This document shows, one piece after another, positions 1 through 64,000 of a stretch of DNA of 64,000 nt. Positions within the stretch are counted from its first letter, which is position 1. Each line of letters opens with the position of its first letter. Source of the stretch: Deltaproteobacteria bacterium CG_4_9_14_3_um_filter_63_12 (lineage in GTDB: Bacteria; Myxococcota_A; Bradymonadia; UBA4248; UM-FILTER-63-12); NCBI GenBank assembly GCA_002789955.1, contig PFUG01000420.1, positions 11,569-75,568 on the forward strand, read 5' to 3'. Under the pieces are notes generated by a model. That model was given only the letters and a program-made list of their open reading frames with translations, was not told the origin of the DNA and ran no database searches. Made by a program: the position numbers and the translations under genes.

Positions 1-2
1 AG

Positions 3-587
3 GTGATCTTGGTCGGGATGAACCCAGGCCCTTGGGGTATGGGACAGACCGGGGTCCCCTTTGGTGCCGTCCCCAACGTCGCCGAGTGGCTCGGCATCAA
101 CGAACCCGTCGAGTCGCCCGCGAACGAACACCCCAAACGCCCAGTCAGCGGCTTCGAGTGCCCGCGCATCGAGGTCAGTGGGCAGCGATTCTGGCAATGG
201 GCGGCCGACCGTTTCGAGACCCCCGAGCTCTTCTCCGAGCGCTTCTTCGTCTGGAATTTTTGCCCGCTGATGTTCCTCAGCAAGAGCGGGAGCAACCTCA
301 CCCCGGACAAACTCAAGGTCGAGGAGCGCGCGGCGGTCGAGGGGCCGTGTGGACGCGCGCTCAGAGCGATCGTCGAATTGCTGGGCCCCCGACACGTCAT
401 CGGCGTCGGGGCGTACGCCGAGAAGCAGATCCGGCTCGCCCTCCAGGGACTCGACGGCGTGGAGATCGGTCGAATCCTCCACCCCAGCCCGGCCAGCCCG
501 ATCGCCAACCGGGGTTGGGCCGAGCAGGCCAATAAGCAGTTCGAGGAGCTCGGGATCGCCATCCCCGACCTGCTCGGGAAGCAGTGA
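3..587 (+). CDS. Single-strand-selective monofunctional uracil-DNA glycosylase (SMUG1 family), 5' end cut by window edge
   Basis: Translation begins inside the conserved motif GMNPGPWGMGQTGVPFG (human SMUG1 has GMNPGPFGMAQTGVPFG). It continues with HPKRPV...ECPR...SG.RFW and ends HPSP..P.AN.GW like SMUG1. About 80 N-terminal residues are missing. Confidence 0.7.
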   Translation: MILVGMNPGPWGMGQTGVPFGAVPNVAEWLGINEPVESPANEHPKRPVSGFECPRIEVSGQRFWQWAADRFETPELFSERFFVWNFCPLMFLSKSGSNLTPDKLKVEERAAVEGPCGRALRAIVELLGPRHVIGVGAYAEKQIRLALQGLDGVEIGRILHPSPASPIANRGWAEQANKQFEELGIAIPDLLGKQ

Positions 588-630
588 GCGCGCGTCGGAG
601 GTGAGGCTCACAAGCCCCAAGAAGAAGAAC

Positions 631-703
631 GATGGGATGTCGCGCGCTACTCGTCACGCCAGCCGCCTCGAAGCGAGCCAGCAGGTGTGCCTACGCGCGA
701 TCG
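631..703 (+). repeat. Copy A of a 70-75 bp palindromic intergenic repeat family (REP/MITE-like)
   Basis: gatgggatgtcgcgcgctactcg...gcctcgaagcgagccagc...cctacgcgcgatcg. It aligns with copies at 7929-7998, 31379-31450 and, inverted, 52906-52979. It has a central hairpin GGCTCG-AAG-CGAGCC and GCGCGC-rich imperfect terminal inverted repeats. Confidence 0.75.
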
Positions 704-1062
704 TTCGTTCTCGCTCCGCTTGATCGAGAGCCGCTCCTGCCCCTAACATGCGGGCCCGCGTCGAAAACAGTTTGGCGCCATTTTTGTCGACGTCCTCGTC
801 GCTGCTGCTTCGGCTGCGTGCAACGTCGACCAATCAGGTCCCGCATGGGCCTGGCTCGCTCAACCGGCCGAGACCCTTCATTGCGGCGAAGAGCTTGGAC
901 CCCAGAACTGGAGTCGATGCAGAGAACGTTGACCCGCGGGCGACACCCGGAGGCGAAACTGTCAGAATCGAGAGTTTGAGCAAAATAAGGAGAAGACGAT
1001 GGCCGAGGGCCGGATTCTTCCTCCATGACCATCCCCACGCCTGACGGAACTCAGGAGGACTC

Positions 1063-2502
1063 ATGATCAAGTTCACAGAAAGGAATCTGGCCACTCCAAA
1101 GCAGATGCGCCCGGTTTATCTCGTCGCTTTCGGGCAATCGGATTACCGCAAGCGGTACCCGGAGAAGAAGACCGAAGAGCTTTGTATCGAAGCCTTCCGC
1201 ATGATGGCCCTGGACAACAAGCTCAAGGTCGATGGGATTCAAGAGCTCAAGGGCTATATTCACAGCTGCTACTATGGGCACTTCGCGGACCATTTCGGGG
1301 ACCAGCTTCTCGGTGAAGCGTTGATCCACGACCGGCTCGGGCTGGATCCGATGGGCAACGTCGGCATCAAGAGCGGTGGCGCCACCGGCGGTTCGACGCT
1401 GTGGATGGCCGCGAACGCTGTCGCTTCCGGCTACTCCGACTCCGTGCTCTGCATGGGTTGGGAGCGCATGGACGAGGTCGACACCTGGACCGGCAACCAC
1501 TACATCTCCACCGCCGCAGACAAAGACTACGAGACCGAGCTCGGCCACATCTATACCGGCTACTACGCCCTGATGGCGCAGCGATACTGGAAGACGTTCG
1601 GCCAGTCCTCTCCGGCCTTCCGCCGAACGATGTCCAAGATCGCCGTGAAGAACCACGGCTACGCGGTCTCCAACCCATACGCTCAAGCGCCCGCCCGCAT
1701 CACCGTCGAGGACGTCGAGAAATCCCCCATCGTCGCCGATCCGCTGCGCTTCTATGACGCCTGCCTCATGAGCGTCGGCGCCGCCAGCGTGTTGCTGTGC
1801 GACGAGGAGACGGCCTACAAGCTCACCGACGACCCGATTCGCTTCTACATCACCGCGGGCAGCCACACGCTGCGCGCCGCCGACCGTCGTCACATGGAGA
1901 TCCCGTTGCTTCCCAACGAGAAGGACAACGACGAGATCAAGAAGACCTACGCTGGCCTCTACGGCGACAGCAACATCGAGCGCTACCCTGGCTTCACCGG
2001 CTTCCTCGCCGCTCGTATGGCCGCGTACTATGCCTACAATATGACTGGCATCGTCGACCCCTGCACGGACCTCGACCTCGTCGAGCTGCACGACGCCTTC
2101 ACCATCTCCGACATCCAGACCTACGAAGACATCGGTCTGCGCCCCTACGGACAGGGACCGGACTACGTCGAGAGCGGCGACGCCTACCTCATCGACCCAG
2201 CGACTGGGAAACGTGGCCGGTTGCCGTCGAACCTCTCTGGTGGACTCATTGGCTGCATGCACTCCGTCGGCGCGACGGGCATCATGCAGGTCGGCGAGAT
2301 CTTCTGGCAGCTCCAGAATCGCTGGGCGGAGTTCCATGAGCCCGAGCATCGCTGGACCAGGTGGGGCAAAGAGAAGCCGGCTGACTTCGAGAACCTGCAG
2401 GTTCCCGACGCCAAGCGCGGCCTGGCCATCAGCCACGCGGGCGTCGGCTCCCACGTCACTTGCTCCGTCCTCATGCGACCCGAATCCGTCATCAAGAAGT
2501 AA
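1063..2502 (+). CDS. Thiolase-like protein (SCP-x / nonspecific lipid-transfer-protein type thiolase)
   Basis: 479 aa with a thiolase-fold N- and C-domain pattern (GGATGGSTLWMAANAVASGYSDSVLCMGWE active-site Cys region; C-terminal GCMHSVGATG). It is immediately followed by a DUF35 OB-fold partner, the usual pairing. Confidence 0.7.
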   Translation: MIKFTERNLATPKQMRPVYLVAFGQSDYRKRYPEKKTEELCIEAFRMMALDNKLKVDGIQELKGYIHSCYYGHFADHFGDQLLGEALIHDRLGLDPMGNVGIKSGGATGGSTLWMAANAVASGYSDSVLCMGWERMDEVDTWTGNHYISTAADKDYETELGHIYTGYYALMAQRYWKTFGQSSPAFRRTMSKIAVKNHGYAVSNPYAQAPARITVEDVEKSPIVADPLRFYDACLMSVGAASVLLCDEETAYKLTDDPIRFYITAGSHTLRAADRRHMEIPLLPNEKDNDEIKKTYAGLYGDSNIERYPGFTGFLAARMAAYYAYNMTGIVDPCTDLDLVELHDAFTISDIQTYEDIGLRPYGQGPDYVESGDAYLIDPATGKRGRLPSNLSGGLIGCMHSVGATGIMQVGEIFWQLQNRWAEFHEPEHRWTRWGKEKPADFENLQVPDAKRGLAISHAGVGSHVTCSVLMRPESVIKK

Positions 2503-2514
2503 AGGAGCCCGTCA

Positions 2515-3033
2515 ATGTCGAAGCACGAATTTTCGTTCAACAATATGAACCCGGGTGCGACGGTCCTCCAACGACTCGACCCGATGGTGATCGAGAAACC
2601 CCGCAACCCCATCCATGTGCACACCTACGGCGGCGAGACCCCCTTCTTCAGGGGCCTCACCGAGGGCAAGCTCATGGCGACCAAGTGCATGAACGCCAAG
2701 TGCGATCCTGCTGGCCAGGAGGGCGACTACTTCCTCCCGCCGAGAGTCTACTGCCCAGACTGCCTCGAGAAGATGGAGTGGGTCGACATCACCGAGCTGG
2801 CGCGCGCCACAGCCAAGGTGCACACCCACATCACCGTCGAGCATCCGGGTGCGTTCAACCAGGTCCCCATGCCCTGTGAGCTGATCTCGGTGGAGATCGA
2901 AGGCGTCGCCACCGTGATCATGAGCCAACTCACCGGCGGAAAGGGCGAAATCGGGATGAAGATCGAGCCGATCTTCAACACCGCCAAGCCCTCGTTCACC
3001 ATCCTCGACCTCGCCTGGAAGCCACGCAGTTAG
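2515..3033 (+). CDS. DUF35 family protein (Zn-ribbon + OB-fold), thiolase partner subunit
   Basis: 172 aa. C-x2-C...C-x2-C rubredoxin-like cluster (CMNAKC...CPDC) followed by an OB-fold segment. A 12-nt gap after the thiolase gene and a GGAG RBS. Confidence 0.65.
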   Translation: MSKHEFSFNNMNPGATVLQRLDPMVIEKPRNPIHVHTYGGETPFFRGLTEGKLMATKCMNAKCDPAGQEGDYFLPPRVYCPDCLEKMEWVDITELARATAKVHTHITVEHPGAFNQVPMPCELISVEIEGVATVIMSQLTGGKGEIGMKIEPIFNTAKPSFTILDLAWKPRS

Positions 3034-3279
3034 GTCGTTCGTTCGAAGCGAAGAGCCCACGCGGACTTGCTCCACGTGGGCTCTTTCGTTTGCTGAGCAG
3101 AGCGCAAACGGGAAATCCTTTTGTGCTTGGCGGCGAACTCTTTTCTGTTCTGCTATACAGTTCTCATCTCGTTCTCGTTGCACAGCACACGAAGTGCCTA
3201 TCGACCTGCACAGTCCACGAACTCTTCTCACTCAGCGGCCCTCGAGAGTCCGAGCGCGGTACGGCCTGCAAGAAAACTC

Positions 3280-4374
3280 ATGACCCGATTGAACCCCACC
3301 TCTCTGGTCTCGCTCCTCGTCACCTTGTCGCTTCTCTTCTTGTATGCGTGCAGCGGCGGCGGGTTCAACGCGGGCGATTTTCGTGACCGAGCCGACCGAA
3401 AAGCCCTGCCAAAAGACGTCGTGCGTTCGCTTAAGCTGACCAAGTTCGCCAGCTTCACCTCGAACGATTCCCCCTCGCCGGCTTGGTCTCCGGACAGCGA
3501 GAGGCTGGTCTATTCCGAGCAGTATCCCGGGCGAGTGATCGTTTTTGACCTGGTCAGCCAGAGCAGCCGCACGATCTACGACGCCAGCACCGCGATGCTG
3601 CCCGACATTCAGTACAACGTCAGCCAGCCGGCGTTCTTGGGCAATCACTCGGTCATCACGACCGGGCTGTGGGGGGGCAGCATCAACTACACGGACGCTT
3701 GGACCGGCGCGATCCTCAGTGACGTGGACAACAGCACGAGCAAAGCTTTCGGCATCTCGGGCTCGAGAGCGCAGGTCAGCGCCGATGGCGATCGAGTGCT
3801 CTTCGAGGCCTCCGACGGGCTCATCCTCTCCGACGGCTCGGGACAGCGGCTCGACACCTACCCAAACCTCTATTACGCCCGTTGGGCCCCGCAAGGACGC
3901 CGTTTTGCCGCGCTGCGCTACGCCAATTATATGGGCGAAAGCCCGGAGCTCGTCATTGTCGACGAGGACAAGCAGATCGAGAAGCTCGAGGCGGGCGTCT
4001 TCCAGCTGGCCTGGGATCCGACTGGCGCCGGGTTGGCCTACATTCGCGCCGGCAACCGCACGGTTTTCGACGCCAACTGGGAGTTCGGAAGCCTCTCGTA
4101 CTACGAGTTCGAGACCAAGAAGACCACTGCGGTCGCCAGCCAAGCGCGCTCGCCGGTGTTCGGCGTCGCCCCGTGGGTCCTCTTCTACGAGACGGGGTCG
4201 GGCCTCGGCATCAGCGACCTGAACGAGAGCCGAGTCATGCGCGACCTTCGCCTGTCGAATATCACGGTCAGTCCAGATGGGCAGTACCTCTCGGGCGTCA
4301 CCGCGGCGAGCGGAAGCCCTTACGGTTACTACGGGGCCATGGACGTCACCATCTATTCCATTGGCTTGGAGTAG
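3280..4374 (+). CDS. TolB-like beta-propeller lipoprotein
   Basis: Start at the internal ATG gives signal peptide MTRLNPTSLVSLLVTLSLLFLYAC with a lipobox L-Y-A-C. Repeated WD40-like/TolB-like blades follow (SPDSERLVYSE, VSADGDRVLFEASDG, WDPTGAGLAY). Confidence 0.5.
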   Translation: MTRLNPTSLVSLLVTLSLLFLYACSGGGFNAGDFRDRADRKALPKDVVRSLKLTKFASFTSNDSPSPAWSPDSERLVYSEQYPGRVIVFDLVSQSSRTIYDASTAMLPDIQYNVSQPAFLGNHSVITTGLWGGSINYTDAWTGAILSDVDNSTSKAFGISGSRAQVSADGDRVLFEASDGLILSDGSGQRLDTYPNLYYARWAPQGRRFAALRYANYMGESPELVIVDEDKQIEKLEAGVFQLAWDPTGAGLAYIRAGNRTVFDANWEFGSLSYYEFETKKTTAVASQARSPVFGVAPWVLFYETGSGLGISDLNESRVMRDLRLSNITVSPDGQYLSGVTAASGSPYGYYGAMDVTIYSIGLE

Positions 4375-4390
4375 GCCCGCGAGGTCAGCA

Positions 4391-6499
4391 TTGAAGGTCT
4401 CGAAGTGGAGGTTCGTGGTCGTGGGTTTCGCCCTCTCGAGTCTCTGGGCTGCGCCCTACAGCGCGGCTCAGGAGCTGGAGTCCGTGCTGCCTGACGGGAT
4501 GTGGGTGGTGCCTCGTAACATCGACGAGGCGACCCTCTCGGTCCTCCCCGACGAGGAGTCCCTCGCCACCTACGAGGCCCTTGCAAACGAGGCCCTGGCG
4601 AGCCGCTCGCCGGAGCGACGCGCCTTGGGAACTTACGCGTTGGTGCAGATCGAGTGGGTGCGCGAAGTGACAAAGGCCAAGTCTTCGCTCCTGCTGGGCG
4701 AGCCCGTCGACGTGGCGGAGCCTGACTACAGCGCTGTGCGCGCGCGCTTTGTCGAGCTCTCATTGCCGGCGAAGGTCACCACTCTCGAGGAGGCTGGGCT
4801 GTCGATCGCCTTTGCCATCAGCGCCCAGGGGCATCCCGCAAACGAGGAGGCGGCGCGAGCGGCTCTCACGCGAGTCGTGGACAGCGACCTCGGCGCGCTG
4901 ACGGACGCCGCCGCCGTGGCACTGGTCCAGCTGACAGGGAGCTCCGACGAGGCGTTGCCCAAGAGTCCCGCGCCCGAGTATCGGCTCTTGCTCCTGCTGG
5001 CGGCGGCACGGATAGCCGACCAGAAGGGCAACAGCGCCCTGGCGGAGCGTCGCTACTTGGCTCTCCTCGACGCCATCGACGCAGACCTCGGGTGGAGCCG
5101 CATCTCGAGGAACTTACTGCGTGACATTGCGGTGCGCACCCTTGTGGCGGGAGCGAGAAAAGAGGCGGGCTGGGTACGTGGAGTGAGTCTCCTGGACGGG
5201 TTGCCCGAGGGGCTGGAGGGGGAGGTCCTGGACGGCGCGTTGAGCGCGTTGAGCGCCGAGCCGACGGGGGTCTTGGCCAGCAACGATGCGTTCCTGCATT
5301 TGCGCGCGGCCGAGGACGCGGAGCCTGCTCAAGCCGAAGCGCATCTCGAGGCCTCGGTGTCGGCTTTGGAGCAGCTGACGGATTTACAGAGCGCCGAGCT
5401 GTGCTCGACGCTGGCCGAGCAGAGCCGGCGGCGGTCTCTCGATGGCGCGGTCTTGGGCCGTGTGTTTGGCGGTTGCCTGAAGCGCCTCAGGGCCGCGACC
5501 GAGCTCGACTTGGCGGGGCGAATCGCGGTGATGGACGCCATCGACGGTCTGCGACCTGACGTCTTCGAGTCCGAAGATCATGCGCGCTACGGGTTGACGC
5601 TCTTGGCCGATGGTCAGGGGACGTTGGCCGTGGGCCATCTCGATCAGGTCGACATCGCCTTGCTCCCAGAGGCACTGCGTAACGAATTCGTGGTCGCCGC
5701 GGTGCGATTTCGCCACCAGTACAACTTGGACACCCATGTGGACAAGCTCTCGTGCTCGGGCCTGACAAAGAAGAGCCTGGTCGGGCTGGAGGGTCGCCTC
5801 GAAGAGTGGCTGAAGGTCGCCTTGGAGGTGACCAGCGGCGCCGAGCTCTACGAGATGCGGCGGATCGAGCTCGCGTTGTTGATGATGAAAGAGTCCTACG
5901 ACGAAGCGGCCGAGCGGATGGTCCCCTTCATCACGCTGGTGGACTCGCTCGACGACGACGGGATGCGCGACGAGCTCGTCATGGGACTGAGCGACCTGCT
6001 GGACTGCTTCGACCGCAGCGAGCGTTGGGACCTGTTGTCGCAGCTGACCCCTCTCCTGCGTGGGGAGCTCGACGAGGAGCTGCGGACGGCGCTCTTCGAC
6101 ATCGTCGGAAACCTCTTGATGGAGGCCAACCTGCGCTGGGTTGCGACGCTGACCTTGGTGGGGCGCGATGAGGAGGCGTTGGCGGTGCTGGTGACTCTGC
6201 AGCAGCAGTGGCGCCAGAATCCTGGAATGGCTCGGGCGGCCTTCTGGACGGCAGAGCTGATGTTCAAGGCCGGGCGCAACGAGGAAGCGGCGCACTACTA
6301 CCAACACGTCTTCGAGGAGTCCCCGGAGAGCGAGCTGGCGGACGACGCGTTGTTCGCGCTGGCCTCGATCTTCCTCGAGAGTGGCGATGTGAAATCCGCC
6401 GAGGAAGCGCTCGACCAAATCCTGTCGAACTACCCGGGTGGGAACTTTCCACAGCGTGCTTCTGTCTTGCTCGAGGGGCTCGAGGAAGCGGCGCCTTGA
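4391..6499 (+). CDS. Secreted TPR-repeat protein
   Basis: TTG start at 4391 with a GAGGT RBS 5 nt upstream. Signal peptide LKVSKWRFVVVGFALSSLWAAPYSAAQ. Alpha-helical repeats throughout, with clear TPR units at the C-terminus (AAFWTAELMFKAGRNEEAAHYYQHVF...ALFALASIFLESGDVKSAEEAL). Confidence 0.5.
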   Translation: MKVSKWRFVVVGFALSSLWAAPYSAAQELESVLPDGMWVVPRNIDEATLSVLPDEESLATYEALANEALASRSPERRALGTYALVQIEWVREVTKAKSSLLLGEPVDVAEPDYSAVRARFVELSLPAKVTTLEEAGLSIAFAISAQGHPANEEAARAALTRVVDSDLGALTDAAAVALVQLTGSSDEALPKSPAPEYRLLLLLAAARIADQKGNSALAERRYLALLDAIDADLGWSRISRNLLRDIAVRTLVAGARKEAGWVRGVSLLDGLPEGLEGEVLDGALSALSAEPTGVLASNDAFLHLRAAEDAEPAQAEAHLEASVSALEQLTDLQSAELCSTLAEQSRRRSLDGAVLGRVFGGCLKRLRAATELDLAGRIAVMDAIDGLRPDVFESEDHARYGLTLLADGQGTLAVGHLDQVDIALLPEALRNEFVVAAVRFRHQYNLDTHVDKLSCSGLTKKSLVGLEGRLEEWLKVALEVTSGAELYEMRRIELALLMMKESYDEAAERMVPFITLVDSLDDDGMRDELVMGLSDLLDCFDRSERWDLLSQLTPLLRGELDEELRTALFDIVGNLLMEANLRWVATLTLVGRDEEALAVLVTLQQQWRQNPGMARAAFWTAELMFKAGRNEEAAHYYQHVFEESPESELADDALFALASIFLESGDVKSAEEALDQILSNYPGGNFPQRASVLLEGLEEAAP

Positions 6500-6503
6500 G
6501 GCA

Positions 6504-6540
6504 CAAAAAAACCCGAGTCGAAGTCTCGACTCGGGTTTTA
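6504..6540. terminator. Bidirectional rho-independent terminator
   Basis: aaaaaaa-CCCGAGTCGA-agtc-TCGACTCGGG-tttt. A perfect 10-bp stem flanked by an A-run and a T-run, sitting between the stop of the TPR gene (6499) and the 3' end of the minus-strand tRNA (6541). Confidence 0.8.
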
Positions 6541-6613
6541 AGCCAGCGACCGGAGTTGAACCGGTGACCTGCGCATTACGAATGCGCTGCTCTACCAACT
6601 GAGCTACGCTGGC
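6541..6613 (-). tRNA. tRNA-Thr (anticodon CGT)
   Basis: The reverse complement reads GCCAGCG-TA-GCTC-AGTTGGTA-GAGC-A-GCGCA-TTCGTAA-TGCGC-AGGTC-ACCGG-TTCAACT-CCGGT-CGCTGGC-T. This is a canonical cloverleaf with a 7-bp acceptor stem, GG in the D-loop, TTC in the T-loop, anticodon CGT, and no encoded CCA. Confidence 0.85.
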
Positions 6614-7123
6614 ACCCCAAAAGGCAGGACCGTCTAACATGAGTTTTCGGACGGGGTCAATACTTTCTCGTCTGTGCCTTCTGCGCGAAGCCTCCCTTTT
6701 TCGCAGGCGGGACAGACCCCTGCTCGGAGCAATGTTCAGGTCTCTCAATAATTTCGGAGAGCTGGACCGCAAGCTGCGAACCGCATCGACGTTTCTAGAG
6801 CGGATTCTAGACCGGAAGCGATACGGGTCACGTTGAAATGAGCGTTCAGCTTGCTCGCATGTGACGCGAGCTTCTCCTTCGAGTTCGTCATGGCTCAAGC
6901 CGAGCCGCTCGGCGAATGCTGCGCAACAAAAAGGCCAGCCGGGAAGGAGTATGAGGTCAGTAGAGGTTAATGCTCTCGTCGTTCGCACGAGAGCGCTTCA
7001 CCACGAGGCGTCCACCCTGCGGACGTCCTGATGCAGTCGACCACGAGCGGATCACACTGGCGCGCAGAGCCTTCTGTGTACGCTGGCGGGCGGTCGCGTG
7101 AGCGGTCGCTGGAGAGTCGCGCC

Positions 7124-7858
7124 ATGCACGAGCCACAAACCATCGAGTCGATATTTGACGTCGTCAGCTCGCTCCTAGACGAAGACGAGGTCTCACGCCT
7201 TTCTCATCTGCGCGAGCGATGCATCGAGCGCTTTGGACGGGTGGTGGGGAGGCTGCGAGTCGCCGAACAATTCGACCACTTCTTTTGGGGGAGTCGGGAG
7301 ACGGTTGAGCAGTGGCGAGAGCTCGACGAGCCTGGCCGGACACGTCGCATCCGTCAGTTTCGCAAGGCAATGGAATATCAGAGCCAAAGGATCAATCGAA
7401 GGGTCGAAATGGAGGCGCGACTGCAAGGTCTAGACGCCGTCAACGATGACGTGGCGCGGCTCCAGAAGGTGCAACGCGAGGCGGACGAGGGAGACAAGTT
7501 CTCGGTGGAGGGCTTCGTGATCCGCAAGCAACGCCCCATCAGCCGCGCTCAGTGTCCAGAGTATCGGCCCTGCCCTTACGTGAGTTGTCGCTACCATCTC
7601 TACCTCGATGTCACCCGAAGAGGCCGGCTACGCATCAACTTTCCAAACCAGAACGTGACTGACCTCGAGTCCACCTGCTCCCTCGACCTCGCCGCCCATG
7701 GGCCCAAGACCCTGGAACAGATCGGTGAGATCATGGGCGGGATCAGCCGGGAACGGGTGCGCCAAATCGAACAAGCCGCGCTGACGGCCCTCAAAGAGCA
7801 AGGAGAGGTGGAGCTGGCCGATTTCCTCTCCTCGTCATTCGAGGGCGAAGGCGACTGA
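7124..7858 (+). CDS. Sigma-70 region-4-like HTH protein with a Cys cluster (function unknown)
   Basis: ATG 7124 has a GGAGAG RBS 8 nt upstream. The C-terminal segment KTLEQIGEIMGGISRERVRQIEQAALTALK is a typical sigma-70 region 4 / LuxR-type HTH. It is preceded by CPEYRPCPYVSCRYH...C, and no sigma region 2 is present. Confidence 0.4.
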   Translation: MHEPQTIESIFDVVSSLLDEDEVSRLSHLRERCIERFGRVVGRLRVAEQFDHFFWGSRETVEQWRELDEPGRTRRIRQFRKAMEYQSQRINRRVEMEARLQGLDAVNDDVARLQKVQREADEGDKFSVEGFVIRKQRPISRAQCPEYRPCPYVSCRYHLYLDVTRRGRLRINFPNQNVTDLESTCSLDLAAHGPKTLEQIGEIMGGISRERVRQIEQAALTALKEQGEVELADFLSSSFEGEGD

Positions 7859-7928
7859 GGCGGTTGAGCCCGACGATGGGGTGTGCTATCGCTTCTGCCC
7901 CAGCAGGGACCTGCGCTCGCGTTTCATC

Positions 7929-7998
7929 GATCGGATTTCGCGCGCGACTCGGCACCGCAGCGGTCTCGAAGCGAGCCAGCTGCGGACCTACGCGCGAT
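7929..7998 (+). repeat. Copy B of the palindromic intergenic repeat family
   Basis: gatcggatttcgcgcgcgactcggcaccgcagcggtctcgaagcgagccagctgcggacctacgcgcgattgg. It lies between the region-4 protein gene and the mtnP-like gene. Confidence 0.75.
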
Positions 7999-8121
7999 TG
8001 GAATCGGATGGGCGCATTGGGCGTCTGAGCCCAACCTGGAAGGCCTACCCCGAAGCTCGCGCAACCCCTTTGGGTTACGCGACCGAGCGCAGAACGAAAC
8101 ACCCCAAGGAGCAGGACGACG

Positions 8122-8991
8122 ATGGAAGCGGTGCCTATTGGAATCATTGGTGGCAGTGGCTTGTACGACTTCGAAGGCTTGGAGGTCCTCGACGAGGTGT
8201 TCGTGGACACGCCTTATGGTCAGCCAAGTGACGCCATCCTCATCGCCAAATACGAAGGCCGCCGCGTCGCGTTTCTGCCCAGGCATGGCCGGGGACACCG
8301 CTACAACCCGACCAACGTTCCCTATCGCGCCAATCTGTGGGCCCTCAAAACGCTTGGTGTGTTCTGGTGCGTGACGGTGAGCGCGACAGGGAGCCTGCGG
8401 GAAGAGATCGTCCCCGGACACTTCGTGATTCCGGACCAGATCATCGATCGCACCTTCAAGCGCGCCAATACGTTTTTCGATGACATCGCTGTGCATGCAG
8501 GCTTCTCCTACCCCTTCGACCCAGTATTGCGTGCGGTGCTGATCAACGCCTGCAAGAGCACCCAAGACGTCGTCTTTCATGACGGCGGCACCTACGTCTG
8601 CATGGAGGGACCGCTCTTCTCGACCAAGGCCGAGAGCGCGCTGCATCGCTCGTGGGGCGCGTCGTTGATCGGCATGACCGCGGTGCCCGAAGCGAAGCTG
8701 GCCCGTGAGGCCGAGATGGCGTATGGGACCATCGCGCTCGCGACCGATTATGACGTGTGGAACGAAGACGATCACGTCAGCGTCGAGAGGGTCACCGAGA
8801 CGCTGCAGCGCAGCATCAAGCGAGTGCAGGACGTGCTCAAGACCGTGATCGCGACCGTCCCTTTGGGCGCGGAGGCGGAGAGCACCGCGAGCAAAGCCCT
8901 CGAGAACGCCATTATGACCGCTCCGAAGTATATCGATGACGAGATGTGGACGCGTTTGGAGTTGCTTATTTCCAAGTACGTCACTCGTTGA
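8122..8991 (+). CDS. mtnP: S-methyl-5'-thioadenosine phosphorylase
   Basis: 289 aa. N-terminal IGIIGGSGLYD, then PRHGRGHRYNPTNVPYRANLWALK and MTAVPEAKLAREAEMAY, the characteristic PNP/MTAP-family motifs. An AAGGAG RBS precedes the ATG. Confidence 0.85.
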   Translation: MEAVPIGIIGGSGLYDFEGLEVLDEVFVDTPYGQPSDAILIAKYEGRRVAFLPRHGRGHRYNPTNVPYRANLWALKTLGVFWCVTVSATGSLREEIVPGHFVIPDQIIDRTFKRANTFFDDIAVHAGFSYPFDPVLRAVLINACKSTQDVVFHDGGTYVCMEGPLFSTKAESALHRSWGASLIGMTAVPEAKLAREAEMAYGTIALATDYDVWNEDDHVSVERVTETLQRSIKRVQDVLKTVIATVPLGAEAESTASKALENAIMTAPKYIDDEMWTRLELLISKYVTR

Positions 8992-9079
8992 TCGGGGTCT
9001 TTGCGGCGACTTGTGTGGCCCGAATTCATCTGGTAGTCTCGCCGGCCACCGATGATGATACTCTTGTATTTTCAGCGTC

Positions 9080-11182
9080 TTGCGGACGGCAGTAGCACAA
9101 CCTGGGTTGGCAACGGTCTTGAGAGTCCCTATCCAAAGCGCTCCGCGCCACGGGCGTCAGCTTCCGCCATCGTTGTGGGTGTTGCTGCTCATCGGTTTGG
9201 TTTGGCAGGCACACGCTACAGCTCAGGAGGGTGCAGATGCGCCGCCGCTGTCCGAGCTGCTCTGGCTCGACCACTCAGCCTCCCTGCTCGGCACTGGGGT
9301 CAACGCCGTGGTCGTGGCCCCGGATGATCCCTTGCGACTCTACGCGGCCGGTCGTGGGTATGTCGCCGGAAGTAAAGACGGCGGCGCCACCTGGGGACCG
9401 CTGCTGTTGCTCGCCGGAAACGAGTTTCAGGACGAAGACCAGACCCTCATCGAGGTCCATGAAGACGACCTACAGACCTTTGAGGACACTGACGCGGAGG
9501 CCCAGTTCGAGTCGTTGAGGGAAGAGTATTTCGACGAATTCACACAGCGATACGGCGAGACTCTCGCCACTGAGCTCATGCTCGACATCGAGGACGACCT
9601 CAGAGATGAAGCGTACGCCGACTTGATTGACCTAGCCTCCGAGGCGGGCAACGAGCGCGACTATTTGGACCGGCTCAATCGCTTGCTGACCGCCGGGTTT
9701 TCCGAAGAGGAGGCGACCCGCTTGGCCTCGGATCCGCTGGCCGTCTGGTCGTTGGTGATCGAGGTCGACGCCCCCAAGATCGTGTACGCTGCGACTGGTC
9801 GCGGGCTCTATCGCTCGATCGACCGAGGGACGAGGTGGGAACGTCTGATCTCCGGGCTCGGACCAGATGGCGATGGGGTCTTGTCCGTGCGCGCCGCCGA
9901 CCAAGGCAAAACCATCCTCGCCGGCACAACCCGTGGGCTCCTCGTCAGCACCGACGCGGGACGCACCTGGAGCCGTTCTCTGGGAGCTGTCTCGAGCGAG
10001 CCCATTCGGGAGGTCATTCGAGTCGACGCCCGTGGCCGCTTCTTCGCCATGGGCTCACGCGGGATATTCAGGACCGACGACACGGGGACGACCTGGACAA
10101 CGCTGGTCCCGACGGGCTTCGATGTGGCGGATGCCACAGCAATGCTGTCGCCAGCGGGCTGGGGTGACTCACTCTTTGTCACGACCCCCAAAGGCGTCCA
10201 CCGCAGCGATGATGGCGGAGGGACTTGGGCAAAGCTCAGCGGGTCTGGGCTGGCCTCTTCGGGATTGCTGCAGGTGCTGCCAGTCGATGGCGTGGACAAG
10301 CTCATCGCCATCACCGAAGGCGACGTCTACGCCAGCACGGACGGTGGCGACAACTGGTTCACCGCGAGCGCCGGCTTAGTGGGCCAGGACCTGCGCTGGA
10401 TCGCCGTTGGCCCGACCGGCGAGCTGTGGCTCGGCTCTTCTTCCGGCCTGCTCAAGGGTCTTGCGGGTGAGGCTGCGGCGATTCAAGCAGAGAGTATCCG
10501 TCGCCTGAGAGAGATCTGGGCCGAAGAGCCCAGCATCGCACAGGTTGTTGGAGCCGGGTTGATCTATCACGGGCTCGAGGACACCCCTGTGGACGGTTGG
10601 CACGAGGCATTGTTCTTCTCGAAATTTGCCCCACAAGGCTGGGTCACGTTGGACTATCGACAACGACGCTACGACAACGAATACGTCACCTGGGTTTTTC
10701 CGAATCGGGACTCTGACCGGACCCTGGACACGATCTCGCGTCAACAGCGGCGAACGAACTACCAGAATCCGCAGACCAACGACGAGTTGCTGGGCCCACC
10801 CTCCAATCTGGAGTGGCAAGTGTTCGCGACCTGGGATCTCGGCCGAATGCTTTACGATCCGGCGTCGACCACCATCGAGAATGTCGGAGCCCAGCTCCGC
10901 AAGACCCGTCAAAAACTGGTCGGACGCATCGTTCGCCTGCTCATCAAGCGACGGGCACTGCAGCTGCGCGTCGTTTCGACGGGCGAGCTGGCCGTCGAAC
11001 GACACATCGAGTTTCAACTCGAGCTCGAGGAGATGACCGCTCTGTTGGATGGCCTCACGGGGGGCTATTACTCGAAGGCGGCGTCGAGCTACCGTGCCGA
11101 GGATCTACTTTTTAACGACGACGTGGAAGAGACCGCCAGGGAGAGCCTGGCGAGCATCGACACCGAAGGAGAGAACGAATGA
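9080..11182 (+). CDS. Secreted BNR/Asp-box repeat protein (Ycf48-like beta-propeller) with an acidic helical C-terminal region
   Basis: Signal-like N-terminus (LWVLLLIGLVWQAHATAQEG). Repeated S-x-D-x-G-x-T-W motifs (SKDGGATWGPL, SIDRGTRWERL, STDAGRTWSRS, TDDTGTTWTTL, SDDGGGTWAKL, STDGGDNWFTA). The start codon is uncertain (TTG at 9080). Confidence 0.5.
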   Translation: MRTAVAQPGLATVLRVPIQSAPRHGRQLPPSLWVLLLIGLVWQAHATAQEGADAPPLSELLWLDHSASLLGTGVNAVVVAPDDPLRLYAAGRGYVAGSKDGGATWGPLLLLAGNEFQDEDQTLIEVHEDDLQTFEDTDAEAQFESLREEYFDEFTQRYGETLATELMLDIEDDLRDEAYADLIDLASEAGNERDYLDRLNRLLTAGFSEEEATRLASDPLAVWSLVIEVDAPKIVYAATGRGLYRSIDRGTRWERLISGLGPDGDGVLSVRAADQGKTILAGTTRGLLVSTDAGRTWSRSLGAVSSEPIREVIRVDARGRFFAMGSRGIFRTDDTGTTWTTLVPTGFDVADATAMLSPAGWGDSLFVTTPKGVHRSDDGGGTWAKLSGSGLASSGLLQVLPVDGVDKLIAITEGDVYASTDGGDNWFTASAGLVGQDLRWIAVGPTGELWLGSSSGLLKGLAGEAAAIQAESIRRLREIWAEEPSIAQVVGAGLIYHGLEDTPVDGWHEALFFSKFAPQGWVTLDYRQRRYDNEYVTWVFPNRDSDRTLDTISRQQRRTNYQNPQTNDELLGPPSNLEWQVFATWDLGRMLYDPASTTIENVGAQLRKTRQKLVGRIVRLLIKRRALQLRVVSTGELAVERHIEFQLELEEMTALLDGLTGGYYSKAASSYRAEDLLFNDDVEETARESLASIDTEGENE

Positions 11183-11832
11183 GAAACCAACGAGGACGTT
11201 GGGTCTGGATGGCAATGGCCGCCCTTGCGCTCCTGTTCCCGAGTGTTGCGTTTGCCCAGAGCGCGGATCAGATCCTGGCGAGCTTCGATGACGAACCGAC
11301 CGTTCTCGAAGTTCAGGCTGCGGCATTGACGTATTCGGGGCTTGATCCGGATCGCGTCGAGGGCTGGAACACCCGAGCGAACCTCGCCAATCTCCTTCCG
11401 GAGCGCGCCTCGTATACGATCCGCTACCAGGACCAAGATCGGACCATGGAGCAGCTCACGGATGACTACAACGAGGCCGGCACCACGCTGGGAGCGCAGG
11501 ATCGTCGGGAGCTGCGTACGCAGACCGAGACCCGCCACGAAGGCCGCGTGGAGTGGGACTTCTCGAAGCTGATCTTCAACCCCGAGGTGCTCCGTGTCGC
11601 CCGTGAAGTCGGCAGCCAAACCAAGCTGCGTGAGGACGTGCTGACGACCGTCACGAAGATCTTTTACGAGCGTCGTCGCGCTCAGATCGACATCATCATG
11701 AATCCGCCGTCGGACGCGGCGGACAAGCTGCGCAAAGAACTGCGGGTCCAGGAGCTGACCGCCGACATCGACGCGATGACGGGATCGTGGTTCAGCAGCG
11801 AGCTGAAGGCTGCTGGAAAGAACCCGTACTGA
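11179..11832 (+). CDS. Secreted hypothetical protein
   Basis: Overlaps the upstream stop by 4 nt (ATGA). Signal peptide MRNQRGRWVWMAMAALALLFPSVAFAQ. A charged helical body with no recognisable domain. Confidence 0.4.
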   Translation: MRNQRGRWVWMAMAALALLFPSVAFAQSADQILASFDDEPTVLEVQAAALTYSGLDPDRVEGWNTRANLANLLPERASYTIRYQDQDRTMEQLTDDYNEAGTTLGAQDRRELRTQTETRHEGRVEWDFSKLIFNPEVLRVAREVGSQTKLREDVLTTVTKIFYERRRAQIDIIMNPPSDAADKLRKELRVQELTADIDAMTGSWFSSELKAAGKNPY

Positions 11833-11845
11833 TTTTCGTATGCAG

Positions 11846-11894
11846 AAAAAAGAAAGCGCCAACCCCTCGTAAGTGGTTGGCGCTTTCTTTTTCT
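11846..11894 (+). terminator. Rho-independent terminator
   Basis: AAAGAAAGCGCCAACC-cctcgtaagt-GGTTGGCGCTTTCTTT followed by ttc. A 16-bp stem, 14 nt after the stop at 11832. Confidence 0.75.
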
Positions 11895-12036
11895 TGGTGA
11901 CGGCAACTCCCTTGGGCCTAGAAGAAGAGGCTTCTAAGACCAAGGGAGCCGTCGCTCCCCCGGTGGGTCCCTCCCTGAGGAGTTGACTCTTACATGTGCA
12001 ACGAGCGAGCCAAACGCCAGACCGCTTGTGAACACC

Positions 12037-12060
12037 GGCATTGCTAATCATAGCAACGCC
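12037..12060. promoter_or_regulatory. Inverted repeat, candidate operator upstream of the sigma-54 activator gene
   Basis: ggcaTTGCTAatcaTAGCAAcgcc. Half-sites TTGCTA / TAGCAA form a perfect inverted repeat with a 4-bp spacer. It is the only strong palindrome in the 350-bp leader of the 12185 gene, about 130 bp upstream of its start. Confidence 0.3.
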
Positions 12061-12184
12061 TTGCCGCTCTGGGCTGGAAAAGGCAGCGAGTCGCAGCTAA
12101 GCCTGTTGCGGCGAGTCGACTATCGTGATACGCCAAGCACATATCCGAACAGGAGACCCCACACTTCGGTGAACTTTAGACGCC

Positions 12185-14344
12185 ATGCCCACTGAACAGA
12201 AAGACGCCGAGCTTGTCTCTCACCTGCGACACGACCTGATCAAGCATTTGGACATCCCCAAAGCACACTCGCGCATGACACGATCGGGGTGGGATGTCCT
12301 GCTGCGTAGGCTGTACGCGGGAGAGACCGGCGTCGTTGCATTGGGAGCCCAATGGACAAGGCGCCTAGAGGACGCCTGGGGCGGGCGGCCTCTGCTCGAC
12401 GCGGCGGTCAAGGACCTCAGCCACGCGGTCGCTCAGCTCAACGCCATTCGCGAAGACAACGAGCGGCGAGCGCGCGAAGTGAGCCCGGCAGGTGCCGAGC
12501 TCGTCGAGATGCTCAACTTGTTGGTCGCCACGGTACGCTCCATCGAGACGGTGACTGAGGGCGTGGAGGAGGTCGACGCGCTGGATTGGCTCCTTGGAGA
12601 CAACCTACCTGCCCCTGAAGCACACGAGTTCGCTGCCGTCACAGAGTCGCCTCTGCGCCCCGAGGGGGGGCGCTACCGAGTCCTTGTGGTCGATGACCGC
12701 CTCCAGTCCATAGAGCGCTTCCACTCATTGGAGCATCTGAGGGATCGCTTCGAGTGGGTGACCCTGTGCGAGCTCGACGGCCCTTGTTGGACCTGCGAGC
12801 ACCAATCCGAATGCCCCATGAAGAGGGCAAGAACTTTCCGCGAATTCGAGGGCGCGCTGCGCAGGGCACAGTCCAGAGGGACGCCCATCGACGTCATTCT
12901 GATGGACGTGCGCTTCGATGACATCGCTGCTGGCGAGCTGCTGCCTACGCCGCCAGGCTTCGAGCCCGACACGGAGAGCACGGCGCGCGGTCTGCAAGGA
13001 CCGTTGATGGTCCGTGAACTCAACGAGCGAAATGACCTGCCACAACCGCCTGTGGTGCTGATGACCGGCCGCGACACGCTGCCGCCAGGCGCCGAGAGGC
13101 TGCTCGAAGGCCTCGACGGTCTCCACTTCGTCGACGATGAGGCGAGCATCGAGGCGCTCACTGCGCGCCTCGACATCGTCGCCCGCCGGGGCAGCCGCCC
13201 AATCAGCGAAGGCGCTTTCTTCTGGGGGCGTAGCCCGGTGATGCTCTCGGTTCGTGAGCAGATTGAACTCTTGGCCATGGGACCCCGTCCGGTCCTGCTG
13301 ACTGGACCTTCAGGCTCTGGAAAGAGCTTCTTGGTCGAAGAGGTCTTGCTCCCCGTGAGCAAGCGAACGCACCTCGTCACTATGGACCTCAGCGCCATGC
13401 CGGAGACGCTCGTCGAGAGCGAGCTCTTTGGCCATGTGCGCGGCGCGTTCTCAGGGGCTGTAGCTGAACGCAAGGGACTCGCCGAGGAGGCCGACGGCGG
13501 CATCCTGTTCATCGACGAAATCGGGCACTTGTCCGCCGAGAATCAGCGCAAACTCCTGCTCTTCCTCCAAGACAAGCAGGTGCGACGAGTGGGCGCGAGC
13601 CATCACACGCGCCATGCAGTCGACGTCAAAGTGGTCGTAGCGACGCACCTCGATCTCCAGGAGGAGGTTGAGGCTGGGAGGTTCCGCTTCGATTTGTTCA
13701 TGCGGCTGCGACCGGCGACACAGGTGCGCCTCCCATCGCTGGCTGAGCGGCCGGAGGACCTCGACGGCATGATGTCCCATATCGTGCGTCGTCTCGTCGA
13801 CGGTCCTGAGCTGCGTCCGTATGTGCTCGACGTCTCGAGAGCCCGCCGCATGGAGCCCAAGGTCGAGCTCATTATCGGCAGCCAACGCTCCACCTCGAAA
13901 GGCCTCTCGGTCAGGCTCCCCACCGCGACCGCGGTGGCCTTGAAAAACCACTCGTGGCCAGGCAATACCCGCGAGCTCGAGAGTGTGCTGGACACGTTGC
14001 TGTTGAGGGCGTTCGCGGACTCGCGCCGAGTCGAGGCCCGCAGTCACATCATCGAAGTGGATCACTACTTGACCTTGAAGCTGCTGGGGGTCGGGCGTCA
14101 CAAGAGCACGGCGGGACAACCCATGCTCAACCTGGCGGTCGAACCCTCTGGAGATCTCAAGCGCATGCGCAATCGCCTCGAGCGGGCCTACCTAATCGAG
14201 GCCTTCCGAGCCGCCGATGGGGACATGGAGAGAATGACGGAGATGGTGTTGGGTTCACCGACCGTCGATGACCGACACCGGCTAACGGTCCGTATGAATC
14301 AACTCGGCCTAAAGGTCACTGAGCTGAAGCACACCACGCCTTGA
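12185..14344 (+). CDS. Sigma-54-dependent transcriptional activator (bEBP) with a long atypical N-terminal region and a degenerate receiver domain
   Basis: AAA+ sigma-54 interaction domain: Walker A LLTGPSGSGKSF, ESELFGH, GAFSGA (variant of GAFTGA), Walker B GGILFIDEIGHL, and SWPGNTRELESVL. Upstream of it sits a receiver-like block YRVLVVDD...IDVILMDVRFDD...VVLMTGRD with a roughly 60-aa insertion. No canonical C-terminal Fis-type HTH was recognised. Confidence 0.75.
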   Translation: MPTEQKDAELVSHLRHDLIKHLDIPKAHSRMTRSGWDVLLRRLYAGETGVVALGAQWTRRLEDAWGGRPLLDAAVKDLSHAVAQLNAIREDNERRAREVSPAGAELVEMLNLLVATVRSIETVTEGVEEVDALDWLLGDNLPAPEAHEFAAVTESPLRPEGGRYRVLVVDDRLQSIERFHSLEHLRDRFEWVTLCELDGPCWTCEHQSECPMKRARTFREFEGALRRAQSRGTPIDVILMDVRFDDIAAGELLPTPPGFEPDTESTARGLQGPLMVRELNERNDLPQPPVVLMTGRDTLPPGAERLLEGLDGLHFVDDEASIEALTARLDIVARRGSRPISEGAFFWGRSPVMLSVREQIELLAMGPRPVLLTGPSGSGKSFLVEEVLLPVSKRTHLVTMDLSAMPETLVESELFGHVRGAFSGAVAERKGLAEEADGGILFIDEIGHLSAENQRKLLLFLQDKQVRRVGASHHTRHAVDVKVVVATHLDLQEEVEAGRFRFDLFMRLRPATQVRLPSLAERPEDLDGMMSHIVRRLVDGPELRPYVLDVSRARRMEPKVELIIGSQRSTSKGLSVRLPTATAVALKNHSWPGNTRELESVLDTLLLRAFADSRRVEARSHIIEVDHYLTLKLLGVGRHKSTAGQPMLNLAVEPSGDLKRMRNRLERAYLIEAFRAADGDMERMTEMVLGSPTVDDRHRLTVRMNQLGLKVTELKHTTP

Positions 14345-15720
14345 CGATGAACGAGATTGTCACTCCTCCATACCTCGCCGACAGGTATCGATTCGAACGA
14401 AAGCTCGGCGCTGGCGGCCAAGGCACGACCTACTTGGCAGAGCGCCTAAAGGACGGGGTAAAGGTCGCGGTCAAAACGTTGCATGTGGCGGCGCTCGAGA
14501 ACTGGAAAGCACTGGAGCTCTTCGAGCGAGAAGCCAAGCTGCTCTCCGCCGTATCTCTGGCAGGTGTCCCCAAAGTCTTCGAGTACGGCTCCGAGGACGA
14601 TGCGGGGAGCCCCCGCTTCTATCTGGTTCAGGAGTACCTCGAGGGCGAGAGTGCGGGGGAGCTGCTCGCACGTGGGTATCGCTTCACCGAGGGTGAAGCC
14701 ATCAACTTGGCTTGGCAGGTCCTGGGCATCTTGAGTGAGCTGCACGCCCTTTCGCCACCCGTCATCCATCGCGACGTGAAGCCCTCGAACATCATCGTCA
14801 AACCCGACCACGTCTGCGCTCTGGTCGACTTTGGCTCGATCACCGGAGTGTTGAAGCAGTCGGGCGGCTCAACGGTCTCGGGGACCTTTGGATACATGGC
14901 ACCCGAACAGCTCTCAGGCCGAGCGACCGCGGCCAGCGACGTCTATTCCGTCGGCGCAACGATGGCGCATTTGCTCTCTGGCATCCCGCCGACGGAGATG
15001 GAGAGCCACCTGTTCCGCCTCGAATTCGCTCCCCACTGCAACATCAGTGGGACCCTCGAGCGCCTCTTGGAGCGGATGTTGGATCCGGAGGAAGAACACC
15101 GGTTCGCCTCGGCGCGAGACGCGCAGTTGGCGCTCGCCGCGCTGGAGAACGACATCTCGCGTGCGAGCGAGGTCCTCGCGCCAGCGAAAGACCTCAAAGA
15201 GCTCACGGTCGTCGGGCAGTCTGGCTCGCTGACGATTTTTCACGCGTTGGGCCGGGCGCCTAGAAAAGTGCCGAAAGAGTATGCGAGGCTGTTGACGCGC
15301 CGGCTCTTGCTCTATGGGCTCGGTGGGGGGCTCGCCGCCTTCGTTGCCTTGGTTGGCATGAGCCTGTTCATCTCCTTGGGCCTGGGTCCGGTCGAGTTGG
15401 TCTCGATCGTGGCGCTGCCATTTATCCTTAGCTATGGGCTGATGCGCAGCCGACGGCGACTGAAACGGGTCATTGGAGGCGGAAGGAAAGCGCTTGGTCA
15501 CGTCAGTGAGGTCCGCCAGACCCACGAGGGGCCCCGCCTCGCCTACGAATTCAAGGTTGCGGGTAAGACCATCACCGGCAGTGTGAGGCTCGGAGAGGCC
15601 GATGTTTGTTTGGCCCATGGGGACGAGCTCGGGGTCCTCTACGATGAGGAGAAGCCCGAAGACAATCTGCCCTATCCCCTTCCCCCCTTAGCTTTGGTCA
15701 AAGCCCTCGAGGAGGAGTGA
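14341..15720 (+). CDS. Hanks-type Ser/Thr protein kinase with C-terminal transmembrane segments
   Basis: GAGGQGTTYLAE (Gly loop), VAVK, HRDVKPSNII (catalytic loop), DFGS, GTFGYMAPEQ (activation segment), then two hydrophobic helices and a short C-terminal domain. The TTG start overlaps the bEBP stop (TTGA). Confidence 0.8.
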   Translation: MTMNEIVTPPYLADRYRFERKLGAGGQGTTYLAERLKDGVKVAVKTLHVAALENWKALELFEREAKLLSAVSLAGVPKVFEYGSEDDAGSPRFYLVQEYLEGESAGELLARGYRFTEGEAINLAWQVLGILSELHALSPPVIHRDVKPSNIIVKPDHVCALVDFGSITGVLKQSGGSTVSGTFGYMAPEQLSGRATAASDVYSVGATMAHLLSGIPPTEMESHLFRLEFAPHCNISGTLERLLERMLDPEEEHRFASARDAQLALAALENDISRASEVLAPAKDLKELTVVGQSGSLTIFHALGRAPRKVPKEYARLLTRRLLLYGLGGGLAAFVALVGMSLFISLGLGPVELVSIVALPFILSYGLMRSRRRLKRVIGGGRKALGHVSEVRQTHEGPRLAYEFKVAGKTITGSVRLGEADVCLAHGDELGVLYDEEKPEDNLPYPLPPLALVKALEEE

Positions 15721-15730
15721 GACCGTGCCT

Positions 15731-17359
15731 TCACTCGAGTGAAAGGTAGACCCACACAGCGCCTTCCCGTTCTTCCATCTCAACGATCGGGGTGGAGAAG
15801 CCGAACGGCACCGGAACCGCAAGGTGAATCAGGCGCTGAACGACCGCGGTGACAAGGTCTTCGACCAGCGTGTCGCCTTGAATCGCCGTGCCGACCTTCT
15901 CGAGCACCCCGTAATTGGCGCTCTCCACGTCCACATTGGCTTTGGCCACCTCGAAGCTCAGGAGACCGTCTCGAACGGAGGGCAGTGTGCCGATGTCGAG
16001 GCCCGAGACGATATCCGCGACCTCGATGAGGAGTCCTTCACTGTCGCCATAGAGCTCGAGTCGCACCCGAGGTAGGCCCCACCGGAGCTCGCCGGCCTCG
16101 ATAGACTGCAGCGAGAGGGCGCTCAAGGGCTGCAGCCGCAGGCGCCCCTCAGAAGCGAAGGAGAACTGGTCCATCAGGCCTAACCGAGGGGCGAGCGCGT
16201 TGAGGGTCGTGAGGCGGGTCTGGGCGCCGATGGGCAGATCGACGCAGAAGTAGCCAGAGGCCGTCGCCGTTTCCAACATCTGGTTGAAAAACCCTCGGTC
16301 GATTTGGATGAGCACGTCATAAGGCTCACCCATGGCGGTGAGCCTGGGAGCATCCGTTGCGCTCAGCGGCGTTGGAATCGCTGTGAAGAGCCCGTCGACG
16401 CTCGCCATACAATCGGCCGTTGGTCCTTTGACGGCGACGTCGAGAGCGAGCTTCAGCCCACTCTCGGCTCCAATCTCGAAGCCGCTTCCAGTCCAAGGGG
16501 GAAGCTCTGCAACTTGAGTCGCGAGCTGAACGGTTTGCGGCTCGAAGAATCCCTTTTGCAGGGGTAAGAGCAGGAAGCCGCCCTGTGGCAGTGCGAGTTC
16601 GTTGACGATCAAGGCCTGGAGCGCAGGGACGAACGTCTCTCGAGCCTGCTTGTCGAGGGCGTTCTCAAGGCGGGCATCCACGAACGCCCAGTCCACGCCA
16701 TCGAGATCGAAGGTGCAGGTCTCCCCTGCAGGCATGCCGTATGTGGTCGGGCTCTCCGGTGAGAACGTGCGCAGCTCGGTAGCCCAAGAGGGCAAAGTCC
16801 CGCTCATCGGAACCATGTCGAACTTCAGCTCGCGGGAAGCCAGCCCCAGGTCGACGCGGCAGATGTGGAAGTTTCCTTGTTGCGAAATGCGGACGACGGT
16901 ACGGACCGATTGTGCGCTGTATCGAATAGACACGTCGAGTGTCCCGTCCTCGGGCAAGAGCGCCAATGATTCTAGGGGGAAAGCGACATCAAGCGGACCA
17001 ATGACCAGTGTGGTGCCGTCTTCCAGGAGCTCCTCGATTGCGCCGCCTTCCCAAACCAGTCCGAAGCGCGCTCGGGATTGCGCAGGGAGTGCCATCGAGA
17101 TGGTTTCGAAGTACGAGGGCATGAGGTGGAAAGCCACCACGGACCCCGCTTCCCCCTCGAGACGAGCTCCGCTCGTAATTGGCCGGATTTCCGCGCGCTC
17201 ACACCCAGCCACGAACAGCCCCAGCGCCAAGACCAGCGCGGTGCACGAAAAGACCCCGCGGCACGCCGTCGGCCTGCTTCGAGCCAGCCCGGTGCGAAGC
17301 AGCGTGCGAGAGCCGCTCGAGTTGGACGTGTGGGTCGGGGTTGGGAAGGTGCTCTTCAT
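15731..17359 (-). CDS. Hypothetical lipoprotein
   Basis: N-terminal ...ALVLALGLFVAGC lipobox. No recognisable domain. Convergent with the kinase gene, 10 nt apart. Confidence 0.4.
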   Translation of the reverse strand: MKSTFPTPTHTSNSSGSRTLLRTGLARSRPTACRGVFSCTALVLALGLFVAGCERAEIRPITSGARLEGEAGSVVAFHLMPSYFETISMALPAQSRARFGLVWEGGAIEELLEDGTTLVIGPLDVAFPLESLALLPEDGTLDVSIRYSAQSVRTVVRISQQGNFHICRVDLGLASRELKFDMVPMSGTLPSWATELRTFSPESPTTYGMPAGETCTFDLDGVDWAFVDARLENALDKQARETFVPALQALIVNELALPQGGFLLLPLQKGFFEPQTVQLATQVAELPPWTGSGFEIGAESGLKLALDVAVKGPTADCMASVDGLFTAIPTPLSATDAPRLTAMGEPYDVLIQIDRGFFNQMLETATASGYFCVDLPIGAQTRLTTLNALAPRLGLMDQFSFASEGRLRLQPLSALSLQSIEAGELRWGLPRVRLELYGDSEGLLIEVADIVSGLDIGTLPSVRDGLLSFEVAKANVDVESANYGVLEKVGTAIQGDTLVEDLVTAVVQRLIHLAVPVPFGFSTPIVEMEEREGAVWVYLSLE

Positions 17360-17399
17360 ACTCTATGGGGCCCAAGATCGTCGGCGTCTTTTTGGGGGG

Positions 17400-18650
17400 T
17401 CAATTCCGGCTGATGTGATCCAGTCGAACCAAGGTGTGCTCGCCGCCGATCTCCTGGGTGACGACGTGTCTCGTCCCATCGGACCCGATCGCCAAGGCGG
17501 TTGCAATGACCCCAGGTTCGATGTCCAAGCTGCTGGTCTTCCAACCCGTTGGCGATCGGGTGGAGAGCAGAAGCCCCAATGTGGCGCCGTTGATGTGGCT
17601 GATCACGGCGCTGCCATCGGTGTCGAAAGCGATCGACGGGAACTGCCCAACGATGATCTTGCGCTCCCCCGTCTCGTCCCTTCGTCGCCCGTCGTCGATG
17701 AGCTCGATGAGGGGCACTCCATCGAGGCTGCGTGCGATCTTGAGTGTCCCCTCGCCACCGTCGAAGAAGGCCACGACAGGATCCCCTTTCGCATCTATGG
17801 CAATGTCGTTGTAGTGACCCACACGGGTGCCGGGGTTCTGGCTGGGAAGCGGGTCGCTGGCGCCGTCGATGACCCTGAGCACCCAGGAGCCTCCGCTCTT
17901 TCGAGCGAGTCGCAGCGTGCCGCAGTCGGCATCGTAGTAAGAGACGACGGGGGTTGCTCCCGAGACGACGAGGTGACTTTGGTAGCCAACCCCACGATTG
18001 ACGCGGCTCCTCTGTTCCTCGGGACAGGCCTCTTCCACGGGGATCTGGGAGGGTGGGTCGGCGCCTGTGTCTACGAAATCGAACCGCCAGATCTCTTGGC
18101 TGCGCAGCGCATAGCGCAAGACTTGATACGTTCGGTCTCGATAGGAGACGTGGGGTACGTCCTCCGAGTCGATGGTGAGGTCGAGGTCAACCCCAACATC
18201 TGCGGTGTCGTCGATGACCTCGGTTCGCCACTGCCCGCCTTCGTCCATGTAGGCGAACATCAGCCGAGCCAGTGACGAGTCACGGTAGGCGATGGCGGGC
18301 CGGCCATCGCTGTAGAGGTCGATGGCCGAGTAGAGTCCGACGTCGCGGTTCGAGTCGACGGTTTGGTAGTTCAGACGCCCATCCACGCGGTCCCAAACTC
18401 CGAGCACCAGGTCGCGGCCCTCGGTGTCGTAGGCCGAGACGTAGACCACGCCGTCCGCGTTCGTGACGATCGCGGGCCTCGATGAGATTGAGCGCGCCTT
18501 CACTCGGTTGGGCGCGCGGCATTGCTCCGAGGCGTCGTCGCAGCTCATTCCCCAAGGGCAGGGATCTTCCTTGCAGGTGCTCTGCGACGGATCGTTGGGG
18601 CAGCCCGTGAGGGTGGCTGCGCAGAGCGTGATGACGGCGACGAAAGCCAT
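17400..18650 (-). CDS. Lipoprotein with about 50-aa beta-propeller-like repeats (paralog of the C-terminal part of the 18806 gene)
   Basis: Internal ATG gives MAFVAVITLCAATLTGC (lipobox), then a small Cys-rich module (CKEDPCPWGMSCDDASEQC). Repeated units follow of the form hh.hAhD..G.PhhSYxD....xLxhA (VGLYSAIDLYSDGRPAIAYRDSSLARLMFAY; HYNDIAIDAKGDPVVAFFDGGEGTLKIAR). Confidence 0.45.
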   Translation of the reverse strand: MAFVAVITLCAATLTGCPNDPSQSTCKEDPCPWGMSCDDASEQCRAPNRVKARSISSRPAIVTNADGVVYVSAYDTEGRDLVLGVWDRVDGRLNYQTVDSNRDVGLYSAIDLYSDGRPAIAYRDSSLARLMFAYMDEGGQWRTEVIDDTADVGVDLDLTIDSEDVPHVSYRDRTYQVLRYALRSQEIWRFDFVDTGADPPSQIPVEEACPEEQRSRVNRGVGYQSHLVVSGATPVVSYYDADCGTLRLARKSGGSWVLRVIDGASDPLPSQNPGTRVGHYNDIAIDAKGDPVVAFFDGGEGTLKIARSLDGVPLIELIDDGRRRDETGERKIIVGQFPSIAFDTDGSAVISHINGATLGLLLSTRSPTGWKTSSLDIEPGVIATALAIGSDGTRHVVTQEIGGEHTLVRLDHISRN

Positions 18651-18805
18651 GAGGTGGAGCGCGCGACGCCCAAATTGGCACGTGCTCTGCCCTGTCCCGA
18701 GCTCTCGCCGAATAGCAGAGAGTCGCTTCGGGCCAGAGGGTTGCGCGCGCGAGACGCGCAACAGCTCTGGACGATGGCTGAGCCGGGCAGTGTGCATTGA
18801 GGCAA

Positions 18806-21800
18806 TCAGGGAATCGGAGTCACTTGGAAGATGGGCGAGAGGTTCGTCGGTGAGGCCTGTTGGTCGATGACGAAGTTGATCAGGAACGCCGTATCTCCGA
18901 CGATCACATGGTCTGCGTAGAAGCCGTAGGCTCCTGTGTAGCTGGTACCGCGCCCCTCGCCGGAGAGCACGGTCTGGACGAAGACGCCCGACGCGTCTTT
19001 CTGGGCGAGGACGAGCTGCAAGGTCGAAGAATCCTGGTAGGCGATCGTCGGCAACCCTTGATAGAGCAGGATTGAGGAGTCGTCCCCGATGAAGTTGATG
19101 GAAGGCCCAAAGGCATCGATTCGCGTCCCATCGTCCACGACCTCCTCGGAGCTCCCGTCGAGCGCCAAGTAACGAAGATCTTTGTGGCTCCAGTCCACGA
19201 AGCTGAGGTGTTCGACGTCACTGCCGTCGATCGCGATGGAGGGCCACAGCCCACTGTTTCCGTCGGCGCCAGACAAGACGACAGGAGCGTCGAACGCGCC
19301 GCCCGCGCTCTGTTTCGCGAAGCGGAGGTCGCCATTGGCGCTGTCGTAGTAGGCCAACGCCACGCGGCCGTCGCTGTAGCGCGCCTGTGCGCTGTGCAGA
19401 CCGACGCCGGGCTGCCAATCGACGAGGGCTGCGGGATCCACCACCACTGCGCAGGTCCCGGCGCCGAAGCAGCGCTCTTCGCTGGCGCAGCCAGACCCGC
19501 ACACGCTGTCCGCGACGGGTGCCTCACATTGGCTGTTGTCGAGTCGGCAGAAGGACCCTGTGGCGCATGGGGTGGCGCAAGGTCCAGTGACGTTGAGACG
19601 GTCTACTGTGACGACGGCGAAATCACTGCCGGAGGCTGGCGTCGCTGTCGACGCTTGAGCGTAGCGCAGCTCGCTGTAGACCAGGCCGTCGGCGGGATCG
19701 AGGACCTCTGCGACCATGTACGAGATCCCAGGAGCCCCAGTGGAATCGAGGCTCAGTGAGGTCCACAGGCCGCTGCGACCGGCGGCGTCCACAGTGGTGA
19801 AGGTCCACGAGTAGCTGCCCCCAGTGGCGACGCCGCGCGCATACATCAGGTCTTCGTTGTCGACGTCTTGGTAGGAGATGTGGAGCGTCCCGTCGGCGGC
19901 GACAGCGAGGTCGGTGTAGCGCCCTCTGTCCGCTCCCGGGGCTTTGATGCCGCCGCGAGGCCCGCTCGTCGACCCTTCGACGGGGGCACCGATAGGCAAC
20001 CCATCGATGAAGCTCCACGTCATCTGGCCGCTGGCGTCTTTGAGACCGAGCATGAGATCGCCGTAGGTGTCGTTGTAGGCGGAGGCCGCAACGACTCCAC
20101 CAACGTTCGCGCCGATGTTGGTGTACTGACCGTATCGTCCCATGCGCAACGGCGGCAGCTCGACACAGGTGCAGACGGGGTCGGTGATGTCGCAGGTCGT
20201 CGGGTCACCGCCGCCTGGGCTCTGCATCTCGATTCGGAACCCCGGCTCGCAGGTCAGCTCGCCGCACTGGTCAGGGATAGGCAGACAGCTGTTCTCCGCG
20301 TTGCAACAGAATTGCCCAGTGGGGCATCCGTCGGAGCAGGGAACGCCGCACGAGCAGATCCCTTCGAAGCAGAGGGCCATCTCGCCCGCACCGCAAGAGA
20401 GCGAGCAGTCCGAGGATTGCTCGCATGTCGCGGTGCGGCACTCTTTGAACCCATCGCCGTTCGTATCCTCGCACAGCTGCCCAGGCTGACAGTCTGCAGG
20501 GCCGTCACAGGCGGAGTCGGGGACGCACTGCTCGTCGATGCAGGTGTTGCCCTCCGAACAGCCTCCACAGGGAATGAACTCGCTCTTCGGCGAATCCTCA
20601 CAGGAGAACAGAACCACACCGCTGCACACCAGGGCGGCGAAGAGAGACCACCGACGGCGGCGAACGGCGAGCAAGCCCAGCGCGACGAGCAGCAGGGAGA
20701 GTCCGGTCGGCATCGACGAGGAGCGGCGCGTCGTGCTGCAAGAGCAGGCGCCATCGGTGTCGCTGGCGGCCTCCACGGCTCCCTCGACGGTCAGAGACTG
20801 CTTGAGCGTCGCGACGTTCCCGTTGCCATCGCGCACCTGCGCCTCGAGCCGCACGCGCGAGCCGCGGTGCGCCGAGAGCTCGAATAGGTTAGAACCTGTC
20901 CAGCTCGACCACTCGCCGCCGTTGACGCGGATGCGGTAGCTCAGCTCGGTGGCGGCGCTCGTCTGGTCGTAGGCCATCACGCGGATGGCCGCATCGTCGC
21001 GTTGGATGGCCTCGATGATGGGCGCACGCCAATCGATGGTCACGTCGAGGCTCTCCGGGCTGGGATCCAGGGTGTGGTAGTCGCCGATGACGCGGGAGCG
21101 CACCTGGAGCGTGTGGGGTCCGGGGAGTAGAAGGGCGGGATGTCGCAACGGCAGCCGCTCGACCGGAGAGAAGATCGACCAGAGACTGTCGTCGACGCGA
21201 ACCGAGTACTCGAGCGCCTGGCCAGGCAGGGGTGAGCGGCCCGAGAGCAGCAGGTTGACCGTCGGCACCAAGCCGCTGGGGCTGCCTGCGTGGGCCCAGT
21301 CGATGTTGCCGTTGGCGTCCAAGAAGTGGCTGGCGGGCATCTCGATGGAGTCGACCATCGCTTGCGTCTCGGCGGAACCGGCGAGTCCGCCTGGGGGCAC
21401 ATAGGCCAGGCCGGCGAAGAGGCCGATCATCGTGTTGTTTTCGATGCCCGTCATCTCCTCCACGTTGAGCTGGAACCCCATGAGGTCCGGCAGCTGGATG
21501 GGGTTGGAGATGCTGCCGGCGAGCTGGGGCAGGAATCCGGAGATGAGCGAAGGCAACAAACCAGCGATCAACGCCGGGTCCTCGGAGATCAGCTCAGAGT
21601 TGCGGACCTCGACGTTTTGCAAGGCGTTGCTCAGGTCTCCCAAAACCGGGATCAGCTCGTTCGACGGGGTCAAGGTGAGCCCAAGGGGAAGGTGAATGTC
21701 GCTGTTGATGGTCAGGATCCGCGCGTAGCGGTCGAAGATGAACGCGTAGAGGTCGATGTCGATGTTGTTGAGCTCGATGACCAGCAATGGCTCGGTGAGA

Positions 21801-23137
21801 ATGTACTCACCGGTGTTCGGGTCCTGCTCGACGACGTGCCGGCCAATAGAGACGGTCGGGGCCTGCTTCGGTGCGAACTTGATGAGCACCGGCGCGCTGC
21901 CATCGGTGAGGTTGGACAGACTCTGCATGAAGATGCCGAGGGTCCCGGTGGAGAGCTGGGGCACGGTCGCAGAGGTGATCTCGATGCAGAGCGCACCCGA
22001 GTTGTAGACCCCCCACAGGGTGTGCTCGAGGAAGCTCTCGCTGATCCCGACCGAGGCATCGAAGGGGAAGCCACCGGGCGAGGGCTCGGCCTCGAGGATG
22101 CTCGAGCGGGGAACGCGCGCCGCGCTGGGCGGGTTTTGGTGCGGGACGCAGGAGTCGCCTTCACTGGTCATGCCAGTCTGCACGCCGATCGAGAGGCCGT
22201 CGCCGACGACGTCGGCGTAGTTGCCAGTGAAGATCGAGTAGTAGACCCATCGGGGATCGGGCGGTCCATAGCCAGCCAGAAGCTCGGCGACGTCGAAGCG
22301 CCCCTCGGTCCCGAGCGCCTGCGCGACGCAGGTTCCGCTGGGCTCCATACAGAGGTTGGTGCCGGTGTCGCAGGTGGAGCCCGTCGGACAGCCAGCGTCA
22401 CAGGCCAAGCAGAGGAACCCGTCCATGGTCTCCTCGATGACGGGATCGAACTGGCCGACCAGCTGGTCTGTCAGAACACCTTTGAGCAAATCGGCGATCA
22501 AGCAGAGCGGATCGTAGATAGGACTGATGTCGAGCTGCAGGGAATCCATGTTGACGTCCGAGCCCAAATAGCGCACCGCGAGCCGCTCGTCGGCCGCCCC
22601 CACCCCCAGCTCGAGGTTCGCGGTGAGCGTCAGAACATCACCCGCGTTCAGGTAGGCGTGAACATCGCAGGTGAAGAGCAAGCCCTGCACAGGGATGTGC
22701 TCGTCGAACTGATCGATGTCGATGTTTACGGACAGCGCGTCGGGCGGCTGCGCTCCGGCCTGTCCCGAACCGTTGTCTACGGGGATGATGTTCACCGCAC
22801 CGATGCCCATATCGAGCTGGCACCCGCGGGTCCCGTCGTCACAGGTCACGCCCGAGTCGCAGACCGCCGGAGTCGAGGTCTGGGCCGGCAGACAGAAGCT
22901 CAACCCGGACTGCCCCATCTGAGCCAGGATCAACGGCACAATGGCCTGCTCCAGGGTCCCAACGCCCGACGGAGTCAATCGGACTTGCATCCCCTGATCG
23001 ACCAACAAGCCGTCCTTGGGATACGAGGCGACCTCTCCACATCCGCAACTGCTGGTCTGACCGCAGGCCGACGCGATGACGAGAAGTACACCGAGCGCGA
23101 GGACTCGGTCGATGAGGGTGCGAGTGGAACGGTTCAT
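18806..23137 (-). CDS. Giant surface lipoprotein ORF; probably two fused or readthrough genes (upstream part ends in a MYXO-CTERM-like tail, downstream part is a Cys-rich + beta-propeller-repeat lipoprotein)
   Basis: Start chosen at MNRSTRTLIDRVLALGVLLVIASACG (lipobox). About 830 aa downstream comes GACSCS...PTGLSLLLVALGLLAVRRRR (Cys motif + TM helix + Arg cluster). It is followed in frame by WSLFAALVCSGVVLFSC (a new lipoprotein signal), EGF-like Cys-rich modules, then the same 50-aa repeats as the 17400 gene. There is no stop codon between the two halves. Confidence 0.45.
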   Translation of the reverse strand: MNRSTRTLIDRVLALGVLLVIASACGQTSSCGCGEVASYPKDGLLVDQGMQVRLTPSGVGTLEQAIVPLILAQMGQSGLSFCLPAQTSTPAVCDSGVTCDDGTRGCQLDMGIGAVNIIPVDNGSGQAGAQPPDALSVNIDIDQFDEHIPVQGLLFTCDVHAYLNAGDVLTLTANLELGVGAADERLAVRYLGSDVNMDSLQLDISPIYDPLCLIADLLKGVLTDQLVGQFDPVIEETMDGFLCLACDAGCPTGSTCDTGTNLCMEPSGTCVAQALGTEGRFDVAELLAGYGPPDPRWVYYSIFTGNYADVVGDGLSIGVQTGMTSEGDSCVPHQNPPSAARVPRSSILEAEPSPGGFPFDASVGISESFLEHTLWGVYNSGALCIEITSATVPQLSTGTLGIFMQSLSNLTDGSAPVLIKFAPKQAPTVSIGRHVVEQDPNTGEYILTEPLLVIELNNIDIDLYAFIFDRYARILTINSDIHLPLGLTLTPSNELIPVLGDLSNALQNVEVRNSELISEDPALIAGLLPSLISGFLPQLAGSISNPIQLPDLMGFQLNVEEMTGIENNTMIGLFAGLAYVPPGGLAGSAETQAMVDSIEMPASHFLDANGNIDWAHAGSPSGLVPTVNLLLSGRSPLPGQALEYSVRVDDSLWSIFSPVERLPLRHPALLLPGPHTLQVRSRVIGDYHTLDPSPESLDVTIDWRAPIIEAIQRDDAAIRVMAYDQTSAATELSYRIRVNGGEWSSWTGSNLFELSAHRGSRVRLEAQVRDGNGNVATLKQSLTVEGAVEAASDTDGACSCSTTRRSSSMPTGLSLLLVALGLLAVRRRRWSLFAALVCSGVVLFSCEDSPKSEFIPCGGCSEGNTCIDEQCVPDSACDGPADCQPGQLCEDTNGDGFKECRTATCEQSSDCSLSCGAGEMALCFEGICSCGVPCSDGCPTGQFCCNAENSCLPIPDQCGELTCEPGFRIEMQSPGGGDPTTCDITDPVCTCVELPPLRMGRYGQYTNIGANVGGVVAASAYNDTYGDLMLGLKDASGQMTWSFIDGLPIGAPVEGSTSGPRGGIKAPGADRGRYTDLAVAADGTLHISYQDVDNEDLMYARGVATGGSYSWTFTTVDAAGRSGLWTSLSLDSTGAPGISYMVAEVLDPADGLVYSELRYAQASTATPASGSDFAVVTVDRLNVTGPCATPCATGSFCRLDNSQCEAPVADSVCGSGCASEERCFGAGTCAVVVDPAALVDWQPGVGLHSAQARYSDGRVALAYYDSANGDLRFAKQSAGGAFDAPVVLSGADGNSGLWPSIAIDGSDVEHLSFVDWSHKDLRYLALDGSSEEVVDDGTRIDAFGPSINFIGDDSSILLYQGLPTIAYQDSSTLQLVLAQKDASGVFVQTVLSGEGRGTSYTGAYGFYADHVIVGDTAFLINFVIDQQASPTNLSPIFQVTPIP

Positions 23138-23430
23138 TATCGACCTCACCAAGCAACAGCTTGGCATTCTACGAGGCAGCACGACGCCGCCGTTTGGTGT
23201 ACAGGACAAAAGGCCTTCGAACCACCGAAAGCCGCGTCGTCACCCCTTCTCGAGCTGAGTCCAGCGCAGTATCCGAGGCTGGGGATCGCGAGTCAAGCAG
23301 ACCCAGAATCCCCGCTGGGTTGCAGGACTCCAAGCCAGCCGCTTCGGGGCTTGTCCGGCGTCGGTCCGAAGCCACGCCACCCTCGCCACCGCCGCTCGCG
23401 TGGGAGATTTGGGCGACGCGCTCGTGGCTG

Positions 23431-24834
23431 TCACTTGGAGAAGCCGCTCCGAGAGTAATCTGTGCTGCCGACGAGCAACGGTTTGGTGAGATTTTCGCGT
23501 TGCGCCGCGAGGGCCTCGAAGGCCTTGGCCACGCGCAAATTGGTCTTGAGGATGTCGCGGATGGTGGACGACGGCAGGATCAAGACGTGCAGCTCTTCGC
23601 GAGCCATGACGGTTGCACGGCACTTCTCGCGACTGGCCATCGCGCGCACACCGAAGAACTGTCCAGCTGAGAGCTCAGCCACGGTCTCGGACTCGGCGAT
23701 GGCGCTGATCGACCCCTCGAGGAGGAGGTAGAGGCCCTCGACGGCGTCCCCTTCGCGGAGCACGACCTCGCCAGCATGAAGGTGTCTCGCCTTGAACTTG
23801 CGCGCCAACATCTCCCGTTCGCCGATTTCCAACGCACTGAACAACTGGCTGCTGGCCAGGAAGCTGCGCACCAGTCGCTTGCGGTAGAAGAGTTGGAGGC
23901 GCTCGTAGATGGTCGGATGCTCATGGCAGAGCTTGCTCAGGACTGACTTCGGTAGCACCAAGAGCTCTGACGCTGTTGTGGCGAACCACCGCACATCTTG
24001 GCTTTTTCCGGTCAGCAATTCGAATTCACCAAAGAACCCGCCGCGGGTGACCTCGCCGAGGTCGACGGGCTGCTCCCCCTCTTTGTCGAGCTCGGCCGCA
24101 ACATGGCCTTCGACGAGGATGAAGAGAGCGGGCTCCGAGAGCTGAGTCTGGAGATCGGCTTGGCGAATGGTCGCACCCGCCGGTACACGCCACCACTCGA
24201 GGCTCTTCAGCAGGTCGACGAACGGCGCCGGGGGCAAGACCGAGAAGAGTGGAATCTCCTTGCGGTCGATGTGTTCGAGGCTCAGACTCTGTGCGTCAGG
24301 CACGGCGATTCGCTCGACCGACAATCCGGGGGCTGCTGGCGAAGGCGGCGTTCCGTGCTCAGGCAACGCTTCCCACGCGCTGAGCGCGAGGTCGACCTCG
24401 AGATCCTCGTCGTCGCCGTCGAAGGTCAGCATCGTGAGCTCGATGGACTCGATCACTTGCGCTTGCTCGAGCCAGATCGCCGGCTCGTCGGAGAGATCGT
24501 CCAGCGTCCTCACGGGAACGGCGACGCGGTCTTGCTCTCCGTGCGCTGGGGCGCTGGCGTAGTGGCGAGTGAGAAAAAGGAGGATGTCCGTGCGGGTCGG
24601 ATCGAGGCTCAATACCTGTTTGCTGCAAGCGATGGCCTCCAAGAGCTCTCCCCTGGCGGCGAGCAACTTGGCGCTCAGCTCAAACTCATCGACGGCTTGG
24701 GCTTTGTAGCCCATTGCCGCGAGGTAGCGTGCGAGTTGCCGGCGCAACTGGACATTGGTGGGGTCGGCGGCCACGGCACGCTGGTAGATGCGAAGTGTCG
24801 CCCGAATCTGCTCACGTCCCATGGCGATCCTCAA
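23431..24834 (-). CDS. TPR-repeat protein with two tandem cyclic-nucleotide-binding domains
   Basis: N-terminal TPR helices (RIYQRAVAADPTNVQLRRQLARYLAAMGYKAQAVDEF). Two CAP/cNMP-binding-like beta-roll segments follow (GGFFGEFELLTGKSQDVRWFATTASELLVL; GQFFGVRAMASREKCRATVMAREELHVL). Confidence 0.65.
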   Translation of the reverse strand: MRIAMGREQIRATLRIYQRAVAADPTNVQLRRQLARYLAAMGYKAQAVDEFELSAKLLAARGELLEAIACSKQVLSLDPTRTDILLFLTRHYASAPAHGEQDRVAVPVRTLDDLSDEPAIWLEQAQVIESIELTMLTFDGDDEDLEVDLALSAWEALPEHGTPPSPAAPGLSVERIAVPDAQSLSLEHIDRKEIPLFSVLPPAPFVDLLKSLEWWRVPAGATIRQADLQTQLSEPALFILVEGHVAAELDKEGEQPVDLGEVTRGGFFGEFELLTGKSQDVRWFATTASELLVLPKSVLSKLCHEHPTIYERLQLFYRKRLVRSFLASSQLFSALEIGEREMLARKFKARHLHAGEVVLREGDAVEGLYLLLEGSISAIAESETVAELSAGQFFGVRAMASREKCRATVMAREELHVLILPSSTIRDILKTNLRVAKAFEALAAQRENLTKPLLVGSTDYSRSGFSK

Positions 24835-24949
24835 CGACTGAGGTCAGCGCTGCTGCTGGTCTCGGAAAGGGTCCGTCAGGGACTCTGCCCTGCTCAAGGT
24901 TGGCTGCTCGTCTCGAGAGAAGATGTACTAAGAATGTAGGTCGGCGTCG

Positions 24950-25630
24950 TCATTCTGGGAGTCTAGACAGGTGCCACACCCCATCTTCGAGCGTGAGTTC
25001 GAGCTTCCCCCCCCAATCCAGGTAGACGGTCGCGATATCCCCGTTGATGACGATGTCGTCTTCTGACACACCTTTGAGGCCCCGTCTGAGGATCGCCAAC
25101 TCGGCCTGCAAGGTGTCGCCCTTCTCCTGGGAGAGCAGCTCGATGATCGCATCGAGATCTTTGGTCTCGATGGCATCCGCGAGCGCTGTGATCGTCCCGC
25201 GCGGGCTGGTCGAACCTGCAATAGAGCGTACGTCATCGGCCAGGACCCAATGGTTCTCTTCGAACTGCAGCGCGATCTCGCTGTGCTCGTTCATTGGGAG
25301 TGCGGCGACGATCTCCATTTTGCCCTCGTCGATCGAGGCCTCGATGAGCTCGGCTTGGGCCAAGATCTCATCGTAGTTCTCGTTGAAGAAGACCTGAAAA
25401 TCGGCCTTGGACATTTCGCCGCGAAGGTCCTCACCTATGACGTCGTACACGGCTTCGGCTCGATGGTTGCGGACGTCGTCGACGTACGCGCGCATCGCGT
25501 CTTCCGGATGGGCCGCCGAGCCTGAACAGGCTGTGGCCATCAGCACCAGGAGGCCGACGCAAGCAAGTTTGTCGAAGAGGCCGAAACGGGCAATGGCGCT
25601 CATGAAGACTCTGAGGTTGAGGTGCGACAA
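24950..25630 (-). CDS. Hypothetical lipoprotein
   Basis: Signal + lipobox LLVLMATACSG. No recognisable domain. Confidence 0.4.
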   Translation of the reverse strand: MSHLNLRVFMSAIARFGLFDKLACVGLLVLMATACSGSAAHPEDAMRAYVDDVRNHRAEAVYDVIGEDLRGEMSKADFQVFFNENYDEILAQAELIEASIDEGKMEIVAALPMNEHSEIALQFEENHWVLADDVRSIAGSTSPRGTITALADAIETKDLDAIIELLSQEKGDTLQAELAILRRGLKGVSEDDIVINGDIATVYLDWGGKLELTLEDGVWHLSRLPE

Positions 25631-26144
25631 CGGTCACCAATTCCTTACAGCACTTGTCCCAATGGACGCTGTGGCGGGTGCGGCCGAGTGTATCCAATGC
25701 CCCGGCAAGGTGCAACGCAGCCGCTCGCTCGCAGCGAGCTTGAAGTGCTGGCCAACGAAATTGCACTTTCTACCAGTGACCGTGCGGACAATGTGGCTCG
25801 CGCTCTCCCCGATGAGCCCGACCAGTTGCGCGACTGCGAACTCAGGCGGGGATGGAGATTCAACGTGTGTCTGGCAATAGATGCCCTCGACGACCTCGCT
25901 CTCCTTCCGTCTTGCCAGACTGCGAAAGACCTCTCCAAGTCCGCGTCGTCTCTACGAAAAGGCACTCCTCCCTGCACTTCGATGAACACGATGTGGTACT
26001 TGCACTCCCACCTACTGTGGGACAGACTCTTCCTGTCGTCCATGTGGACTCTCGGAATTCTTTTGCTGGCCGTTGACCGCCAGACAACGAAATCGCCGTG
26101 GTTGGCCGCTGAGAGATGTCAGTTACCTTTGAGAGTTCGTTCAC

Positions 26145-27851
26145 TTGAAGAACAAGGCGGTTATGGCTGGGATGGTGAGCCTGACCCTTCGACAACGAAC
26201 CTGGTTCTACCTGTTCTTGCTCCTTGGGCTCGTCGGTCTGCTCTACGGACCGATTGTTGGTCACCCATTCTCCCAGGCCGACGATCCGGCATACATCCTG
26301 CTCAATCCCGAGATCACGAACCCTGGTGCGGCCTCAGGCGCTGACCTCTTTTTTCAACCCCATATCGGCTACATCGTTCCCATCACCGGCCTCTTCGATG
26401 CAGCGCTGTACGCCGTGGGAGATGGGGAACCTTGGGTCTTTCATCTCGCATCTCTCGTGTTTTTTGGGCTGCTGGTGACGGCTCTGTTTAGTCTACTCCT
26501 CGAGTGGAGTGGGGAGCGGCCTGGGTTCGCGCTGTGCGCGGCCGCCTTGTTTGCTGCTCATCCCCTGGTGGTCGAGCCCATCGCTTGGGCCACGGGCCTC
26601 AAGGACCTCTTGATGGGTGGCTTCGTGTTGTGGGGCACCCTCGCCTTCGTCTTGGGGCTGAAACGTGGCTCGAAGCGATTGTTATGGGTGAGCGCAGCGT
26701 TGGGGGTCTGCGCTCTCTTGAGCAAACCCACTGGTGCGTTCATAGGGCTGGTCTGGGCCCTCTACGCGCTCTACAACGACCGTTCGAAGGCGCCACTCAA
26801 AAGCGCTTTGTGGGCGAGCGCGGTCCCTCTTTTGCTCGCCCTTCCGCTGATGGCGATGAGCTGGATGATCAATACCGAGGTTCTTCCGGGCGATCCGCAG
26901 TCCCTCGAGGGGACCTGGCAAGTCCCGCTGACGCTTGGGTACCAACTCGAACACTTCTTTTGGCCCGCTGAGCTCTTTCCGCGCTACCCAATCATCCGAG
27001 AGGCTGGGTTCGAGGATTTCCACACCTGGCTGGGCTGCTTGGCAATCGGGATCTTCTTCGGAGCTTTGTTTCGCCTCCGAAAACGGCCGAAGGTCGCGCT
27101 CGGTCTGGGGCTCGCGTTCTGCGTCTATCTTCCCGTGAGCGGCGTACTACCCTTTCCGAGGATGGTGGGGGACTCTTACCTCCTCGTTCCTTTGGCTGGA
27201 CTCTCAATGGCGCTGACTGCAGGGGTGACGAGTGCGTTAGAGGCCCCCCGTCGTGCGGCGTGGACGAAACGGCTATTGGCCGTCTGTCTAGTACTCGTCG
27301 CTGTCTTGTCCGTGCGTGCGGTTGACCAACGTGAGCGCTGGCGGTCGGCGGCGACCCTTTGGTATCCGGCGACGCAAGAATATGACAATTGGCCCTTGGC
27401 CTGGATGAGCCTTGCCGAGGGTTTGCGTTTTGAGGGAGAGGTGGATCGCGCGGTCGGAGCGTACGAGCAGCTCTTTGCGTACCGCTATGAACCATCGCTG
27501 CTCCATATGCTCGCCATCATGTTGGTTCGTGCTGGAGACTTAAGTGAAGCCGAATGCGTCTTTGCCGAGGACATCTTCTACGGCTCGGATCAGGCCCGAG
27601 CTCTCAGCAACCATGCGGCGCTCTTGATTTCCAACGAAGAGCACCTCATCGAGCATCTCGATGTCGCCAAGATGTCCCTCGACTGGTCTTTGCTGCAGGT
27701 CCAAAAGGGAATCGTCAAATGGCCGCCCGAGCGTGTCGAAGCGCTGATGCGGCGTCTTGCCACGGTCGGCCCGCCCAGCCAGGACTTGCCGGAGTGGCCG
27801 AAGCGAAACTGTCCGTCGCTGCAGGTCTCGCCAACCGACGCCTGCCCCTGA
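26145..27851 (+). CDS. TMTC-like (DUF1736-type) GT-C membrane glycosyltransferase with C-terminal TPR region
   Basis: Ten or more hydrophobic helices. A conserved first-loop DD motif (FSQADDPAYIL) and the DUF1736/TMTC signature AHPLVVEPIAWATGLKDLL. C-terminal soluble TPR-like helices (AEGLRFEGEVDRAVGAYEQLF...). Confidence 0.55.
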   Translation: MKNKAVMAGMVSLTLRQRTWFYLFLLLGLVGLLYGPIVGHPFSQADDPAYILLNPEITNPGAASGADLFFQPHIGYIVPITGLFDAALYAVGDGEPWVFHLASLVFFGLLVTALFSLLLEWSGERPGFALCAAALFAAHPLVVEPIAWATGLKDLLMGGFVLWGTLAFVLGLKRGSKRLLWVSAALGVCALLSKPTGAFIGLVWALYALYNDRSKAPLKSALWASAVPLLLALPLMAMSWMINTEVLPGDPQSLEGTWQVPLTLGYQLEHFFWPAELFPRYPIIREAGFEDFHTWLGCLAIGIFFGALFRLRKRPKVALGLGLAFCVYLPVSGVLPFPRMVGDSYLLVPLAGLSMALTAGVTSALEAPRRAAWTKRLLAVCLVLVAVLSVRAVDQRERWRSAATLWYPATQEYDNWPLAWMSLAEGLRFEGEVDRAVGAYEQLFAYRYEPSLLHMLAIMLVRAGDLSEAECVFAEDIFYGSDQARALSNHAALLISNEEHLIEHLDVAKMSLDWSLLQVQKGIVKWPPERVEALMRRLATVGPPSQDLPEWPKRNCPSLQVSPTDACP

Positions 27852-27926
27852 GAGAGGTCAGCGAGACAGATGAGCTGAAGAGCTGCGTCCCCCCCTCCCG
27901 GTCACGCCTCAACTGGGCTCGTTGCC

Positions 27927-28379
27927 TTGGACTTCGACCGGACACTGCTCGGCTCCGACCACGAGGTCTCCGAGCGCGACCGCAGGGCGCTCGAATTCCT
28001 ACGTGCAAAGGCCGTCCTCGTCGTCGTCGCCACTGGCCGATCGTTGTCCTCCTTTCGGCGCTCCGTCGTGCAGGAATTGCCGATAGATTGGCCGGTCTTT
28101 TCCTCTGGAGCGGGCATCGCCCAGTGGCCTGCGTGTGAGGTTGTGCACGCCGTCCACCTCCCGTGTGGCGAGACCGCGTCGATCGGCGCGCATCTCGAGC
28201 ATCTCAATGCGCCGTATTGTGTCCATGACAAGATCCCGAACAACCATAGGTTCAGTCATCAGCTTGGCCGCGACAGCGCAGAGCGTACGAAGACCCCAAG
28301 GGCTCGCCCCTCCAATCCACGAACCGACCTCATGGACGTGCGTCGGACTTGGTCACATGTAGGCTCGCACAAGACCTGA
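27927..28379 (+). pseudogene. Truncated duplicate of the HAD/Cof-type phosphatase gene (5' fragment)
   Basis: Nucleotides 27932-28300 are about 93% identical to 30474-30842. The translation MDFDRTLLGSDHEVSERDRRALEFLRAKAVLVVVATGRS... matches the 30428 protein but has DFDRT instead of the catalytic DFDGT and lacks the C-terminal half (no GNDYNDLDML motif). Confidence 0.55.
27932..28300 (+). repeat. Segmental duplication, copy 1 (HAD phosphatase 5' region)
   Basis: Direct repeat of 30474-30842, aligned by eye at about 90-93% identity over roughly 370 bp. It is also visible as paralogous ORF-track peptides (27927 vs 30236, and 27554 vs 30067). Confidence 0.8.
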
Positions 28380-30048
28380 ACTCCCACGGTGGTGGCGGCT
28401 CGTGTTTTCCCCAGGCCGCAACCAGTTGGTCGAGCCGGGGTCCTAGGCGCGACGCCAAGAGGGGCTCGAGTTTCAGACGACGGGCCTCGACTTCGCTTCC
28501 CACCCACCACAGAGGCTCGATGCCATAGCCAGGATAGCGAGGCGCGCGGTCGATCTTCATGAGGTACAACACTCCTAGGTTGTACTTCGACACCGGAGGA
28601 TGCCCGCCGAAGTGGACGTCTTCGATCATGAGGCATTCGGCCTCGTCGAAATTGCCAGCCGACACCTGTGCGAACGCGAAGCTGTCGAGATAGGAGGGGA
28701 CGTAAGCCCGCGTAAATGTTTGCTCCCAGGCGCTCACCGAGCGTTCGAACTCGCCCGCGAATTGCAGACCTTCCGCCATCATCATCCACGGGTAGTGTTG
28801 CCACTGGGGGTCGTCGGAGGCGTCGATGGCTGGGTACCAAAGCGCCACAGCGGACGCCCAGCGCTGCGACTGATCGTGCCCGAGCCACCCCAGCACAGCC
28901 ACGAGGGCAAAGGCGACGAGGGCGAAGCCTTTTCTAAGTCGCGGCCAGGGGAGTTCCTTCAACCACACGGCAACCGCCACGAGAGATGTAGAGAGGGGCA
29001 AATAAAGGTAGCTGTCGGCGACCATCCGTGCGAAGGGCAGCAGATTGCTGACCGGCAGATAGCCGCAAACGGCGAGCGCAAGAGCGAACAAGACCTCGGC
29101 GCGCCTCCTAGCAAACCAAACCACGGCGACCACGAGAAGCAGTACACACATGCCGAAATATACGTGGGGGTCGGAGTAGCCGGCGAGTCGATTGACCGCG
29201 TAGCGTGGGAGGAGATCAAGTGGCCACAAGAGGTGCTGAGTCTGGTGGCCTAGAGCCATGAAGAAGTGCGCCCCTCCCGAACCAATCGCAGCGTCTGTGT
29301 CCAGCAACTCGCTGTGCATGTGGAAGCTGGCCGCGGTGATCACCAGGCTGACAAGTACCAAGAGCGTGATCGCCCGACAGAAGACTGGGGGAACGACTTC
29401 GCCGCGTCGGCGAACCTGCACCAAGTACCCGGCCCAGGCGAGGGGCACCAGAGCCCCCGTAGGCTTCGAGAGCACCGAGAGCAACGTGGCCGTCACCGCT
29501 AAAGTGAGCCAGACGCGAACGCTTTTCTCGTTGCTTTCCTGGCTGCAACGAAACGCCCTGAGGACCATGAGCGTGGCAGCCAACGCAAAGTTGGCCATCA
29601 GCAGGTCTTTCAGCCCTGTCGCCCACGCGAATGGCTCGACTGTAATGGGGTGAACGGCAAACAGGGACGCGGCGAGGAAGGCAGCGAGTGGCGAACAAGC
29701 AAGCCTGCGGGCCAAACTGTAGGTCAACGCTGCCATGAGCGCATGGAGCAACAAACCAACCAAGTGAAAGGGCCATGGCGCACCGCCGCCGAGCCAGAAG
29801 AGAGCCGCCTCGACGTTGCTGGTTACCGGAACGATGTAACCTATTCCGGGGGTCATGATGAGGTCCATGAGCGGCTGGCTCGTGGGCTTTGTGATCTGGG
29901 GGTTCTCGAGGATGAATCGTACGTCGTCCATTTTCGTGAACGGCTGGCTGATGACGTGTGTATGGAGGCCCATCACGAGGACGAACAGCGCGCTCCACGC
30001 TGCAAGATCGCGGCGTTTGTCGAGGTTGGGTGAGGAGGATGTCGGCAT
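28330..30048 (-). CDS. TMTC-like GT-C membrane glycosyltransferase with C-terminal TPR region (paralog of 26145-27851)
   Basis: Start at MPTSSSPNLDKRRD. FTKMDDVRFIL (DD loop), AVHPITVEPFAWATGLKDLLM (DUF1736 signature), multi-pass membrane topology and a C-terminal TPR-like domain. It is convergent with its paralog. Confidence 0.55.
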   Translation of the reverse strand: MPTSSSPNLDKRRDLAAWSALFVLVMGLHTHVISQPFTKMDDVRFILENPQITKPTSQPLMDLIMTPGIGYIVPVTSNVEAALFWLGGGAPWPFHLVGLLLHALMAALTYSLARRLACSPLAAFLAASLFAVHPITVEPFAWATGLKDLLMANFALAATLMVLRAFRCSQESNEKSVRVWLTLAVTATLLSVLSKPTGALVPLAWAGYLVQVRRRGEVVPPVFCRAITLLVLVSLVITAASFHMHSELLDTDAAIGSGGAHFFMALGHQTQHLLWPLDLLPRYAVNRLAGYSDPHVYFGMCVLLLVVAVVWFARRRAEVLFALALAVCGYLPVSNLLPFARMVADSYLYLPLSTSLVAVAVWLKELPWPRLRKGFALVAFALVAVLGWLGHDQSQRWASAVALWYPAIDASDDPQWQHYPWMMMAEGLQFAGEFERSVSAWEQTFTRAYVPSYLDSFAFAQVSAGNFDEAECLMIEDVHFGGHPPVSKYNLGVLYLMKIDRAPRYPGYGIEPLWWVGSEVEARRLKLEPLLASRLGPRLDQLVAAWGKHEPPPPWEFRSCASLHVTKSDARP

Positions 30049-30427
30049 GGAAGACTGACCCGTGCGATGTCTTGGGCGATGGTTCGCTTGAACACGAGCG
30101 CAGGCACCCAAACTCGCCTGAGTCGAGGTTGGTGCCAGGAGGCGAGCGAACCCCGACCGCGCGTCGGCAGCTGGCTCGATTGTGACAGCGTGGTGCCTCG
30201 TGCGAGGTCTGCTCGACGACTAGCGCGAATCGGCGTTGGTTGTCACGGTCACCCAGCAGTGGGGTGGCGCCCACGTCGAAGGGCTCTTAGAGTCGTGGCC
30301 AGTCGCTGCAACAGTTGCGGAGCGAGGGAGCCCGCTCAGCGACGAAAATCGCGGCTTGATTCGCCAGGCGATGCACAGGCTCACCGAACTTGCCGGGGAG
30401 GGTGCCCCACGGCCGGCAAGAAAAACA

Positions 30428-31276
30428 ATGCACAGCAAACGCCCAAACTCGCCCCCCTTCGGGCTCTTTGCCTGCGACTTCGACGGGACACTGCTCGGCT
30501 CCGACCACCAGGTCTCCGAGCGCGACCGCAGGGCGCTCGAGTGCCTACGCACAAAGGGCGTCCTCGTCGTCGTCGCCACTGGCCGATCGTTGTTCTCCTT
30601 TCGACGCGCGGTCGTGCAGGAATTGCCGGTAGATTGGCTAGTCTTTTCCTCGGGAGCGGGCATCGCCCAGTGGCCTGTGTGTGAGGTTGTGCACGCCGTC
30701 CACCTCACGTGTGAAGAGACCGCGTCGATCGGTGCGCACCTCGAGCTCCTCAATGCGCCATATTGCGTCCACGACACGATCCCGAACAACCATAGGTTCA
30801 GCTATCAGCTCGGTCGCGACAGTGCAGACTTGAGACGTCGGATCGAACTCTACGCGCCCTTCTCTAGACCCTTGAGCGCTGATCGACTCGAGAAAGAGGC
30901 CACCCAAGTCATCGTGCACCTCGAGGAGCACGAGGCCGAAGCGGGCTGTCTAGCGCTGCGGGAGCACTTCGAGGACCTGGGGGTAATCCGGACCACTTCG
31001 CCGTTGGACCACTGCTCGACTTGGGTCGAGATCTTCCCGCGTGGCGTCTCCAAGAGCAGCGGTCTGCGCTGGCTCTGTGAGCATCTCAATGTCGCGCCGG
31101 CGAGGACTGGGGCCGTCGGGAACGACTACAACGACCTCGATATGTTGGAGTGGGTGGCTCATCCGTTCGTGGTTTCCAATGCCGCAGCGCCCCTGAGAGC
31201 GCGCTTTCAGGTCGTACGGAGCCACGACAGTGGAGGGGTCGCCGAGGCGGTCGAACGGTGGCTGGAGTCCCTCTGA
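30428..31276 (+). CDS. HAD-superfamily hydrolase, Cof-like (subfamily IIB) phosphatase
   Basis: Motif I FACDFDGTLL, motif II VVVATGRS, motif IV GNDYNDLDML. The ORF track offers an upstream start at 30236, but the conserved N-terminus begins at the ATG at 30428. Confidence 0.7.
   Translation: MHSKRPNSPPFGLFACDFDGTLLGSDHQVSERDRRALECLRTKGVLVVVATGRSLFSFRRAVVQELPVDWLVFSSGAGIAQWPVCEVVHAVHLTCEETASIGAHLELLNAPYCVHDTIPNNHRFSYQLGRDSADLRRRIELYAPFSRPLSADRLEKEATQVIVHLEEHEAEAGCLALREHFEDLGVIRTTSPLDHCSTWVEIFPRGVSKSSGLRWLCEHLNVAPARTGAVGNDYNDLDMLEWVAHPFVVSNAAAPLRARFQVVRSHDSGGVAEAVERWLESL
30474..30842 (+). repeat. Segmental duplication, copy 2 (intact HAD phosphatase 5' region)
   Basis: See 27932-28300. Confidence 0.8.
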
Positions 31277-31378
31277 GGCGTAGGACGTACGCAACAATTC
31301 CGCTCGTCAGGAATCTCCACTGGCGCTCTGGACTTGACCCTCGACCGGTTCTTGTGGGACTTGTTCTGCGAGCCGCCC

Positions 31379-31450
31379 GATCGGATTTCGCGCGCTACTC
31401 GGAACAGAGGGGGCTCGAAGCGAGCCATCTCGCGTCCCTACCCGCGATCG
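31379..31450 (+). repeat. Copy C of the palindromic intergenic repeat family
   Basis: gatcggatttcgcgcgctactcggaacagagggggctcgaagcgagccatctcgcgtccctacccgcgatcg. Intergenic, between the HAD gene and the amidohydrolase gene. Confidence 0.75.
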
Positions 31451-31628
31451 ACGGCTCATTGTTTGTCATTCCGGGCGAAAGTAGAGCGTGTTGCCCATGT
31501 TGCTGGGCGGCCGACGGTTCGGCATCCGAAAGGCGCACACAGTAGGCCGACGAGCGAGCCACGTGGCTCTTGGATTCTAGATGCGCACCGGATTGACTGA
31601 GCTCCCTCTATCGACAAAGGCGACCGTC

Positions 31629-32843
31629 ATGTCCTCCGAAAACACCCTCATTGGCCCAGATCGAGACGGCAACTATCTGCAAACCGAAGGCTCGAAGATT
31701 CGCACCTTTGGTCCGAGTCCGAGCTCGGTCGAGGGCGCCGTCTCCTGTCCGGACGGACAACTCAAGCCCGGTCGGGTGTGTGCCCACACTCATCTCTACT
31801 CGGGACTTGCCCCCTTGGGTTTGCCGGCGCCGGAAATCGCGCCCGAAAACTTCGTGCAGATCCTGGAGCGCGTGTGGTGGAGACTCGACCGTGCACTCGA
31901 CGCCCGTTCGCTCGACGCCTCGGCACGCTACTACATCGCCAACGCCTTGCTCGATGGCACAACCAGCCTCGTCGATCACCACGAATCCCCCAACTTCATC
32001 GAGGGTTCTCTCGACGTCTTGGGGACCGCTTGCACGGAGTTGGGGATGCGTGCGGCGCTCTGCTTCGGAGCCACTGAGCGCAACGGCGGCGTGGTAGAGG
32101 GACGTCGCGGTCTGGCTGAGTGCGCGCGTTTCGTGAAGTCCAACCACCATCCCCTGCTGAGAGGGCTGGTCGGGCTCCATGCCTCGTTCACCGTCTCGGA
32201 CTCCTCTATCGAAGAGGCGGGACGTCTGTGTCGCGAGCTGGGGGTGGGGATGCACATCCACGTGGCCGAAGCCGACTCAGACGTCGCTGACGCCAAAGAG
32301 CGCGGCTACGAAAGCCCATTCGACAGGCTGGTCGAGTTGGGAGGGCTGCCGCCGCGCTCTGTCCTCGTGCATGGCGTTCACGCCACTCGAGAGCAGGTCC
32401 TGCACGGCGAGAAGCTTGGCGCCTGGTGGGTCCACAACCCTCGGTCGAACAAGGGCAACCGCGTGGGTTATGCGAGCGCCTTGTCCGCGGCCAACGACGT
32501 CGCGCTCGGCACAGATGGCTATCCCGCCAAGATGCTCGAGGAGCAACAGGCCCTCTTCGAGGAGGCCGAGGCGGCGGGCGACAGCCTTTCGAAAGTAAAG
32601 AGCCGACAAGAAAACGGCGCGAAGATGGTCGGAATGCTCTTCGACCTGCCGCTCGGCCAGCTCGTACCTGGCGCTGCGGCCGACGTCATCGTTGAAGGGG
32701 AGAACGGGGTCATGCACGTGCTGGTCGACGGAGAGTGGGTGGTCCGCGATGGGCGTCTAGTCAACGCCGACCTCGCCGCCATTAAAGAGGCTGCGGAGCA
32801 GGAAGCTCCTCGTCTCTGGTCCCTCATGGCCACCTACCAATGA
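31629..32843 (+). CDS. Amidohydrolase-superfamily protein (MtaD/SsnA-like deaminase/chlorohydrolase family)
   Basis: N-terminal metal-binding HxH (VCAHTHLYSGL), then HIHVAEADSD, VHGVH and GTDGYP, matching the binuclear-metal amidohydrolase fold. The substrate cannot be assigned. Confidence 0.6.
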   Translation: MSSENTLIGPDRDGNYLQTEGSKIRTFGPSPSSVEGAVSCPDGQLKPGRVCAHTHLYSGLAPLGLPAPEIAPENFVQILERVWWRLDRALDARSLDASARYYIANALLDGTTSLVDHHESPNFIEGSLDVLGTACTELGMRAALCFGATERNGGVVEGRRGLAECARFVKSNHHPLLRGLVGLHASFTVSDSSIEEAGRLCRELGVGMHIHVAEADSDVADAKERGYESPFDRLVELGGLPPRSVLVHGVHATREQVLHGEKLGAWWVHNPRSNKGNRVGYASALSAANDVALGTDGYPAKMLEEQQALFEEAEAAGDSLSKVKSRQENGAKMVGMLFDLPLGQLVPGAAADVIVEGENGVMHVLVDGEWVVRDGRLVNADLAAIKEAAEQEAPRLWSLMATYQ

Positions 32844-33943
32844 GGCTCGTCGTCTCCCTCAGTGTGGCCCTGTGCCTCGGGCTCGCCGTTCAGGTGAGCC
32901 TGGGGAGCGCCGAAGAGCTGAACCCCGATGGCGCCGTTGTGGTTGCGCAGGGGGACGTGCCGGCGGCCGACGAGCTGGGCGACACGCCGAAGACGACGAC
33001 CAAGAAAGAAACCAAGAAGACCAAGAAGAAAGCCAAGACCAAGAAGGCAAAGAAGAAAGCCAAGGCGAAGAAGAAGCCCAAACACGACGAGGTCCGAAAG
33101 AAGGTCGTCGGCGAGGAGGTCAAGCCCAAGGATGGGTTCGCGGCGCCCTACTCATACGACAACCTCGGCAGGGGGTTTGATGGCGCCGATTGTACACACC
33201 AAGGGCTCGACATCGGTGGAGTTGGCGAGAGCGCTGGCGTAGGGACCCCGGTCCACGCAATCGTCAAGGCCGAGGTCATCTTCATCGGCACGCCGGAGAC
33301 GAACCCGAAGAAGTTTGGCAAGCGCGACAAGCGAAAGGGCACGGAGACTCGTTCCGGCGTGAAGGTCCCGCGCCGCCTAGAGGTCGAGGGCTATGGAGAG
33401 GTCTACCCCTTCACGACCAGCAACGGCTCGTCGCGCACGGGGGTTTTCATCAAGACCCGAGTGCTCGAAGGCGAGCTCGCCGAGCATTCTGTTCGGTACA
33501 TGCATCTGTCCGCGGTCCGTCCAGGTCTTGCGGTCGGTGACATCGTCGAGCCTGGAGACGAGCTCGGCTTGATGGGCGCGACAGGCTTCGAGGATAACCT
33601 TCCCCACCTGCACATTGACATCGAAGATCCCGACGAGCTTCGTGTCGACCCCGCTCCATTCCTCGGCTTGCAGGAGGTGAGGCCCTCGAGCTGTACGCCC
33701 ATCAACAAGAAGAAGAAGGCGAAGGAGCGCAAGCTCAAAAAGGGGAAGGGGAAGAAGGGCGGGAAGACCAAGAAGGACGGCTCGCGAAAGACGATCCGCT
33801 ACACCGTAGAGAAGGGAGACACCTTGAACTCCATCGCACAGGAGTTCGGCGTCACCAAGGCGGATTTGATCCGGCGCAATGACCTCGCCGACCCGGATTC
33901 GCTCAAGGCCGGCCAGAAGGTGAAGATCGTCGTCTATGAGTGA
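32840..33943 (+). CDS. Secreted M23-family (LytM) peptidase with lysine-rich low-complexity segments and a C-terminal LysM domain
   Basis: Signal peptide. HQGLDIGG...HLHIDI (M23 zinc ligands). C-terminal YTVEKGDTLNSIAQEFGVTKADLIRRNDL...GQKVKI (LysM). Two poly-Lys/Ala tracts (KKTKKKAKTKKAKKKAKAKKKPK; KKKKAKERKLKKGKGKKGGKTKK). The ATG overlaps the upstream stop (ATGA). Confidence 0.7.
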   Translation: MRLVVSLSVALCLGLAVQVSLGSAEELNPDGAVVVAQGDVPAADELGDTPKTTTKKETKKTKKKAKTKKAKKKAKAKKKPKHDEVRKKVVGEEVKPKDGFAAPYSYDNLGRGFDGADCTHQGLDIGGVGESAGVGTPVHAIVKAEVIFIGTPETNPKKFGKRDKRKGTETRSGVKVPRRLEVEGYGEVYPFTTSNGSSRTGVFIKTRVLEGELAEHSVRYMHLSAVRPGLAVGDIVEPGDELGLMGATGFEDNLPHLHIDIEDPDELRVDPAPFLGLQEVRPSSCTPINKKKKAKERKLKKGKGKKGGKTKKDGSRKTIRYTVEKGDTLNSIAQEFGVTKADLIRRNDLADPDSLKAGQKVKIVVYE

Positions 33944-34042
33944 GCCGGCGTCGCGGCAGTTAGGCCTACTTTAGGTCGATCATGGGTCGATGGGACCTGG
34001 GCTTTTTGCCGCCGGCTCACATGTAGGCAAATGTAACCTCCA

Positions 34043-34768
34043 GTGTCCCCCGAGTCGCTTGCTCGGGAATGCACGAAGACCCCGGGTTGCCGGCCCAAGG
34101 TGGGACCTTGGGCTGGGAACCTCGCCATGGAGGAGGGGCTGATGCCAACACGCAGGTATGTGATCGCCGAGACGGTTCAAGACTCCCGTGAACTCAGGTC
34201 GCGCTACCACAACATCCAGACCACTCGGCTGTTGATGTTTCCGAACCGACCGCAGTTCCAGGTCGGGGACGGGGTGAGCGTACAGCTCAGCATCCGCGCC
34301 CAGAACGTGCGAATGATGCTCGAAGGCCTCGTTCATCGCGTGCCGACCAAGTCGACGACGGTCTTCGGCAAGCGAATGTTCGCCATGGGGCTGGACGCCA
34401 AGAGCTTCGAGCGCCTCTCCCCCTATTTGGCCAACCTCACTCCCAAAGCCCCAGAGACCCGTGCGAACGAGCGCCGGATGCCAGTTCGCGCGCGCTGGAG
34501 CGAATGTTGTGTGCCGAATTCTGGTGCGACACGCACCGCCCGCATCTTGGATGTGACTCCCAGGGGATTGTTCTTGGCGACCGGTCTCGACGTCGTGCAG
34601 GGTTCGACGGTGCTCTTCCGGCCGGATCGGGGTTCGAACTGGCTGGGTGGCACGGTGTGTTGGCAGGGCGAGAAGGCGGGGCAGCGGGGCATTGGAATGG
34701 AGCTGGTGTTCAGCCGAGTCGATGAGCGGCACAGCTGGAACGAGTTCGTTCTCCACGCCAACGGCTGA
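34043..34768 (+). CDS. PilZ-domain protein (putative c-di-GMP receptor)
   Basis: C-terminal half has RRMPVRARW (RxxxR) and DVTPRGLFLATG (D-x-S/T-x-x-G), the bipartite PilZ signature. The N-terminal half is a degenerate PilZ-like beta-barrel. The start may instead be the internal ATG at 34127. Confidence 0.45.
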   Translation: MSPESLARECTKTPGCRPKVGPWAGNLAMEEGLMPTRRYVIAETVQDSRELRSRYHNIQTTRLLMFPNRPQFQVGDGVSVQLSIRAQNVRMMLEGLVHRVPTKSTTVFGKRMFAMGLDAKSFERLSPYLANLTPKAPETRANERRMPVRARWSECCVPNSGATRTARILDVTPRGLFLATGLDVVQGSTVLFRPDRGSNWLGGTVCWQGEKAGQRGIGMELVFSRVDERHSWNEFVLHANG

Positions 34769-35149
34769 TGGCCTTCGCGCCAAGGCGCCCATAAGGCACC
34801 GATATCAAAGGGCTATCACCAGCGATCGAGCGGTGAGCTTGCCAGTCACCGAGCGGTGTGATAGGAAAGGGCCTGCTGATCGCGAACGCGAACGACTTCT
34901 GGTCGCCACGTTGGCAATTGGCAGGTGGGAGCTCAGCGTCCCGGTGTTCCCTGCACCCCACAGGTCAAGGTTCTCGTTGACGGGTGGGCTCTCGAGCGGT
35001 GGTTCACTGCCTCACACAGCCACGTTTCGGCGTGGAAGAACACCGCAGCAGGCGTCCCCTGTATCGTCCTAAGGGACGAGAAAAGGGACCTAAGAATCTA
35101 GGCGTCCAGCCCACAGGGTTGGGCGCCTAGGTGCGTCAAAGAGGTACTC

Positions 35150-35644
35150 ATGAGGTTCCAGATAGGCTCGCTCATCGGACCCAAACACACCCTCCTGAAT
35201 GAGCTGCTCGAGTACGGCAAGGTCATGGTGCACCTCGACGCACGTCGTTCGGGGGTCGAGGTCCCGAGGGACTTTGGGGGTGACTCGCACCTGCGTCTGA
35301 ACCTATCGCACCACTTCGGCTACTCGGACTTCGTCGTCGACGAGTCCTCGGCGCGATGTTCACTTTCTTTCGGTGGACAGCCCTTCTTCTGTGTCCTGCC
35401 TTGGAACGCGGTTTTCGCGATGACCAGTCACCGCGAGCCCCTTGGGTACTTGTGGCCAGAGGACCTTCCTCCAGAGCTCTCGAACAGTCTCGAGATGTTC
35501 CCGGTGGAAGCGCCGAGCACCGCGCCAAAATTGCGGATGGTCTCGCGAGAAGACGGGCTAGACGAGGCGGAGCTGGTCCTCTCGAGTGTCGACCGCGCCC
35601 CGGAAACGAAGAAACAATACGGACACTTGCGGGTCGTCAAATAG
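35150..35644 (+). CDS. sspB: SspB-like ClpXP adaptor (stringent starvation protein B family)
   Basis: N-terminal P..LL.EyG...V.LDar..GVEVP...HL.LNLS...SFGGQPF...PWNAVFAM is collinear with E. coli SspB. The extreme C-terminus is LRVVK, identical to the ClpX-binding tail of E. coli SspB. Confidence 0.65.
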   Translation: MRFQIGSLIGPKHTLLNELLEYGKVMVHLDARRSGVEVPRDFGGDSHLRLNLSHHFGYSDFVVDESSARCSLSFGGQPFFCVLPWNAVFAMTSHREPLGYLWPEDLPPELSNSLEMFPVEAPSTAPKLRMVSREDGLDEAELVLSSVDRAPETKKQYGHLRVVK

Positions 35645-35656
35645 GAGTCTCTGGCT

Positions 35657-37210
35657 TCAGAACGCGTACAGACCTTTGACGAAGATCGTGTTCGCGCCAG
35701 CCGTCCGGTTGCCGAACTTCGAGTCTTTGTCTCCGCCGTGCAGCAGCGCTCCTGCGACGAGCTCGGTGTTCTGCCAGAACTTGAACGCCAGCTGCGGGAA
35801 CACAATGAAGCTCTCGTCCTGCACCTGGATGATGCCGAAGAGTCGGAGGAGCACTTGCTCGTCGAAGGTCTTGAAGTCGCTGCCGGCGACGATGTAGTCC
35901 GACAAGAACTCGGACCCAAACTCGTCGATGAAGCCGTGTAGATACTGAACGTTGAGGTACCACCACTTGGTGATGGTGTAGTCCATGCCAGCGGTGAGCT
36001 TCCAGAACTTGCCGGGTCGGACCTGGACCTCCTCAGATTCCATGACGTCGCCGATGATCAAGTCCATGTTGACCCCGTCGTGGTAGGTCATCGCGAACTC
36101 CGCCCACAGGCCCAACCCGCCGAGCATGTCGATACTCGTTGACAGGTCGGCGCCGACTACCCGGACCTCTGGATAGACGAGCGTGATCTCGGTGGCGATG
36201 GTGATACCTGGACCAACGATTCCCGGGAGGTCGAGGAGCTTCATGAGTCCTTCGATGTCGTTGCGGAGAGTGTCCTCGAAGTCGTCGAACAGACCAAAGA
36301 GCCCGTCGTCGGTCACGAAGTCGCGGCCAGGCTGCGTGTTGTGGTCGTAGCCTTTGTAGGCCATGACGCCTAGATCGAGCCCCAACAGCGTGAACGAGAG
36401 CCGCCCGCCTAGCTGAGTGTTCTCGAGTAGAGCTTCGGGCTCCTTCACGTTCACGTCGTACACAACGGCCCCGCCCTTCTCGAGGAACTTCTCCTGCACA
36501 TCGATGAGGTTGTTGATCAGCGGCGAGCGCACGAACCGCCCGAACTGCGAGGGTTCCGAGAAGACCAGCAGTGCGCTGTCCGGGATCAGACCTGAGCGAA
36601 ACTTTGGAATCGCCACCAGCATCAAGGTGGGCTCTGCGAAGATGGGGGCCTCGTCTCCCTCGACCATCCAGTCCGGACTGATGTTCACCACGACCATTTC
36701 GTTTGCGACTTGGCGGCCAAAGTCCAGCGGGTCCTCAAGGTCATAACCATTGAGAACGCTGGTCGGATTGAACATGTCTGCGGTGCCCCACTTGATGATC
36801 TGACGACCCAGTCGAATGTCGATGCCCTCGACGACGACATCCGAAACCTCGACGTACAGCGAGTCGCTCTCGAGGTAGTAGGGATCGACCTTGGGCCGAG
36901 ATTGGAGGTCTTCCATGCCCTGCACCTCCGAGCGCCCACTGAACACCAACGCCATGTCCGCGACCGCCTGGACGGAACCCCATGTGAAGCTCGCCACAAA
37001 TTGTGCGAGGTTGTCGGTGCGTCCAAAGGCATACTCCGGCGAATCGCTCGGCTTATCATTGCCAGGGATGGAGGCCCGCAGGTCGCTTTGCACATGACCA
37101 CGATATTCTATGTCCGTCTGCGCGAAGGCTGGCTTCGAGCCGAGCAGGCAGGCGGCGAGCAGAAAAACTTTCAGCACGGCAGGCATCGTCGTGCGAAATT
37201 GAAGACGCAT
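35657..37210 (-). CDS. Putative outer-membrane beta-barrel protein (DUF1302-like)
   Basis: Signal peptide MRLQFRTTMPAVLKVFLLAACLLGSKPAFAQ. Alternating amphipathic beta-strand pattern. C-terminal ...FVKGLYAF with a terminal aromatic residue typical of OM barrels. Co-directional with the downstream LolA-like and RND genes. Confidence 0.45.
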   Translation of the reverse strand: MRLQFRTTMPAVLKVFLLAACLLGSKPAFAQTDIEYRGHVQSDLRASIPGNDKPSDSPEYAFGRTDNLAQFVASFTWGSVQAVADMALVFSGRSEVQGMEDLQSRPKVDPYYLESDSLYVEVSDVVVEGIDIRLGRQIIKWGTADMFNPTSVLNGYDLEDPLDFGRQVANEMVVVNISPDWMVEGDEAPIFAEPTLMLVAIPKFRSGLIPDSALLVFSEPSQFGRFVRSPLINNLIDVQEKFLEKGGAVVYDVNVKEPEALLENTQLGGRLSFTLLGLDLGVMAYKGYDHNTQPGRDFVTDDGLFGLFDDFEDTLRNDIEGLMKLLDLPGIVGPGITIATEITLVYPEVRVVGADLSTSIDMLGGLGLWAEFAMTYHDGVNMDLIIGDVMESEEVQVRPGKFWKLTAGMDYTITKWWYLNVQYLHGFIDEFGSEFLSDYIVAGSDFKTFDEQVLLRLFGIIQVQDESFIVFPQLAFKFWQNTELVAGALLHGGDKDSKFGNRTAGANTIFVKGLYAF

Positions 37211-37379
37211 ATTATCCTTGTTCCAGTGCTCTTTCGTTCTGTATTGAGAGGATTCGGCGCGACGGCGAGCCAAAAACGCTTGACGGAGTCAGCATCCACC
37301 GGCGAGTTTCCTCGCCTTTGCGCCGCAGCTGGAGTGGCATGGCGCAACGACCGATTTCAGCCGATGAACACCATCCGCC

Positions 37380-37428
37380 GAGAACTACACTCCGTCGGGA
37401 ACTACTCCCCGTCGAGAACTACTAATGG
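37380..37428. promoter_or_regulatory. Three tandem imperfect direct repeats in a divergent promoter region
   Basis: GAGAACTACACTCCGTCG / GGAACTACTCCCCGTCG / AGAACTACTAATGG. It sits between the divergent OM-barrel gene (start 37210) and the Hsp33-like gene (start 37545). Confidence 0.35.
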
Positions 37429-37544
37429 AAGGCCGATCGAACCGCAACGAGCCGCCCACATGTGAGCTTGTTTGTGCATTGCGACGGTGAGCGACGTCAC
37501 TTTGAGACGATGCTGGCATTTCTGACCTATCACGAGAGAAGACC

Positions 37545-38321
37545 TTGAGTACGACCGACAATCGCATCGCGCATTTCAAACGCTACCTGTGGGCGGAGCC
37601 CCAGCTCACCGTGGTCGTCGGGTCCGGTGAAGCCCTCGAGAGAGGGTGGATGGACTACGTCCAGGAGCATTCCGTCGATGAGGATGCACCGGAAGCCGCG
37701 CCCCAGATCCCTCGGCTCATCGTAGGCGCAGCGCTGGCGCTGGTGTCCTCTCCCACGCGGGAGTCTTGGGGCTGGACGCTGACGCTCAAGGATGAGCCCT
37801 ACGGCTTCTTCTGTGGCGCCGAGCCCGAAGGCATGCTCTGCGCCTCGACCCGGAAAGCCGACGCGGCCAACGCGGCGATGTCCCTGCAGAGACAGGTCAC
37901 GCCGCAGAGCATCTTGCGACAGAGCAACTACACTCCGCAGCAGTCCGATCCCCTGAGCGCCATCGAGGATTATTTTCGCTTTGCGGAGCAAATCGTCACT
38001 CGGATGGGCTGTGACGCTCGAGGACGCGCGGCGCTGTTCCAATCGTTGCCCGGCGGAGATTTCTCCCAGATTCGTCCTCTGAGTGAGGACGAGCTCGTCG
38101 AGCTCGCCTGGTCGCTGGAGAGCGCCGGAGCGCTCAAACGTCTCGACGAGATGATCCTATTCTACGCCTGTCGCTGTAACGACGAGGCCATCTTGAACAT
38201 GCTCACGTCGCTGCCCGACGAGTCCCGCAAGGAGCTCTGGGGCGACGAGAAGAAGCTCAAGATCGATTGCCCGAGGTGCAGTCGAACCTACGTCGTCGAG
38301 CGACACCACCAACTGAATTGA
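37545..38321 (+). CDS. hslO: Hsp33-family redox-regulated chaperone
   Basis: C-terminal zinc centre FYACRCNDEAILNMLTSLPDE...KIDCPRCSRTY (CxC...about 30 aa...CxxC), matching the Hsp33 redox switch. The overall length (258 aa) is slightly short for the family. Confidence 0.55.
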   Translation: MSTTDNRIAHFKRYLWAEPQLTVVVGSGEALERGWMDYVQEHSVDEDAPEAAPQIPRLIVGAALALVSSPTRESWGWTLTLKDEPYGFFCGAEPEGMLCASTRKADAANAAMSLQRQVTPQSILRQSNYTPQQSDPLSAIEDYFRFAEQIVTRMGCDARGRAALFQSLPGGDFSQIRPLSEDELVELAWSLESAGALKRLDEMILFYACRCNDEAILNMLTSLPDESRKELWGDEKKLKIDCPRCSRTYVVERHHQLN

Positions 38322-38386
38322 ACCGAGAGGGAACTCGCTTGTTGCGCGCATCTTGCGCGCAACCCTGCGGGTTGTTCGGCTCAGCC

Positions 38387-39172
38387 TCAGATGCCACGCA
38401 GCAGCCAGCGTCGTGAGAACGTCGAGTCAGGCACCTCCTGGTCGACCGCCTCGTCGAGCACCTCGTTCTGGGTCGTGTGCTTGGCCGCCACGTCGGTCAT
38501 CGTCACGCGTGTGTAGATCAGGTGCTCGCCGCCAAGTTTCTTGGGCTCGAAGCGCTCCTGGAGTTTTACCATCTCGCCGCCGTCGTCGTAGTACTCGATG
38601 CGGTCGATGAGGATGTAGGCCTTGTCGATCCGCAGCTTGAGTTTCGGATACTGAAGGTCCACGCCGTCCCGACGGGTGCACTCCAGAAAGATGTAGGCGC
38701 CAGTGGTCTCATCCGCGAGGATCCTGGCGCTGAAGTCTTTGCCCAGGCGAATCATCGACATCTCGTCGAAGTTCCAGTCCGAGCTTTGAAAGCTCTGGCG
38801 TTTGGCGTGCGCGCCAACCCGTCTGACCTTTCGCATGTCCGGGAGCTTCACGTAGATATCGTCTCGGCCTTTGATGACAACGCCCATGCCCTTCATGTCA
38901 GCCGGCTCTTCGAAGGAAATCGCCCTGAGGTTATCTCCCTTCGTGATCGTCTGGAAGGTATATTGGTTCCCGTCGTTGCCGCCTCCTAGAAGGGTCATGC
39001 GGACCGTGATCGTCTGGTCCTCGAAGGGGTTGTGGCGCTTATCTGCCTCTTCGAGAAGGGCGTCCCCGCCCTTGGCGACCAGAGCGTCGAGAGACGGATC
39101 GGGCTCCCCCGCTTGTACCGGCGACGGAGTGAGGAGATTAACGAGAAATACGGCGGGGATAAACCACTTCAT
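38387..39172 (-). CDS. LolA-like outer-membrane lipoprotein-sorting family protein (partner of the RND exporter)
   Basis: Signal peptide MKWFIPAVFLVNLLTPSPVQA. Size, composition and position (26 nt downstream of a COG1033-type exporter) fit the LolA-fold proteins that accompany MMPL/HpnN-type transporters. Confidence 0.45.
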   Translation of the reverse strand: MKWFIPAVFLVNLLTPSPVQAGEPDPSLDALVAKGGDALLEEADKRHNPFEDQTITVRMTLLGGGNDGNQYTFQTITKGDNLRAISFEEPADMKGMGVVIKGRDDIYVKLPDMRKVRRVGAHAKRQSFQSSDWNFDEMSMIRLGKDFSARILADETTGAYIFLECTRRDGVDLQYPKLKLRIDKAYILIDRIEYYDDGGEMVKLQERFEPKKLGGEHLIYTRVTMTDVAAKHTTQNEVLDEAVDQEVPDSTFSRRWLLRGI

Positions 39173-39197
39173 AGGAAAACCTCTAGTCCTCTTTGGG

Positions 39198-42161
39198 TCA
39201 CTCGTGGTGCGCCGGGACTGCAGCCACGATTGGAGCCGGCGATGTCTGAGCGTCGGGGCGCAAGCTGCGAATCAGTGCAGGGACCAACAGTAGTGTCGTG
39301 ATGGCGCTAATCAACATCGCCGATGCGGTCAGCAGTCCGAAATTCCTCATGGGGATGATCGTTCCAAAGGCCAACAGGCTCAAACCTGCGCTGACCTCGA
39401 GTGCGTTGACCACAATCCCCCAGCCTGTCGCTGAGAGCGCCTCCTCGAGCACAGCCTCGGCGTTCTCTGGAGAGGGAACTCGGTGCTTCCAAACCAAGTG
39501 CACCGCATAGTCGATTCCGACTCCGAGCCCAATTGCCGCGATCATCGACGTTCCGACGTCCATCGGTATTCGAAAGACCCCCATCAACGCAAACGTAAAC
39601 ACCAAGGTCAACGCTGCCGGAACCATGGACACCAGCGCCAAACCGAAGCGCCGGAAGAAGAACCAAAGAGCCAGAAACACCAAGATGGCCGAGCTGAGCA
39701 AACTCATGAGTTGGTTGCGGTAAACGCTGCGGTTCATGCCGACGTAGACCAGGGGGTACCCACTCACCAAGGTAGACAGCTCGACGGCCTCCAAGACCTT
39801 CAGGTCGCCACTCGCCGCCTCTGGAAGGAACACCACTGGATCGGTCATCGACCACAAAGTCCGCTCGACAGCGTGTCGCAGTCCCTCGCTGCGTTTCTCT
39901 TCGGGGACCATGGCGAGGACTGCGTCCGTCTGCTCTTGACGGATGTTTCCTTGCCCGATTCCGGCGAGCTCCTCGAGGATGAACATCACGCCCTCGGAGA
40001 CCTTGGCGGCCGCGTCGCCTTCGACCAAGCGCTGCAGCTCTTCTTCCTCGTCGGCTTGCTCTTGCTCGCTCTTGTAGGGCGCCAGAATGGCGTCGAGGCT
40101 CGCCGCGTCTAGGCCTCCTCTGCGGAGCGTCGCGGAGACCTCGCGAACGATGGGGCCGAGCTCGGCCTCTTCTTTGAGCTCGATGATGGGGTCATCGAAC
40201 AGGTTGAGACGAAGGATCGACTCGATTTCGGGATTGATTGGACCGTCGCTGGAGATGTCGAAGAGCTTGGCCAACGAACCCAACTCGACCGGGGTCCCTT
40301 GGGCGACGAGCAAGTCTCTGAGCTGTTCGAGCACCTCTGCGCGCTCGGTCGCCACTTGCGGCTCGCCGATGCTGGTTCGCTCTACAGCCACGCGACGTCC
40401 GACATAAGCGCTCAACCCACGCTCGATGGTGGCGGCCAACTCTGCGGCGTGGCTCATGTCGAAATCGCTGAGCTTGACCTGGATGAGCGTGTGCTCCCAG
40501 TCGTCGTCGACCAAGAGCGAGACGCTCGCGTCGCTGCTCACGAGCTCGGCGATGGACGCCGAGGTCCGGCGCGAGACCGGCACCCGTCGTTCGCCGGTCG
40601 ACCCTTCGGCCGCCAGCACGACCACGTCGGTCAAGCTTTGGACCGTACTCACTCCCTGAAGGCCTGACATCCAGGCTTTCATGCGATCGATCTGGCGTAA
40701 GGTCAGCGGGCTCTTGATGTCTCCCGTGACCTCGACCTGCAGGTAGAGAGACCCTCCAAAGCGCTCATCGAGAAAGCGCTCCGCCTTGAGTGGTTCGCTC
40801 TCTTTTGCGAAGAGCGTGCGGAGATCGGTGTGGGTGTCGACCCGCAGTGCGAAAATCGTCGAAGCGGCCAAAGCCCCCCCTGCGATCAGTGAAACCGCAA
40901 CTCGCCAACGTATCACGCCTCGTGCGCCGCCCATCATCCACTTCAAGGCCCAACGCGGGGCGCGCCCTTCCGCCCTCGGCTTCATGGAAAACCGCGCCGC
41001 GGCTGCGGGTACGAGAATGAGCGTGAGGGCGACGATCAGCAGAGTCGCCGACGACATCAGCACACCAAATTCCCGCATTGGTGTGACGTCCATCAAGGTG
41101 AAGGACGCGAAACCGGCAGTCGTCGTGCTCCCCGCGGCCAGGATCGGCGGCCCCACGGCGCGCAACGCCGCGCGGATGGCCGCTCGCCGCTCCAGACCTT
41201 GGTCCAAACGGGCGAGGATGGCGGTGAGCAGGTGCACTGAGTAGGCGCTGCCGAGAGCGACCAGGAGCACGGGCAACGACGAGGAAACCAAGGTCATCGA
41301 GCCCCCAACCAGCTTCAACGCGCCCATCACCCAGACGATGCCGATGCCCACGGAGCCTAACGCGATGAACACGGAGGTCGCACTGCGGATGGTCAGGACC
41401 ATGATCAGCACGACAACGGCGCAAACCCACGGCGACAGTCGCGCCAGATCGGCTCGGGTGTGCTCAGCCGCATAAGAGCCGATAAATGGGGCTCCACCGA
41501 AGTGCGCACGAAACCCACCGCCTTGCGGCATCTGCTCCGCGACCACCGCACGGATGGCGTCCGCGGTCTGCTGGGTGTTGGCGTCCACATCGAGCTGGCA
41601 GAGGACGATGGAAGCCGCGCCATCTGCGGAGATTAAGGTTCCAACGAGGTGATCGCGGTTGAGTACCCGGGAGCGGACATCGGCGACAAAGGCATTCGCC
41701 TCAGGGCTATTGGCGTCTTTGGGCAGGTTCCCTACGAGGTCTTTGAGGACCGAGAAACTGCCACCGGCGGCATCGACCTTCTCTGTGAGGTCTGGGAGCT
41801 CTGTGAGGCTCGTTACCGCACTCACCCCATCGACGTTAGCAAGGGATTCAGCGATCCCCCGGAGCAACCTCAGTCCTTCGAGCGTGAGCACATCGCCGTC
41901 TGTGGCCTCGATGCCGACAATACCAATGTGCAGTCCATGGAATCTGCGGCCGATCTCCTGGAAGCGCACGACCTGCTCGTCACCGGCTGGGAGAAAGCGA
42001 ATGACGTCGTCATCGTGCGTCAGCTGCGACGCAGGGAAGCCCAACGCCAGCGTCGCGAGCAATGAGACGACGAGCACCCCCCAAGAGTGTCGTGCGCTCC
42101 AGTCCCCAACGTTGGTCACCCAACGGCTCATCCGCTCCTGCTCTCGCATCTCCTCGCCCAT
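39198..42161 (-). CDS. RND-superfamily exporter (MMPL/HpnN-like, COG1033 type) with two large periplasmic loops
   Basis: 987 aa with a 12-TM duplicated architecture (TM1 + large loop + TM2-6, repeated). Typical MMPL segments include GSAYSVHLL, GVGIDYAVHL and the C-terminal TM bundle. Confidence 0.7.
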   Translation of the reverse strand: MGEEMREQERMSRWVTNVGDWSARHSWGVLVVSLLATLALGFPASQLTHDDDVIRFLPAGDEQVVRFQEIGRRFHGLHIGIVGIEATDGDVLTLEGLRLLRGIAESLANVDGVSAVTSLTELPDLTEKVDAAGGSFSVLKDLVGNLPKDANSPEANAFVADVRSRVLNRDHLVGTLISADGAASIVLCQLDVDANTQQTADAIRAVVAEQMPQGGGFRAHFGGAPFIGSYAAEHTRADLARLSPWVCAVVVLIMVLTIRSATSVFIALGSVGIGIVWVMGALKLVGGSMTLVSSSLPVLLVALGSAYSVHLLTAILARLDQGLERRAAIRAALRAVGPPILAAGSTTTAGFASFTLMDVTPMREFGVLMSSATLLIVALTLILVPAAAARFSMKPRAEGRAPRWALKWMMGGARGVIRWRVAVSLIAGGALAASTIFALRVDTHTDLRTLFAKESEPLKAERFLDERFGGSLYLQVEVTGDIKSPLTLRQIDRMKAWMSGLQGVSTVQSLTDVVVLAAEGSTGERRVPVSRRTSASIAELVSSDASVSLLVDDDWEHTLIQVKLSDFDMSHAAELAATIERGLSAYVGRRVAVERTSIGEPQVATERAEVLEQLRDLLVAQGTPVELGSLAKLFDISSDGPINPEIESILRLNLFDDPIIELKEEAELGPIVREVSATLRRGGLDAASLDAILAPYKSEQEQADEEEELQRLVEGDAAAKVSEGVMFILEELAGIGQGNIRQEQTDAVLAMVPEEKRSEGLRHAVERTLWSMTDPVVFLPEAASGDLKVLEAVELSTLVSGYPLVYVGMNRSVYRNQLMSLLSSAILVFLALWFFFRRFGLALVSMVPAALTLVFTFALMGVFRIPMDVGTSMIAAIGLGVGIDYAVHLVWKHRVPSPENAEAVLEEALSATGWGIVVNALEVSAGLSLLAFGTIIPMRNFGLLTASAMLISAITTLLLVPALIRSLRPDAQTSPAPIVAAVPAHHE

Positions 42162-42367
42162 CTGTTCCCTCGTCGTCGCTCAACGCCACAGGAGCTTTGC
42201 CCCCTCTTAGCGGTTTTTGGGCGGAACATCATCCTTTTTGCGCCGGTTGGAGAACCTAGCCGCGGGCGGCGGCAGGCGTCGTTCTTGATGTTGCGCGGGG
42301 AATGGCGCACTCTTGGCCCCCAAGGCAAGGGCCCCCGGCGATTGGGTGCGGGGTCTGGAGGATTTCG

Positions 42368-43105
42368 ATGCGCACCGGGAATCGCCACTCTTTATGGTTG
42401 CTCGCGTTCGTCGCGCTGTTCACGGGTTGTCGAGTGGCCCCAAACGCGGCGGAACCCGATCGTGAGCGGGCGGCGGGCGGCGAGATTGAGCACGAGCAGT
42501 CCCTCGTCCCTGTCGACACAATGGGCCCCCCTGGCGGCTTTGATGTCAGCGCGCTGCAAACTCGCTACACCAAGGACATCCCCGGCGAAGGCCGCCTCTA
42601 TGTCACTTTCCTCACCTCGGCGGGCAAGCTCCAATGTCTCCTGCATGAAGAGGAGGCACCACGAACGGTCGACAATTTCGTCGGACTCGCACGGGGTTTG
42701 AAGACTTGGACCGACCCCGCGAGCAAAGAACCCGTCAAACGCCCCTTCTATGATGGGTTGAGTTTCCACCGGGTGGTCCCCAATGTGCTCATTCAGACCG
42801 GCGATCCGACCAACAGCGGTGTGGGGCACCCAGGCTTTACCATCGACGACGAGTTCGGGGCTGGGCTGGAACACGACAGCGCGGGGGTCATGGCGATGGC
42901 ACAAAGTCGTCCCAACGGCTCCGGAAGTCAATTCTACATCACGGATTCGCCGACCCCCCAATTCGACGGGCGCTATCCCATTTTTGGGCACTGCGAAGAT
43001 CTCGACGTGATTCACAAGATTGCAGCAGCCGCGCTCACCGAGGGCACCGTCGATCGCCCCCTCGACCCCATACGAATCGAGTCCTTGAGCTTCGAACGAC
43101 GATGA
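42368..43105 (+). CDS. Cyclophilin-type peptidyl-prolyl cis-trans isomerase, lipoprotein
   Basis: GGAGG RBS 5 nt before the ATG at 42368. Signal + lipobox LLAFVALFTGC. Cyclophilin core motifs FHRVVPNVLIQTGDP, MAMAQSRPNGSGSQFYIT and FGHCEDLDVIHKI. Confidence 0.8.
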   Translation: MRTGNRHSLWLLAFVALFTGCRVAPNAAEPDRERAAGGEIEHEQSLVPVDTMGPPGGFDVSALQTRYTKDIPGEGRLYVTFLTSAGKLQCLLHEEEAPRTVDNFVGLARGLKTWTDPASKEPVKRPFYDGLSFHRVVPNVLIQTGDPTNSGVGHPGFTIDDEFGAGLEHDSAGVMAMAQSRPNGSGSQFYITDSPTPQFDGRYPIFGHCEDLDVIHKIAAAALTEGTVDRPLDPIRIESLSFERR

Positions 43106-43408
43106 CGATCGACTTGCATCGAGCCCTAGTGCGGGTTACTGATCGTGTCAGTCCATTCAAGTTTGGGTGTTCCTAGCTGTCCGACGAGCTCTTCGGCTCC
43201 CGAGAGTCGCTTGTCGGACTCTTCATTGGTCGGTTACGAACCAGCGTCGGCCGCTCTGCCGCCTCTATCCCTTCGTGGTTCGCGGTGGACGCGAGAGATA
43301 GCCTGAGGAGTCCTCGTTCATGTGGACTCACGATGGTTTTGCGGATGAGTACCGTTCCCAGACACCGCTCTCGAGTTCGCTCCTTTCTTGAAGCGTTGGA
43401 GGATGCCC

Positions 43409-43783
43409 ATGCAACCCAATCTCAAAGTTCTTGGTCAAAAAGTACGCGACGCCCGCCACAACATGGGCCTCACTCAGCAGCAGCTTTCCGAGCGAGTGGA
43501 CTGCTCGCCAGAGTGGATCTCCAAGATCGAGCGAGGCCGTGCCAGCCCATCCCTGAGCTGCATCAACACCATCGGCCATATTCTGGGCGTCGACCTGACG
43601 GTCCTTTTGTCGGCCGAAAGAGCGCAGAGCGAGGTGGACGTCGAGGGGAGGGTCGAGTACGCGACCAGTCTGGTCAGGGCGCTGAACGACGACTACCAAG
43701 GCACCGCGATCTACCTCATCGAAGCCCTATTGAGACGCCAACGTGAGCTCGAGTTCAGGTCCGAAATCGCCGAGGTCTCTTGA
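43409..43783 (+). CDS. XRE-family HTH transcriptional regulator
   Basis: LGQKVRDARHNMGLTQQQLSERVDCSPEWISKIERGRASPSLSCINTIGHILGV is a Cro/C1-type HTH. GGAGG is 6 nt upstream of the ATG at 43409. Confidence 0.6.
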   Translation: MQPNLKVLGQKVRDARHNMGLTQQQLSERVDCSPEWISKIERGRASPSLSCINTIGHILGVDLTVLLSAERAQSEVDVEGRVEYATSLVRALNDDYQGTAIYLIEALLRRQRELEFRSEIAEVS

Positions 43784-43795
43784 GCTGGATGGAGC

Positions 43796-44173
43796 TCAGT
43801 TCAGCTTCTTGAGGAAGCCCTCGAGCGGCTTGACCGTCCAACGTTGACCTTCGAACGCTTTCATCATCGAGATGATGTTGAGCACTAGAAAAGCCACGCC
43901 AACAAATCCCCAAAGGATATAGAAAAGCGCCTTACCTGCGTCCCAGAAGAGCCCGAACAGGTTGGCGATCCCGAGGAGGACGACCGACAGGAAGAACCAG
44001 ACCAGCGCCAACACGATGCCGTGTTTGGCGTGCCACTTCGCAAACTCGTCCTCGCGCTCGACGACCAAGGGAATCGCGGGCAGGAAAACGCAACATGCGA
44101 CGATCCACGTGTAGCTTAGGATGAGCCAAACGGTCCGGTTCGGACTTTGTTGGGGGTCAGCAGATTGCTCCAT
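43796..44173 (-). CDS. Small integral membrane protein (DUF4870-like)
   Basis: 125 aa with three hydrophobic helices. A conserved-looking HAKHGIVLALVWFF...ILWGFVGVAFLVLNII pattern typical of DUF4870/TM2-like proteins. Confidence 0.4.
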   Translation of the reverse strand: MEQSADPQQSPNRTVWLILSYTWIVACCVFLPAIPLVVEREDEFAKWHAKHGIVLALVWFFLSVVLLGIANLFGLFWDAGKALFYILWGFVGVAFLVLNIISMMKAFEGQRWTVKPLEGFLKKLN

Positions 44174-44298
44174 GTCCGCAGGGTCCTTCGTTCATGGGTG
44201 ATTGGGAACCGCGCGAAGTGTATGGCTTGCGATTCGAAAGTGTCAACCCGTGCATGGCTCCCTACATGTGCTCCCTATGACTCTGGCGAGGGTTCGCC

Positions 44299-45531
44299 TT
44301 GCGCCTGCAGGTGGTCGCCCCCCACGAAGTCCGCTATTTTCGCGTCGATGGTCGAAATGCGAGGGAGGTGAGGGTGGACGCGAAAGACTACAACGGCTGG
44401 GCCAAACGCTTTCTCTGGCCCTTCAACCTTCCTGCGGAGTGTCCTGTTCACGAGCTGGATCCGGGCAGCGAAGCCTGTGTCGAATGGATCTCTGAGTTCC
44501 AGCGCCAGCATGGACTTCTCGTCGATGGGCGCTTGGGCCCGTCGACGCTCTACGCCTGCGTCGCGGTCTATCATGAAGGCGCTGGCGGCGTCGGTGGCCT
44601 CCTCATCGGCGGCGAGACCGTCGACATCGGCGTCCCCGTCGCACGGATGCGGTCTTTGATGGCTGAACATCAAACCCTATCCAAAGCTCCTGACCTCTGT
44701 GTCCTGCTCTCGACCAGCGAGATGGAAAGGGCAACCCGGAGTCGAAGGCTGAGGGAGAAGCCCCTGAGATCCCATTTCGCCATCGATGGGTCGCGTGGAG
44801 TCAACGGCAAGAGCCTGATCATCCAGTGGGCTGACCCGCTCTGCATCGTGGATTTCGTCCCCGTGCTGGAGCCCTCGGACTATCCCGCTAACCGTCAGGC
44901 CGTCGGGATCGAGCTCGAAAACCCTCTCACCGCTCATCATCGAGACAGTGACGCCAGACGCTGGCAGAGGAAGCGCAACAACGTCTCCGCCGATATCAAC
45001 GGGCGAGTTTCTGCCCAACTCGAGTATCATCCCGAGCAGCTGCAGAGCCTGATTCTCCTGATGGACGTGCTCGAAAGTCGCCTTGGATTGCCTCGACAGT
45101 TCCCGATTCGCAACGGCAAATACGACACTTATCTGAGCTCGAACTGGCAGGACCACAAAGGCTACCTCGCTCGCTTCAACTTCGAACAGCGACTCAACGA
45201 GCCCGGCGCTGGACTCGTACAGCAGCTGCCAACGCTGTTCGGCCCGCTTGCGACTGATGAACCCACCGCCGTGAAGCCCTCCTCGACCAAGATTCGTCCC
45301 GCCGCCGCCGAACCGCCCCCCCCCCTCGACGTCGTCACGAACGACGAGCGTCGGTCGCTCAAGAAGGCCTGGGACGCGCCGGTCTCCTCTGCGGTTGCCC
45401 CTCCCGTGGTCGACCGCGAGAGCTTCTCGCTGTCTCGTTCGTTGAAGAGCCGCCGAGGCAGGCGACAGAGCGGACTCACACGGGCTGAAAGCCTGCGCGC
45501 ACGCCTTCTCGACAAACCCTCTCAAGAATAG
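44299..45531 (+). CDS. Hypothetical protein with a peptidoglycan-binding (PG_binding_1) domain
   Basis: EFQRQHGLLVDGRLGPSTLYA matches the PG-binding-1 helix motif. The rest has no recognisable domain. The C-terminus is Pro/Ala-rich and basic. Confidence 0.4.
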   Translation: MRLQVVAPHEVRYFRVDGRNAREVRVDAKDYNGWAKRFLWPFNLPAECPVHELDPGSEACVEWISEFQRQHGLLVDGRLGPSTLYACVAVYHEGAGGVGGLLIGGETVDIGVPVARMRSLMAEHQTLSKAPDLCVLLSTSEMERATRSRRLREKPLRSHFAIDGSRGVNGKSLIIQWADPLCIVDFVPVLEPSDYPANRQAVGIELENPLTAHHRDSDARRWQRKRNNVSADINGRVSAQLEYHPEQLQSLILLMDVLESRLGLPRQFPIRNGKYDTYLSSNWQDHKGYLARFNFEQRLNEPGAGLVQQLPTLFGPLATDEPTAVKPSSTKIRPAAAEPPPPLDVVTNDERRSLKKAWDAPVSSAVAPPVVDRESFSLSRSLKSRRGRRQSGLTRAESLRARLLDKPSQE

Positions 45532-45588
45532 AGCGAGCCTCTGGCTCCCTACCACCAGATTATAGGCGTGGCCTTGGGGGCTTGTTTG

Positions 45589-46806
45589 TCAGGGACACGG
45601 ATTCTCGACCCCAGGGCTCGGCTCTGAGTCGACGGCGTCACCCACCTCCACCCGGACCGCCCCGTCGGGACAACGTGCCAGCGATCGTCCGTCCCCGACG
45701 TCAGCCGAGATCTGGTCCGCGAGAAGCCCCATCGCAGCGGGATCCGCGGGGGTTCCCCAGGCGATGACGTCAAAGACCTCGCCTGAGCATCCCACCAAAC
45801 GAAACGCTCCGCTGTCGTTGCTGGCGTCCACGGTCTCGAGAACGAGGTCGTTGCTGAGGCTCGAGTCTTCGGCAATCAAGAAGACCCCTTCAGCGTCGAG
45901 CGTTCGGCCCACATCGGTGAGGACATTCCAAAGCCCAACTTCCTCATCCCAGCTCTCGAGCCAGACTCCCTCCAACGAGAGCTTGGGCACGCCTCGAAGC
46001 TCGACGAACGCCGTGGAGCCCTCGTCAGCCCCTGGTGGATCGTAGAGCACCTCTCCGAGCCACACCTCTCCAGCCACGGCGAGCGTCTCGCAGGGTGTGC
46101 ACGCCGGCGAATCCGAGATGCGCTCGTTCGCCGCACCAGGCGACGCCGCATCCACGACAAAGTCAGAGGCATTGTCACCGCTATCTATGACGTCGAGAGC
46201 ACCAGGACAGCGAGCCAACGCGAGATCAGCTCCGCTCCCCGCGACTGGGGACCCCTCCCCCCTGAAAGTCTCCTCTGGCCCGAAAGTGCCGTAGCCAACC
46301 GAATCTTGCCTTCGTCCGTGGCAATCGAAGAGTTGGATGTTTCCGTTGGGCGCCGGAAAGCCTTCGACGCCCAGCAGCTGGTCTGCCGTGCTCTCGAGGG
46401 AGTCGCCAAAGGCCCCCACGAACAATCCAGAGGAGTCGAGTTCCCCACTGAGAACCACCTCAAATCGTCGAATCGAGTCACCTGACGTCGCCAGCAGACG
46501 ATATCCGTCCAGCGCCTCGCCGGGTTGTCCCAAGAGCTCGACGAAGTCGGGGCGCGAAGCACCCGCATAGCGAAACTCGTTGATCACTACAGGCCCTGCG
46601 GAACAGACCGGGCTGCTCGTTGTTTCCCCTCCGCTGCCATCCAACACAAGAGTGTCGGTAACCCGGACACAGGCATCGTTCACGCAGATCTCGTCGGGCT
46701 GACAGCGACAGAGGTTCACCGAGTCAATGGTCACGTCCGAGCCACACCCGGGTCCAAAGACCAAAGAGAGAAGAAGCGCCCAGAGAATTCTTCGGAAACT
46801 GTTCAT
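45589..46806 (-). CDS. Lipoprotein with two lamin-tail (LTD) domains
   Basis: Start at the ATG at 46806 gives MNSFRRILWALLLSLVFGPGCG (lipobox). LTD signatures VVINEFRYAG...PDFVELLG and VWLGEVLYDPPGADEGSTAFVELRG. Confidence 0.5.
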   Translation of the reverse strand: MNSFRRILWALLLSLVFGPGCGSDVTIDSVNLCRCQPDEICVNDACVRVTDTLVLDGSGGETTSSPVCSAGPVVINEFRYAGASRPDFVELLGQPGEALDGYRLLATSGDSIRRFEVVLSGELDSSGLFVGAFGDSLESTADQLLGVEGFPAPNGNIQLFDCHGRRQDSVGYGTFGPEETFRGEGSPVAGSGADLALARCPGALDVIDSGDNASDFVVDAASPGAANERISDSPACTPCETLAVAGEVWLGEVLYDPPGADEGSTAFVELRGVPKLSLEGVWLESWDEEVGLWNVLTDVGRTLDAEGVFLIAEDSSLSNDLVLETVDASNDSGAFRLVGCSGEVFDVIAWGTPADPAAMGLLADQISADVGDGRSLARCPDGAVRVEVGDAVDSEPSPGVENPCP

Positions 46807-46980
46807 AGGCTCGTTCTTAGTCGTGTTGAAACGCACAGAGACAGAGGTCAGGTCGCAAACCTGATGTCCATTTTGACGATCGACATCTCGAGTCGCGGAA
46901 TGTCCTCGTCCTCGCTGGGTGAGCCAAAGAAAACAGGGTGAACTGGAGTCCACCCTGTTCGAGATTCGCAAGCCGTGGGG

Positions 46981-48396
46981 TTATTGGCATCCTGTTGAGA
47001 ACAAGGCGCCATTGACGCATGTCCCCGGGGACTGTTTGCGGGGATCCGCCACGACGTCAGTGATCAGAGAGGTGAACGGCACAAACGCCGTCCCAGTGAG
47101 GTCGGGGCTTCGCTGCAAAGATTGGTCTGAGGCGTCCGCATTCGAAGCCCACGTCGCGGTCCCGAGGGTGAAGGCCACCCCCTGTGCGTCGAAGATCGCG
47201 ACGGTGCTGCCGCCGTTGACGAGCCCGAGGGAGTCGACGACCACCAGCGCGTCGGCGAACTCAGGGCAACTCGGTGTTCCGCCACCAAAGAAAACCAAGG
47301 CTTGTTTCGGCCCAAGACACTGATCGGTGGTGAACGTGTACTTGCTTGCCCCCGCGACACCCAGCCGCACGCCTTTGAGGTTGACGTCCGACATCCCGAC
47401 GTTGACGACCTCGACGAATTCGTCCTTGGTCGACTCTTGCACGCCGTCGCAGTTGGCGTCGCCTCCGGCCTGTCCAGGTGTGGTGTTGCTGGCCATCGGA
47501 TCGAAAAGGACTTCATTGAGCACGAGGTCGTCGAGGGAGGGCGGATCGCAGGGTGGAGGGACGTCCACAGGCACATCGGTCACATCGGTCGCATCGGCGA
47601 CATCTGAGCTTACGTCGTCCCCGTCCACCGGGCTTGCGGGCATGCAGCCCTTGATGAGCTCCTCGCCGTTGATGCATTTGCCGGGGGAGGACCGAGTGGT
47701 TGAGACCTCGACGTGTTTCAGAAAGTCCCCAGTAAAGTCTGGGGCTCGCGTCCATGAGCTGTTTCCACTGCTCAAGGAAGGGACATTGACCACATCGAGC
47801 TGCGTGCCTGACAGGACCAAGCTGACCTGCGTACCGCTGTTGCTCAGAGAGAGTGACTTGGAGGAGACCAACGCTTGAGTGCCACCAAGGACGGTGCAGG
47901 CTGCTGTCCCACCAGAGTACAAAACCAACCCACGGGAAGGCTCCAAACACCCACTCAGCGTGTGCTTGGTCGTCCCATTGACCTGAACCTCGATTCCATC
48001 CAGGGACAAGACTCCGCTCGAGTTGTTGACGATCTCGATGAATTCATCCTGGAGATTGCTGGCGAGCCCATCGCAATTGGAATCGTCTGCGCCATTGAGC
48101 GGCGACGTGTGCACCTCATTGATGCGCAGTTCAGACTCCGTCACAGGCGGGACGCCCTGACAGTTCATGGCATCGACTCCATCAGGCAAATCGCCTGCTG
48201 CAGTGCCGTCAAATGCGGGGCGTTCTTCGCACTTGTTGAACACGCAGCGCATATTTATCGGACACTCCTCGTCCTCCGTGCACTGTCGTTGCGTGTCATC
48301 GCAACTCGTGAGCAACGTCGGCGTTGCGAGGAGGGCGAGAAGGAGCGAAAGGACGAGGGGGGATACCCTGTGCGCTTTGGTTTTGCCGTACTCTGT
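46981..48396 (-). CDS. Lipoprotein with two lamin-tail (LTD) domains (tandem paralog)
   Basis: ATG at 48396 with GAGGAG 6 nt upstream. MTEYGKTKAHRVSPLVLSLLLALLATPTLLTSC (lipobox). LRINEVHTSP...DEFIEIVN and LVLNEVLFDP...DEFVEVVN. Confidence 0.5.
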   Translation of the reverse strand, partial: TEYGKTKAHRVSPLVLSLLLALLATPTLLTSCDDTQRQCTEDEECPINMRCVFNKCEERPAFDGTAAGDLPDGVDAMNCQGVPPVTESELRINEVHTSPLNGADDSNCDGLASNLQDEFIEIVNNSSGVLSLDGIEVQVNGTTKHTLSGCLEPSRGLVLYSGGTAACTVLGGTQALVSSKSLSLSNSGTQVSLVLSGTQLDVVNVPSLSSGNSSWTRAPDFTGDFLKHVEVSTTRSSPGKCINGEELIKGCMPASPVDGDDVSSDVADATDVTDVPVDVPPPCDPPSLDDLVLNEVLFDPMASNTTPGQAGGDANCDGVQESTKDEFVEVVNVGMSDVNLKGVRLGVAGASKYTFTTDQCLGPKQALVFFGGGTPSCPEFADALVVVDSLGLVNGGSTVAIFDAQGVAFTLGTATWASNADASDQSLQRSPDLTGTAFVPFTSLITDVVADPRKQSPGTCVNGALFSTGCQ

Positions 48397-48606
48397 CATT
48401 TGGGTCTCCTCGAGCCCTGATTGCTTATGTCTTTCGCGAAACAAGTGTCGGCTTTGGTCGCGCCAACTTGCTCATCGGGTCACGAACAAAGGAGGTCTCA
48501 ATCCTCATGTTCGAGCCCAAACTGCGGGGCAGTGTAGCGGTGGGCACAACCCGGATCAATCTCCCCCTGAGAGGGAGCCGAGAACACCCCGAGGCCCCAA
48601 CTCCCT

Positions 48607-49842
48607 TCAAGAGGCCTTCTTGGTGTAGATAACTTCGGGCTTCTCCTCGCCACGCACGGCGCCACGGCTGATCACGACCTCACGGACGTTATCCAGTGAA
48701 GGCAGCTCGTACATGATGTCGAGCATCACTTCTTCAATAATTGCCCGGAGTCCCCGCGCGCCACTCTTACGCTCAATGGCCTTTTGCACGATCGCGAGCA
48801 TTGCGCCCTCGGTGATCGTGAGCTTCACGTTCTCGAGGTCGAAGAGCTTCTTGTACTGCTTCACGAGGCTGTTCTTGGGTTGCCAGAGAATCTGTACCAG
48901 AGCCGTCTCGTCGAGCTCGTCAAGAGCGACGACGACGGGCAGACGCCCGACGAACTCAGGGATGAGACCATATTTCGTCAGATCTTCGGTCTCTACCTGG
49001 TGAGTCAACGTGTTGAGTTTCTCGGGCTTCTTGGAGACGTCGGCGTTGAAGCCAATAGCGCTCTCGCCGAGTCGCCGTTGGATGATCTCCGTCAGTCCTG
49101 AAAATGAACCGCAGCAGATGAAGAGGATGTTCGTAGTGTCGACCTGGATGAACTCCTGTTGGGGGCGATTCCGGCTCCCTTCAGGGGGGATCATCACTTT
49201 TTCGGACTCGATCATCTTGAGCAGCGCCTGTTGGACTCCCTCGCCACCAACATCACGAGTCGAACTGGTGGCGTTGCCTTTTCGCGCGAGCTTGTCGATC
49301 TCATCGATGCACACGATGCCGCGAGCAGCCTTGTTTACATCCCGGCCGGCAGCAATCCACAGGTTTTTGATGACGTTCTCGACATCCTCCCCTACGTATC
49401 CAGCCTCCGTCAGGCTGGTCGCGTCAGCCATGGTAAAGGGGACGTCAAGGAGCTTTGCCAGGGTCTGAGCGAGCAGGGTCTTGCCGCTCCCGGTTGGGCC
49501 GATCATGAGGATGTTCCCCTTGCTCAGCTCGACTTCGTCCTCGGTCTCGTCTTGGCAATTGATGCGCTTGTAATGGTTGTAGACCGCAACGGAGATGACC
49601 TTCTTGGCTCGTTCTTGCCCGACGACGTGTTGGTCGAGATGGGCTTTGATGGTCTTGGGCCGCATCTCTCGCGCGGACAACTCGCTGGTGCCATCCCGCT
49701 GAAGATCCTCGGCAATGATCTCGTTGCAGAGCGTGACGCACTCATCGCAAATGTGGACCTTCGGTCCCGCAATGAGCTTTCTGACGTCTGAAGAGTCCTT
49801 ACCGCAGAACGAGCAGCGGACCTTTTCGGTTGGCCTCGGCAT
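48607..49842 (-). CDS. clpX: ATP-dependent Clp protease ATP-binding subunit ClpX
   Basis: N-terminal C4 zinc-binding domain CSFCGK...CDEC. Walker A GPTGSGKT. Full-length collinearity with ClpX, including the pore loop GYVGEDVE and the IGF-loop region. Confidence 0.9.
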
Positions 49843-50081
49843 CTAAATCCAGACTTTCGCTATCGAAGGTTTATGCCCAGTGGACTGGCCTACAGGAGCG
49901 TTAGCCACTGAAGGCGCCACCAAATTCCAACGCATCACTGAACGCTCGAATTGGCGACGGACGGTTCATCAATAGTGCCCGTCCATCCCCAATGTCAATG
50001 ACCGTTCAATGTCCAGCTTCCTCGATTCGCCCGATGGGATCAACGTCATTCTGGCGTCCCCATTGGGCTCCAGCTTGCCAA

Positions 50082-52889
50082 CTATGGGGTCACGACGCTC
50101 GTCAGAACCTGCCCAAAAGGCGCAACGAGCAGCGCCCGCCCACTGTCGATCGACAGCCCTCCGACGAGGTTCCCACGCAAGTCAATGAGGGTCTCCCCGA
50201 CCGTCGTCCCGAGATCGGGGCTGAAGACGATGATGCCATTCGGAGCGGCTGCGATCACATTCTGGCCATCGACCTGCACCATTGTCAGATTCGCGGTGGA
50301 GCCCGTCTCGATCTTGGTCCACGTCGTCCCGCCGTCTTCGCTCTTGTACATGGCTCCAGCGTCCCCAACAGCGATGCCAACGCTCCCATCCCAGTCCCAA
50401 GCCTTGAGGCTCGCGATCGGGGTTTCGAGGGTACCATTGAACACGGGTGTATCGGGCGTCAGTCCATCGGTCCAGGTCGCGCCGTCGTCCGTGGACTGGT
50501 AGATCAAACTGCCAGCCCCGGCGCCATCCGTTAGGATGAGCACGTTCGTCCCGTCGTATTCGAGTTCGCGAATGCTGTGATTGGTCCCAAGAGGCAGCAG
50601 AACGGTTGCCCAGGTCCCCCCACTTTTCCACGAGCCTGTGGTGTCGGCATCCCCCCTGACGACCTCGCCATTGTTCGTCCCCATCATCGCCTCTACACCG
50701 GCCAGGACTACTGTGGTGCCCTCTCCAGTCTTGCCGGTGATGTTACACATGGAGCCAGAAGCGCAGTTGATCGGCACGCTGTACATGGTGCCATCGGTGC
50801 CAATGGTCAAGACAATGACCGACACCGAGATCGCGTTCGAACCGACCACCAACGCGGTGGGCTCGACGCCGGCCTCGAACGCCGTGTCGTTGTAGGTGTC
50901 CAGAAGACCAATGTTGCCAGGCTGCCAGGAGAGGCCGGCGTCCGAGGTCCGCAAAATCTCTTCGGTCTCACCAGCTATGATCCCCACGTCGCCCGAGAGT
51001 GCGGGACGGTGCAGCTTCACATTGCGCGTGGTGGCTGTGGTGTCGGCGAGATTCCAAGTAACTCCGTCGTCCGCAGACCGCAGCAGAAACTCTTCCGGCC
51101 CGCCCCCGCTCAGGAGCAAGTCCCCTTGCTCGTAGAGCCAAGTCAGCTCATTGCGAGCATAGGTCAAACCCCTCTTTGTGTAGGTCTGCGGGGTCCCATC
51201 GACGGTCTGCATGACGCGCCCAAATCCAGCATTGCTCCCATAGAGCAATGCTTCGCTGCCGATCAAATGCACTCCCACCAGCGAGTCGCCTTCGATGATG
51301 CTCACGGGATCAGCGGCAGTCCCAACGCTTCGTCGGAAGACGAATTGAGAACCGGAAAGCAGGACGATCGAGTCGCCGCTCACTGAGATGCTGGTCCAGT
51401 CCAGAGCCGGAACGTCTGCGACGGGTGTCCAAGAGAGCCCCTCGTTCTCCGTGTAGGCCAAAAACCCTGTACCTCCGGCGTAAATTCGGGCGCCATCGGC
51501 AACGAGGAAGCGGACCGTGCCGTTCGCTGGCTTGGTGGGCGTGGTGATCAAGTCGCCCGCGTTGTCGGATCGCAAGATGTTTCCACTCCCAGAGTCCGGA
51601 CCCGCCATGAGGATGAACTGCCCTTCGACCAACACGGTCTCGAGAAGTGCGCCGTTGACCGACGACGAGAGGTCAGTCCAGATCGCTCCAGCGTCGGTGC
51701 TGCGGAGGAACACACCGTGTCCAACCATGACGAAGAGGTCCCCGTCCCCAGCGGCCGCAAGCGGCGTCCCCACACCCAGCGGGAGAAGGACGAGCTGCCA
51801 AGTCAAACCTTTGTCGGTGGAGCGAACGACGCTGCCCGTCTCATCGATGGCGACCACCACATTGCTGCCGTTGTTGCTGACGTGAATGACCTTGCCCGTG
51901 AGCGGCGTGGGAATGGGGTACCAAGTGCTGCCGTCATCCTCACTCCGATACACGAGACCGCCGCTGGAACCGAGGTAGCCGATCCCGTTGGCGGCGAAGT
52001 TGGCGGTCGTGAAGGGGTAATAAGAATCCGTCCAACACTCACCGAGGGCACAGACCTTCTCGCAGCCATCCGCCCACTGCCCATTGGCGTCACGCCGACC
52101 TGGCTGACAAGCGACGATGGCACAGTAGCTCCCACCGCAATGCGACACCTCCACACCGGCGAGAGCTGTGCAGTCGATGCCGCATGTCGCGCCACAGATG
52201 CCATCGTCGTAGGGCTGCTCACAGCCGTCCGCAGGGTCCCCGTCACAATCCAACCAGCCCCAGTCACACACACTTATGGCACAGGTTTGACCCGTACATT
52301 GGGCCGATGAGACGTTGGAGAGACTGGTGCAGTCCAAGCACGCCCCCGCTACTCCACAGACTGTGGGTCCGGACGCCGCTTCGCAGCCGTTCTGCAAGTT
52401 CCCATCGCAGTCGATGCGCCCTGAGTTGCAATCCAGCACGCAAGCGCTCGCTGAACAGGCGCCTCCAAGCGAATTCGGTCGGTCCAAACAGCTCGTGCAC
52501 TCTGGACCGCAAGCATCGTCGGACTCTGGGTTCTCGCAACCGTCGGAGATCTCGCCGTTGCAGTTCGCGAATCCGTCGGAACATGCGCTGATTCCACACC
52601 CCCCCGCCACACAGGTGGCGTCGCCCACATGGCTCAGCGCGGTGCAGTCGGTGCAGGCCGCACCGCACGCCGCGGGATCGGAGTCCCCGCATTGGCTGGT
52701 CTCGGTTTCCTGAACATCCTCGGGTGTGTCCACTGTGACGTCTTCCACGACATCGGGGAGGCCAGTGCTCTGATCGAGACCCTCGATGGCCGCCGGGTCC
52801 TCCCCCAAGATGCAGCCCGAAAGCAGCGCCGAAGCAAACAGCAAAGCCGCGAGAGCTCGCGTGATTGAACGAATATCTCTGCTCCCCAT
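50082..52889 (-). CDS. Large surface lipoprotein with N-terminal cysteine-rich repeats and a multi-blade BNR/Asp-box beta-propeller region
   Basis: Signal + lipobox LLFASALLSGC. Four or five about 40-aa Cys-rich repeats (CG.SDPAACGAACTDCTAL...; ACVLDCNSGRIDCDGNLQNGCE...) resembling the Myxococcus cysteine-rich repeat. At least seven S-x-D-x-G-x-T-W motifs follow (YRSEDDGSTWYPI, VRSTDKGLTWQLV, LRSTDAGAIWTDL, YTENEGLSWTPV, LRSADDGVTWNL, YQSTDDGATWTDG, YKSEDGGTTWTKI). Confidence 0.55.
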   Translation of the reverse strand: MGSRDIRSITRALAALLFASALLSGCILGEDPAAIEGLDQSTGLPDVVEDVTVDTPEDVQETETSQCGDSDPAACGAACTDCTALSHVGDATCVAGGCGISACSDGFANCNGEISDGCENPESDDACGPECTSCLDRPNSLGGACSASACVLDCNSGRIDCDGNLQNGCEAASGPTVCGVAGACLDCTSLSNVSSAQCTGQTCAISVCDWGWLDCDGDPADGCEQPYDDGICGATCGIDCTALAGVEVSHCGGSYCAIVACQPGRRDANGQWADGCEKVCALGECWTDSYYPFTTANFAANGIGYLGSSGGLVYRSEDDGSTWYPIPTPLTGKVIHVSNNGSNVVVAIDETGSVVRSTDKGLTWQLVLLPLGVGTPLAAAGDGDLFVMVGHGVFLRSTDAGAIWTDLSSSVNGALLETVLVEGQFILMAGPDSGSGNILRSDNAGDLITTPTKPANGTVRFLVADGARIYAGGTGFLAYTENEGLSWTPVADVPALDWTSISVSGDSIVLLSGSQFVFRRSVGTAADPVSIIEGDSLVGVHLIGSEALLYGSNAGFGRVMQTVDGTPQTYTKRGLTYARNELTWLYEQGDLLLSGGGPEEFLLRSADDGVTWNLADTTATTRNVKLHRPALSGDVGIIAGETEEILRTSDAGLSWQPGNIGLLDTYNDTAFEAGVEPTALVVGSNAISVSVIVLTIGTDGTMYSVPINCASGSMCNITGKTGEGTTVVLAGVEAMMGTNNGEVVRGDADTTGSWKSGGTWATVLLPLGTNHSIRELEYDGTNVLILTDGAGAGSLIYQSTDDGATWTDGLTPDTPVFNGTLETPIASLKAWDWDGSVGIAVGDAGAMYKSEDGGTTWTKIETGSTANLTMVQVDGQNVIAAAPNGIIVFSPDLGTTVGETLIDLRGNLVGGLSIDSGRALLVAPFGQVLTSVVTP

Positions 52890-52905
52890 GCCATCCTCCT
52901 AGTGA

Positions 52906-52979
52906 ACCCAGAACGCGATCGCGCGTAGGCACGCTGCTGGCTCGCTTCGAGACCGCTCGGCGCCGAGTAGCGCGCGAAA
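52906..52979 (-). repeat. Copy D (inverted orientation) of the palindromic intergenic repeat family
   Basis: The plus strand reads gatcgcgcgtaggcacgctgctggctcgcttcgagaccgctcggcgccgagtagcgcgcgaaatccgattgg, the reverse complement of the copy A/B/C consensus. It lies between the lipoprotein start (52889) and the Nif3 stop (53056). Confidence 0.75.
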
Positions 52980-53055
52980 TCCGATTGGCGAAGTATAGAG
53001 CGCCCCTGCGAAGCGGGTCAATGGCGCTCCCAGCCCCATTCCTCGCGTGCAGGCC

Positions 53056-53811
53056 CTAGATCGGGTTCGAAACCTCGAAAAAGCGCACCTCGAGACCGTA
53101 CTCTGCTGCGATGTGTTCGCCCAGCGCTCGCACACCGAAGACCTCGGTCCGATGATGACCGGCAGCCACGAAGTGCACCCCGAGTTCTTGGGAGACGGCC
53201 ATCGAATCCTCTTGTGCCTCCCCCGTTAGGTAGAGATCCAGCCGCGCCTTGTGGGCTTCCTCCACCATTCGCGCGGCACCTCCGCTGACGATCCCGACCG
53301 TCTCGACCAGCTTCGGGCCGTGGAGAAAAGCGGCCGTGAGCCCACCGCATAGGGTGAGAATCATCGAGCGCACCTCCTCGGCGGGCAGAGCCCTCGGCAT
53401 TCTGCCCCAACAGCCCACAGGTACGCCGTTGACTGGGGCAAAGGGTTGCACGTCCTGCAGCTCCATCGCCCTGGCCAAACACGCGTTGTTGCCGACCTTT
53501 GGGTGTGCATCCAAGGGTAGGTGATAGGCCGCGACGTTCAACTCCGCCGCCAGAATCGACGCCATCCGTGCACGCCGATAGCCGAGTAGGCTCTGAGGAG
53601 ATTGCGTCCAGAAAAAGCCGTGATGGACCAACAGAAGGTCCGCCTCCCACTCGATGGCGCGCTCGATGACATCTTGGGTGATGCTGACCGCCGCAGCGAC
53701 ACGCTCAACGCTCTGCTTCCCTTCGATCTGCAAGCCGTTGACGCAGTAGTCCTTGAACGTGTCTACGGCGAGGGTGTCGTTCAGAGCCTCTATGAGAATG
53801 TCTCGACGCAT
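53056..53811 (-). CDS. Nif3-family dinuclear-metal-centre protein (YqfO/YbgI-like)
   Basis: 251 aa. NGLQIEG...LLLVHHGFFW...YHLPLDAH...GGAA and C-terminal VAAGHH are the conserved Nif3 metal-ligand blocks. Confidence 0.7.
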   Translation of the reverse strand: MRRDILIEALNDTLAVDTFKDYCVNGLQIEGKQSVERVAAAVSITQDVIERAIEWEADLLLVHHGFFWTQSPQSLLGYRRARMASILAAELNVAAYHLPLDAHPKVGNNACLARAMELQDVQPFAPVNGVPVGCWGRMPRALPAEEVRSMILTLCGGLTAAFLHGPKLVETVGIVSGGAARMVEEAHKARLDLYLTGEAQEDSMAVSQELGVHFVAAGHHRTEVFGVRALGEHIAAEYGLEVRFFEVSNPI

Positions 53812-53822
53812 CGATGTCCTTG

Positions 53823-55037
53823 TCAGCGCGATACTCGACCGCTGAGCTCACGTACACGTCGTGCAGCGCTCTCGAGGAAGACCCAGAGCAGTTTGTTCGC
53901 CAGCACGGGATCTTGCTGGGTCAGCTTGTAGAAGTCCCCTTGGTCAATCCGGAGCAGAGTGACATTCTCTCTAGCAAACGCCGAGGCTGAGCGCGGCGAC
54001 TTGTCGACCAAGGCTAGCTCGCCAAAGTGCCCCCCCTCTGGGATGACCGTCAGCTCGACACCCTTGAGTGAGACGGTCACTGCGCCCTCGGCTACGACGT
54101 AGAGGCAGTTGCCGGCTGTCCCTTCGGCGATAATGCAGGCGCCAGCCTGGTGAGACTCTTCGTACACGATGCGCAGAACTCGGGTGAGTTCTTGGTCGTT
54201 GAGGAGCCGGAACAGCTCGATGTTCGAGAACAGCGTCAGTCTTGCGGTGAAATCGATGGAGTGAGTGTCCGACTCGGGGCTCTCGTCTATGGAGATCGCC
54301 ACGGCCGTCGCGTTGTCTGGAGCGCCGCGCTCCTTCGCCAGCTCGACCAACTTGTCGACTAGGTGGGCGGGCCCGTCGTAGTGGCCGATGCTGAGCATCT
54401 CCACGGGCTTGATCAGGTCGCTGACCCCATCCGAGCACAACAGGTAGATGTCGTTGGGGAGCAGATCGACGAACAACGTGTCCGTTTGCACCGTAGGCTC
54501 AGAGCCAATCGAACGGCTGATGATGTGCTTGTAGGGGAACTTGTCGTAGTCCTCGGGCTTTAGTTTGCCTGCGTTCACCAGCCGCTGAAAGAAGCTGTGG
54601 TCTTCTGTCAGCTGGTAGATCTTGTCACGGCGGATCAAATAGATCCGTGAGTCTCCGACGTGACCGATAAACCCGGACGAGTCGAGAAAGGCGAGCATGA
54701 CGCCTGTGGTGGCCATGCCCGTGAGCTCAGGTTCGTGCTGGGTCGTCCCGAAGATCTCGTTGCTGCACTGGTCGAAGATCCGCGCGATCTGTTGCAGGAT
54801 CTGGGTCCGCAGGTCTTTGTCTTTGGCCGATCGATAGTCGGCGAAGGTCTGAGCGAGGCGTGCCCCTTCATGGGAGATGATTCTCGCCGCGGTCGCGCTG
54901 GCGCGATCCCCGCCTGCCTTCCCGCCACAGCCGTCGCAGACCGCAAACACGCCGTTGTCTTGCAGAACGACGAAGGAGTCCTCATTTCGCTCTCGAACAC
55001 ACCCGACGTCTGTTCGATGCCAACTTCGGAAGTGCAT
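53823..55037 (-). CDS. PP2C-family Ser/Thr phosphatase fused to a C-terminal cyclic-nucleotide-binding domain
   Basis: PP2C motifs RERNEDSF, AVCDGCGGKAGGDRAS and LLCSDGVSD. The C-terminal about 120 aa carry GGHFGELALVDKSPRSASAFARENVTLLRI, a CAP-family cNMP-binding beta-roll with the phosphate-binding cassette. Start chosen at the ATG at 55037 to avoid overlap with the upstream cyclase gene. Confidence 0.7.
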   Translation of the reverse strand: MHFRSWHRTDVGCVRERNEDSFVVLQDNGVFAVCDGCGGKAGGDRASATAARIISHEGARLAQTFADYRSAKDKDLRTQILQQIARIFDQCSNEIFGTTQHEPELTGMATTGVMLAFLDSSGFIGHVGDSRIYLIRRDKIYQLTEDHSFFQRLVNAGKLKPEDYDKFPYKHIISRSIGSEPTVQTDTLFVDLLPNDIYLLCSDGVSDLIKPVEMLSIGHYDGPAHLVDKLVELAKERGAPDNATAVAISIDESPESDTHSIDFTARLTLFSNIELFRLLNDQELTRVLRIVYEESHQAGACIIAEGTAGNCLYVVAEGAVTVSLKGVELTVIPEGGHFGELALVDKSPRSASAFARENVTLLRIDQGDFYKLTQQDPVLANKLLWVFLESAARRVRELSGRVSR

Positions 55038-55068
55038 GTCTTCTCCCCAATCGAGTTCGGTGGGCGCC

Positions 55069-56547
55069 TCAGTCTGAATCCGATTCCGTTTGGTGAGCCA
55101 CCAAGGGGTCAACACGACCCGCCCGACCTGCACCCAAAGGACGGAAGATCATGATGGGTCGGCTCACGTTCTTCAACGTTCTACGCCCGACCCGTTCCAA
55201 CTCCAGATGCTCTCGAACCCGCTCCGCTGTTGACTCACTCAGGAGTATATCCCCTTCTTTGGCGAGTCCAGCGACTCGTGCGGCTATGTTAGTCGTTGGC
55301 CCCGTGGCGGTGTACGTATACCGCTCTCCCGTTAGCCCCACGAAGCGATTGAGACCGACGAAGGCTTTGCCACTGTTGATGCCGATATTGACCGACACCG
55401 GCTGCTCGCCTTCCTCCAGCTCGGCGTTGATATTGGCTCCTCCTTCCAGGATCTCCAGCGCTGCTTCGACCGCATCGAGCGCATGCCCCACCGGGGCGTT
55501 CTCTTGGAAAATCACCATGAGCCCGTCGCCGGCGGTCTCGTTGACCTGCCCTCGATGGCGGTGAATCACTTCGAGGAAGCGCGAGAAATAACGTTCGAGG
55601 ATTCTCCCCAGAGACTCCCCTTCGACGATCTCGCTCATTCGCGTATAGCCACCAAGATCCAGGAACATGACGCTGACGTCGCACTCTTTGCGCTGCAGAC
55701 TGCTGGCGTCAGGGTTGCGTTCGAGCTCCCTGCGGACGTTCTCTGGCACGAACTTGGCGAACATGTCGGTCACCTCCATCAACTCCTTCTGGAGGAGGAC
55801 GGTCTGGCTAAACGCCACGGTTCGTCGGCGGTAGAGGTAGAACGTGTAGAGGAGGAGGAATCCCAAAAGGACGCTCACGCCGATCACCGCGAACATGACC
55901 GAGTCCGACTTCTTCAGGAGATCGGCGTAGACCATGTCGATGGCCAAAACGCCCTTAACCTCTCCCTCCGCATCGTAGACCGGCGCGTAACCCGTAACCA
56001 GCACACCCCATGGAGGATCCGGCTCGGGGATCATCCGGGCTGAACTGTGCTCGAGACCAAGGAGCATGACCTCGTGAAACTGGCGCGCATGATAGGGATC
56101 GCCAGGCAGAGTAGCGACCTCGTCGCTGTCCAGCACTCCGTTCCCGTCGCGGTCGAGGCTGAAGGGCTCTGCGTCGACAAGGTACTCCCAGAGGTCTCCA
56201 GGTCCTACGTAGCGCATCGTGTAGACCCAAGTGAAACCCGGGGAGGTCGAGCGGATGCGGGACAACGTCGATTGGATACGGTGAAATTCGGGCTTGCTCA
56301 TGTCGGAGCGGTCGGTGATGGCCTCCAGGTCCTCCCCTCGAACCTGGCTTGCTCCCAGCAACGCAGCGGTCCGCAGCTGCTGATCGGCCTCGCGGATCAG
56401 CACATCGTTGGTCAGGGTGATGATCCAGACGTCGAGAGCACCCAAGACCACCGCGATCACCACACCGGCAAGAACAACAGGCAGCCATCGGCGTGTCGAA
56501 TGCCTCGAGACCGTGGACCTTGCCGTTTCCGCTTCGTTCGGCATCAA
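55069..56547 (-). CDS. Membrane-anchored class III adenylate/guanylate cyclase with a periplasmic sensor domain
   Basis: TM1 (LPVVLAGVVIAVVLGAL), about 170-aa extracytoplasmic segment, TM2 (VMFAVIGVSVLLGFLLLYTFYLY). CHD catalytic domain with VMFLDLGGYT (metal Asp), ETAGDGLMVIF, GINSGKAFVG and TGPTTNIAARV. Confidence 0.75.
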   Translation of the reverse strand: MMPNEAETARSTVSRHSTRRWLPVVLAGVVIAVVLGALDVWIITLTNDVLIREADQQLRTAALLGASQVRGEDLEAITDRSDMSKPEFHRIQSTLSRIRSTSPGFTWVYTMRYVGPGDLWEYLVDAEPFSLDRDGNGVLDSDEVATLPGDPYHARQFHEVMLLGLEHSSARMIPEPDPPWGVLVTGYAPVYDAEGEVKGVLAIDMVYADLLKKSDSVMFAVIGVSVLLGFLLLYTFYLYRRRTVAFSQTVLLQKELMEVTDMFAKFVPENVRRELERNPDASSLQRKECDVSVMFLDLGGYTRMSEIVEGESLGRILERYFSRFLEVIHRHRGQVNETAGDGLMVIFQENAPVGHALDAVEAALEILEGGANINAELEEGEQPVSVNIGINSGKAFVGLNRFVGLTGERYTYTATGPTTNIAARVAGLAKEGDILLSESTAERVREHLELERVGRRTLKNVSRPIMIFRPLGAGRAGRVDPLVAHQTESDSD

Positions 56548-56550
56548 GCG

Positions 56551-57081
56551 TCAGGAGAACTTGAGTTGATCGACCAAACTCTTCAACGACTCGTAGTAGG
56601 TATCTCGCTTGGCGTCTTCGAAGTAGCCAATGACCAAGAACGCTGAGTCGTCTTTGGTGAAACTGAAGACAACGACACGCAGCTTGAGGCCCGTGTGTTC
56701 GAAACTGTACTCGGTCTGCTTGCCGTCAATCGCCCCGATCTTGGTGTCGGTGGCCGCCGAATACTCGACGAAATCCGCGCCGAGAAGTGATTGGTGAAAG
56801 GTGTCGAAAAACACCTGCGTCATGTCGCTGTTGATCAGCTTCGTCCCGATCACCTCGAGCTGGCTGCCGCTCTCGGCGTGCCGGTAGCTCGCGATGGACT
56901 TGTCGTTGCCGGGCAGCTTCACCAGCTCCCACCCTTCAGGCGGGGAGACAGTGACACCCAAGAGGTCGTTGACAACGGGTTGTCCGTCGTTCTGGGCGAT
57001 CAACTGGGTCGAAGTGAAGACCAGTGACAACACGACAGCCAACATCAGCCCACTACGTTTCGTCGCAATTGGCTTCATCAA
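56551..57081 (-). CDS. Small secreted protein, first gene of the cyclase operon
   Basis: Signal peptide MMKPIATKRSGLMLAVVLSLVFTSTQLIAQ. 176 aa with no recognisable domain. Its stop lies 3 nt before the cyclase start. Confidence 0.4.
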   Translation of the reverse strand: MMKPIATKRSGLMLAVVLSLVFTSTQLIAQNDGQPVVNDLLGVTVSPPEGWELVKLPGNDKSIASYRHAESGSQLEVIGTKLINSDMTQVFFDTFHQSLLGADFVEYSAATDTKIGAIDGKQTEYSFEHTGLKLRVVVFSFTKDDSAFLVIGYFEDAKRDTYYESLKSLVDQLKFS

Positions 57082-57251
57082 AGGGCCTCCTCTTCCTGCT
57101 GCATCAAGTGATATCGCTCATCTGCAAAACCTGCGTAGGAACTCCCACTGCTGGATAGCATCGTTGCTCGACCATCGCAAGACACGCCAATCGGCGGCGG
57201 CACTCTTGTACAACATCGAGACCCACCCCCGGCGGCCACCAACCTCCATGA

Positions 57252-58979
57252 TCATCTGGGACCACGTCGCTTCTTCCTCGTATCCCGGGATTGGAATGCC
57301 TCGAGGGCCTCGATGAGTGTGTCGTGCTCAACGGCCATGGGCCGCAGACGCTCGGCGCGGGGCGCGCGATCCGATTCGATGTCAGAGCGGAACTCTACGG
57401 GTTCAGACTCCCTTGTACACCAGCGGTAGATCTTCAGCTCGTCCTCGTCCCAACGGTAGAGTCCATAGGTGAGCGGTGACCGACAGTGGGGATCGTGCCG
57501 CTCACGACGTTCGGGAGATATCCAAGCTCCAGTGTTCACATAGAAGCGCGGCGGATCTCGCTTGAGTTGATGAAACTCTGGGTAGTGTGAGTGCCCCATC
57601 ACCACATAACGAACATCGATCAGGCGGTGGATTTGTTCGGCGGCTTGAAGGAGTTTTGGTGATACTGAAGTCGACAGTCGCCCTTCCGAGAACGACGCCA
57701 CCAGTGCCGTGGTGCCGAACCACGCAAAGATCGTGAGAAAACCTATGGCGAGGAGCATCAGCAGCCGAACACCACTGCTGAAAAGTCCGGACCCAAAGCC
57801 ACTCAAGACATCGGCGAAGACCCCCACCGCGAGGATCCACAGCACTACCGAACCGATCGCCAAACCCAGCAGGTATTTGTCGAGCGCCGTCACTTGAATC
57901 GTTCGCCAAAGAGACTGCTCGATCGGCAATCGCCGGCTTCGACTGACCTCCTGCAGCGCTTTTACGGGAATCTTGTAGTGGACGGCCTCAACTTCGAGGA
58001 GTCGATCGTGCTCGTCCGTCAGCGCCTGCGACGGAGCATTTTGCTGAACGTCCCGCGTATAGTTCCAAACTCGGCTGAACAACGATCCATAGAGGAACAC
58101 GACCTTCGCGACGTTCCGCGCCCCCTGGTCGCGCAGCCAATGCACGTAATCGAGCAGGGTCCAGTTGTCCTTGTCGTGGCTTTGAAAGCCTGTGTATTGA
58201 TTCACGAAGTAACGGATGATGAGGTGCGACAACGGCATCGCGATCTGGCTCTCTCGCTCCACCATCAGCGGCCTCAGACGACGGTCAAAGCTCGAAAAGT
58301 CGTCGTACTGGTTCCCGTGCTCGATGTAGAGCCGACCAGGGATGTGCAAAAACCATTGATGAAAAGTGACTCGATTGACGAAGTCCTCTTCGTTCACGCC
58401 TTCGACGCGCTCGCCGCCGAAGTACGACTCCGTCAACAGCTCGACAAAACGCCCCTGCACCGAGGGCCAGAAGAACTCGACGTCGTGGTTCCCATACAGC
58501 ATTTCGAGGCGATTCCCCTTCGCCACGAAATCTGCGAGGAACGTAAAGAGCCGCTTATGACGCTCCGCGATGTGTTCCAGCTTCCAAACACACTTTGCGG
58601 CACTGTTGTCCAAACCGAATCTGAGCTCGTCGTCGGAGTACTCGAACTCTGGATTGGACGCGATCTCCTTGCGGGAGGGCATGAAGGTCACGGCGAGGAA
58701 ATCGATGAAGTCCCCGTTGATCACGAGCCGCCAGGGCCGATCGGCGACGCGGTGATTGCCGTGGTACTCGAGGAATGCACACAACTCGCGATCCAACGAG
58801 TCCGCCCGTTTGACGTATTCGATCCGGTCGAAGTTCTTGGAGTGCTCACCGACGTGATGGTCACTGCAAATCAGCACAGACCAGGGCTCTGCTGAGCCAG
58901 TCTGCACCTCGCCTGCACTCTGCTTACTCTTCCGAATTTCTCGCAGGGTCTTGACCATCCGTGTCCATCTTCGTCCCAA
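57252..58979 (-). CDS. Calcineurin-like metallophosphoesterase with an inserted transmembrane hairpin
   Basis: Phosphoesterase motifs ICSDHHVG (DxH), INGDFIDF (GDxxD), YGNHD (GNHD/E) and VVMGHSH (GHxH). Two or three hydrophobic helices (LGLAIGSVVLWILAVGVFADVL; LLMLLAIGFLTIFAWFGTTALVA) interrupt the fold before the last His motif. Confidence 0.55.
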   Translation of the reverse strand: MGRRWTRMVKTLREIRKSKQSAGEVQTGSAEPWSVLICSDHHVGEHSKNFDRIEYVKRADSLDRELCAFLEYHGNHRVADRPWRLVINGDFIDFLAVTFMPSRKEIASNPEFEYSDDELRFGLDNSAAKCVWKLEHIAERHKRLFTFLADFVAKGNRLEMLYGNHDVEFFWPSVQGRFVELLTESYFGGERVEGVNEEDFVNRVTFHQWFLHIPGRLYIEHGNQYDDFSSFDRRLRPLMVERESQIAMPLSHLIIRYFVNQYTGFQSHDKDNWTLLDYVHWLRDQGARNVAKVVFLYGSLFSRVWNYTRDVQQNAPSQALTDEHDRLLEVEAVHYKIPVKALQEVSRSRRLPIEQSLWRTIQVTALDKYLLGLAIGSVVLWILAVGVFADVLSGFGSGLFSSGVRLLMLLAIGFLTIFAWFGTTALVASFSEGRLSTSVSPKLLQAAEQIHRLIDVRYVVMGHSHYPEFHQLKRDPPRFYVNTGAWISPERRERHDPHCRSPLTYGLYRWDEDELKIYRWCTRESEPVEFRSDIESDRAPRAERLRPMAVEHDTLIEALEAFQSRDTRKKRRGPR

Positions 58980-58998
58980 CCATCAGGGATGGGGAACT

Positions 58999-60750
58999 TC
59001 AATCGATGCCGAGCTGATCGCGGGTGAAGAACGCGTCCTCGCGGCCATCGTAACGAGCCCGCTGAGGCAACTCGAACAAAGCGAGAACCGCCTCGTATCC
59101 GTCCTCTTCGCCGAACAGTCTGGACAAACGACGGCTGACGCCGACCAAGGATGGGAAGTCGGCCGCATACGGCGTCTCGATGAACCCGAGCCTGAAGGCC
59201 TTCTCGCGTACGGCTGGTAAGGGCACGACCGACACCTCTTTCAGGTCCTCATTCGGCCAGACGCCCATCGCATGCAGCTCCCGTGCGATCCAGATCACTT
59301 CGTAGGTGAGGTTGAAGGCGCCCAGATGTTGCCAAAGCTGCCCGATGACAACGTCCGCGCTCTGCTGTGCAAAAGCCTGTACTCCCTCGTCTTTGAGCTC
59401 CTTAATCGCGCGCCGGAAAAGGAGGAAGTAGTGGAGGTTTCCGAACACCTCCGGGCGACCACCAAGTCCTCCCTTGAACAGCGCCTCCAAGACCGAATCG
59501 ATGCTCTTGCGGCTCTTGAACGCGTTGACAAAGAATCCCATCTGGTCGAGCAAGCCAAAAGCTTCGCCGCCACGGGCGACGTTTAGCCTTCCTTGATGGC
59601 GAAACAGGGAGACGGCGAGACAGGACAGCCTGAAGAGCTCGAAGCTGGGATCTTCCGCATACTTTTCGGCGGTAAATCCGTAGCTCGCGGCGCTCAGCCG
59701 GCGCCCACCGGGACGTCCTCGCCAAAATGCCCTCAGCGCCGCTAGATTCTGCGCCACCAACTCCTCGTCCGGACGGAGCTGTGCGAGCCGAGATGCGAGG
59801 GCGGGGGCGGGCTCACCAAAGGGATCCACGTCCTCTTCCTCGTCCGCTTCCTGGAAGACCTCGCTGATGAGACGCAACGGGAGGTCGTCGCTTCCTGGCG
59901 CAATGGGCTGAACCAGAACCTGAACGGTCTCCACCCCCGGCTCGATCACCACACGAGGCTCGGCGAAGGAAGCGTGCGCGTGGGCTCTTGGCGCAGCCTG
60001 GGCCGCACCAGCTACGGGGGATGGCGCTGACTGCATCTCAACGGGGGCCTCGACCGCGCGAGGCGTCACGCCGGGGGCAATGAATTCGGGCTCAATAGAG
60101 TCCTCGCCGAACTCTGGCTCCTCGACAGGCTGCGGAGCCTTGGCCGACTCCTCGTCCTCCCCTTTATCCTCGTCGTCTGCGTCGTCGCCGCCGTCCTCGT
60201 CTTCCAAGATCTCATCGACATCAATGGTCTTGATGTAGTTCATGGCCTCTTCGCCCAGGGCACTTAGGCCCCAGCGAATCCCGATCATCTTGATGTGCTC
60301 GCTGGCTTGCAGCCAAGCCATCCAGGCACGGAAGTTCACAAGGGTGATGTACTCGCCTGGGTAGACGTAGCTGGTGATGAACCGATAGAGCTCGTTCGTC
60401 GAGTAGAGGCGCTCCGCCAAGCCATCAATCACGTACTTGACCAAGATCTCGTTCATCTTGGCCAGGTGCCCAAAGAGGAGGCGATGGCGCTCCTCGGGCG
60501 TGCCGCATTCGTAAAGCCTCGTCATGAATTTTCCGAGGACGATGGACTTACCCTTGGTTGCCGTAATTCCGAGGAATTGCAGCATGTCACTCAAGCTATC
60601 CTTGTCGAAGAGGTCGTGCTCTCGAAGGTAGCGTTTGAAATCTTTGAAGTCGGGGTCGTGTCCGCTCACGTATTGGTGGATCGAGACGAGTTTCGGAATG
60701 AAATCCGCAGGTTTGCTGCTCGGCATTTGGACGAAATTGACGATCTGCAT
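58999..60750 (-). CDS. Hypothetical protein (two folded regions joined by an acidic disordered linker)
   Basis: 583 aa with no recognisable motif. A central Asp/Glu-rich tract (EDEDGGDDADDEDKGEDEE) and Pro/Ala-rich linker separate an about 170-aa N-terminal domain from an about 300-aa C-terminal domain. Confidence 0.35.
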   Translation of the reverse strand: MQIVNFVQMPSSKPADFIPKLVSIHQYVSGHDPDFKDFKRYLREHDLFDKDSLSDMLQFLGITATKGKSIVLGKFMTRLYECGTPEERHRLLFGHLAKMNEILVKYVIDGLAERLYSTNELYRFITSYVYPGEYITLVNFRAWMAWLQASEHIKMIGIRWGLSALGEEAMNYIKTIDVDEILEDEDGGDDADDEDKGEDEESAKAPQPVEEPEFGEDSIEPEFIAPGVTPRAVEAPVEMQSAPSPVAGAAQAAPRAHAHASFAEPRVVIEPGVETVQVLVQPIAPGSDDLPLRLISEVFQEADEEEDVDPFGEPAPALASRLAQLRPDEELVAQNLAALRAFWRGRPGGRRLSAASYGFTAEKYAEDPSFELFRLSCLAVSLFRHQGRLNVARGGEAFGLLDQMGFFVNAFKSRKSIDSVLEALFKGGLGGRPEVFGNLHYFLLFRRAIKELKDEGVQAFAQQSADVVIGQLWQHLGAFNLTYEVIWIARELHAMGVWPNEDLKEVSVVPLPAVREKAFRLGFIETPYAADFPSLVGVSRRLSRLFGEEDGYEAVLALFELPQRARYDGREDAFFTRDQLGID

Positions 60751-60883
60751 GGCGGCCTTTCGCTCCTCGAAGAAAATGAACTTTTGAGGGCCGAATCGAG
60801 TCAGGATTTCGAACCCACGTCAAGCGTCGAAACCGATGACGAGACTTCGGTGGTGCTGTGACTCCACACATACCCCGCTACTA

Positions 60884-60922
60884 AAAAAGGCGCACCCAGT
60901 TCTGGGTGCGCCTTTGTTGTTT
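60884..60922 (-). terminator. Rho-independent terminator downstream of the multi-DsbA gene (bidirectional architecture)
   Basis: Plus strand ctaaaaaa-GGCGCACCCAG-ttct-GGGTGCGCC-tttgttgttt. On the minus strand the stem is followed by TTTTTT, and it lies 15-50 nt downstream of the stop at 60937. Confidence 0.7.
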
Positions 60923-60936
60923 CGAATCGAACTTGG

Positions 60937-63639
60937 CTACTTCGCGGCGGCCAGGGCGGCGTCGATCTCGGCCTTGAAGGCCTCGAATGGCTGCGCACCA
61001 ACGAACTTCTTGCCGTTGATCAGGAAACTCGGAGTTCCAGAGATCCCAGCGCCTTTGGCCTGAGCGCCGTCGCTCTGGATCGTGGCTTTGAACTTTCCGC
61101 TGTCGAGAGCGGCGCGGAACTTGACCATATCGAGACCCAACTGCCCTGCGTAGGCCTCGAGATTCTCCCGCTTGATGGCTCTTTGGTTGGCGAAGAGGAT
61201 GTCGTGGTATTCCCAGAACTTGCCCTGCTCGTGCGCGGCGAGTGCGGCCTCTGCGGCCAAGGGGGCATCCTCGTGGAATTCAAGAGGCATCTGCTTGAAG
61301 ACGATCTTGACGTCGTTCGGGTAGGACTCGTGGATCTGTTTGAAGGTGGGAAGGACCTTTGAGCAGAAGGGGCATTGGAAGTCACTGAACTCGATGATCG
61401 TCACCTTGGCACTCGCTGGTCCCTTGATCGGCGAGCCTTTGATATCGACTTCGACGGGGGCCGGGGCTTGAGTCTTCTCGCTGGAGATGATCGTCTCGTA
61501 GAGCTTGTCCTTGGCGACGCCCTTCGCGAGGTAGTCTTGGGCAGTCTTGTACTCGCGGTCCAGAGCCGCCTGGAAAGACGCCAGCGGCTGTGCTCCCGAG
61601 AAGCGAGTCCCATTGATGAAGAAGTGAGGGGTTCCCCGAACGCCAACCTTGCCAGCGGCGGCCTTGTCGGCCTCGATCACCTTGTCCAGCTCTGCATTGT
61701 CGAGGTCTGCCTCGAACTTGGCCATGTTGAGCTGCAGTTGCTGCGCATAGGAGACCAAGTTATCGCGTCCGAGCGCCTTCTGATTCTTGAACAACATGTC
61801 GTGGTACTCCCAGAACTTCCCTTGTTTGTTCGCCGCGACAGCTGCCCTCGCGGCCAGTGGGGCGCTCTTGTGGAACTCCAGCGGGAAATGCTTGAAGACG
61901 ATCTTGACCTTGCCAGGATTCTTCTCGAGGAGCTCCTTCAAAGTCTCCGCTCCACGGCTGCAGAAGGGACATTCGAAGTCACTGAACTCAACGATAGTGA
62001 CCGGAGCATTCTTGTCGCCAATGACTGGGCTGTCGCCCACGACCACCAAATGGCGACCATCGTCTTCGGGTGCCTCTGCGGCCTGTGGCGGTGCGGCTTC
62101 CTTCGGCGCGCTCAGGACCAACGCCTTGTAGAGATTTTCGCCAGTCAGGCCTTTGGCCTTCGACAGGGCATCGGCTCGCTTGATCTCCTCATCAATGATC
62201 TTCTTGAAGTTCTCGGTGGGCTGCGCCCCAACGAACTTGCGTCCGTTGATCAAGAAACTCGGCGTTCCGGTGATTCCGAACTTGCGACCATCGGCCAAAT
62301 GGGTCGCGATCGTGGTTTCGTACTTTTTGGAGTCCAAGGCCGCTCTGAACTTGGCCATGTTCAAGCCGAGCTGCTCTGCGTACTTCTCCAAGTCCGCCCG
62401 TTGGATGGCCTTCTGGTTGGCGAAGAGCAGGTCGTGGTACTGCCAGAACTTGCCCTGCTCGTGGGCGGCCAGCGCGGCTTGTGCGGCGAGCGGCGCGTCC
62501 TTGTGGAAGTCTAGGGGGAACATCGCGAAGGCGACGCGGACGTCGTTCGGATAGGCCTTGAGGAGCTCCTCGACGGTCGGATTGACCTTGCCGCAGAAGG
62601 GGCATTGGAAATCACTGAATGCGAGGATCGTAACCTTGCCATTTGGCGCGCCTTTCACGGGCAGCGTCGAGATGTCGGGACCCACTCCACCTGCAGTCTC
62701 CTGCCCTGTGGGCAGCGCTGCGGACGGCTGGGGCTGTTCGTTTCCGCCACCGGCCTCCACAACCTCAGGACGTCCACCGCGATCGGCGGCGACTGCATCT
62801 TCAGCAAGGGACGGCCCCGTCTTGATCCCATCGGCGAGGCTGCGGTTGGCCCACACGGCGTAGCTGTAATAGCCATTGGCGCTCTCGAGGAGGTCGTTGG
62901 ACTTGGAGAGTTCCTCGTCGATGATCTGCTTCACCGAGGGGTAGGAGACGCCCTGCTTGAAGGAAACCTTGCGGCCGTTGACGAAGATCGATGGCGTCGA
63001 ACGCAGACCCAATCCCTCGGCGAGTTGCGTATCGCGCTCGAGCGCGGCCTCGGCTTCCTTGGAGTTCATGTCGGCGAGGAACTTCTTGTCGTCGAGGTTG
63101 AGGTCTTTGGCGTAGCCGACCAACTTGTCACTCTTCAAGAAACTGTTGAAATCGGCCTCGAACCCCTTCGCGTCCTTGCGGTCGGTGGGGAAGGCATCGA
63201 AGACCTTGTCGTGGAATTCCCAAAACTTCCCTTGCTGACCAGCGGCCCAAGCGGCCTGCGCAGCGAGGCGAGCATCCGGATGCGTCGAGAGCGGGAGGTT
63301 CTTCCAGATGATGCGGACGTTGTCCTCACCATATTCACGCATGGCGCTGTTGATGAGCGCATCAGAGGCGGCGCGACAGGCTGTGCACTGGAAATCGCCG
63401 AACTCGACAATTGTGACGGGGGCCTTGTGTGAGCCCTTGGCGGGAGAGCCCTTCACTGGAAGGAGCTCGGAATCCACCGTCACCTTTGCCAACTCGGCGC
63501 TCGAGTCGGGGACGCTCGTGATACTGGGCGGGGAGGCTATGAAGTAGCCGATGAGAAAGGCAACCACGGCGGTCACGACGAAGCCAACTACGGCGACGAT
63601 TGGACTTAACCGTTTCTCCTCTGGACCCTGATGTGCCAT
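60937..63639 (-). CDS. Membrane-anchored protein with four tandem DsbA-like thioredoxin-fold domains
   Basis: N-terminal TM anchor (IVAVVGFVVTAVVAFLIGYFI). Four about 200-aa repeats each contain a CxxC thioredoxin active site in the same context (VEFGDFQCTAC; LAFSDFQCPFC; VEFSDFECPFC; IEFSDFQCPFC). Each is followed by ...HKDAPLAA.AALAA..QGKFWEYHD..F and ...GTPSFLINGKKFVGAQP. Confidence 0.65.
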   Translation of the reverse strand: MAHQGPEEKRLSPIVAVVGFVVTAVVAFLIGYFIASPPSITSVPDSSAELAKVTVDSELLPVKGSPAKGSHKAPVTIVEFGDFQCTACRAASDALINSAMREYGEDNVRIIWKNLPLSTHPDARLAAQAAWAAGQQGKFWEFHDKVFDAFPTDRKDAKGFEADFNSFLKSDKLVGYAKDLNLDDKKFLADMNSKEAEAALERDTQLAEGLGLRSTPSIFVNGRKVSFKQGVSYPSVKQIIDEELSKSNDLLESANGYYSYAVWANRSLADGIKTGPSLAEDAVAADRGGRPEVVEAGGGNEQPQPSAALPTGQETAGGVGPDISTLPVKGAPNGKVTILAFSDFQCPFCGKVNPTVEELLKAYPNDVRVAFAMFPLDFHKDAPLAAQAALAAHEQGKFWQYHDLLFANQKAIQRADLEKYAEQLGLNMAKFRAALDSKKYETTIATHLADGRKFGITGTPSFLINGRKFVGAQPTENFKKIIDEEIKRADALSKAKGLTGENLYKALVLSAPKEAAPPQAAEAPEDDGRHLVVVGDSPVIGDKNAPVTIVEFSDFECPFCSRGAETLKELLEKNPGKVKIVFKHFPLEFHKSAPLAARAAVAANKQGKFWEYHDMLFKNQKALGRDNLVSYAQQLQLNMAKFEADLDNAELDKVIEADKAAAGKVGVRGTPHFFINGTRFSGAQPLASFQAALDREYKTAQDYLAKGVAKDKLYETIISSEKTQAPAPVEVDIKGSPIKGPASAKVTIIEFSDFQCPFCSKVLPTFKQIHESYPNDVKIVFKQMPLEFHEDAPLAAEAALAAHEQGKFWEYHDILFANQRAIKRENLEAYAGQLGLDMVKFRAALDSGKFKATIQSDGAQAKGAGISGTPSFLINGKKFVGAQPFEAFKAEIDAALAAAK

Positions 63640-64000
63640 GAAAACACTCCTCTCTTGTTTGTCCGCGAATTCCGCCGGACAGAATGATGGTTGGCCTCTC
63701 GCTACACGATATGGGTTGTGAACTCACTCGGTCGAGCGAGGACATCTCATGAAAAATGAACATTACTCGCTACAGAAACACGGGCCGGCTCGTGCTGAAC
63801 ACGCCGCTCGACGCACTCATCCGTACGCCTGAGTCGGCAGTCATCATGCCACGCAAGTTTCGGTCTCGAGAGCACACTCAGAAGTCATCGGGGGGGGCGG
63901 TAGAGCCTGCTGACAACGGACTTCGGATTGAGTGTGCAGTGGAGTATGCCCCTCTCGGACTCCTCCTCGGAGCCCCGTAGAGGCTGATGCTCCGTGCCGT

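Follow-up and report, generated by a model that had tools for sequence, protein, structure and literature searches.

What is a second, near-identical copy of the first half of a phosphatase gene doing between the stop codons of two convergent genes for paralogous membrane proteins, and how did it come to lie there, a whole gene away from its parent? An earlier note, made from the sequence alone, had read the upstream copy as a pseudogene left behind when an entire glycosyltransferase-phosphatase module was duplicated. The analysis described here supports the former part of that reading and speaks against the latter: the upstream copy is very probably a non-functional pseudogene fragment that arose by partial duplication, within the locus, of a HAD-IIB gene.

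Extent and boundaries of the repeat

Local alignment and a repeat search placed the two copies at 27915-28282 and 30461-30828, both on the plus strand, forming a direct repeat of 368 nt that aligned without gaps and was identical at 333 of 368 positions (90.5%); the starts of the two copies are 2546 nt apart. The fragment thereby lies 2.5 kb upstream of the intact HAD gene. In a self-BLAST of the 64-kb stretch of DNA that was analysed (the window) this pair was the top repeat (E = 2e-143), and self-BLAST and tblastn found only one extra copy within the window. The repeat described in the earlier note is thus real, and the length and identity given there (~90-93%) were essentially right, whereas its coordinates (27932-28300 and 30474-30842) were shifted some 15 nt to the right at either end. 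The 35 mismatches, comprising 21 transitions and 14 transversions, were distributed evenly along the 368 nt, such that no recent conversion tract is visible.

The edges of the repeat were sharp. The unique left flank (27852-27914, 63 nt, from the stop of the first membrane protein gene to the fragment) and the unique right flank (28283-28329, 47 nt, from the fragment to the stop of the second) shared with the HAD locus only chance 7-9-mers, and residual homology to the 3′ half of the HAD gene was found in neither. When the sequences upstream of both copies were compared by permissive local alignment, the score fell within the chance distribution obtained with shuffled and random window controls (P ~0.2). 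An apparent continuation of the homology up to the start codon, based on tblastn similarity from HAD residue 5 and on an 'ATG AGC TGA' at 27870-27878, was discarded as a C-rich low-complexity coincidence, since the nucleotide alignment was no better than that of control sequence. An in-frame TGA within the left flank (27876-27878) blocks read-through from the upstream membrane protein gene, and inspection of the junctions by eye revealed no convincing microhomology.

The parental gene encodes a HAD-IIB phosphatase

The downstream copy lies within an intact gene on the plus strand (30428-31276), encoding 282 aa from the ATG at 30428; other records use upstream starts that yield 301 or 346 aa. 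The protein matched the full length of the Pfam Hydrolase_3 profile (PF08282, E = 4.7e-33, 115 bits against a cutoff of 20.9) and also TIGR01484 (HAD-SF-IIB, 64 bits against a cutoff of 41.8), while its match to TIGR00099 (Cof-subfamily, 105 bits) was below the curated cutoff of 137. Membership of HAD-IIB thus holds, and the label 'Cof-type' reflects the best match only. Motif I reads D17-F-D19-G-T21, with D, D and T invariant in 119 homologues, and T51 (motif II), K209 (motif III) and G231-N-D-Y-N-D236 (motif IV) coincide with further invariant residues of the same homologues. The earlier proposal that the downstream copy forms the 5′ portion of an intact HAD phosphatase gene is borne out by these profile matches and motifs.

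The protein shares with HAD-IIB/Cof-type phosphatases the full Hydrolase_3 domain, the DFDGT motif, T51, K209 and the acidic cluster of motif IV, and its PDB relatives are the Cof-type phosphatases 1nrw, YidA (1rkq) and PfHAD1. It is set apart by its sub-clade, in which motif IV is an invariant GNDYNDLD. The nearest homologue outside this population is only ~50% identical, and its gene is neighboured by PhoU/PHO4 and an aldolase, with no glycosyltransferase gene nearby.

The upstream copy is truncated at both ends

The upstream copy corresponds to codons 12-134 of the parental gene. Its Hydrolase_3 match was restricted to profile positions 4-102 of 255 and its match to the Cof profile to the first ~100 of 256 positions. 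Ending at codon 134, it contains motifs I and II and is missing both the motif III Lys209 and the motif IV GNDYND; in contrast to HAD-IIB/Cof-type phosphatases, it therefore does not encode a complete catalytic core (motifs I-IV). At the other end, the repeat begins 33 nt inside the parental ORF, such that the native start codon is absent. The sequence upstream of the fragment is not homologous to the parental upstream region, no promoter region of the parental gene is carried along, and the sole in-frame option for initiation is a fortuitous TTG at 27927. Having no promoter, no native start and no C-terminal half (with its motif III Lys and Mg-binding motif IV), the fragment cannot make a phosphatase, and we infer that it is not expressed.

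A 150-codon ORF on the plus strand (27927-28379) starts at this TTG, runs through the fragment and continues for 97 nt past its end, so that 50 nt are shared with the 3′ end of the membrane protein gene on the opposite strand. It is annotated as a 'hypothetical protein' in two NCBI MAG records. No Shine-Dalgarno-like sequence was found ahead of the TTG, and the protein cluster of this ORF has one member, itself. Most likely it is not a real gene.

The upstream copy has diverged at conserved positions

At the protein level the two copies are 79% identical, with 18 amino-acid differences. At 13 of these the residue favoured by the 119 homologues is found in the intact gene, identifying it as the source, and at only 4 in the fragment. 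Derived changes in the fragment include G20R (Gly in 118/119 homologues), G44A (Gly in 101/119), F56S, L71P and Y126H (Tyr in 100/119). The positions conserved across the family thus gave no sign of purifying selection in the fragment (13 derived changes versus 4 in the intact gene), with the asymmetry being marginally significant by a binomial test (12:4 when the boundary codon is omitted, approximately P = 0.04, one-sided). Substitutions acquired by the fragment at residues that hardly vary among the homologues argue that it is a pseudogene.

This call had previously been based upon the mutation of motif I to DFDRT. The difference between DFDRT and DFDGT was confirmed in the sequence, but DFDRT still fits the HAD motif I consensus DxDx[T/V], with the two catalytic Asp residues and the Thr in place; the replaced Gly is nearly invariant yet non-catalytic. 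The decisive inactivating defect is instead the truncation after codon 134 together with loss of the native start. The call itself stands, on the strength of the truncation, the missing start and the derived changes.

For the repeat pair, dN was 0.074 and dS 0.207, giving a dN/dS of 0.36 summed over both lineages. That the overall ratio is 0.36, and not 1, counts against simple drift of the fragment. For the fragment lineage the ratio is ~0.5, a rough value derived from small counts and assuming that synonymous changes split equally between the lineages. Additionally, at 9.5% divergence there are zero indels over 368 bp and the reading frame is still open, observations that might weigh against a long-dead sequence; however, only a few indel events would be expected, and an open frame has a ~51% chance of surviving 22 random substitutions.

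The fragment is fixed in the sampled population

Contigs were identified by exact protein look-up and all represented the same population (≥99.9% identity), so that no unduplicated ancestral arrangement was seen among them. The fragment was present in 8/8 independent assemblies that span the site, at ≥99.9% identity (L001, L002, L003, L015, L016, L018, L022 and L023), and is thus fixed in the sampled population. Two SNPs segregate within it, 28083 A/G (where G is the base of the intact copy) and 27972 G/A. A search of the metagenome_contigs collection with a 24-mer representing the empty site (27903-27914 joined to 28283-28294) returned no match; as a control 27-mer of both copies was also absent, the collection is without this population and the search was uninformative.

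Its occurrence in all eight spanning assemblies shows that the fragment was not produced by faulty assembly. An upstream copy could in principle have been created by a chimeric join or by the collapse of a repeat, as assemblers can be confused by repeats and one contig (L003) begins at 27920, at the repeat edge. However, the eight assemblies derive from different samples, follow different contig-name styles and have an identical structure across the site, and the 35 positions that differ between the copies allow reads to be placed unambiguously, leaving this explanation with a negligible probability.

The flanking genes encode putative membrane glycosyltransferases

As the earlier note had described, the fragment is flanked by the stops of two paralogous membrane protein genes that converge on it: GT1 (26145-27851, plus strand; annotated from 26163 in other assemblies, giving 562 aa) and GT2 (28330-30048, minus strand), the latter in divergent orientation to the intact phosphatase gene. 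Excluding the fragment, the spacer between their stops is 110 bp. The coordinates previously given for these two genes and for the phosphatase gene were correct to within the choice of start codon.

GT1 and GT2 are 37% identical over 564 aa, and neither had a Pfam or NCBIfam match at curated thresholds. GT1 matched PMT_2 (PF13231) weakly, below threshold (E = 5.7e-4; 20.6 bits, where the cutoff is 26.1), GT2 gave no hit, and the DUF1736 domain (PF08409) of TMTC proteins was recorded in remote homologues only. An AlphaFold model of GT2 (pLDDT 88, pTM 0.88) was compared with the PDB using Foldseek, and the top 18 matches were all GT-C enzymes (Pmt4, ArnT, STT3/AglB, DPY19 and Pmt1/2; probability 1.0, TM-scores 0.31-0.43), the structural similarity being modest (TM-scores of 0.3-0.45). 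The model thus predicts a GT-C membrane fold for GT2. All 14 family members compared share two acidic residues, D41 and D42, which follow closely upon the first predicted helix and may have a catalytic role. The family profile matched TPR/PPR proteins and the TPR domain of OGT over profile positions ~410-500 (E down to 1e-13, for OGT), and TPR Pfam models matched up to 6 of the 14 members, with TPR_16 being the commonest, indicating C-terminal TPR repeats in both proteins. With 79 detectable relatives this is a small family, and the nearest relative outside this population is ~41-42% identical.

GT1 and GT2 resemble GT-C glycosyltransferases with TPR repeats (PMT_2/TMTC-like, ArnT-like) in having a multi-helix N-terminal membrane domain, an invariant DD that may lie in the first loop region and a C-terminal TPR region. 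They differ in that no curated model matches them, DUF1736 is confined to remote homologues and the structural similarity is modest; glycosyltransferase activity is a prediction. 'TMTC-like' was nonetheless a fair description of the architecture, a GT-C fold followed by a C-terminal TPR region.

Alternative explanations for the second copy

The layout had been interpreted as an ancestral glycosyltransferase-phosphatase module that was duplicated, after which the second phosphatase was cut back to its 5′ half; this half would then have to have been kept similar by gene conversion. HAD-derived sequence does adjoin each of the two paralogues, members of the GT1/GT2 family are found clustered in some other genomes (L039, L040, L041, L050 and L054), and the allele at 28083 that matches the intact copy could be read as gene conversion. 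However, GT1 and the fragment are co-directional (both plus) while GT2 (minus) and the HAD gene (plus) are divergent, so that the HAD copies are direct and the glycosyltransferase genes inverted. The ages also differ, with 37% protein identity between GT1 and GT2 reflecting an old split and 90.5% DNA identity between the HAD copies a young one. Moreover, GT1 and GT2 are each closer to the metagenome protein P0122 (42%) than to each other, indicating that their split predates this lineage. The flanks hold no trace of the HAD 3′ half, and the evenly spread mismatches oppose recent conversion. Finally, the adjacency was absent from all related loci examined: a HAD gene was found within 6 kb of GT homologues at 0/37 GTDB loci and beside them in 0/3 metagenome contexts. 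With orientation, relative age and conserved linkage all failing, the module-duplication model is largely refuted and we consider it highly improbable. By these comparisons, the HAD duplication was an event of its own that took place long after GT1 and GT2 had split.

There is a slim chance that the fragment has been retained for a function, either in antisense regulation or as a truncated HAD core peptide initiated at TTG 27927. The 150-codon frame is open and without indels, the copy is fixed, both Asp and the Thr of motif I are kept along with the Thr of motif II, and a weak consensus scan of the interval from the GT2 stop to the fragment detected no canonical intrinsic terminator. Against a function, the derived substitutions fall on the most conserved positions of the family, the native start is missing and the TTG is not preceded by a Shine-Dalgarno-like sequence, no homologous truncated protein was found elsewhere, Rfam gave no match over the fragment (nor over a nearby 75-nt repeat), chance alone would leave the frame open in about half of cases, and the terminator scan is itself a weak tool, canonical intrinsic terminators often being absent from high-GC organisms. 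The more specific proposal of a pseudogene-derived antisense RNA linking glycosyltransferase and phosphatase expression is less probable still; if true, minus-strand read-through from GT2 would generate an RNA with ~370 nt that are ~90% complementary to the 5′ coding region of the divergent HAD mRNA, within its first 400 nt. A programmed repeat, whether the template/variable pair of a diversity-generating retroelement or a silent cassette donating to an expressed gene, would likewise present as a near-identical direct repeat with one copy in a gene and the other non-coding. Here there is no adenine bias (A occurs at 4/35 mismatches in the fragment and at 7/35 in the gene), the repeat sits at the 5′ end of a gene for a cytoplasmic enzyme and not in a C-terminal ligand-binding domain, the window holds a single extra copy and the intact gene is invariant across assemblies. 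Both models were dropped, because the mismatches are not confined to template adenines and because of the copy number, and their probability is close to nil.

Proposed origin and significance

We propose that 368 bp of HAD 5′ coding region came into the 110-bp convergent spacer ~0.2 synonymous substitutions per site ago, and that the resulting pseudogene fragment has since been drifting under relaxed constraint. One route would be a 2,546-bp tandem duplication of 28283-30828, encompassing GT2, the divergent promoter region and the 5′ part of the HAD gene, with the redundant upstream copy of GT2 lost by deletion afterwards. Alternatively, a 368-bp copy may have been inserted ectopically in one step, through template switching or illegitimate recombination. 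The two routes appear to fit equally well. As for a terminator that the insertion might have disrupted, the joined flanks fold at -33 kcal/mol on one strand and -40 kcal/mol on the other (values without a shuffle control), and a weak consensus scan found no canonical terminator.

The fragment has the features of duplication-derived truncated pseudogenes of prokaryotes: it is a partial copy near its parent, has lost both the start and the 3′ half, drifts at conserved sites and has been over-annotated as a 'hypothetical protein'. Its one oddity is the location, between convergent genes and a whole gene from the parent, and not directly in tandem with it. Taken together, the data describe an ordinary dead gene remnant of a local duplication in an uncultured groundwater bacterium. 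It carries little biological weight, being one more such fragment in a bacterial genome. For annotation, the 'hypothetical protein' in the two public MAG records should be flagged as a pseudogene fragment. More generally, a duplicated module should not be read from the adjacency of a gene fragment to a pair of paralogues before orientation, relative age and the conservation of the linkage have each been checked.

A direct repeat rooted in a phosphatase gene

Repeat searching and Smith-Waterman alignment paired nucleotides 27915-28282 with 30461-30828 as a single, ungapped direct repeat of 368 nt (333/368 identical, 90.5%) with a spacing of 2546 nt, and self-BLAST ranked it as by far the strongest repeat of the entire window (E = 2e-143). 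Pairwise alignment therefore confirmed the near-identical direct repeat described in an earlier, sequence-only note, although both ends had been placed ~15 nt too far right. Both edges are sharp: the left flank (27852-27914, 63 nt) and the right flank (28283-28329, 47 nt) have nothing beyond chance 7-9-mers in common with the phosphatase locus. A tblastn hint that similarity might reach back to phosphatase residue 5 was rejected because a permissive alignment of the upstream flanks of both copies did not outscore controls of shuffled or random window sequence (P about 0.2).

The downstream copy corresponds to codons 12-134 of a 282-codon gene on the forward strand (30428-31276, ATG start). Pfam Hydrolase_3 covers this gene end to end (E = 4.7e-33) and it exceeds the cutoff of TIGR01484 (HAD-SF-IIB); its best match is the Cof subfamily model TIGR00099, yet at 105 bits against a curated cutoff of 137, and in the PDB it is related to Cof-type HAD phosphatases. 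In an alignment with 119 homologues every invariant catalytic residue was present (D17, D19, T21, T51, K209 and motif IV), so the gene is intact. Public records annotate three starts for it within 30236-30428, giving 346 aa (TTG 30236), 301 aa or 282 aa (ATG 30428), and the length of the homologues (277-325 aa) favours the shorter versions. Motif IV (residues 231-236, 31118-31135) reads GNDYNDLD in 119/119 homologues of the clade, whereas Cof-type proteins usually carry GDxxND, with the first acidic residue one position away from where it lies here. GNDYNDLD is a signature of the clade.

The upstream copy is a truncated pseudogene fragment

Of the profiles that detect the phosphatase, the upstream copy (27915-28282, +) matches no more than about the first 100 positions. 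It begins 33 nt within the parental open reading frame, and therefore lacks the native start codon and upstream region, and it stops at codon 134, and therefore lacks the motif III lysine and motif IV. It shares a frame with the preceding membrane protein gene, GT1, from which an in-frame TGA (27876-27878) separates it. A 150-codon open reading frame (27927-28379, +) with a fortuitous TTG start covers the fragment, continues 97 nt beyond the homology and runs 50 nt into the 3′ end of GT2, which is encoded on the opposite strand. Two NCBI MAG records (PIW02526.1, PJB38499.1) list it as a "hypothetical protein", and it is the sole member of its 90%-identity protein cluster; this annotation is likely an over-annotation. 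An open frame is no evidence of function here, since in such GC-rich sequence 122 codons remain stop-free 51% of the time after 22 random substitutions.

HAD motif I has the form DxDx[T/V] across the superfamily. The earlier note had called the fragment a pseudogene because its catalytic DxDGT motif reads DFDRT; the glycine-to-arginine change is real, but it falls on a nearly invariant, non-catalytic position and both aspartates and the threonine are kept, so this motif is not what disables the copy. The decisive defect is truncation.

The copies differ at 35 positions (8, 9 and 19 at codon positions 1, 2 and 3). The Ka/Ks check named in the earlier note gave dN = 0.074, dS = 0.207 and dN/dS = 0.36 for both lineages together (Nei-Gojobori). 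When the 18 amino-acid differences were polarised against the 119 homologues, 13 showed the family state in the intact gene and a derived state in the fragment, and only four the reverse. The derived changes of the fragment include the most conserved columns, namely G20R (Gly in 118/119), G44A (101/119), F56S, L71P and Y126H (Tyr in 100/119), while those of the intact gene fall in variable columns, a pattern that marks the fragment as under relaxed constraint. There are no indels between the copies, which is mildly unexpected for dead sequence, though few events are expected.

Exact-protein look-ups recovered 21 same-population contigs from many samples and several assemblies. The fragment was present in all eight contigs that span the spacer between GT1 and GT2 (L001, L002, L003, L015, L016, L018, L022, L023; each at least 99.9% identical to the window), so that an assembly artefact was rejected and the fragment is fixed in the sampled population. 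It contains two segregating SNPs: A/G at 28083, where G is the base of the intact copy (L003, L022, L023), and G/A at 27972 (L003). Within GT2, position 28883 is A in the window and C in almost every other same-population assembly, which points to a minority allele or else to an error in the consensus of the source contig. The repeat accounts for the start of L003 at 27920, the repeat edge. Two further independent contigs, L001 and L002, start at 26493 and 26496, within GT1; no repeat within the window accounts for this recurrent break at ~26495, which may come from a repeat elsewhere in the genome or from strain variation. Names of matching proteins assign the window to an uncultured "Deltaproteobacteria bacterium CG..." MAG; judging from this style of name, the source is presumably the Crystal Geyser aquifer study (PMC6792436).

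Origin of the fragment

The earlier note proposed that an ancestral glycosyltransferase-phosphatase module had been duplicated, with one phosphatase copy then decaying. This model fails three independent tests. In orientation, the phosphatase copies are direct and the GT genes inverted, the fragment being co-directional with GT1 while the intact gene diverges from GT2. In age, the GT pair retains 37% protein identity against a 9.5% DNA difference between the phosphatase copies; moreover, GT1 and GT2 are each closer to P0122, a protein of another metagenome (42%), than to each other, so their split predates the present lineage. In linkage, the closest phosphatase homologue has PhoU/PHO4 on one side, an aldolase on the other and no GT gene nearby, and tblastn detected no HAD gene within 6 kb of GT homologues in three metagenome contexts or 37 GTDB-representative loci. 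Several GT paralogues stand side by side at some of these 37 loci, indicating that GT clustering is a habit of the family that does not involve the phosphatase.

We infer that two routes to the fragment fit. If the 2,546-bp unit 28283-30828, which comprises GT2, the divergent promoter region and 401 nt from the start of the phosphatase gene, was duplicated in tandem, this would create the join 30828|28283 at the right edge of the fragment; the left edge, 27914|27915, would then date from a subsequent deletion that removed the upstream copy of GT2 as redundant. Alternatively, a 368-bp copy could have been inserted ectopically in one step, by template switching or illegitimate recombination. Neither junction shows convincing microhomology, and the spacer between the convergent stops without the 368 nt would be 110 nt. 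A search of metagenome contigs for the empty-site junction found no match but was uninformative, as the positive control was equally without match; the nearest relatives (about 50% identical for the phosphatase, about 42% for GT) offer no outgroup. The even spread of the mismatches (21 transitions, 14 transversions) and the lack of adenine bias argue against a recent conversion tract, and likewise against the template and variable repeats of a diversity-generating retroelement. Transcripts that run on from GT2 across the fragment could in principle act as antisense RNA to the phosphatase mRNA, but such a role is highly improbable. The upstream copy is a pseudogene fragment derived by duplication from a HAD-IIB phosphatase gene, an ordinary instance of a well-known kind.

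Other repeats in the window

A family of ~75-nt repeats has four copies in the 64 kb (630-711, +; 7928-7998, +; 31377-31450, +; 52910-52988, -; mean column identity 78%), the third lying between the phosphatase stop (31276) and an amidohydrolase start (31581). Its core is GATCGGATTTCGCGCGCTACTCGG...CTCGAAGCGAGCCAGC...CCTACGCGCGATCG; the ends are self-complementary (CGATCG...CGATCG), and the predicted fold is a branched hairpin. No match was found in Rfam; a REP/MITE-like element is one possible identity, a small RNA or terminator motif not yet described another. Self-BLAST also detected internal direct repeats at 60973-62641 (about 200-445 nt, 68-73% identity, about 600-1200 nt spacing), which look like repeated domains inside one long gene.

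The flanking membrane proteins

The convergent genes GT1 (26145-27851, +) and GT2 (28330-30048, -) encode proteins that share 37% identity over 564 residues. Neither reached a curated Pfam or NCBIfam threshold (PMT_2 on GT1, 20.6 bits where the cutoff is 26.1). When GT2 was modelled with AlphaFold (pLDDT 88), the 18 best PDB matches of the model were all GT-C enzymes (Pmt4, ArnT, STT3/AglB, DPY19, Pmt1/2), and the family profile matches TPR proteins at positions about 410-500. The label "TMTC-like" in the earlier note is therefore fair for architecture, a GT-C domain followed by TPR, but family membership does not hold at model thresholds. The Asp-Asp pair at positions 41-42 is invariant in a 14-member alignment, and the 32 invariant residues of the family include DD41-42, H133-P134, K147-D148 and D345-S-Y347. 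A search of 5.8 billion proteins detected 79 relatives, most of them in Myxococcota-like MAGs, so this family (GT1, GT2; loci L029-L065) is a small one, for which no Pfam or NCBIfam model reaches threshold. The GT1/GT2 family is a candidate for a new GT-C subfamily model.

Follow-up and report, generated by a model that had tools for sequence, protein, structure and literature searches.

Three adjacent minus-strand genes of an uncultured myxobacterium-like genome, here called A, B and C, on balance probably make up a signalling module particular to one uncultured Myxococcota-like lineage, in which a membrane-bound cyclase with an extracytoplasmic sensor would make a cyclic nucleotide that regulates a Ser/Thr phosphatase. 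Such a chain from sensor to cNMP to phosphatase is plausible from the sequence, and the initial annotation of the locus, which had proposed it in the form of a cAMP operon, is partly supported. Within the window (the whole 64,000-nucleotide stretch of DNA that was analysed), the locus is laid out as follows:

57082..57251, minus strand: region upstream of gene A, 170 nt, intergenic, presumed promoter region of the unit
56551-57081, minus strand: gene A, 176 aa
55069-56547, minus strand: gene B, 492 aa
53823-55037, minus strand: gene C, 404 aa counted from the ATG
53056-53811, minus strand: NIF3/DUF34 gene, beginning 11 nt past the stop of C

The open reading frames and the gaps between them, 3 nt from the A stop to the TTG of B and 31 nt from the B stop to the ATG of C, read directly as first annotated. 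The three-gene description nevertheless overlooked the NIF3 gene (Pfam DUF34_NIF3, E 6e-57; TIGR00486, 163.5 bits against a cutoff of 130.55), which lies so close to C that the tightly packed run comprises at least four genes; NIF3 is probably co-transcribed with C, but is given no part in the signalling. A longer, GTG-initiated reading frame of C extends to 55133, but this start is unsupported because every orthologue begins at the equivalent of MHFRSW. Shine-Dalgarno sequences were found just upstream of the A start (GGAGG) and ahead of C (GGGGAG), while a scan of the run revealed neither a promoter-like site nor a convincing terminator-like site, and co-transcription of A, B and C is plausible. 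The sole sizeable gap upstream of the run is the 170-nt region preceding A; a consensus scan gave no sigma-70-like site there, so that the promoter of the unit is placed in this region by presumption. In orthologous loci the gap between A and B reaches 112-203 nt, and A therefore need not share the transcript.

Gene C encodes, as annotated, a PP2C phosphatase fused to a C-terminal cNMP-binding domain (cNBD), both of which match Pfam (PP2C_2, E 6e-12; PP2C, E 1.6e-8; cNMP_binding over residues 294-376 at E 1.7e-18, with 66.8 bits for a cutoff of 27.5). The relevant features are:

54288..55013, minus strand: PP2C catalytic domain, residues 9-250
53868..54227, minus strand: PKA/PKG-type cNMP-binding domain, residues 271-390
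53973-54026, minus strand: phosphate-binding cassette FGELALVDKSPRSASAFA, residues 338-355

The metal-binding motifs of the phosphatase are complete (NED Asp20, DGxGG Asp35/Gly36, SDG Asp203/Gly204 and DN Asp241/Asn242), and the metal-binding residues are invariant or at least 90% conserved in an alignment of 33 sequences. The solved relatives nearest to the catalytic domain are tPphA (2j82, E 1.4e-29), PstP (1txo) and Stp1 (2pk0); since C scores 195.9 bits against the NCBIfam Stp1/IreP model, below its cutoff of 230, it is a relative of the Stp1 equivalog and not a member. Hydropathy analysis found no TM segment, and the protein is predicted to be cytoplasmic. Of the 120 best database matches to C, only one lacks the fusion.

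The phosphate-binding cassette is intact, with Gly339 and Arg349 invariant and Glu340, Ser350 and Ala351 at least 90% conserved across 33 homologues. It is very unlikely, in our view, that the C-terminal domain binds no cyclic nucleotide and serves instead in dimerisation, autoinhibition or the binding of another ligand, with the phosphatase independent of B. CRP/FNR-superfamily domains with other ligands or none are documented (PMC10187061), and one lineage (L086) has a C homologue devoid of the cNBD while retaining B; this loss, however, coincides with copies of a repeated element and thus looks like disruption or misassembly. Moreover, the ribose-contacting Gly-Glu and the phosphate-contacting Arg-Ser-Ala are conserved in 33 homologues spanning 33-75% identity, and the cNMP_binding score exceeds the gathering cutoff more than twofold. 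In the favoured signalling module, a cyclic nucleotide would bind this cassette and the occupied cNBD would allosterically alter, by activation or inhibition, the fused and catalytically complete PP2C. The sequence of the cNBD does not discriminate between cAMP and cGMP: it scores about equally against PKG I (73 bits), RI-beta (74.6 bits) and RI-alpha (67.8 bits), and the PKG-like Arg on strand beta5 is absent.

The identity of the messenger depends on gene B, a class III cyclase as originally claimed (Pfam Guanylate_cyc over residues 290-459 at E 3.8e-19, with 69 bits for a cutoff of 21.9). From the N-terminus, the protein consists of TM1, a Cache/PDC sensor, TM2, a cyclase-transducer element and the catalytic domain:

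55900..56418, minus strand: extracytoplasmic single Cache/PDC-fold sensor, residues 44-216
56119..56154, minus strand: EF-hand-like DxDxDG loop DRDGNGVLDSDE, residues 132-143, inside the Cache domain
55735..55761, minus strand: cyclase-transducer-element-like motif FAKFVPENV, residues 263-271, between TM2 and the catalytic core
55171..55680, minus strand: catalytic domain, residues 290-459

When aligned with Cya2 (2w01), CyaB (3r5g) and CyaC (1wc0), B has all six canonical class III positions filled: the metal-binding residues are Asp297 and Asp341, the transition-state residues are Asn420 and Arg424, and the base-specifying positions hold Glu337 and Thr413 as opposed to the Lys and Asp of adenylate cyclases. 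The motifs NETAGDG and YTATGxxTNxAAR are kept in every clade orthologue of B; Glu likewise replaces the adenine-N1-contacting Lys in all of them and in 118 of the best 120 homologues, and the full Glu/Thr pair recurs in 118 of the best 120 database matches. Among natural proteins of solved structure, the guanylate cyclase Cya2 (2w01, E 1.5e-17) is the nearest relative, and the engineered chimera 6fht alone scores higher; Glu337 aligns with Glu488 of Cya2, a position at which 6fht, an engineered adenylate-cyclase variant, has Lys. In Cya2, the single change E488K converts the guanylate cyclase into an adenylate cyclase (PMC5995499). More broadly, the Lys and Asp of adenylate cyclases are replaced in guanylate cyclases by Glu and by one of C/S/T/H/A/G, respectively; the second of these positions is Thr in some adenylate and some guanylate cyclases; and an adenylate cyclase with a K-to-E substitution turns over less ATP and more GTP (PMC4215837). 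Because of Glu337 and Thr413 at the base-recognition positions, the product of B appears marginally more likely to be cGMP than cAMP. The cAMP label of the initial annotation does not hold up well, given this residue pair and the kinship with Cya2: the messenger may well be cGMP, which is at least as probable as cAMP.

The same pathway could also run on cAMP, with B an adenylate cyclase despite its Glu/Thr pair and C a cAMP-regulated phosphatase, a reading that we regard as possible but less probable. Class IIIb adenylate cyclases typically have Thr at the second position, which Thr413 fits, and Ryu et al., writing in Proteins in 2015, reportedly judged sequence alone insufficient to separate bacterial adenylate from guanylate cyclases, a predicted bacterial guanylate cyclase being said to have proved an adenylate cyclase. 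In the PDB, the relatives of B are for the most part annotated as adenylate cyclases, the cNBD of C matches PKA regulatory subunits as well as PKG, and we found no characterised Glu/Thr enzyme of the B subfamily. Furthermore, cAMP is much more common in bacteria than other cyclic mononucleotides, as reflected in a review (PMC10187061), and some adenylate cyclases do have Thr (PMC4215837). Weighing against cAMP are the near-universal replacement of Lys by Glu described above, the fact that this same residue decides between the two activities in the nearest solved relative (PMC5995499), and the fall in ATP turnover and rise in GTP turnover that K-to-E causes in an adenylate cyclase (PMC4215837).

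Hydropathy analysis of B gave exactly two TM segments (residues 25-43 and 217-235) enclosing an extracytoplasmic segment of 173 aa, in agreement with the two-TM periplasmic sensor of about 170 aa first described ahead of the catalytic domain. A HAMP domain was not detected with Pfam, and the FAKFVPENV motif aligns with FGRYLTDQV of the Cya2 chimera 6fht, the -FGRY- motif of the Cya2 transducer element having been described previously (PMC5995499). We propose that B would act as a homodimeric class III cyclase whose activity is set by the single Cache domain, the signal passing through TM2 and the cyclase-transducer element directly to the catalytic core without a HAMP; the core, whose catalytic residues are complete, would then make a cyclic nucleotide, with cGMP slightly favoured over cAMP. 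Since the Cache domain contains the EF-hand-like acidic loop, a divalent cation, Ca2+ or another, may be its input or cofactor. In the AF2 model, DRDGNGVLDSDE sits in a 25-residue coil stretch (residues about 126-150) between the second and third strands, with no flanking E/F helices. B has eight full-length orthologue clusters with 51-56% identity and another two with 42%. In nine of 10 orthologue clusters the pattern D-x-[DN]-x-[DN]-[GDNE]-x-[ILVM]-x-x-x-[ED] falls at one and the same place in the alignment; its stricter form (G at position 6) is absent from a background set of 230 proteins (107,048 aa). With the Pfam models EF-hand_1 and EF-hand_6 the loop reaches E 0.18-0.26, short of the Pfam thresholds, and it is missing from the orthologues P0125 and L093.

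We examined the neighbourhood of C in 10 related lineages whose phosphatase is at least 60% identical. B adjoins C in eight of them, once in convergent orientation (L093), and A lies upstream of and adjacent to C in all nine assessable lineages; in the database, contigs with an orthologue of the B sensor domain, matched by their lengths, nearly always carry C as well. The genes flanking the B-C pair vary (LGT, NIF3, Dus, a methyltransferase), and NIF3 is directly downstream of C in five of the 10 lineages (the window, L001, L087, L088 and L094), including one, L001, that is among those lacking the cyclase. In the two lineages that lack it (L001-L003 and L095), A and C are adjacent with a cyclase neither between nor beside them, so C can function with no B next to it. 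Beyond the clade, at about 20 distant PP2C-cNBD loci, no cyclase is adjacent (one lies within 8 kb at a single locus) and no A homologue is found, so that the fusion would generally read the cellular cNMP pool and not the product of a dedicated neighbour. The neighbourhood conservation foreseen for the module thus applies to most close relatives but not to distant fusions: it is narrow, and not a general property of PP2C-cNBD proteins.

The cyclase-less lineages and distant fusions would suit a looser arrangement, in which C is an orphan reader of a cellular cNMP pool fed by many cyclases, B one of many sensor cyclases that is found next to C by chance in this clade, and A tied to C or to neither. 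Intergenic gaps in orthologous loci, which range from -1 to about 200 nt, point the same way, as does a second cNBD protein in the window, which extends the cNMP signalling of this genome beyond the A-B-C locus. We consider this arrangement rather improbable: B and C stay adjacent in eight of 10 lineages while every flanking gene changes, their adjacency outlasts the inversion in L093, which is hard to explain without selection for linkage, and the B sensor is nearly restricted to C-bearing contigs.

The product of gene A has a single N-terminal hydrophobic segment (residues 11-29, by hydropathy) resembling a signal peptide, which spans about residues 1-31; it is not a lipoprotein, as it has no Cys. 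No family was matched in a Pfam search, and its domain has the PsbP/Mog1/DcrB/LpqN fold. The idea that A serves the cyclase as its ligand-binding partner is made less convincing by its persistence beside C in both lineages without B, where its role cannot depend strictly on the cyclase. In the module that we favour, A would most likely be a periplasmic accessory of the same pathway, a co-sensor or ligand presenter, perhaps in contact with B.

At its output, the module would shift the Ser/Thr phosphorylation of Hanks-type kinase substrates. Three further genes of the window had been put forward as partners:

14341-15720: Hanks kinase, a real gene
12185-14344: sigma-54 activator, overlapping the start of the Hanks kinase by 4 nt
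23431-24834: TPR protein with two cNMP_binding stretches, a real gene

These genes exist, but they lie 30-40 kb away and their partnership is an unlinked conjecture; at other loci, PP2C-cNBD genes do not regularly have a Hanks kinase next to them.

A cyclase next to a cNBD effector is also the logic of Pycsar-like anti-phage systems, in which infection elicits a cyclic (pyrimidine) nucleotide, and PADLOC models match both proteins (PycC on B, E 3e-13, 47.6 bits; PycTIR and effector models on the cNBD of C, E 1e-12). We give this possibility hardly any weight: the matches are limited to the shared cyclase and cNBD domains, for which the generic Pfam models score higher (69 versus 47.6 bits for B; 66.8 versus 46 for the cNBD of C), the effector domain of C is a PP2C and neither TIR nor TM, and B combines two TM helices with a periplasmic sensor. 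In addition, the neighbours are housekeeping genes (NIF3, LGT, ClpX) with no defence island, and the module is conserved vertically inside one clade.

The locus had been presented as an undescribed system, which is true only in part. The PP2C-cNMP fusion was reported in 2010 for the myxobacterial proteins Mxan4398, sce2855 and sce6950, with the prediction that the phosphatase is regulated by cAMP or cGMP and the statement that the fusion is confined to Myxococcales (Treuner-Lange 2010, PMC2887360). That statement is outdated, since the fusion is present as well in MAGs labelled Bdellovibrionales, Schekmanbacteria, Planctomycetaceae and Acidobacteriota; in the literature searched, including that after 2010, we found no characterisation of any member. 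These three proteins share the two-domain architecture of C, whereas homologues labelled Myxococcaceae, Polyangia and Myxococcales match it at only 33-40% identity, and the distant myxobacterial-type fusions examined lack the adjacent cyclase and A homologue of the C locus. Stp1, PstP and tPphA, the nearest solved relatives of the phosphatase domain (E 1e-29 to 3e-20), have all metal-binding motifs in common with C but no cNBD; in addition, PstP has a membrane anchor and Stp1 a PASTA kinase as its partner. Eukaryotic PP2C-cNBD-kinase proteins such as Arabidopsis At2g20050 likewise combine phosphatase and cyclic-nucleotide-binding domains in one polypeptide, but have an additional kinase domain and two cNBDs, and we know of no genomic link between them and a cyclase.

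On the cyclase side, Synechocystis Cya2 shares the topology of B (extracellular sensor, TM, cyclase-transducer element, cyclase) and its Glu at the first base-specifying position; its sensor, however, is CHASE2 rather than Cache, its second specificity residue is Gly rather than Thr, and the Tyr that boosts its guanylate cyclase activity corresponds to Ala423 in B (PMC4215837). No cGMP receptor is known for Cya2 (PMC10187061). In Rhodospirillum centenum, cyclase and receptor are encoded together, as here: gcyB, gcyC and cgrA form one operon and cGMP controls a developmental response (PMC10187061), although the receptor is a CRP-type transcription factor acting on transcription, as opposed to protein dephosphorylation by C. 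The closest functional logic is that of Xanthomonas campestris, where the class III guanylate cyclase gene XC_0250 adjoins XC_0249, encoding a cNMP-binding GGDEF enzyme whose fused activity is allosterically raised by the nucleotide (PMC3770947). There, the output is a diguanylate cyclase and not a PP2C, XC_0250 is cytoplasmic, with non-canonical Leu/Ala replacing the catalytic Asn/Arg and no periplasmic sensor, and the pair lacks a third, exported component such as A. The parts of the A-B-C locus are hence familiar, and its proposed wiring is a variant of the known arrangement of a cyclase with an adjacent cNMP-receptor enzyme.

Built from familiar parts, the three-gene module described here is a testable candidate for a pathway in which a cyclic nucleotide (cNMP) would regulate a Ser/Thr phosphatase in bacteria. 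An exported protein with a PsbP/DcrB fold (A), a sensor class III cyclase (B) and a PP2C phosphatase fused to a cyclic-nucleotide-binding domain (cNBD; C) are encoded by closely packed minus-strand genes, followed by a NIF3/DUF34 gene:

56551-57081, minus strand: gene A, open reading frame of 176 aa
55069-56547, minus strand: gene B, open reading frame of 492 aa
53823-55037, minus strand: gene C, open reading frame of 404 aa counted from its ATG
53056-53811, minus strand: NIF3/DUF34 gene, passing the TIGR00486 model

The sequence bears out the three reading frames that the initial annotation had taken for a cAMP signalling operon, with 3 nt between the stop of A and the TTG of B and 31 nt between the stop of B and the ATG of C. 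A further 11 nt separate the stop of C from the NIF3 start, which adds a fourth gene absent from that annotation. The nearest larger gaps measure 170 nt on the upstream side of A and 166 nt beyond NIF3. Shine-Dalgarno-type sequences precede A (GGAGG) and C (GGGGAG); the start of B has none, which, given its position 3 nt past the stop of A, is compatible with translational coupling. A longer GTG start of C at 55133 (65-nt overlap with B) was rejected on the N-termini of its orthologues. A consensus scan placed no promoter-like site within the run and one immediately downstream of the NIF3 stop, together with two weak terminator-like matches in B and C; the total of the latter was not above the shuffled expectation, and nothing in the promoter and terminator scan exceeded it. 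Taken with the short gaps, these results make co-transcription of all four genes plausible.

The NIF3/DUF34 protein resembles the NCBIfam 'type 2 GTP cyclohydrolase I' model but scores below its cutoff, and its gene lies downstream of C in five of the ten related lineages, including the cyclase-less L001. In the window this places what may be a GTP-related enzyme beside a possible guanylate cyclase. On the other side of the run, 170 nt upstream of A, a 575-aa protein (57252-58979, minus strand) has two to three transmembrane (TM) segments near residues 370-421 and a weak calcineurin-like phosphoesterase match (Pfam Metallophos, E 0.0023, below cutoff). A membrane phosphodiesterase would suit a cNMP locus; we rejected this protein for that role, given the sub-cutoff Pfam score and the absence of NCBIfam or PDB relatives and of homologues at the orthologous loci. 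It lies outside the conserved module.

Pfam searches returned the domains that the initial annotation had expected, Guanylate_cyc in B and PP2C_2, PP2C and cNMP_binding in C. The class III cyclase domain of B (PF00211, 69.4 bits, cutoff 21.9, E 3.8e-19) spans residues 290-459, and its metal-binding Asp297 and Asp341 and transition-state Asn420 and Arg424 align with those of Cya2, CyaB and CyaC and are kept in the orthologues. The base-specifying pair is Glu337 (in NETAGDG) and Thr413. This is not the pair of adenylate cyclases (Lys/Asp, or Lys/Thr in class IIIb), as Glu337 replaces the Lys; it has the residues of guanylate cyclases (Glu first, C/S/T/H/A/G second), and B may prefer GTP to ATP. 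Guanylate cyclases carry Glu for Lys and C, S, T, H, A or G for Asp, and an adenylate cyclase with a K-to-E substitution moves toward GTP (PMC4215837). Among natural proteins of solved structure, B is best matched by a guanylate cyclase of Synechocystis, Cya2 (2w01, E 1.5e-17), whose Glu488 aligns to Glu337. The top-scoring PDB entry, 6fht, is an engineered E488K version of Cya2 with adenylate cyclase activity.

The Glu/Thr pair is present in all orthologues of the clade and in 118 of the 120 best database homologues. Nearly all of the best homologues of the segment 55171-55680 (P0131-P0240) have the NETAGDG Glu and a Thr in [YF]TA[ST]G..TN.AAR; the best homologues of B are mostly HAMP-cyclases from soil MAGs, many with PF21563, labelled Rokubacteria, Methylomirabilota or Deltaproteobacteria. 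The Glu/Thr cyclases form a large class III subfamily with a guanylate cyclase-like specificity pair, of which the literature searched yielded no characterised member. Ryu et al. (2015) reportedly regard sequence alone as unreliable for separating bacterial adenylate from guanylate cyclases, and because of this warning we rate cGMP only slightly above cAMP as the likely product of B. The reading in the initial annotation is partly supported: its architecture and likely pathway are right, and it is the word "cAMP" that the Glu337/Thr413 pair renders questionable.

By its fold, the sensor part of B is an extracytoplasmic Cache/PDC domain, in which a long N-terminal helix leads into a PAS-like sheet of five strands. 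It occupies the 173-aa external segment that is bracketed by two TM helices (residues 25-43 and 217-235 by hydropathy). The sequence profile of this family stayed below its cutoff there (dCache_1, E 0.07, 13.1 bits, cutoff 45). In the model, a 25-residue stretch of coil (about residues 126-150) between the second and third strands holds one further feature:

Residues 132-143 of B: EF-hand-like loop, DRDGNGVLDSDE, a perfect match to the 12-residue EF-hand loop pattern

Orthologues keep the canonical pattern tested, D-x-[DNS]-x-[DNS]-G-x-[ILV]-x-x-x-E, at a constant place in the alignment, 8 of 10 clusters having its strict form and 9 of 10 a relaxed one; the strict form was found in none of 230 control proteins. 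Since the modelled loop lies in coil without flanking helices and stays below the Pfam thresholds (EF-hand_1, E 0.18), we call it an EF-hand-like DxDxDG loop, and we infer from it that B may bind Ca2+. The second TM helix is joined to the catalytic core without a HAMP domain; the connection carries a cyclase-transducer-like motif, FAKFVPENV, that aligns with the FGRY element of Cya2.

C belongs to the PP2C/PPM phosphatases (PP2C_2, 45.9 bits, cutoff 24; PP2C, 35 bits, cutoff 20.3) and falls short of the Stp1/IreP equivalog (NCBIfam NF033484, 195.9 bits, cutoff 230). Its metal-binding motifs (ED, DGxGG, DG and DN) are well preserved: in an alignment of 33 sequences with 33-75% identity, Asp20, Asp35, Gly36, Asp203 and Gly204 are invariant and Asp241 and Asn242 at least 90% conserved, so that C is predicted to be catalytically competent. 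The cNBD was defined by a profile match (PF00027, 66.8 bits, cutoff 27.5, E 1.7e-18) combined with a phosphate-binding cassette carrying Gly-Glu and Arg-[ST]-Ala. The cassette, whose absence would have spoken against the initial annotation, is present as FGELALVDKSPRSASAFA. In the same alignment its Gly339 and Arg349 never vary, and Glu340, Ser350 and Ala351 are at least 90% conserved. The domain scores equally against those of PKA and PKG, and its sequence does not tell cAMP from cGMP. Hydropathy indicates no TM segment in C, and no solved structure with both PP2C and cNMP-binding domains was found among its PDB relatives.

In the clade of C, PP2C motif II reads CDGCGG (residues 34-39; 54921-54938), so that the metal-binding Asp-Gly is flanked by two Cys residues. 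The motif occurs in all close relatives (P0002-P0009), most homologues having ADG[VM]GG, and a redox-sensitive active site is conceivable.

Gene A encodes a protein with one signal-peptide-like segment by hydropathy and no Cys, for which Pfam, NCBIfam and PADLOC gave no match. Its fold, an alpha-beta-alpha sandwich, matches solved members of the PsbP/Mog1/DcrB/LpqN group. Proteins of this group are periplasmic or lumenal and have accessory, lipid-binding or immunity roles; the function of A is not deducible from the fold alone. The family is small, with only 101 representatives among 1.84 billion proteins in an exhaustive profile search, and in its two longer members, P0249 and P0308, no partner domain could be recognised that would hint at a function. 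Its distant members sit in unrelated neighbourhoods with the exception of locus L090 (57-2722), where a member with 29% identity adjoins an FHA-domain protein and a stand-alone PP2C lies on the opposite strand. Here, in a single case, the A family is associated with Ser/Thr phospho-signalling genes a second time and independently.

The fusion of PP2C and cNMP_binding domains is widespread: it is found in all but one of the 120 best matches to C, whose sources are Myxococcota and MAGs with the labels Bdellovibrionales, Schekmanbacteria, Planctomycetaceae and Acidobacteriota. Metagenomes and unnamed MAGs are the only sources of relatives at least 60% identical to C; among the cyclase orthologues, one bears the label Myxococcota. 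A metagenome scan with C added a single locus. Among the ten lineages with C at this level of identity, the window included, B adjoins C in eight, collinear in seven and convergent in one (L093). The full A-B-C order is collinear in the window, L004, L085, L086, L087, L088 and L094; A lies directly upstream in 9 of 9 assessable lineages, and in L001-L003 and L095 it adjoins C with no cyclase between or beside them. The genes flanking the module vary by lineage (LGT, NIF3, Dus or a methyltransferase), and this variation, together with an adjacency that has survived one inversion, argues for selection on the linkage of B and C. At the cyclase-less loci of L001 (7402-9221) and L095 (2717-4748), the gene for exported A is directly upstream of that for cytoplasmic C, and the cyclase of these genomes may be encoded elsewhere.

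More distant PP2C-cNBD genes do not share this arrangement. At about 20 such loci in GTDB representative genomes we found no A homologue. Only one of them has a cyclase within 8 kb, encoded on the opposite strand at a distance of 3.6 kb, and only a few have a kinase in that range, Hanks kinases not being consistently adjacent; these loci contradict a general tie of the fusion to cyclases, A homologues or Hanks kinases. The A-B-C module is thus peculiar to one clade, where it elaborates on an orphan effector that occurs widely.

In one lineage, L086, the C homologue loses its cNBD: past RDSRTIDL (about 7310-8100) its sequence gives way to multiple copies of a roughly 100-nt repeat that encodes PSKLPRIGLDARGTREFAQQTKGVSCPDR and can be read through in other frames too. 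The loss is probably a disruption, by a MITE- or REP-like insertion, or an assembly artefact.

From the observed parts and their synteny we infer, step by step, the best-supported pathway. An extracytoplasmic cue (Ca2+ or another ligand being candidates, possibly together with A) would act on the Cache domain of B; the second TM helix and the transducer element would switch the homodimeric cyclase; cGMP, or cAMP, would bind the cNBD of C; and its PP2C activity would change, altering Ser/Thr phosphorylation. The pathway in the initial annotation was essentially this one, and its architecture and likely course are retained, with "cAMP" in doubt. We consider the chain in its most specific form, in which Ca2+ sensed through the Cache loop (possibly with A) drives a Glu/Thr guanylate cyclase whose cGMP directly gates PP2C, improbable. 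If it were true, cGMP would gain a post-translational, eukaryote-like output in bacteria. It would also mean that the large Glu/Thr subfamily (118 of the 120 best homologues) is made up of unrecognised guanylate cyclases. Few examples of bacterial cGMP are, to our knowledge, accepted, and the many cyclases from soil bacteria with this pair may be guanylate cyclases.

A Hanks kinase, a sigma-54 activator and a second cNBD protein had also been put forward as candidate substrates or partners; the genes are real, and nothing connects them to the locus, from which they lie 30-40 kb away. The activator (719 aa, of which the first 340 or so match no Pfam family) has a stop that overlaps the kinase start by 4 nt (12185-15720, plus strand), and the second cNBD protein (23431-24834, minus strand; 467 aa) combines TPR repeats with two cNMP_binding stretches. 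Three further side observations concern the minus strand of the window. A 900-aa protein (60937-63639) is an unusually repetitive thiol-disulfide oxidoreductase in which the DsbA/Thioredoxin_4 domain occurs four times in tandem (E 1e-116, four stretches). A 935-aa protein (50082-52889) begins with a segment that resembles a signal/lipobox (LLSGC), continues for about 250 aa with Cys-rich repeats of the type C..C..DC and then has a BNR/Sortilin-Vps10-type beta-propeller region. Two adjoining lamin-tail (LTD) domain genes (45589-48444; 460 and 487 aa) lie downstream of ClpX (48607-49842).

Cyclic-mononucleotide signalling in bacteria is known almost wholly from CRP-type transcription factors, with direct control of enzymes documented in only a handful of cases. 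The mycobacterial cAMP-acetyltransferase is one of them, and the Xanthomonas cGMP-GGDEF protein is a documented example of direct enzyme control like that proposed for C. In myxobacteria, a cNMP-gated PP2C would give second messengers a direct route into the very large networks of Hanks kinases. The fusion itself was reported in 2010 for Mxan4398, sce2855 and sce6950, with the same regulation predicted (PMC2887360); the remark in the initial annotation that this is not a described system was therefore overstated for the fusion and is fair for the three-gene module. Literature searches on bacterial PP2C-cNBD proteins and MXAN_4398 found no characterisation beyond this phosphatome survey, and no test of the cNMP-PP2C link that it predicted (PMC2887360). 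What that prediction lacked was a partner upstream of the phosphatase; the clade supplies one in the form of a putative dedicated sensor cyclase, and the pathway could now be tested with as few as three purified proteins.

Among known systems, PADLOC pointed to Pycsar, with matches at the domain level only. Pycsar systems lie in a defence context and pair a cytosolic pyrimidine cyclase with an effector of the cNBD-TIR or cNBD-TM type; the PP2C effector, the periplasmic-sensor cyclase and the housekeeping neighbours of our locus rule out this or another defence system. The operon logic of B and C is like that of XC_0250/XC_0249 of Xanthomonas, a cyclase next to a cNBD-fused enzyme, and the adjacency of cyclase and cNBD-effector genes expected of a pair of this type is conserved in 8 of the 10 lineages and not for the distant PP2C-cNBD genes. 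The A-B-C run likewise recalls the cyclase-plus-receptor operon logic of gcyB, gcyC and cgrA in R. centenum, where the receptor cgrA, unlike C, is a CRP-type transcription factor.

Follow-up and report, generated by a model that had tools for sequence, protein, structure and literature searches.

A protein of four tandem DsbA-like modules behind a predicted membrane anchor and its Myxococcota-centred family

To our knowledge, each chain of the bacterial disulfide catalysts characterised so far has a single catalytic module. Several active sites are brought together in DsbC, DsbG and ScsC by non-covalent oligomerisation. The 64,000-nucleotide stretch of DNA analysed here (the window) contains an ORF for a 900-aa protein, in which a preliminary description recognised four complete DsbA-like domains, each with its own CxxC active site, behind a single membrane helix. 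This raises the questions of whether such a chain is sound, whether it is a one-off and what it may do in the cell envelope. A conserved and widespread family with two to seven intact sites in one membrane-tethered chain would represent a third design, and it would bear on the folding of envelope and secreted proteins in organisms with large Cys-rich secretomes. Myxobacteria have such secretomes, in which adhesins, toxins and lipoproteins are numerous.

The features of the gene are collected in Table 1. The ORF starts with ATG and ends with a stop codon at 60937-60939; a Shine-Dalgarno-like motif precedes it, and a terminator-like hairpin begins 21 nt past the stop codon.

Table 1. Features of the 900-aa protein gene, with positions in the window
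Feature	Position	Strand	Basis
Four-module DsbA-like gene, complete, 900 aa	60937..63639	(-)	ORF list, Pfam
Shine-Dalgarno-like AGAGGAG; GGAG 7 nt 5' of ATG at 63639	63647..63654	(-)	sequence reading
Intrinsic-terminator-like hairpin, 13-bp GC-rich stem, 4-nt loop, then T6	60883..60915	(-)	hairpin scan; T-run by reading
N-terminal hydrophobic helix, residues 13-34, predicted signal-anchor, K/R N-terminal of it	63538..63603	(-)	hydropathy, AF2
Module 1, residues 53-275, diverged DsbA-like	62815..63483	(-)	Pfam, four-module alignment, AF2
CTAC of module 1, residue 85	63376-63387	(-)	sequence
Linker of ~42 aa, residues 276-317, Ala/Gly/Pro/Glu-rich, predicted disordered	62689..62814	(-)	pLDDT <50
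Module 2, residues 318-514, canonical DsbA-like, GTP loop, C-terminal connector helices	62098..62688	(-)	Pfam, pLDDT >90
CPFC of module 2, residue 346	62593-62604	(-)	sequence
Module 3, residues 525-722, canonical DsbA-like, connector helices	61474..62067	(-)	Pfam, PDB sequence matches
CPFC of module 3, residue 557	61960-61971	(-)	sequence
Module 4, residues 724-900, canonical DsbA-like, without connector, protein C-terminus	60940..61470	(-)	Pfam, alignment
CPFC of module 4, residue 756	61363-61374	(-)	sequence

A trivial explanation would be that the copies result from mis-joined or collapsed tandem repeats, or that the ORF is not a real gene. After anchored extraction of the modules and MAFFT alignment, modules 2-4 were 50-61% identical in protein (module 4 vs module 2, 61%) and 63-74% identical in DNA, i.e. 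the DNA copies differ at 26-37% of positions, and module 1 shared 35-42% protein identity with them. The longest exact internal peptide repeat is 12 aa, and Tandem Repeats Finder detected no array at module scale in the gene. Modules 2-4, taken for close copies in the preliminary description, are in fact old, diverged ones; the repeat is far beyond chance and is neither recent nor collapsed. Furthermore, the identical protein was found at NCBI under three accessions (OIP42534.1, PIV99832.1 and PJB38523.1) and is on record for 11 contigs, orthologues at 60-65% identity retain all four modules in unchanged order, and the GC3 of the gene (0.78) is typical for genes of the window. Nothing at this locus speaks for an artefact; what can be cited for it are the long exact internal repeats of two relatives designated P0004 (264 aa) and P0003 (87 aa). 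Collapsed-repeat mis-assembly, a concern raised at the outset, is ruled out by the module divergence and the database records, and the probability of an artefact of any kind is negligible.

Based on Pfam annotation, the whole protein matched Thioredoxin_4 (E=1e-116) and DSBA (E=1.7e-84) in four stretches each. A profile scan of every domain, which had been proposed together with the first reading, placed modules 1-4 above the gathering thresholds of both families: 77.4, 108.3, 120.0 and 97.9 bits for Thioredoxin_4 (PF13462, cut-off 23.2) and 44.4, 96.5, 94.5 and 90.1 bits for DSBA (PF01323, cut-off 25.6). The single-module matches to Thioredoxin_4 covered the full length of the profile (positions ~4-165 of 165); the match of the protein to Thioredoxin (PF00085) was weak and partial. 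The E. coli-type DsbA models PRK10954 and NF047695 gave 49 and 52 bits, under their cut-offs of 279 and 290, and the DsbC and DsbG equivalogs gave 32 and 58 bits, under 215 and 124. The score of 404 bits against NF041057 (Rcas_1661 family thioredoxin-like (seleno)lipoprotein; cut-off 190) is the sum of four stretches, and single modules reached 69-121 bits, below that cut-off. This equivalog defines a single-domain lipoprotein of ~247 aa, and the 900-aa protein has no lipobox; the whole-protein score exceeds the cut-off only as an artefact of the summing, and membership was rejected.

In the AF2 models, the modules run from strand, helix and strand through four to five helices to two strands and a long helix, with pLDDT >90; for module 1, pLDDT was ~90-98 through most of the core. 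Each module is thus predicted to be DsbA-like, with an alpha-helical domain inserted into the thioredoxin fold. The mean pLDDT and pTM were 87.2 and 0.46 for the full length, and 93.1 and 0.56 for modules 2-4. Because the module folds are confident but pTM is only 0.46-0.56, the models suggest beads on a string whose mutual arrangement is undefined, low pTM being no proof of flexibility. In Foldseek searches with single modules, 3GYK (target TM 0.84-0.87) and BdbD (target TM 0.84) were found, together with TsdA/CdDsbA, ScsC and Wolbachia alpha-DsbA1. The PDB sequence search returned the same relatives, and TsdA/CdDsbA has the EFSDFECPFC context in common with the window protein.

The single N-terminal membrane helix was borne out by hydropathy (2.0-2.65 across residues 10-35) and by AF2, which predicts a helix at 13-34. 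With this one predicted helix following K/R, and with relatives that have a similar helix or a lipobox, the remaining chain may be extracytoplasmic. Residues 35-53, ahead of module 1, are predicted by AF2 to be disordered, and so is a second linker at residues 515-524. Module 1 has an STP loop, two connector helices and ~15 aa inserted into its helical subdomain. Module 3 represents a second subtype (GTPHFFINGTRFSGAQP), a pattern visible against the relatives P0004 and P0020, and its best PDB sequence matches were TsdA/CdDsbA and 3GYK.

The protein contains exactly 8 Cys, all of them within the four CxxC motifs, which sit in an F-[SG]-D-F-[QE]-C context; the D-F-[QE]-C-P-F-C site of modules 2-4 is the standard one of the family. 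AF2 helices start at 86, 347, 558 and 759, placing CxxC at the N-terminus of helix 1 in all modules. The predicted cis-Pro loop facing CxxC is S-T-P (215-216) in module 1 and G-T-P (459-460, 670-671 and 869-870) in modules 2-4. The reading of four complete DsbA-like modules, each with its own CxxC, was confirmed by the Pfam matches per module and the positions of the Cys, and each module also has a predicted cis-Pro loop. The downstream block described as conserved in all domains (G-T-P-x-F-x-I-N-G...G-A-Q-P) holds for modules 2-4 of the four-module alignment; module 1 has STPSIFVNGRKVSF without GAQP. In the alignment of 87 family proteins, CxxC, the His of PLxFH, W, NG and both T and P of the predicted cis-Pro loop are invariant. 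The catalytic residues are strongly constrained, since 473 of the 494 modules in 121 family proteins have CP[FY]C and 482 have the GTP loop.

Module 1 is diverged at its active site, as had been noted from the sequence: it has CTAC, the lowest Pfam scores and the lowest identity to the other modules. The orthologous module in the closest relatives has CxxS (CNAS in P0005 and CPAS in P0007), and CTAC is the only individual twist of the window protein in comparison with its family. A search with residues 1-275 revealed no separate module-1 family; it returned ordinary two-module family members at 33-44% identity, and a specialised origin of module 1 was rejected. Based on CTAC/CxxS, the STP loop and the extra helix, module 1 has probably ceased to be an ordinary oxidase module. 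Lying next to the membrane, it may have a substrate-holding or mixed-disulfide role.

To return to the question of whether the protein is a one-off, four modules were found in 106 of the 120 best database relatives (107 of 121 with the query included), and relatives with 2, 3, 5, 6 and 7 modules also exist. Thus, the check for versions with other domain numbers gave a positive result, with four as the norm. More than 100 clusters of 850-900 aa aligned at 92-100% query coverage and 38-63% identity, and the best 150 representatives (at 50% identity) were nearly all of 500-1,200 aa, each with >400 bits. Relatives also occur in species-representative genomes, where at least 486 stretches code for one; most are from Myxococcota, among them the cultured genera Archangium, Corallococcus and Nannocystis. 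A hydrophobic N-terminus similar to that of the query is present in 90 of the 121 family proteins (query included) and a lipobox instead in 15, i.e. 105 have an N-terminal tether. The window protein has collinear full-length homology to these proteins, with tandem Thioredoxin_4 modules after an N-terminal anchor, which places it in the Myxococcota multi-DsbA family. Judging by sequence, it is an ordinary member of a large, generically annotated, Myxococcota-centred family with 2-7 modules. Module positions are orthologous inside the subclade of the window protein (58-71% identity on the diagonal); family-wide, positional orthology is weak, with the diagonal accounting for 43-59% of best matches. 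Because it is clear only within this subclade, the module array must have been repeatedly remodelled. It should be noted that the exact internal repeats in P0004 and P0003 could be either recent duplications or assembly problems.

Regarding a redox partner, no DsbB/VKOR/DsbD/CcdA-like gene was found among the membrane-protein ORFs of the window (TM/CxxC heuristic and Pfam), and clustering of neighbours in 83 related loci showed none as a conserved neighbour. Within this scope, there was no operon with a redox partner. The neighbours over the 83 loci displayed clade-specific synteny only, e.g. an ABC transporter, RidA and RelA in Myxococcaceae. In 8 of the 83 loci, the next gene downstream, in the same orientation, encodes a TlpA-like redoxin (WCAPC), the one suggestive neighbour; the window and most of the loci lack it. 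The Cys-rich ORFs at 50082-52889 and 18806-23137, for which the protein had been thought to supply oxidase capacity, are real and have 37 and 56 Cys and lipobox-like N-termini. However, the proposed link is one of proximity only and is otherwise unsupported; these ORFs lie ~8 and ~38 kb away, the 900-aa gene has its own Shine-Dalgarno motif and terminator, and the neighbourhoods differ among relatives. Taken as a whole, the gene is best explained, with fair confidence, as a housekeeping gene for an envelope protein outside any local operon.

Based on the above results, we suggest that the protein is probably a membrane-tethered extracytoplasmic thiol:disulfide oxidoreductase in which four modules of the DsbA/BdbD/TsdA type provide multiple sites. 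The N-terminal helix would act as an uncleaved signal-anchor in the inner membrane, so that the chain lies in the periplasm, where each CPFC module may exchange disulfides independently with exported Cys-containing proteins. With short helical connectors and flexible linkers joining the modules, the chain would be a multivalent foldase with long reach. On balance, it probably works towards oxidation and would, like TsdA, Mt-DsbA and BdbD, also be capable of isomerisation; a quinone reductase of the DsbB/VKOR type, its gene lying at another place in the genome, would recycle it. Oxidase activity is plausible; the nearest characterised homologues include oxidases (TsdA in vivo, BdbD) as well as isomerases/reductases (ScsC; CdDsbA/TsdA in vitro). 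The membrane-tethered oxidoreductase TsdA is able to replace the oxidase MdbA in vivo (PMC9974433), and the same protein, as CdDsbA, has isomerase/reductase activity in vitro (PMC4546943). The discussion of Mt-DsbA in PMC3853704 points to D-x-x-C-x-[FY]-C and Thr before cis-Pro as typical features of DsbC/DsbG isomerases as well.

The protein could instead be a dedicated disulfide isomerase/reductase like DsbC, ScsC or PDI, where the covalent linkage of modules would replace dimer or trimer formation, present several sites and avoid oxidation by DsbB, while a DsbD/ScsB/CcdA-type membrane protein encoded elsewhere would hold the CxxC sites reduced. This agrees with ScsC (Salmonella 4GXZ, Proteus 4XVW and Caulobacter 7RGV) being among the nearest solved relatives in both sequence and fold, with the in vitro activity of CdDsbA in the same active-site context, with the isomerase-like Asp at -3 and Thr before cis-Pro, and with the TlpA-like redoxin in eight loci. 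The low DsbC/DsbG scores and the lack of an oligomerisation domain are still compatible with an isomerase-like function. However, TsdA stands in for MdbA in vivo, and BdbD and Mt-DsbA belong to oxidase pathways. No DsbD/ScsB/CcdA gene adjoins the gene in the window or in relatives, the protein lacks an oligomerisation or substrate-cleft domain, and the TlpA-like neighbour is missing from the window and most loci. On this evidence, we regard a dedicated isomerase as possible but unlikely. Far less probable is a mainly non-catalytic holdase or misfolding sensor built of DsbA-like modules, comparable to the four TRXL domains of eukaryotic UGGT. UGGT was the only solved protein with multiple DsbA-like domains returned by Foldseek, and module 1 is losing its second Cys in the closest relatives; but the UGGT match (rmsd ~26 Å, TM 0.12-0.20, 12% identity) reflects repeated-domain similarity only, and CxxC is intact in all four modules. 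The CP[FY]C conservation over the family would be unexpected for a non-catalytic scaffold, which makes one very improbable.

Among known systems, the best PDB sequence match of our candidate oxidoreductase (E ~5e-21) was TsdA (= CdDsbA) of Corynebacterium diphtheriae (4PWO/4PWP/7UNN/7UNO), with which it has both the E-F-S-D-F-E-C-P-F-C context and the DsbA-like fold in common. TsdA, a protein of a Gram-positive actinobacterium, has one catalytic module preceded by a long N-terminal extension, whereas the window protein has four modules (~30% identity per module) with helical connectors and belongs to a diderm lineage. In oxidases of the BdbD/Mt-DsbA type, the partner is a separate DsbB/VKOR-type membrane protein, and its gene frequently lies beside theirs (bdbC-bdbD). 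BdbD (Bacillus subtilis, 3EU3) and Mt-DsbA share the Pfam family, the fold, Thr before cis-Pro and an N-terminal anchor with the window protein; they differ in being single-module and in this frequent adjacency, no partner gene having been found in the window or as a conserved neighbour in the 83 related loci. ScsC becomes multivalent by assembling into non-covalent trimers via an N-terminal helix, and its partner is ScsB. Its catalytic domain is close to the modules described here and there are several active sites per assembly, but the multivalency of the window protein arises by gene-internal duplication, without a trimerisation stalk and without an ScsB neighbour. Eukaryotic PDI, ERp72 and ERdj5 likewise have several thioredoxin-fold modules, more than one CxxC per polypeptide and secretory substrates. 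PDI consists of plain thioredoxin domains, which lack the helical insert of DsbA and include redox-inactive b/b' domains in a defined U-shape; the likeness to the window protein is a functional analogy and not homology at the level of architecture. The TRXL domains of UGGT have no catalytic Cys and are intertwined with the glucosyltransferase in a rigid-ish ring. UGGT (PMC8024514) has four DsbA-like domains (TRXL1-4; thioredoxin plus helical insert) in one chain, alone in this among the solved proteins that Foldseek returned; its low identity and high rmsd to the window protein set it apart.

Bacterial sequences with multiple DSBA domains were noted in one sentence of 'An Atlas of the Thioredoxin Fold Class' (PMC2757866), which concerns the same phenomenon without taxonomy, four-to-seven-module forms or functional analysis. 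Literature searches on tandem/multi-domain DsbA and on Myxococcus DsbA yielded no characterisation of the architecture. Thus, the earlier remark that no tetra-DsbA had been described stands for experimental descriptions in the literature searched, but not as a sign of rarity: the design is common yet unstudied in myxobacteria-like bacteria. A broader and rather doubtful idea is that tandem DsbA arrays are the Myxococcota solution for oxidative folding of an unusually Cys-rich exported proteome, i.e. a bacterial counterpart of multi-site PDIs that arose independently, from DsbA instead of thioredoxin modules. In such a scheme, a tethered flexible chain of 2-7 sites might be processive on one substrate or relay disulfides between its modules across the periplasm, tandem duplication might tune the number of modules, and the membrane-proximal module of the subclade studied here might have become a CxxS/CTAC substrate trap. 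The family is experimentally tractable: there are orthologues with three modules in the cultured genera Archangium and Corallococcus, and with two modules in Nannocystis and Vulgatibacter.

The product of the four-DsbA gene has a strongly hydrophobic segment at residues ~10–35 and exactly eight cysteines, all located within four CxxC motifs (CTAC at residue 85 and CPFC at residues 346, 557 and 756); the anchor and the four motifs agree with the preliminary description. In the Pfam search, the whole protein matched Thioredoxin_4 (E = 1e-116) and DSBA (E = 1.7e-84) over four stretches each. When scanned separately, all modules passed the cut-offs of both profiles (23.2 bits for Thioredoxin_4 and 25.6 bits for DSBA), and the Thioredoxin_4 matches spanned the full profile length. 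Every module belongs to Pfam Thioredoxin_4/DSBA and to the DsbA-like structural class, which confirms the description of four DsbA-like domains, each with a CxxC. The equivalog family test rejected the protein as an E. coli-type DsbA, DsbC or DsbG. Membership in NF041057 was also rejected: the apparent pass was a sum over four stretches, while single modules reached 69–121 bits against a cut-off of 190.

Features of the four-DsbA gene, its product and the loci compared
Feature	Location	Position	Strand	Remarks
Four-DsbA gene	window	60937..63639	-	ORF, ATG start, 900 aa
Module 1	protein	53-275		Thioredoxin_4 77 bits, DSBA 44 bits
Module 2	protein	318-514		Thioredoxin_4 108 bits, DSBA 97 bits
Module 3	protein	525-722		Thioredoxin_4 120 bits, DSBA 95 bits
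Module 4	protein	724-900		Thioredoxin_4 98 bits, DSBA 90 bits
Palindrome	window	60883-60915		near-perfect, GC-rich, 13-bp stem, 4-nt loop; between four-DsbA gene and next gene
Lipobox-type Cys-rich protein	window	50082-52889	-	37 Cys in 935 aa (~4%), Sortilin/BNR repeats
Lipobox-type Cys-rich protein	window	18806-23209	-	56 Cys in 1,467 aa (~4%), no Pfam match
TlpA/AhpC-TSA-type redoxin	locus L004	3896-4459
TlpA/AhpC-TSA-type redoxin	locus L084	8564-9139
TlpA/AhpC-TSA-type redoxin	locus L086	8969-9559
Small Cys-rich ORF	locus L001	9333-9845	same as multi-DsbA gene
Small Cys-rich ORF	locus L084	5423-5899	same as multi-DsbA gene
Small Cys-rich ORF	locus L086	5267-5821	same as multi-DsbA gene

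Module 1 shares 35–42% protein identity with modules 2–4, which share 50–61% among themselves, so that calling the latter close copies was an overstatement. The DNA identity between modules was 63–74% (300-nt core), Tandem Repeats Finder detected no array in the gene, and the longest exact peptide repeat was 12 aa. Based on this divergence, the duplications that gave modules 2–4 are judged to be old. The identical 900-aa sequence is deposited in NCBI (OIP42534.1, PIV99832.1 and PJB38523.1; 11 contigs on record) as a "hypothetical protein" of "Deltaproteobacteria bacterium CG2_30_63_29". The DNA divergence, the short maximal repeat and the three accessions rule out the collapsed tandem-repeat assembly that the preliminary description had considered.

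A search of 5.8 billion proteins, with 8,000 candidates scored, gave at least 3,607 matches at E ≤ 1e-10, including more than 100 clusters of ~850–900 aa (query coverage 92–100%, identity 38–63%). The clusters came from Myxococcales, Polyangia, Bradymonadia and other Myxococcota MAGs under generic names ("thioredoxin domain-containing protein", "protein-disulfide isomerase", "DsbA family protein"). When 1.84 billion 50%-identity representatives were searched exhaustively with HMMER, 4,986 matched at E ≤ 1e-30; the best 150 of these are multi-module, since nearly all have 500–1,200 aa and each scored >400 bits. Modules were counted with an HMM made from those of the window protein in the query and its best 120 relatives: 107 of the 121 proteins had four, five had three, five had five, two had six and two had seven. 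With each species represented by a single genome, relatives were encoded in at least 486 stretches. Among the 80 loci kept, three modules were found in cultured Archangium gephyra, Corallococcus terminator and Pyxidicoccus, four in Polyangia MAGs and one Anaeromyxobacter MAG, and seven in a single case; some matches were in Omnitrophota MAGs. Nannocystis and Vulgatibacter have versions with two modules. Loci L069, L075 and L082, from MAGs labelled Candidatus Omnitrophota/Omnitrophica, encode three-module relatives (34–38% identity) outside Myxococcota; horizontal transfer or a binning error could explain their presence there.

The window protein thus belongs to a large family and is no singular tetra-DsbA; the earlier interpretation is partly supported, and its tethered four-module architecture stands. 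No characterisation of a tandem or multi-domain DsbA, or of a Myxococcus or myxobacterial DsbA, was found in the literature searched, whose coverage was incomplete, and the family is apparently widespread, centred on Myxococcota and uncharacterised. In relatives with five to seven modules, long stretches are repeated exactly within the protein (264 aa in P0004, 87 aa in P0003 and 41 aa in P0002), a sign either that module pairs were duplicated in tandem very recently or that these contigs have assembly problems. Because of the repeats in P0004 and P0003, the module number appears to vary through tandem duplication, with mis-assembly of the relatives' contigs as the alternative.

In an alignment of 87 four-module proteins, the residues invariant in essentially every module are CxxC, the His of P-L-x-F-H, the W/H of Q-G-K-F-W-x-x-H-D, T-P, N-G and G-A-x-P, and a conserved Tyr lies in the helical connector after every module but the last. 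Among 494 modules from 121 proteins, CPFC occurred in 428, CPYC in 45 and a GTP loop in 482; about 10 lacked a Cys, and CTAC was limited to the window protein. Positional orthology is weak family-wide (43–59% of best matches on the diagonal). Within the subclade formed by the window protein, P0005, P0007 and P0010, the modules are positionally orthologous, with identities of 58–71% on the diagonal versus 35–54% off it, except for the module 2/4 pair (61–65% across positions). Module 1 of this subclade has an STP loop, carries an insertion of ~15 aa in its helical subdomain and lacks the GAQP block, in agreement with its description as the diverged domain. Its second cysteine has been lost in P0005 (CNAS) and P0007 (CPAS). 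Module 1 has probably ceased to be a standard oxidase module, and CTAC in this diverging module is the sole individual feature of an otherwise ordinary family member.

The full-length AF2 model (87 aligned sequences) had a mean pLDDT of 87.2 and a pTM of 0.46, with a TM helix at residues 13–34, the DsbA pattern in each module and low confidence at 1–12, 30–33, 35–53, 276–317 and 515–524. For modules 2–4 only, the values were 93.1 and 0.56. Since the modules themselves are modelled confidently but their arrangement relative to each other is not defined, the chain may be flexibly linked, although pTM does not measure flexibility. In Foldseek searches against the PDB, single modules matched 3GYK (target TM 0.84–0.87), BdbD (0.84), TsdA/CdDsbA, ScsC and Wolbachia alpha-DsbA1; the sole multi-domain match was UGGT (rmsd ~26 Å, 12% identity). 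The PDB sequence search returned the same set. TsdA and the window protein share the EFSDFECPFC context.

Based on the above results, we suggest that the protein is probably a multivalent thiol:disulfide oxidoreductase, a periplasmic chain of DsbA/TsdA/BdbD-type modules that is tethered to the inner membrane and whose modules work largely independently. The nearest characterised homologue, TsdA, is a membrane-tethered protein able to substitute for the oxidase MdbA in vivo (PMC9974433). The net direction would probably be oxidation, with additional isomerase capacity. The main alternative, which is less likely, is that the protein is a DsbC/ScsC/PDI-like isomerase/reductase in which covalent concatenation takes the place of oligomerisation. 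This is consistent with the isomerase/reductase activity of CdDsbA/TsdA in vitro (PMC4546943), isomerase-like features (Asp at position -3 and Thr before the cis-Pro; PMC3853704), the near relative ScsC and a TlpA-like neighbour in some related loci. The direction of electron flow is not decidable from sequence alone. For the favoured oxidoreductase chain, recycling would probably be provided by a DsbB/VKOR-type enzyme encoded elsewhere; no DsbB, VKOR, DsbD or CcdA candidates were found within the 64-kb window.

Gene neighbourhoods vary among relatives, and clustering over 83 loci revealed only clade-specific synteny. The single suggestive neighbour was the TlpA-like redoxin (WCAPC motif), located directly downstream on the same strand in 8 of the 83 loci (median gap ~116 nt) and absent from the window. 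In several relatives, a small Cys-rich ORF (158–184 aa, no Pfam match) lies ~100–180 nt upstream of the multi-DsbA gene; its N-terminus is hydrophobic and signal-peptide-like, and an AEIGTC motif is common to two of three. In the window, where 360 nt remain upstream, no such ORF is seen. The Cys-rich lipoproteins proposed as substrates are real, but they lie ~8 and ~38 kb from the four-DsbA gene in separate transcription units, and the proposed link to it was not supported. Two adjacent lamin-tail-domain (LTD) proteins (45589–46971 and 46981–48444, both minus strand) with 15 and 17 cysteines are further Cys-rich secretome candidates.

GGAG is read 7 nt before the ATG of the four-DsbA gene, and 21 nt past the stop codon comes a GC-rich hairpin with a 13-bp stem and then T6; with these signals of its own, the gene looks like a separate transcription and translation unit. 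The palindrome resembles a bidirectional intrinsic terminator because it lies between an A-run and a T-run. The two downstream genes gave no Pfam matches. By eye, ORF 57252–58979 (minus strand, 575 aa) has the metallophosphoesterase-like motifs DHH, GDFIDF, GNHD and GHSH and two hydrophobic segments, and the middle region of ORF 58999–60750 (minus strand, 583 aa) is long, acidic and of low complexity.

Elsewhere in the window, a short ORF (25645–26043, minus strand) has the N-terminus SLSHSRWECKYHIVF, which resembles that of IS200/IS605 TnpA; it may be a remnant, as it has no Pfam match. At 53823–56547 (minus strand), an adenylate/guanylate cyclase gene adjoins a gene fusing a PP2C phosphatase with a cyclic-nucleotide-binding domain, and the two could form a cNMP signalling pair.
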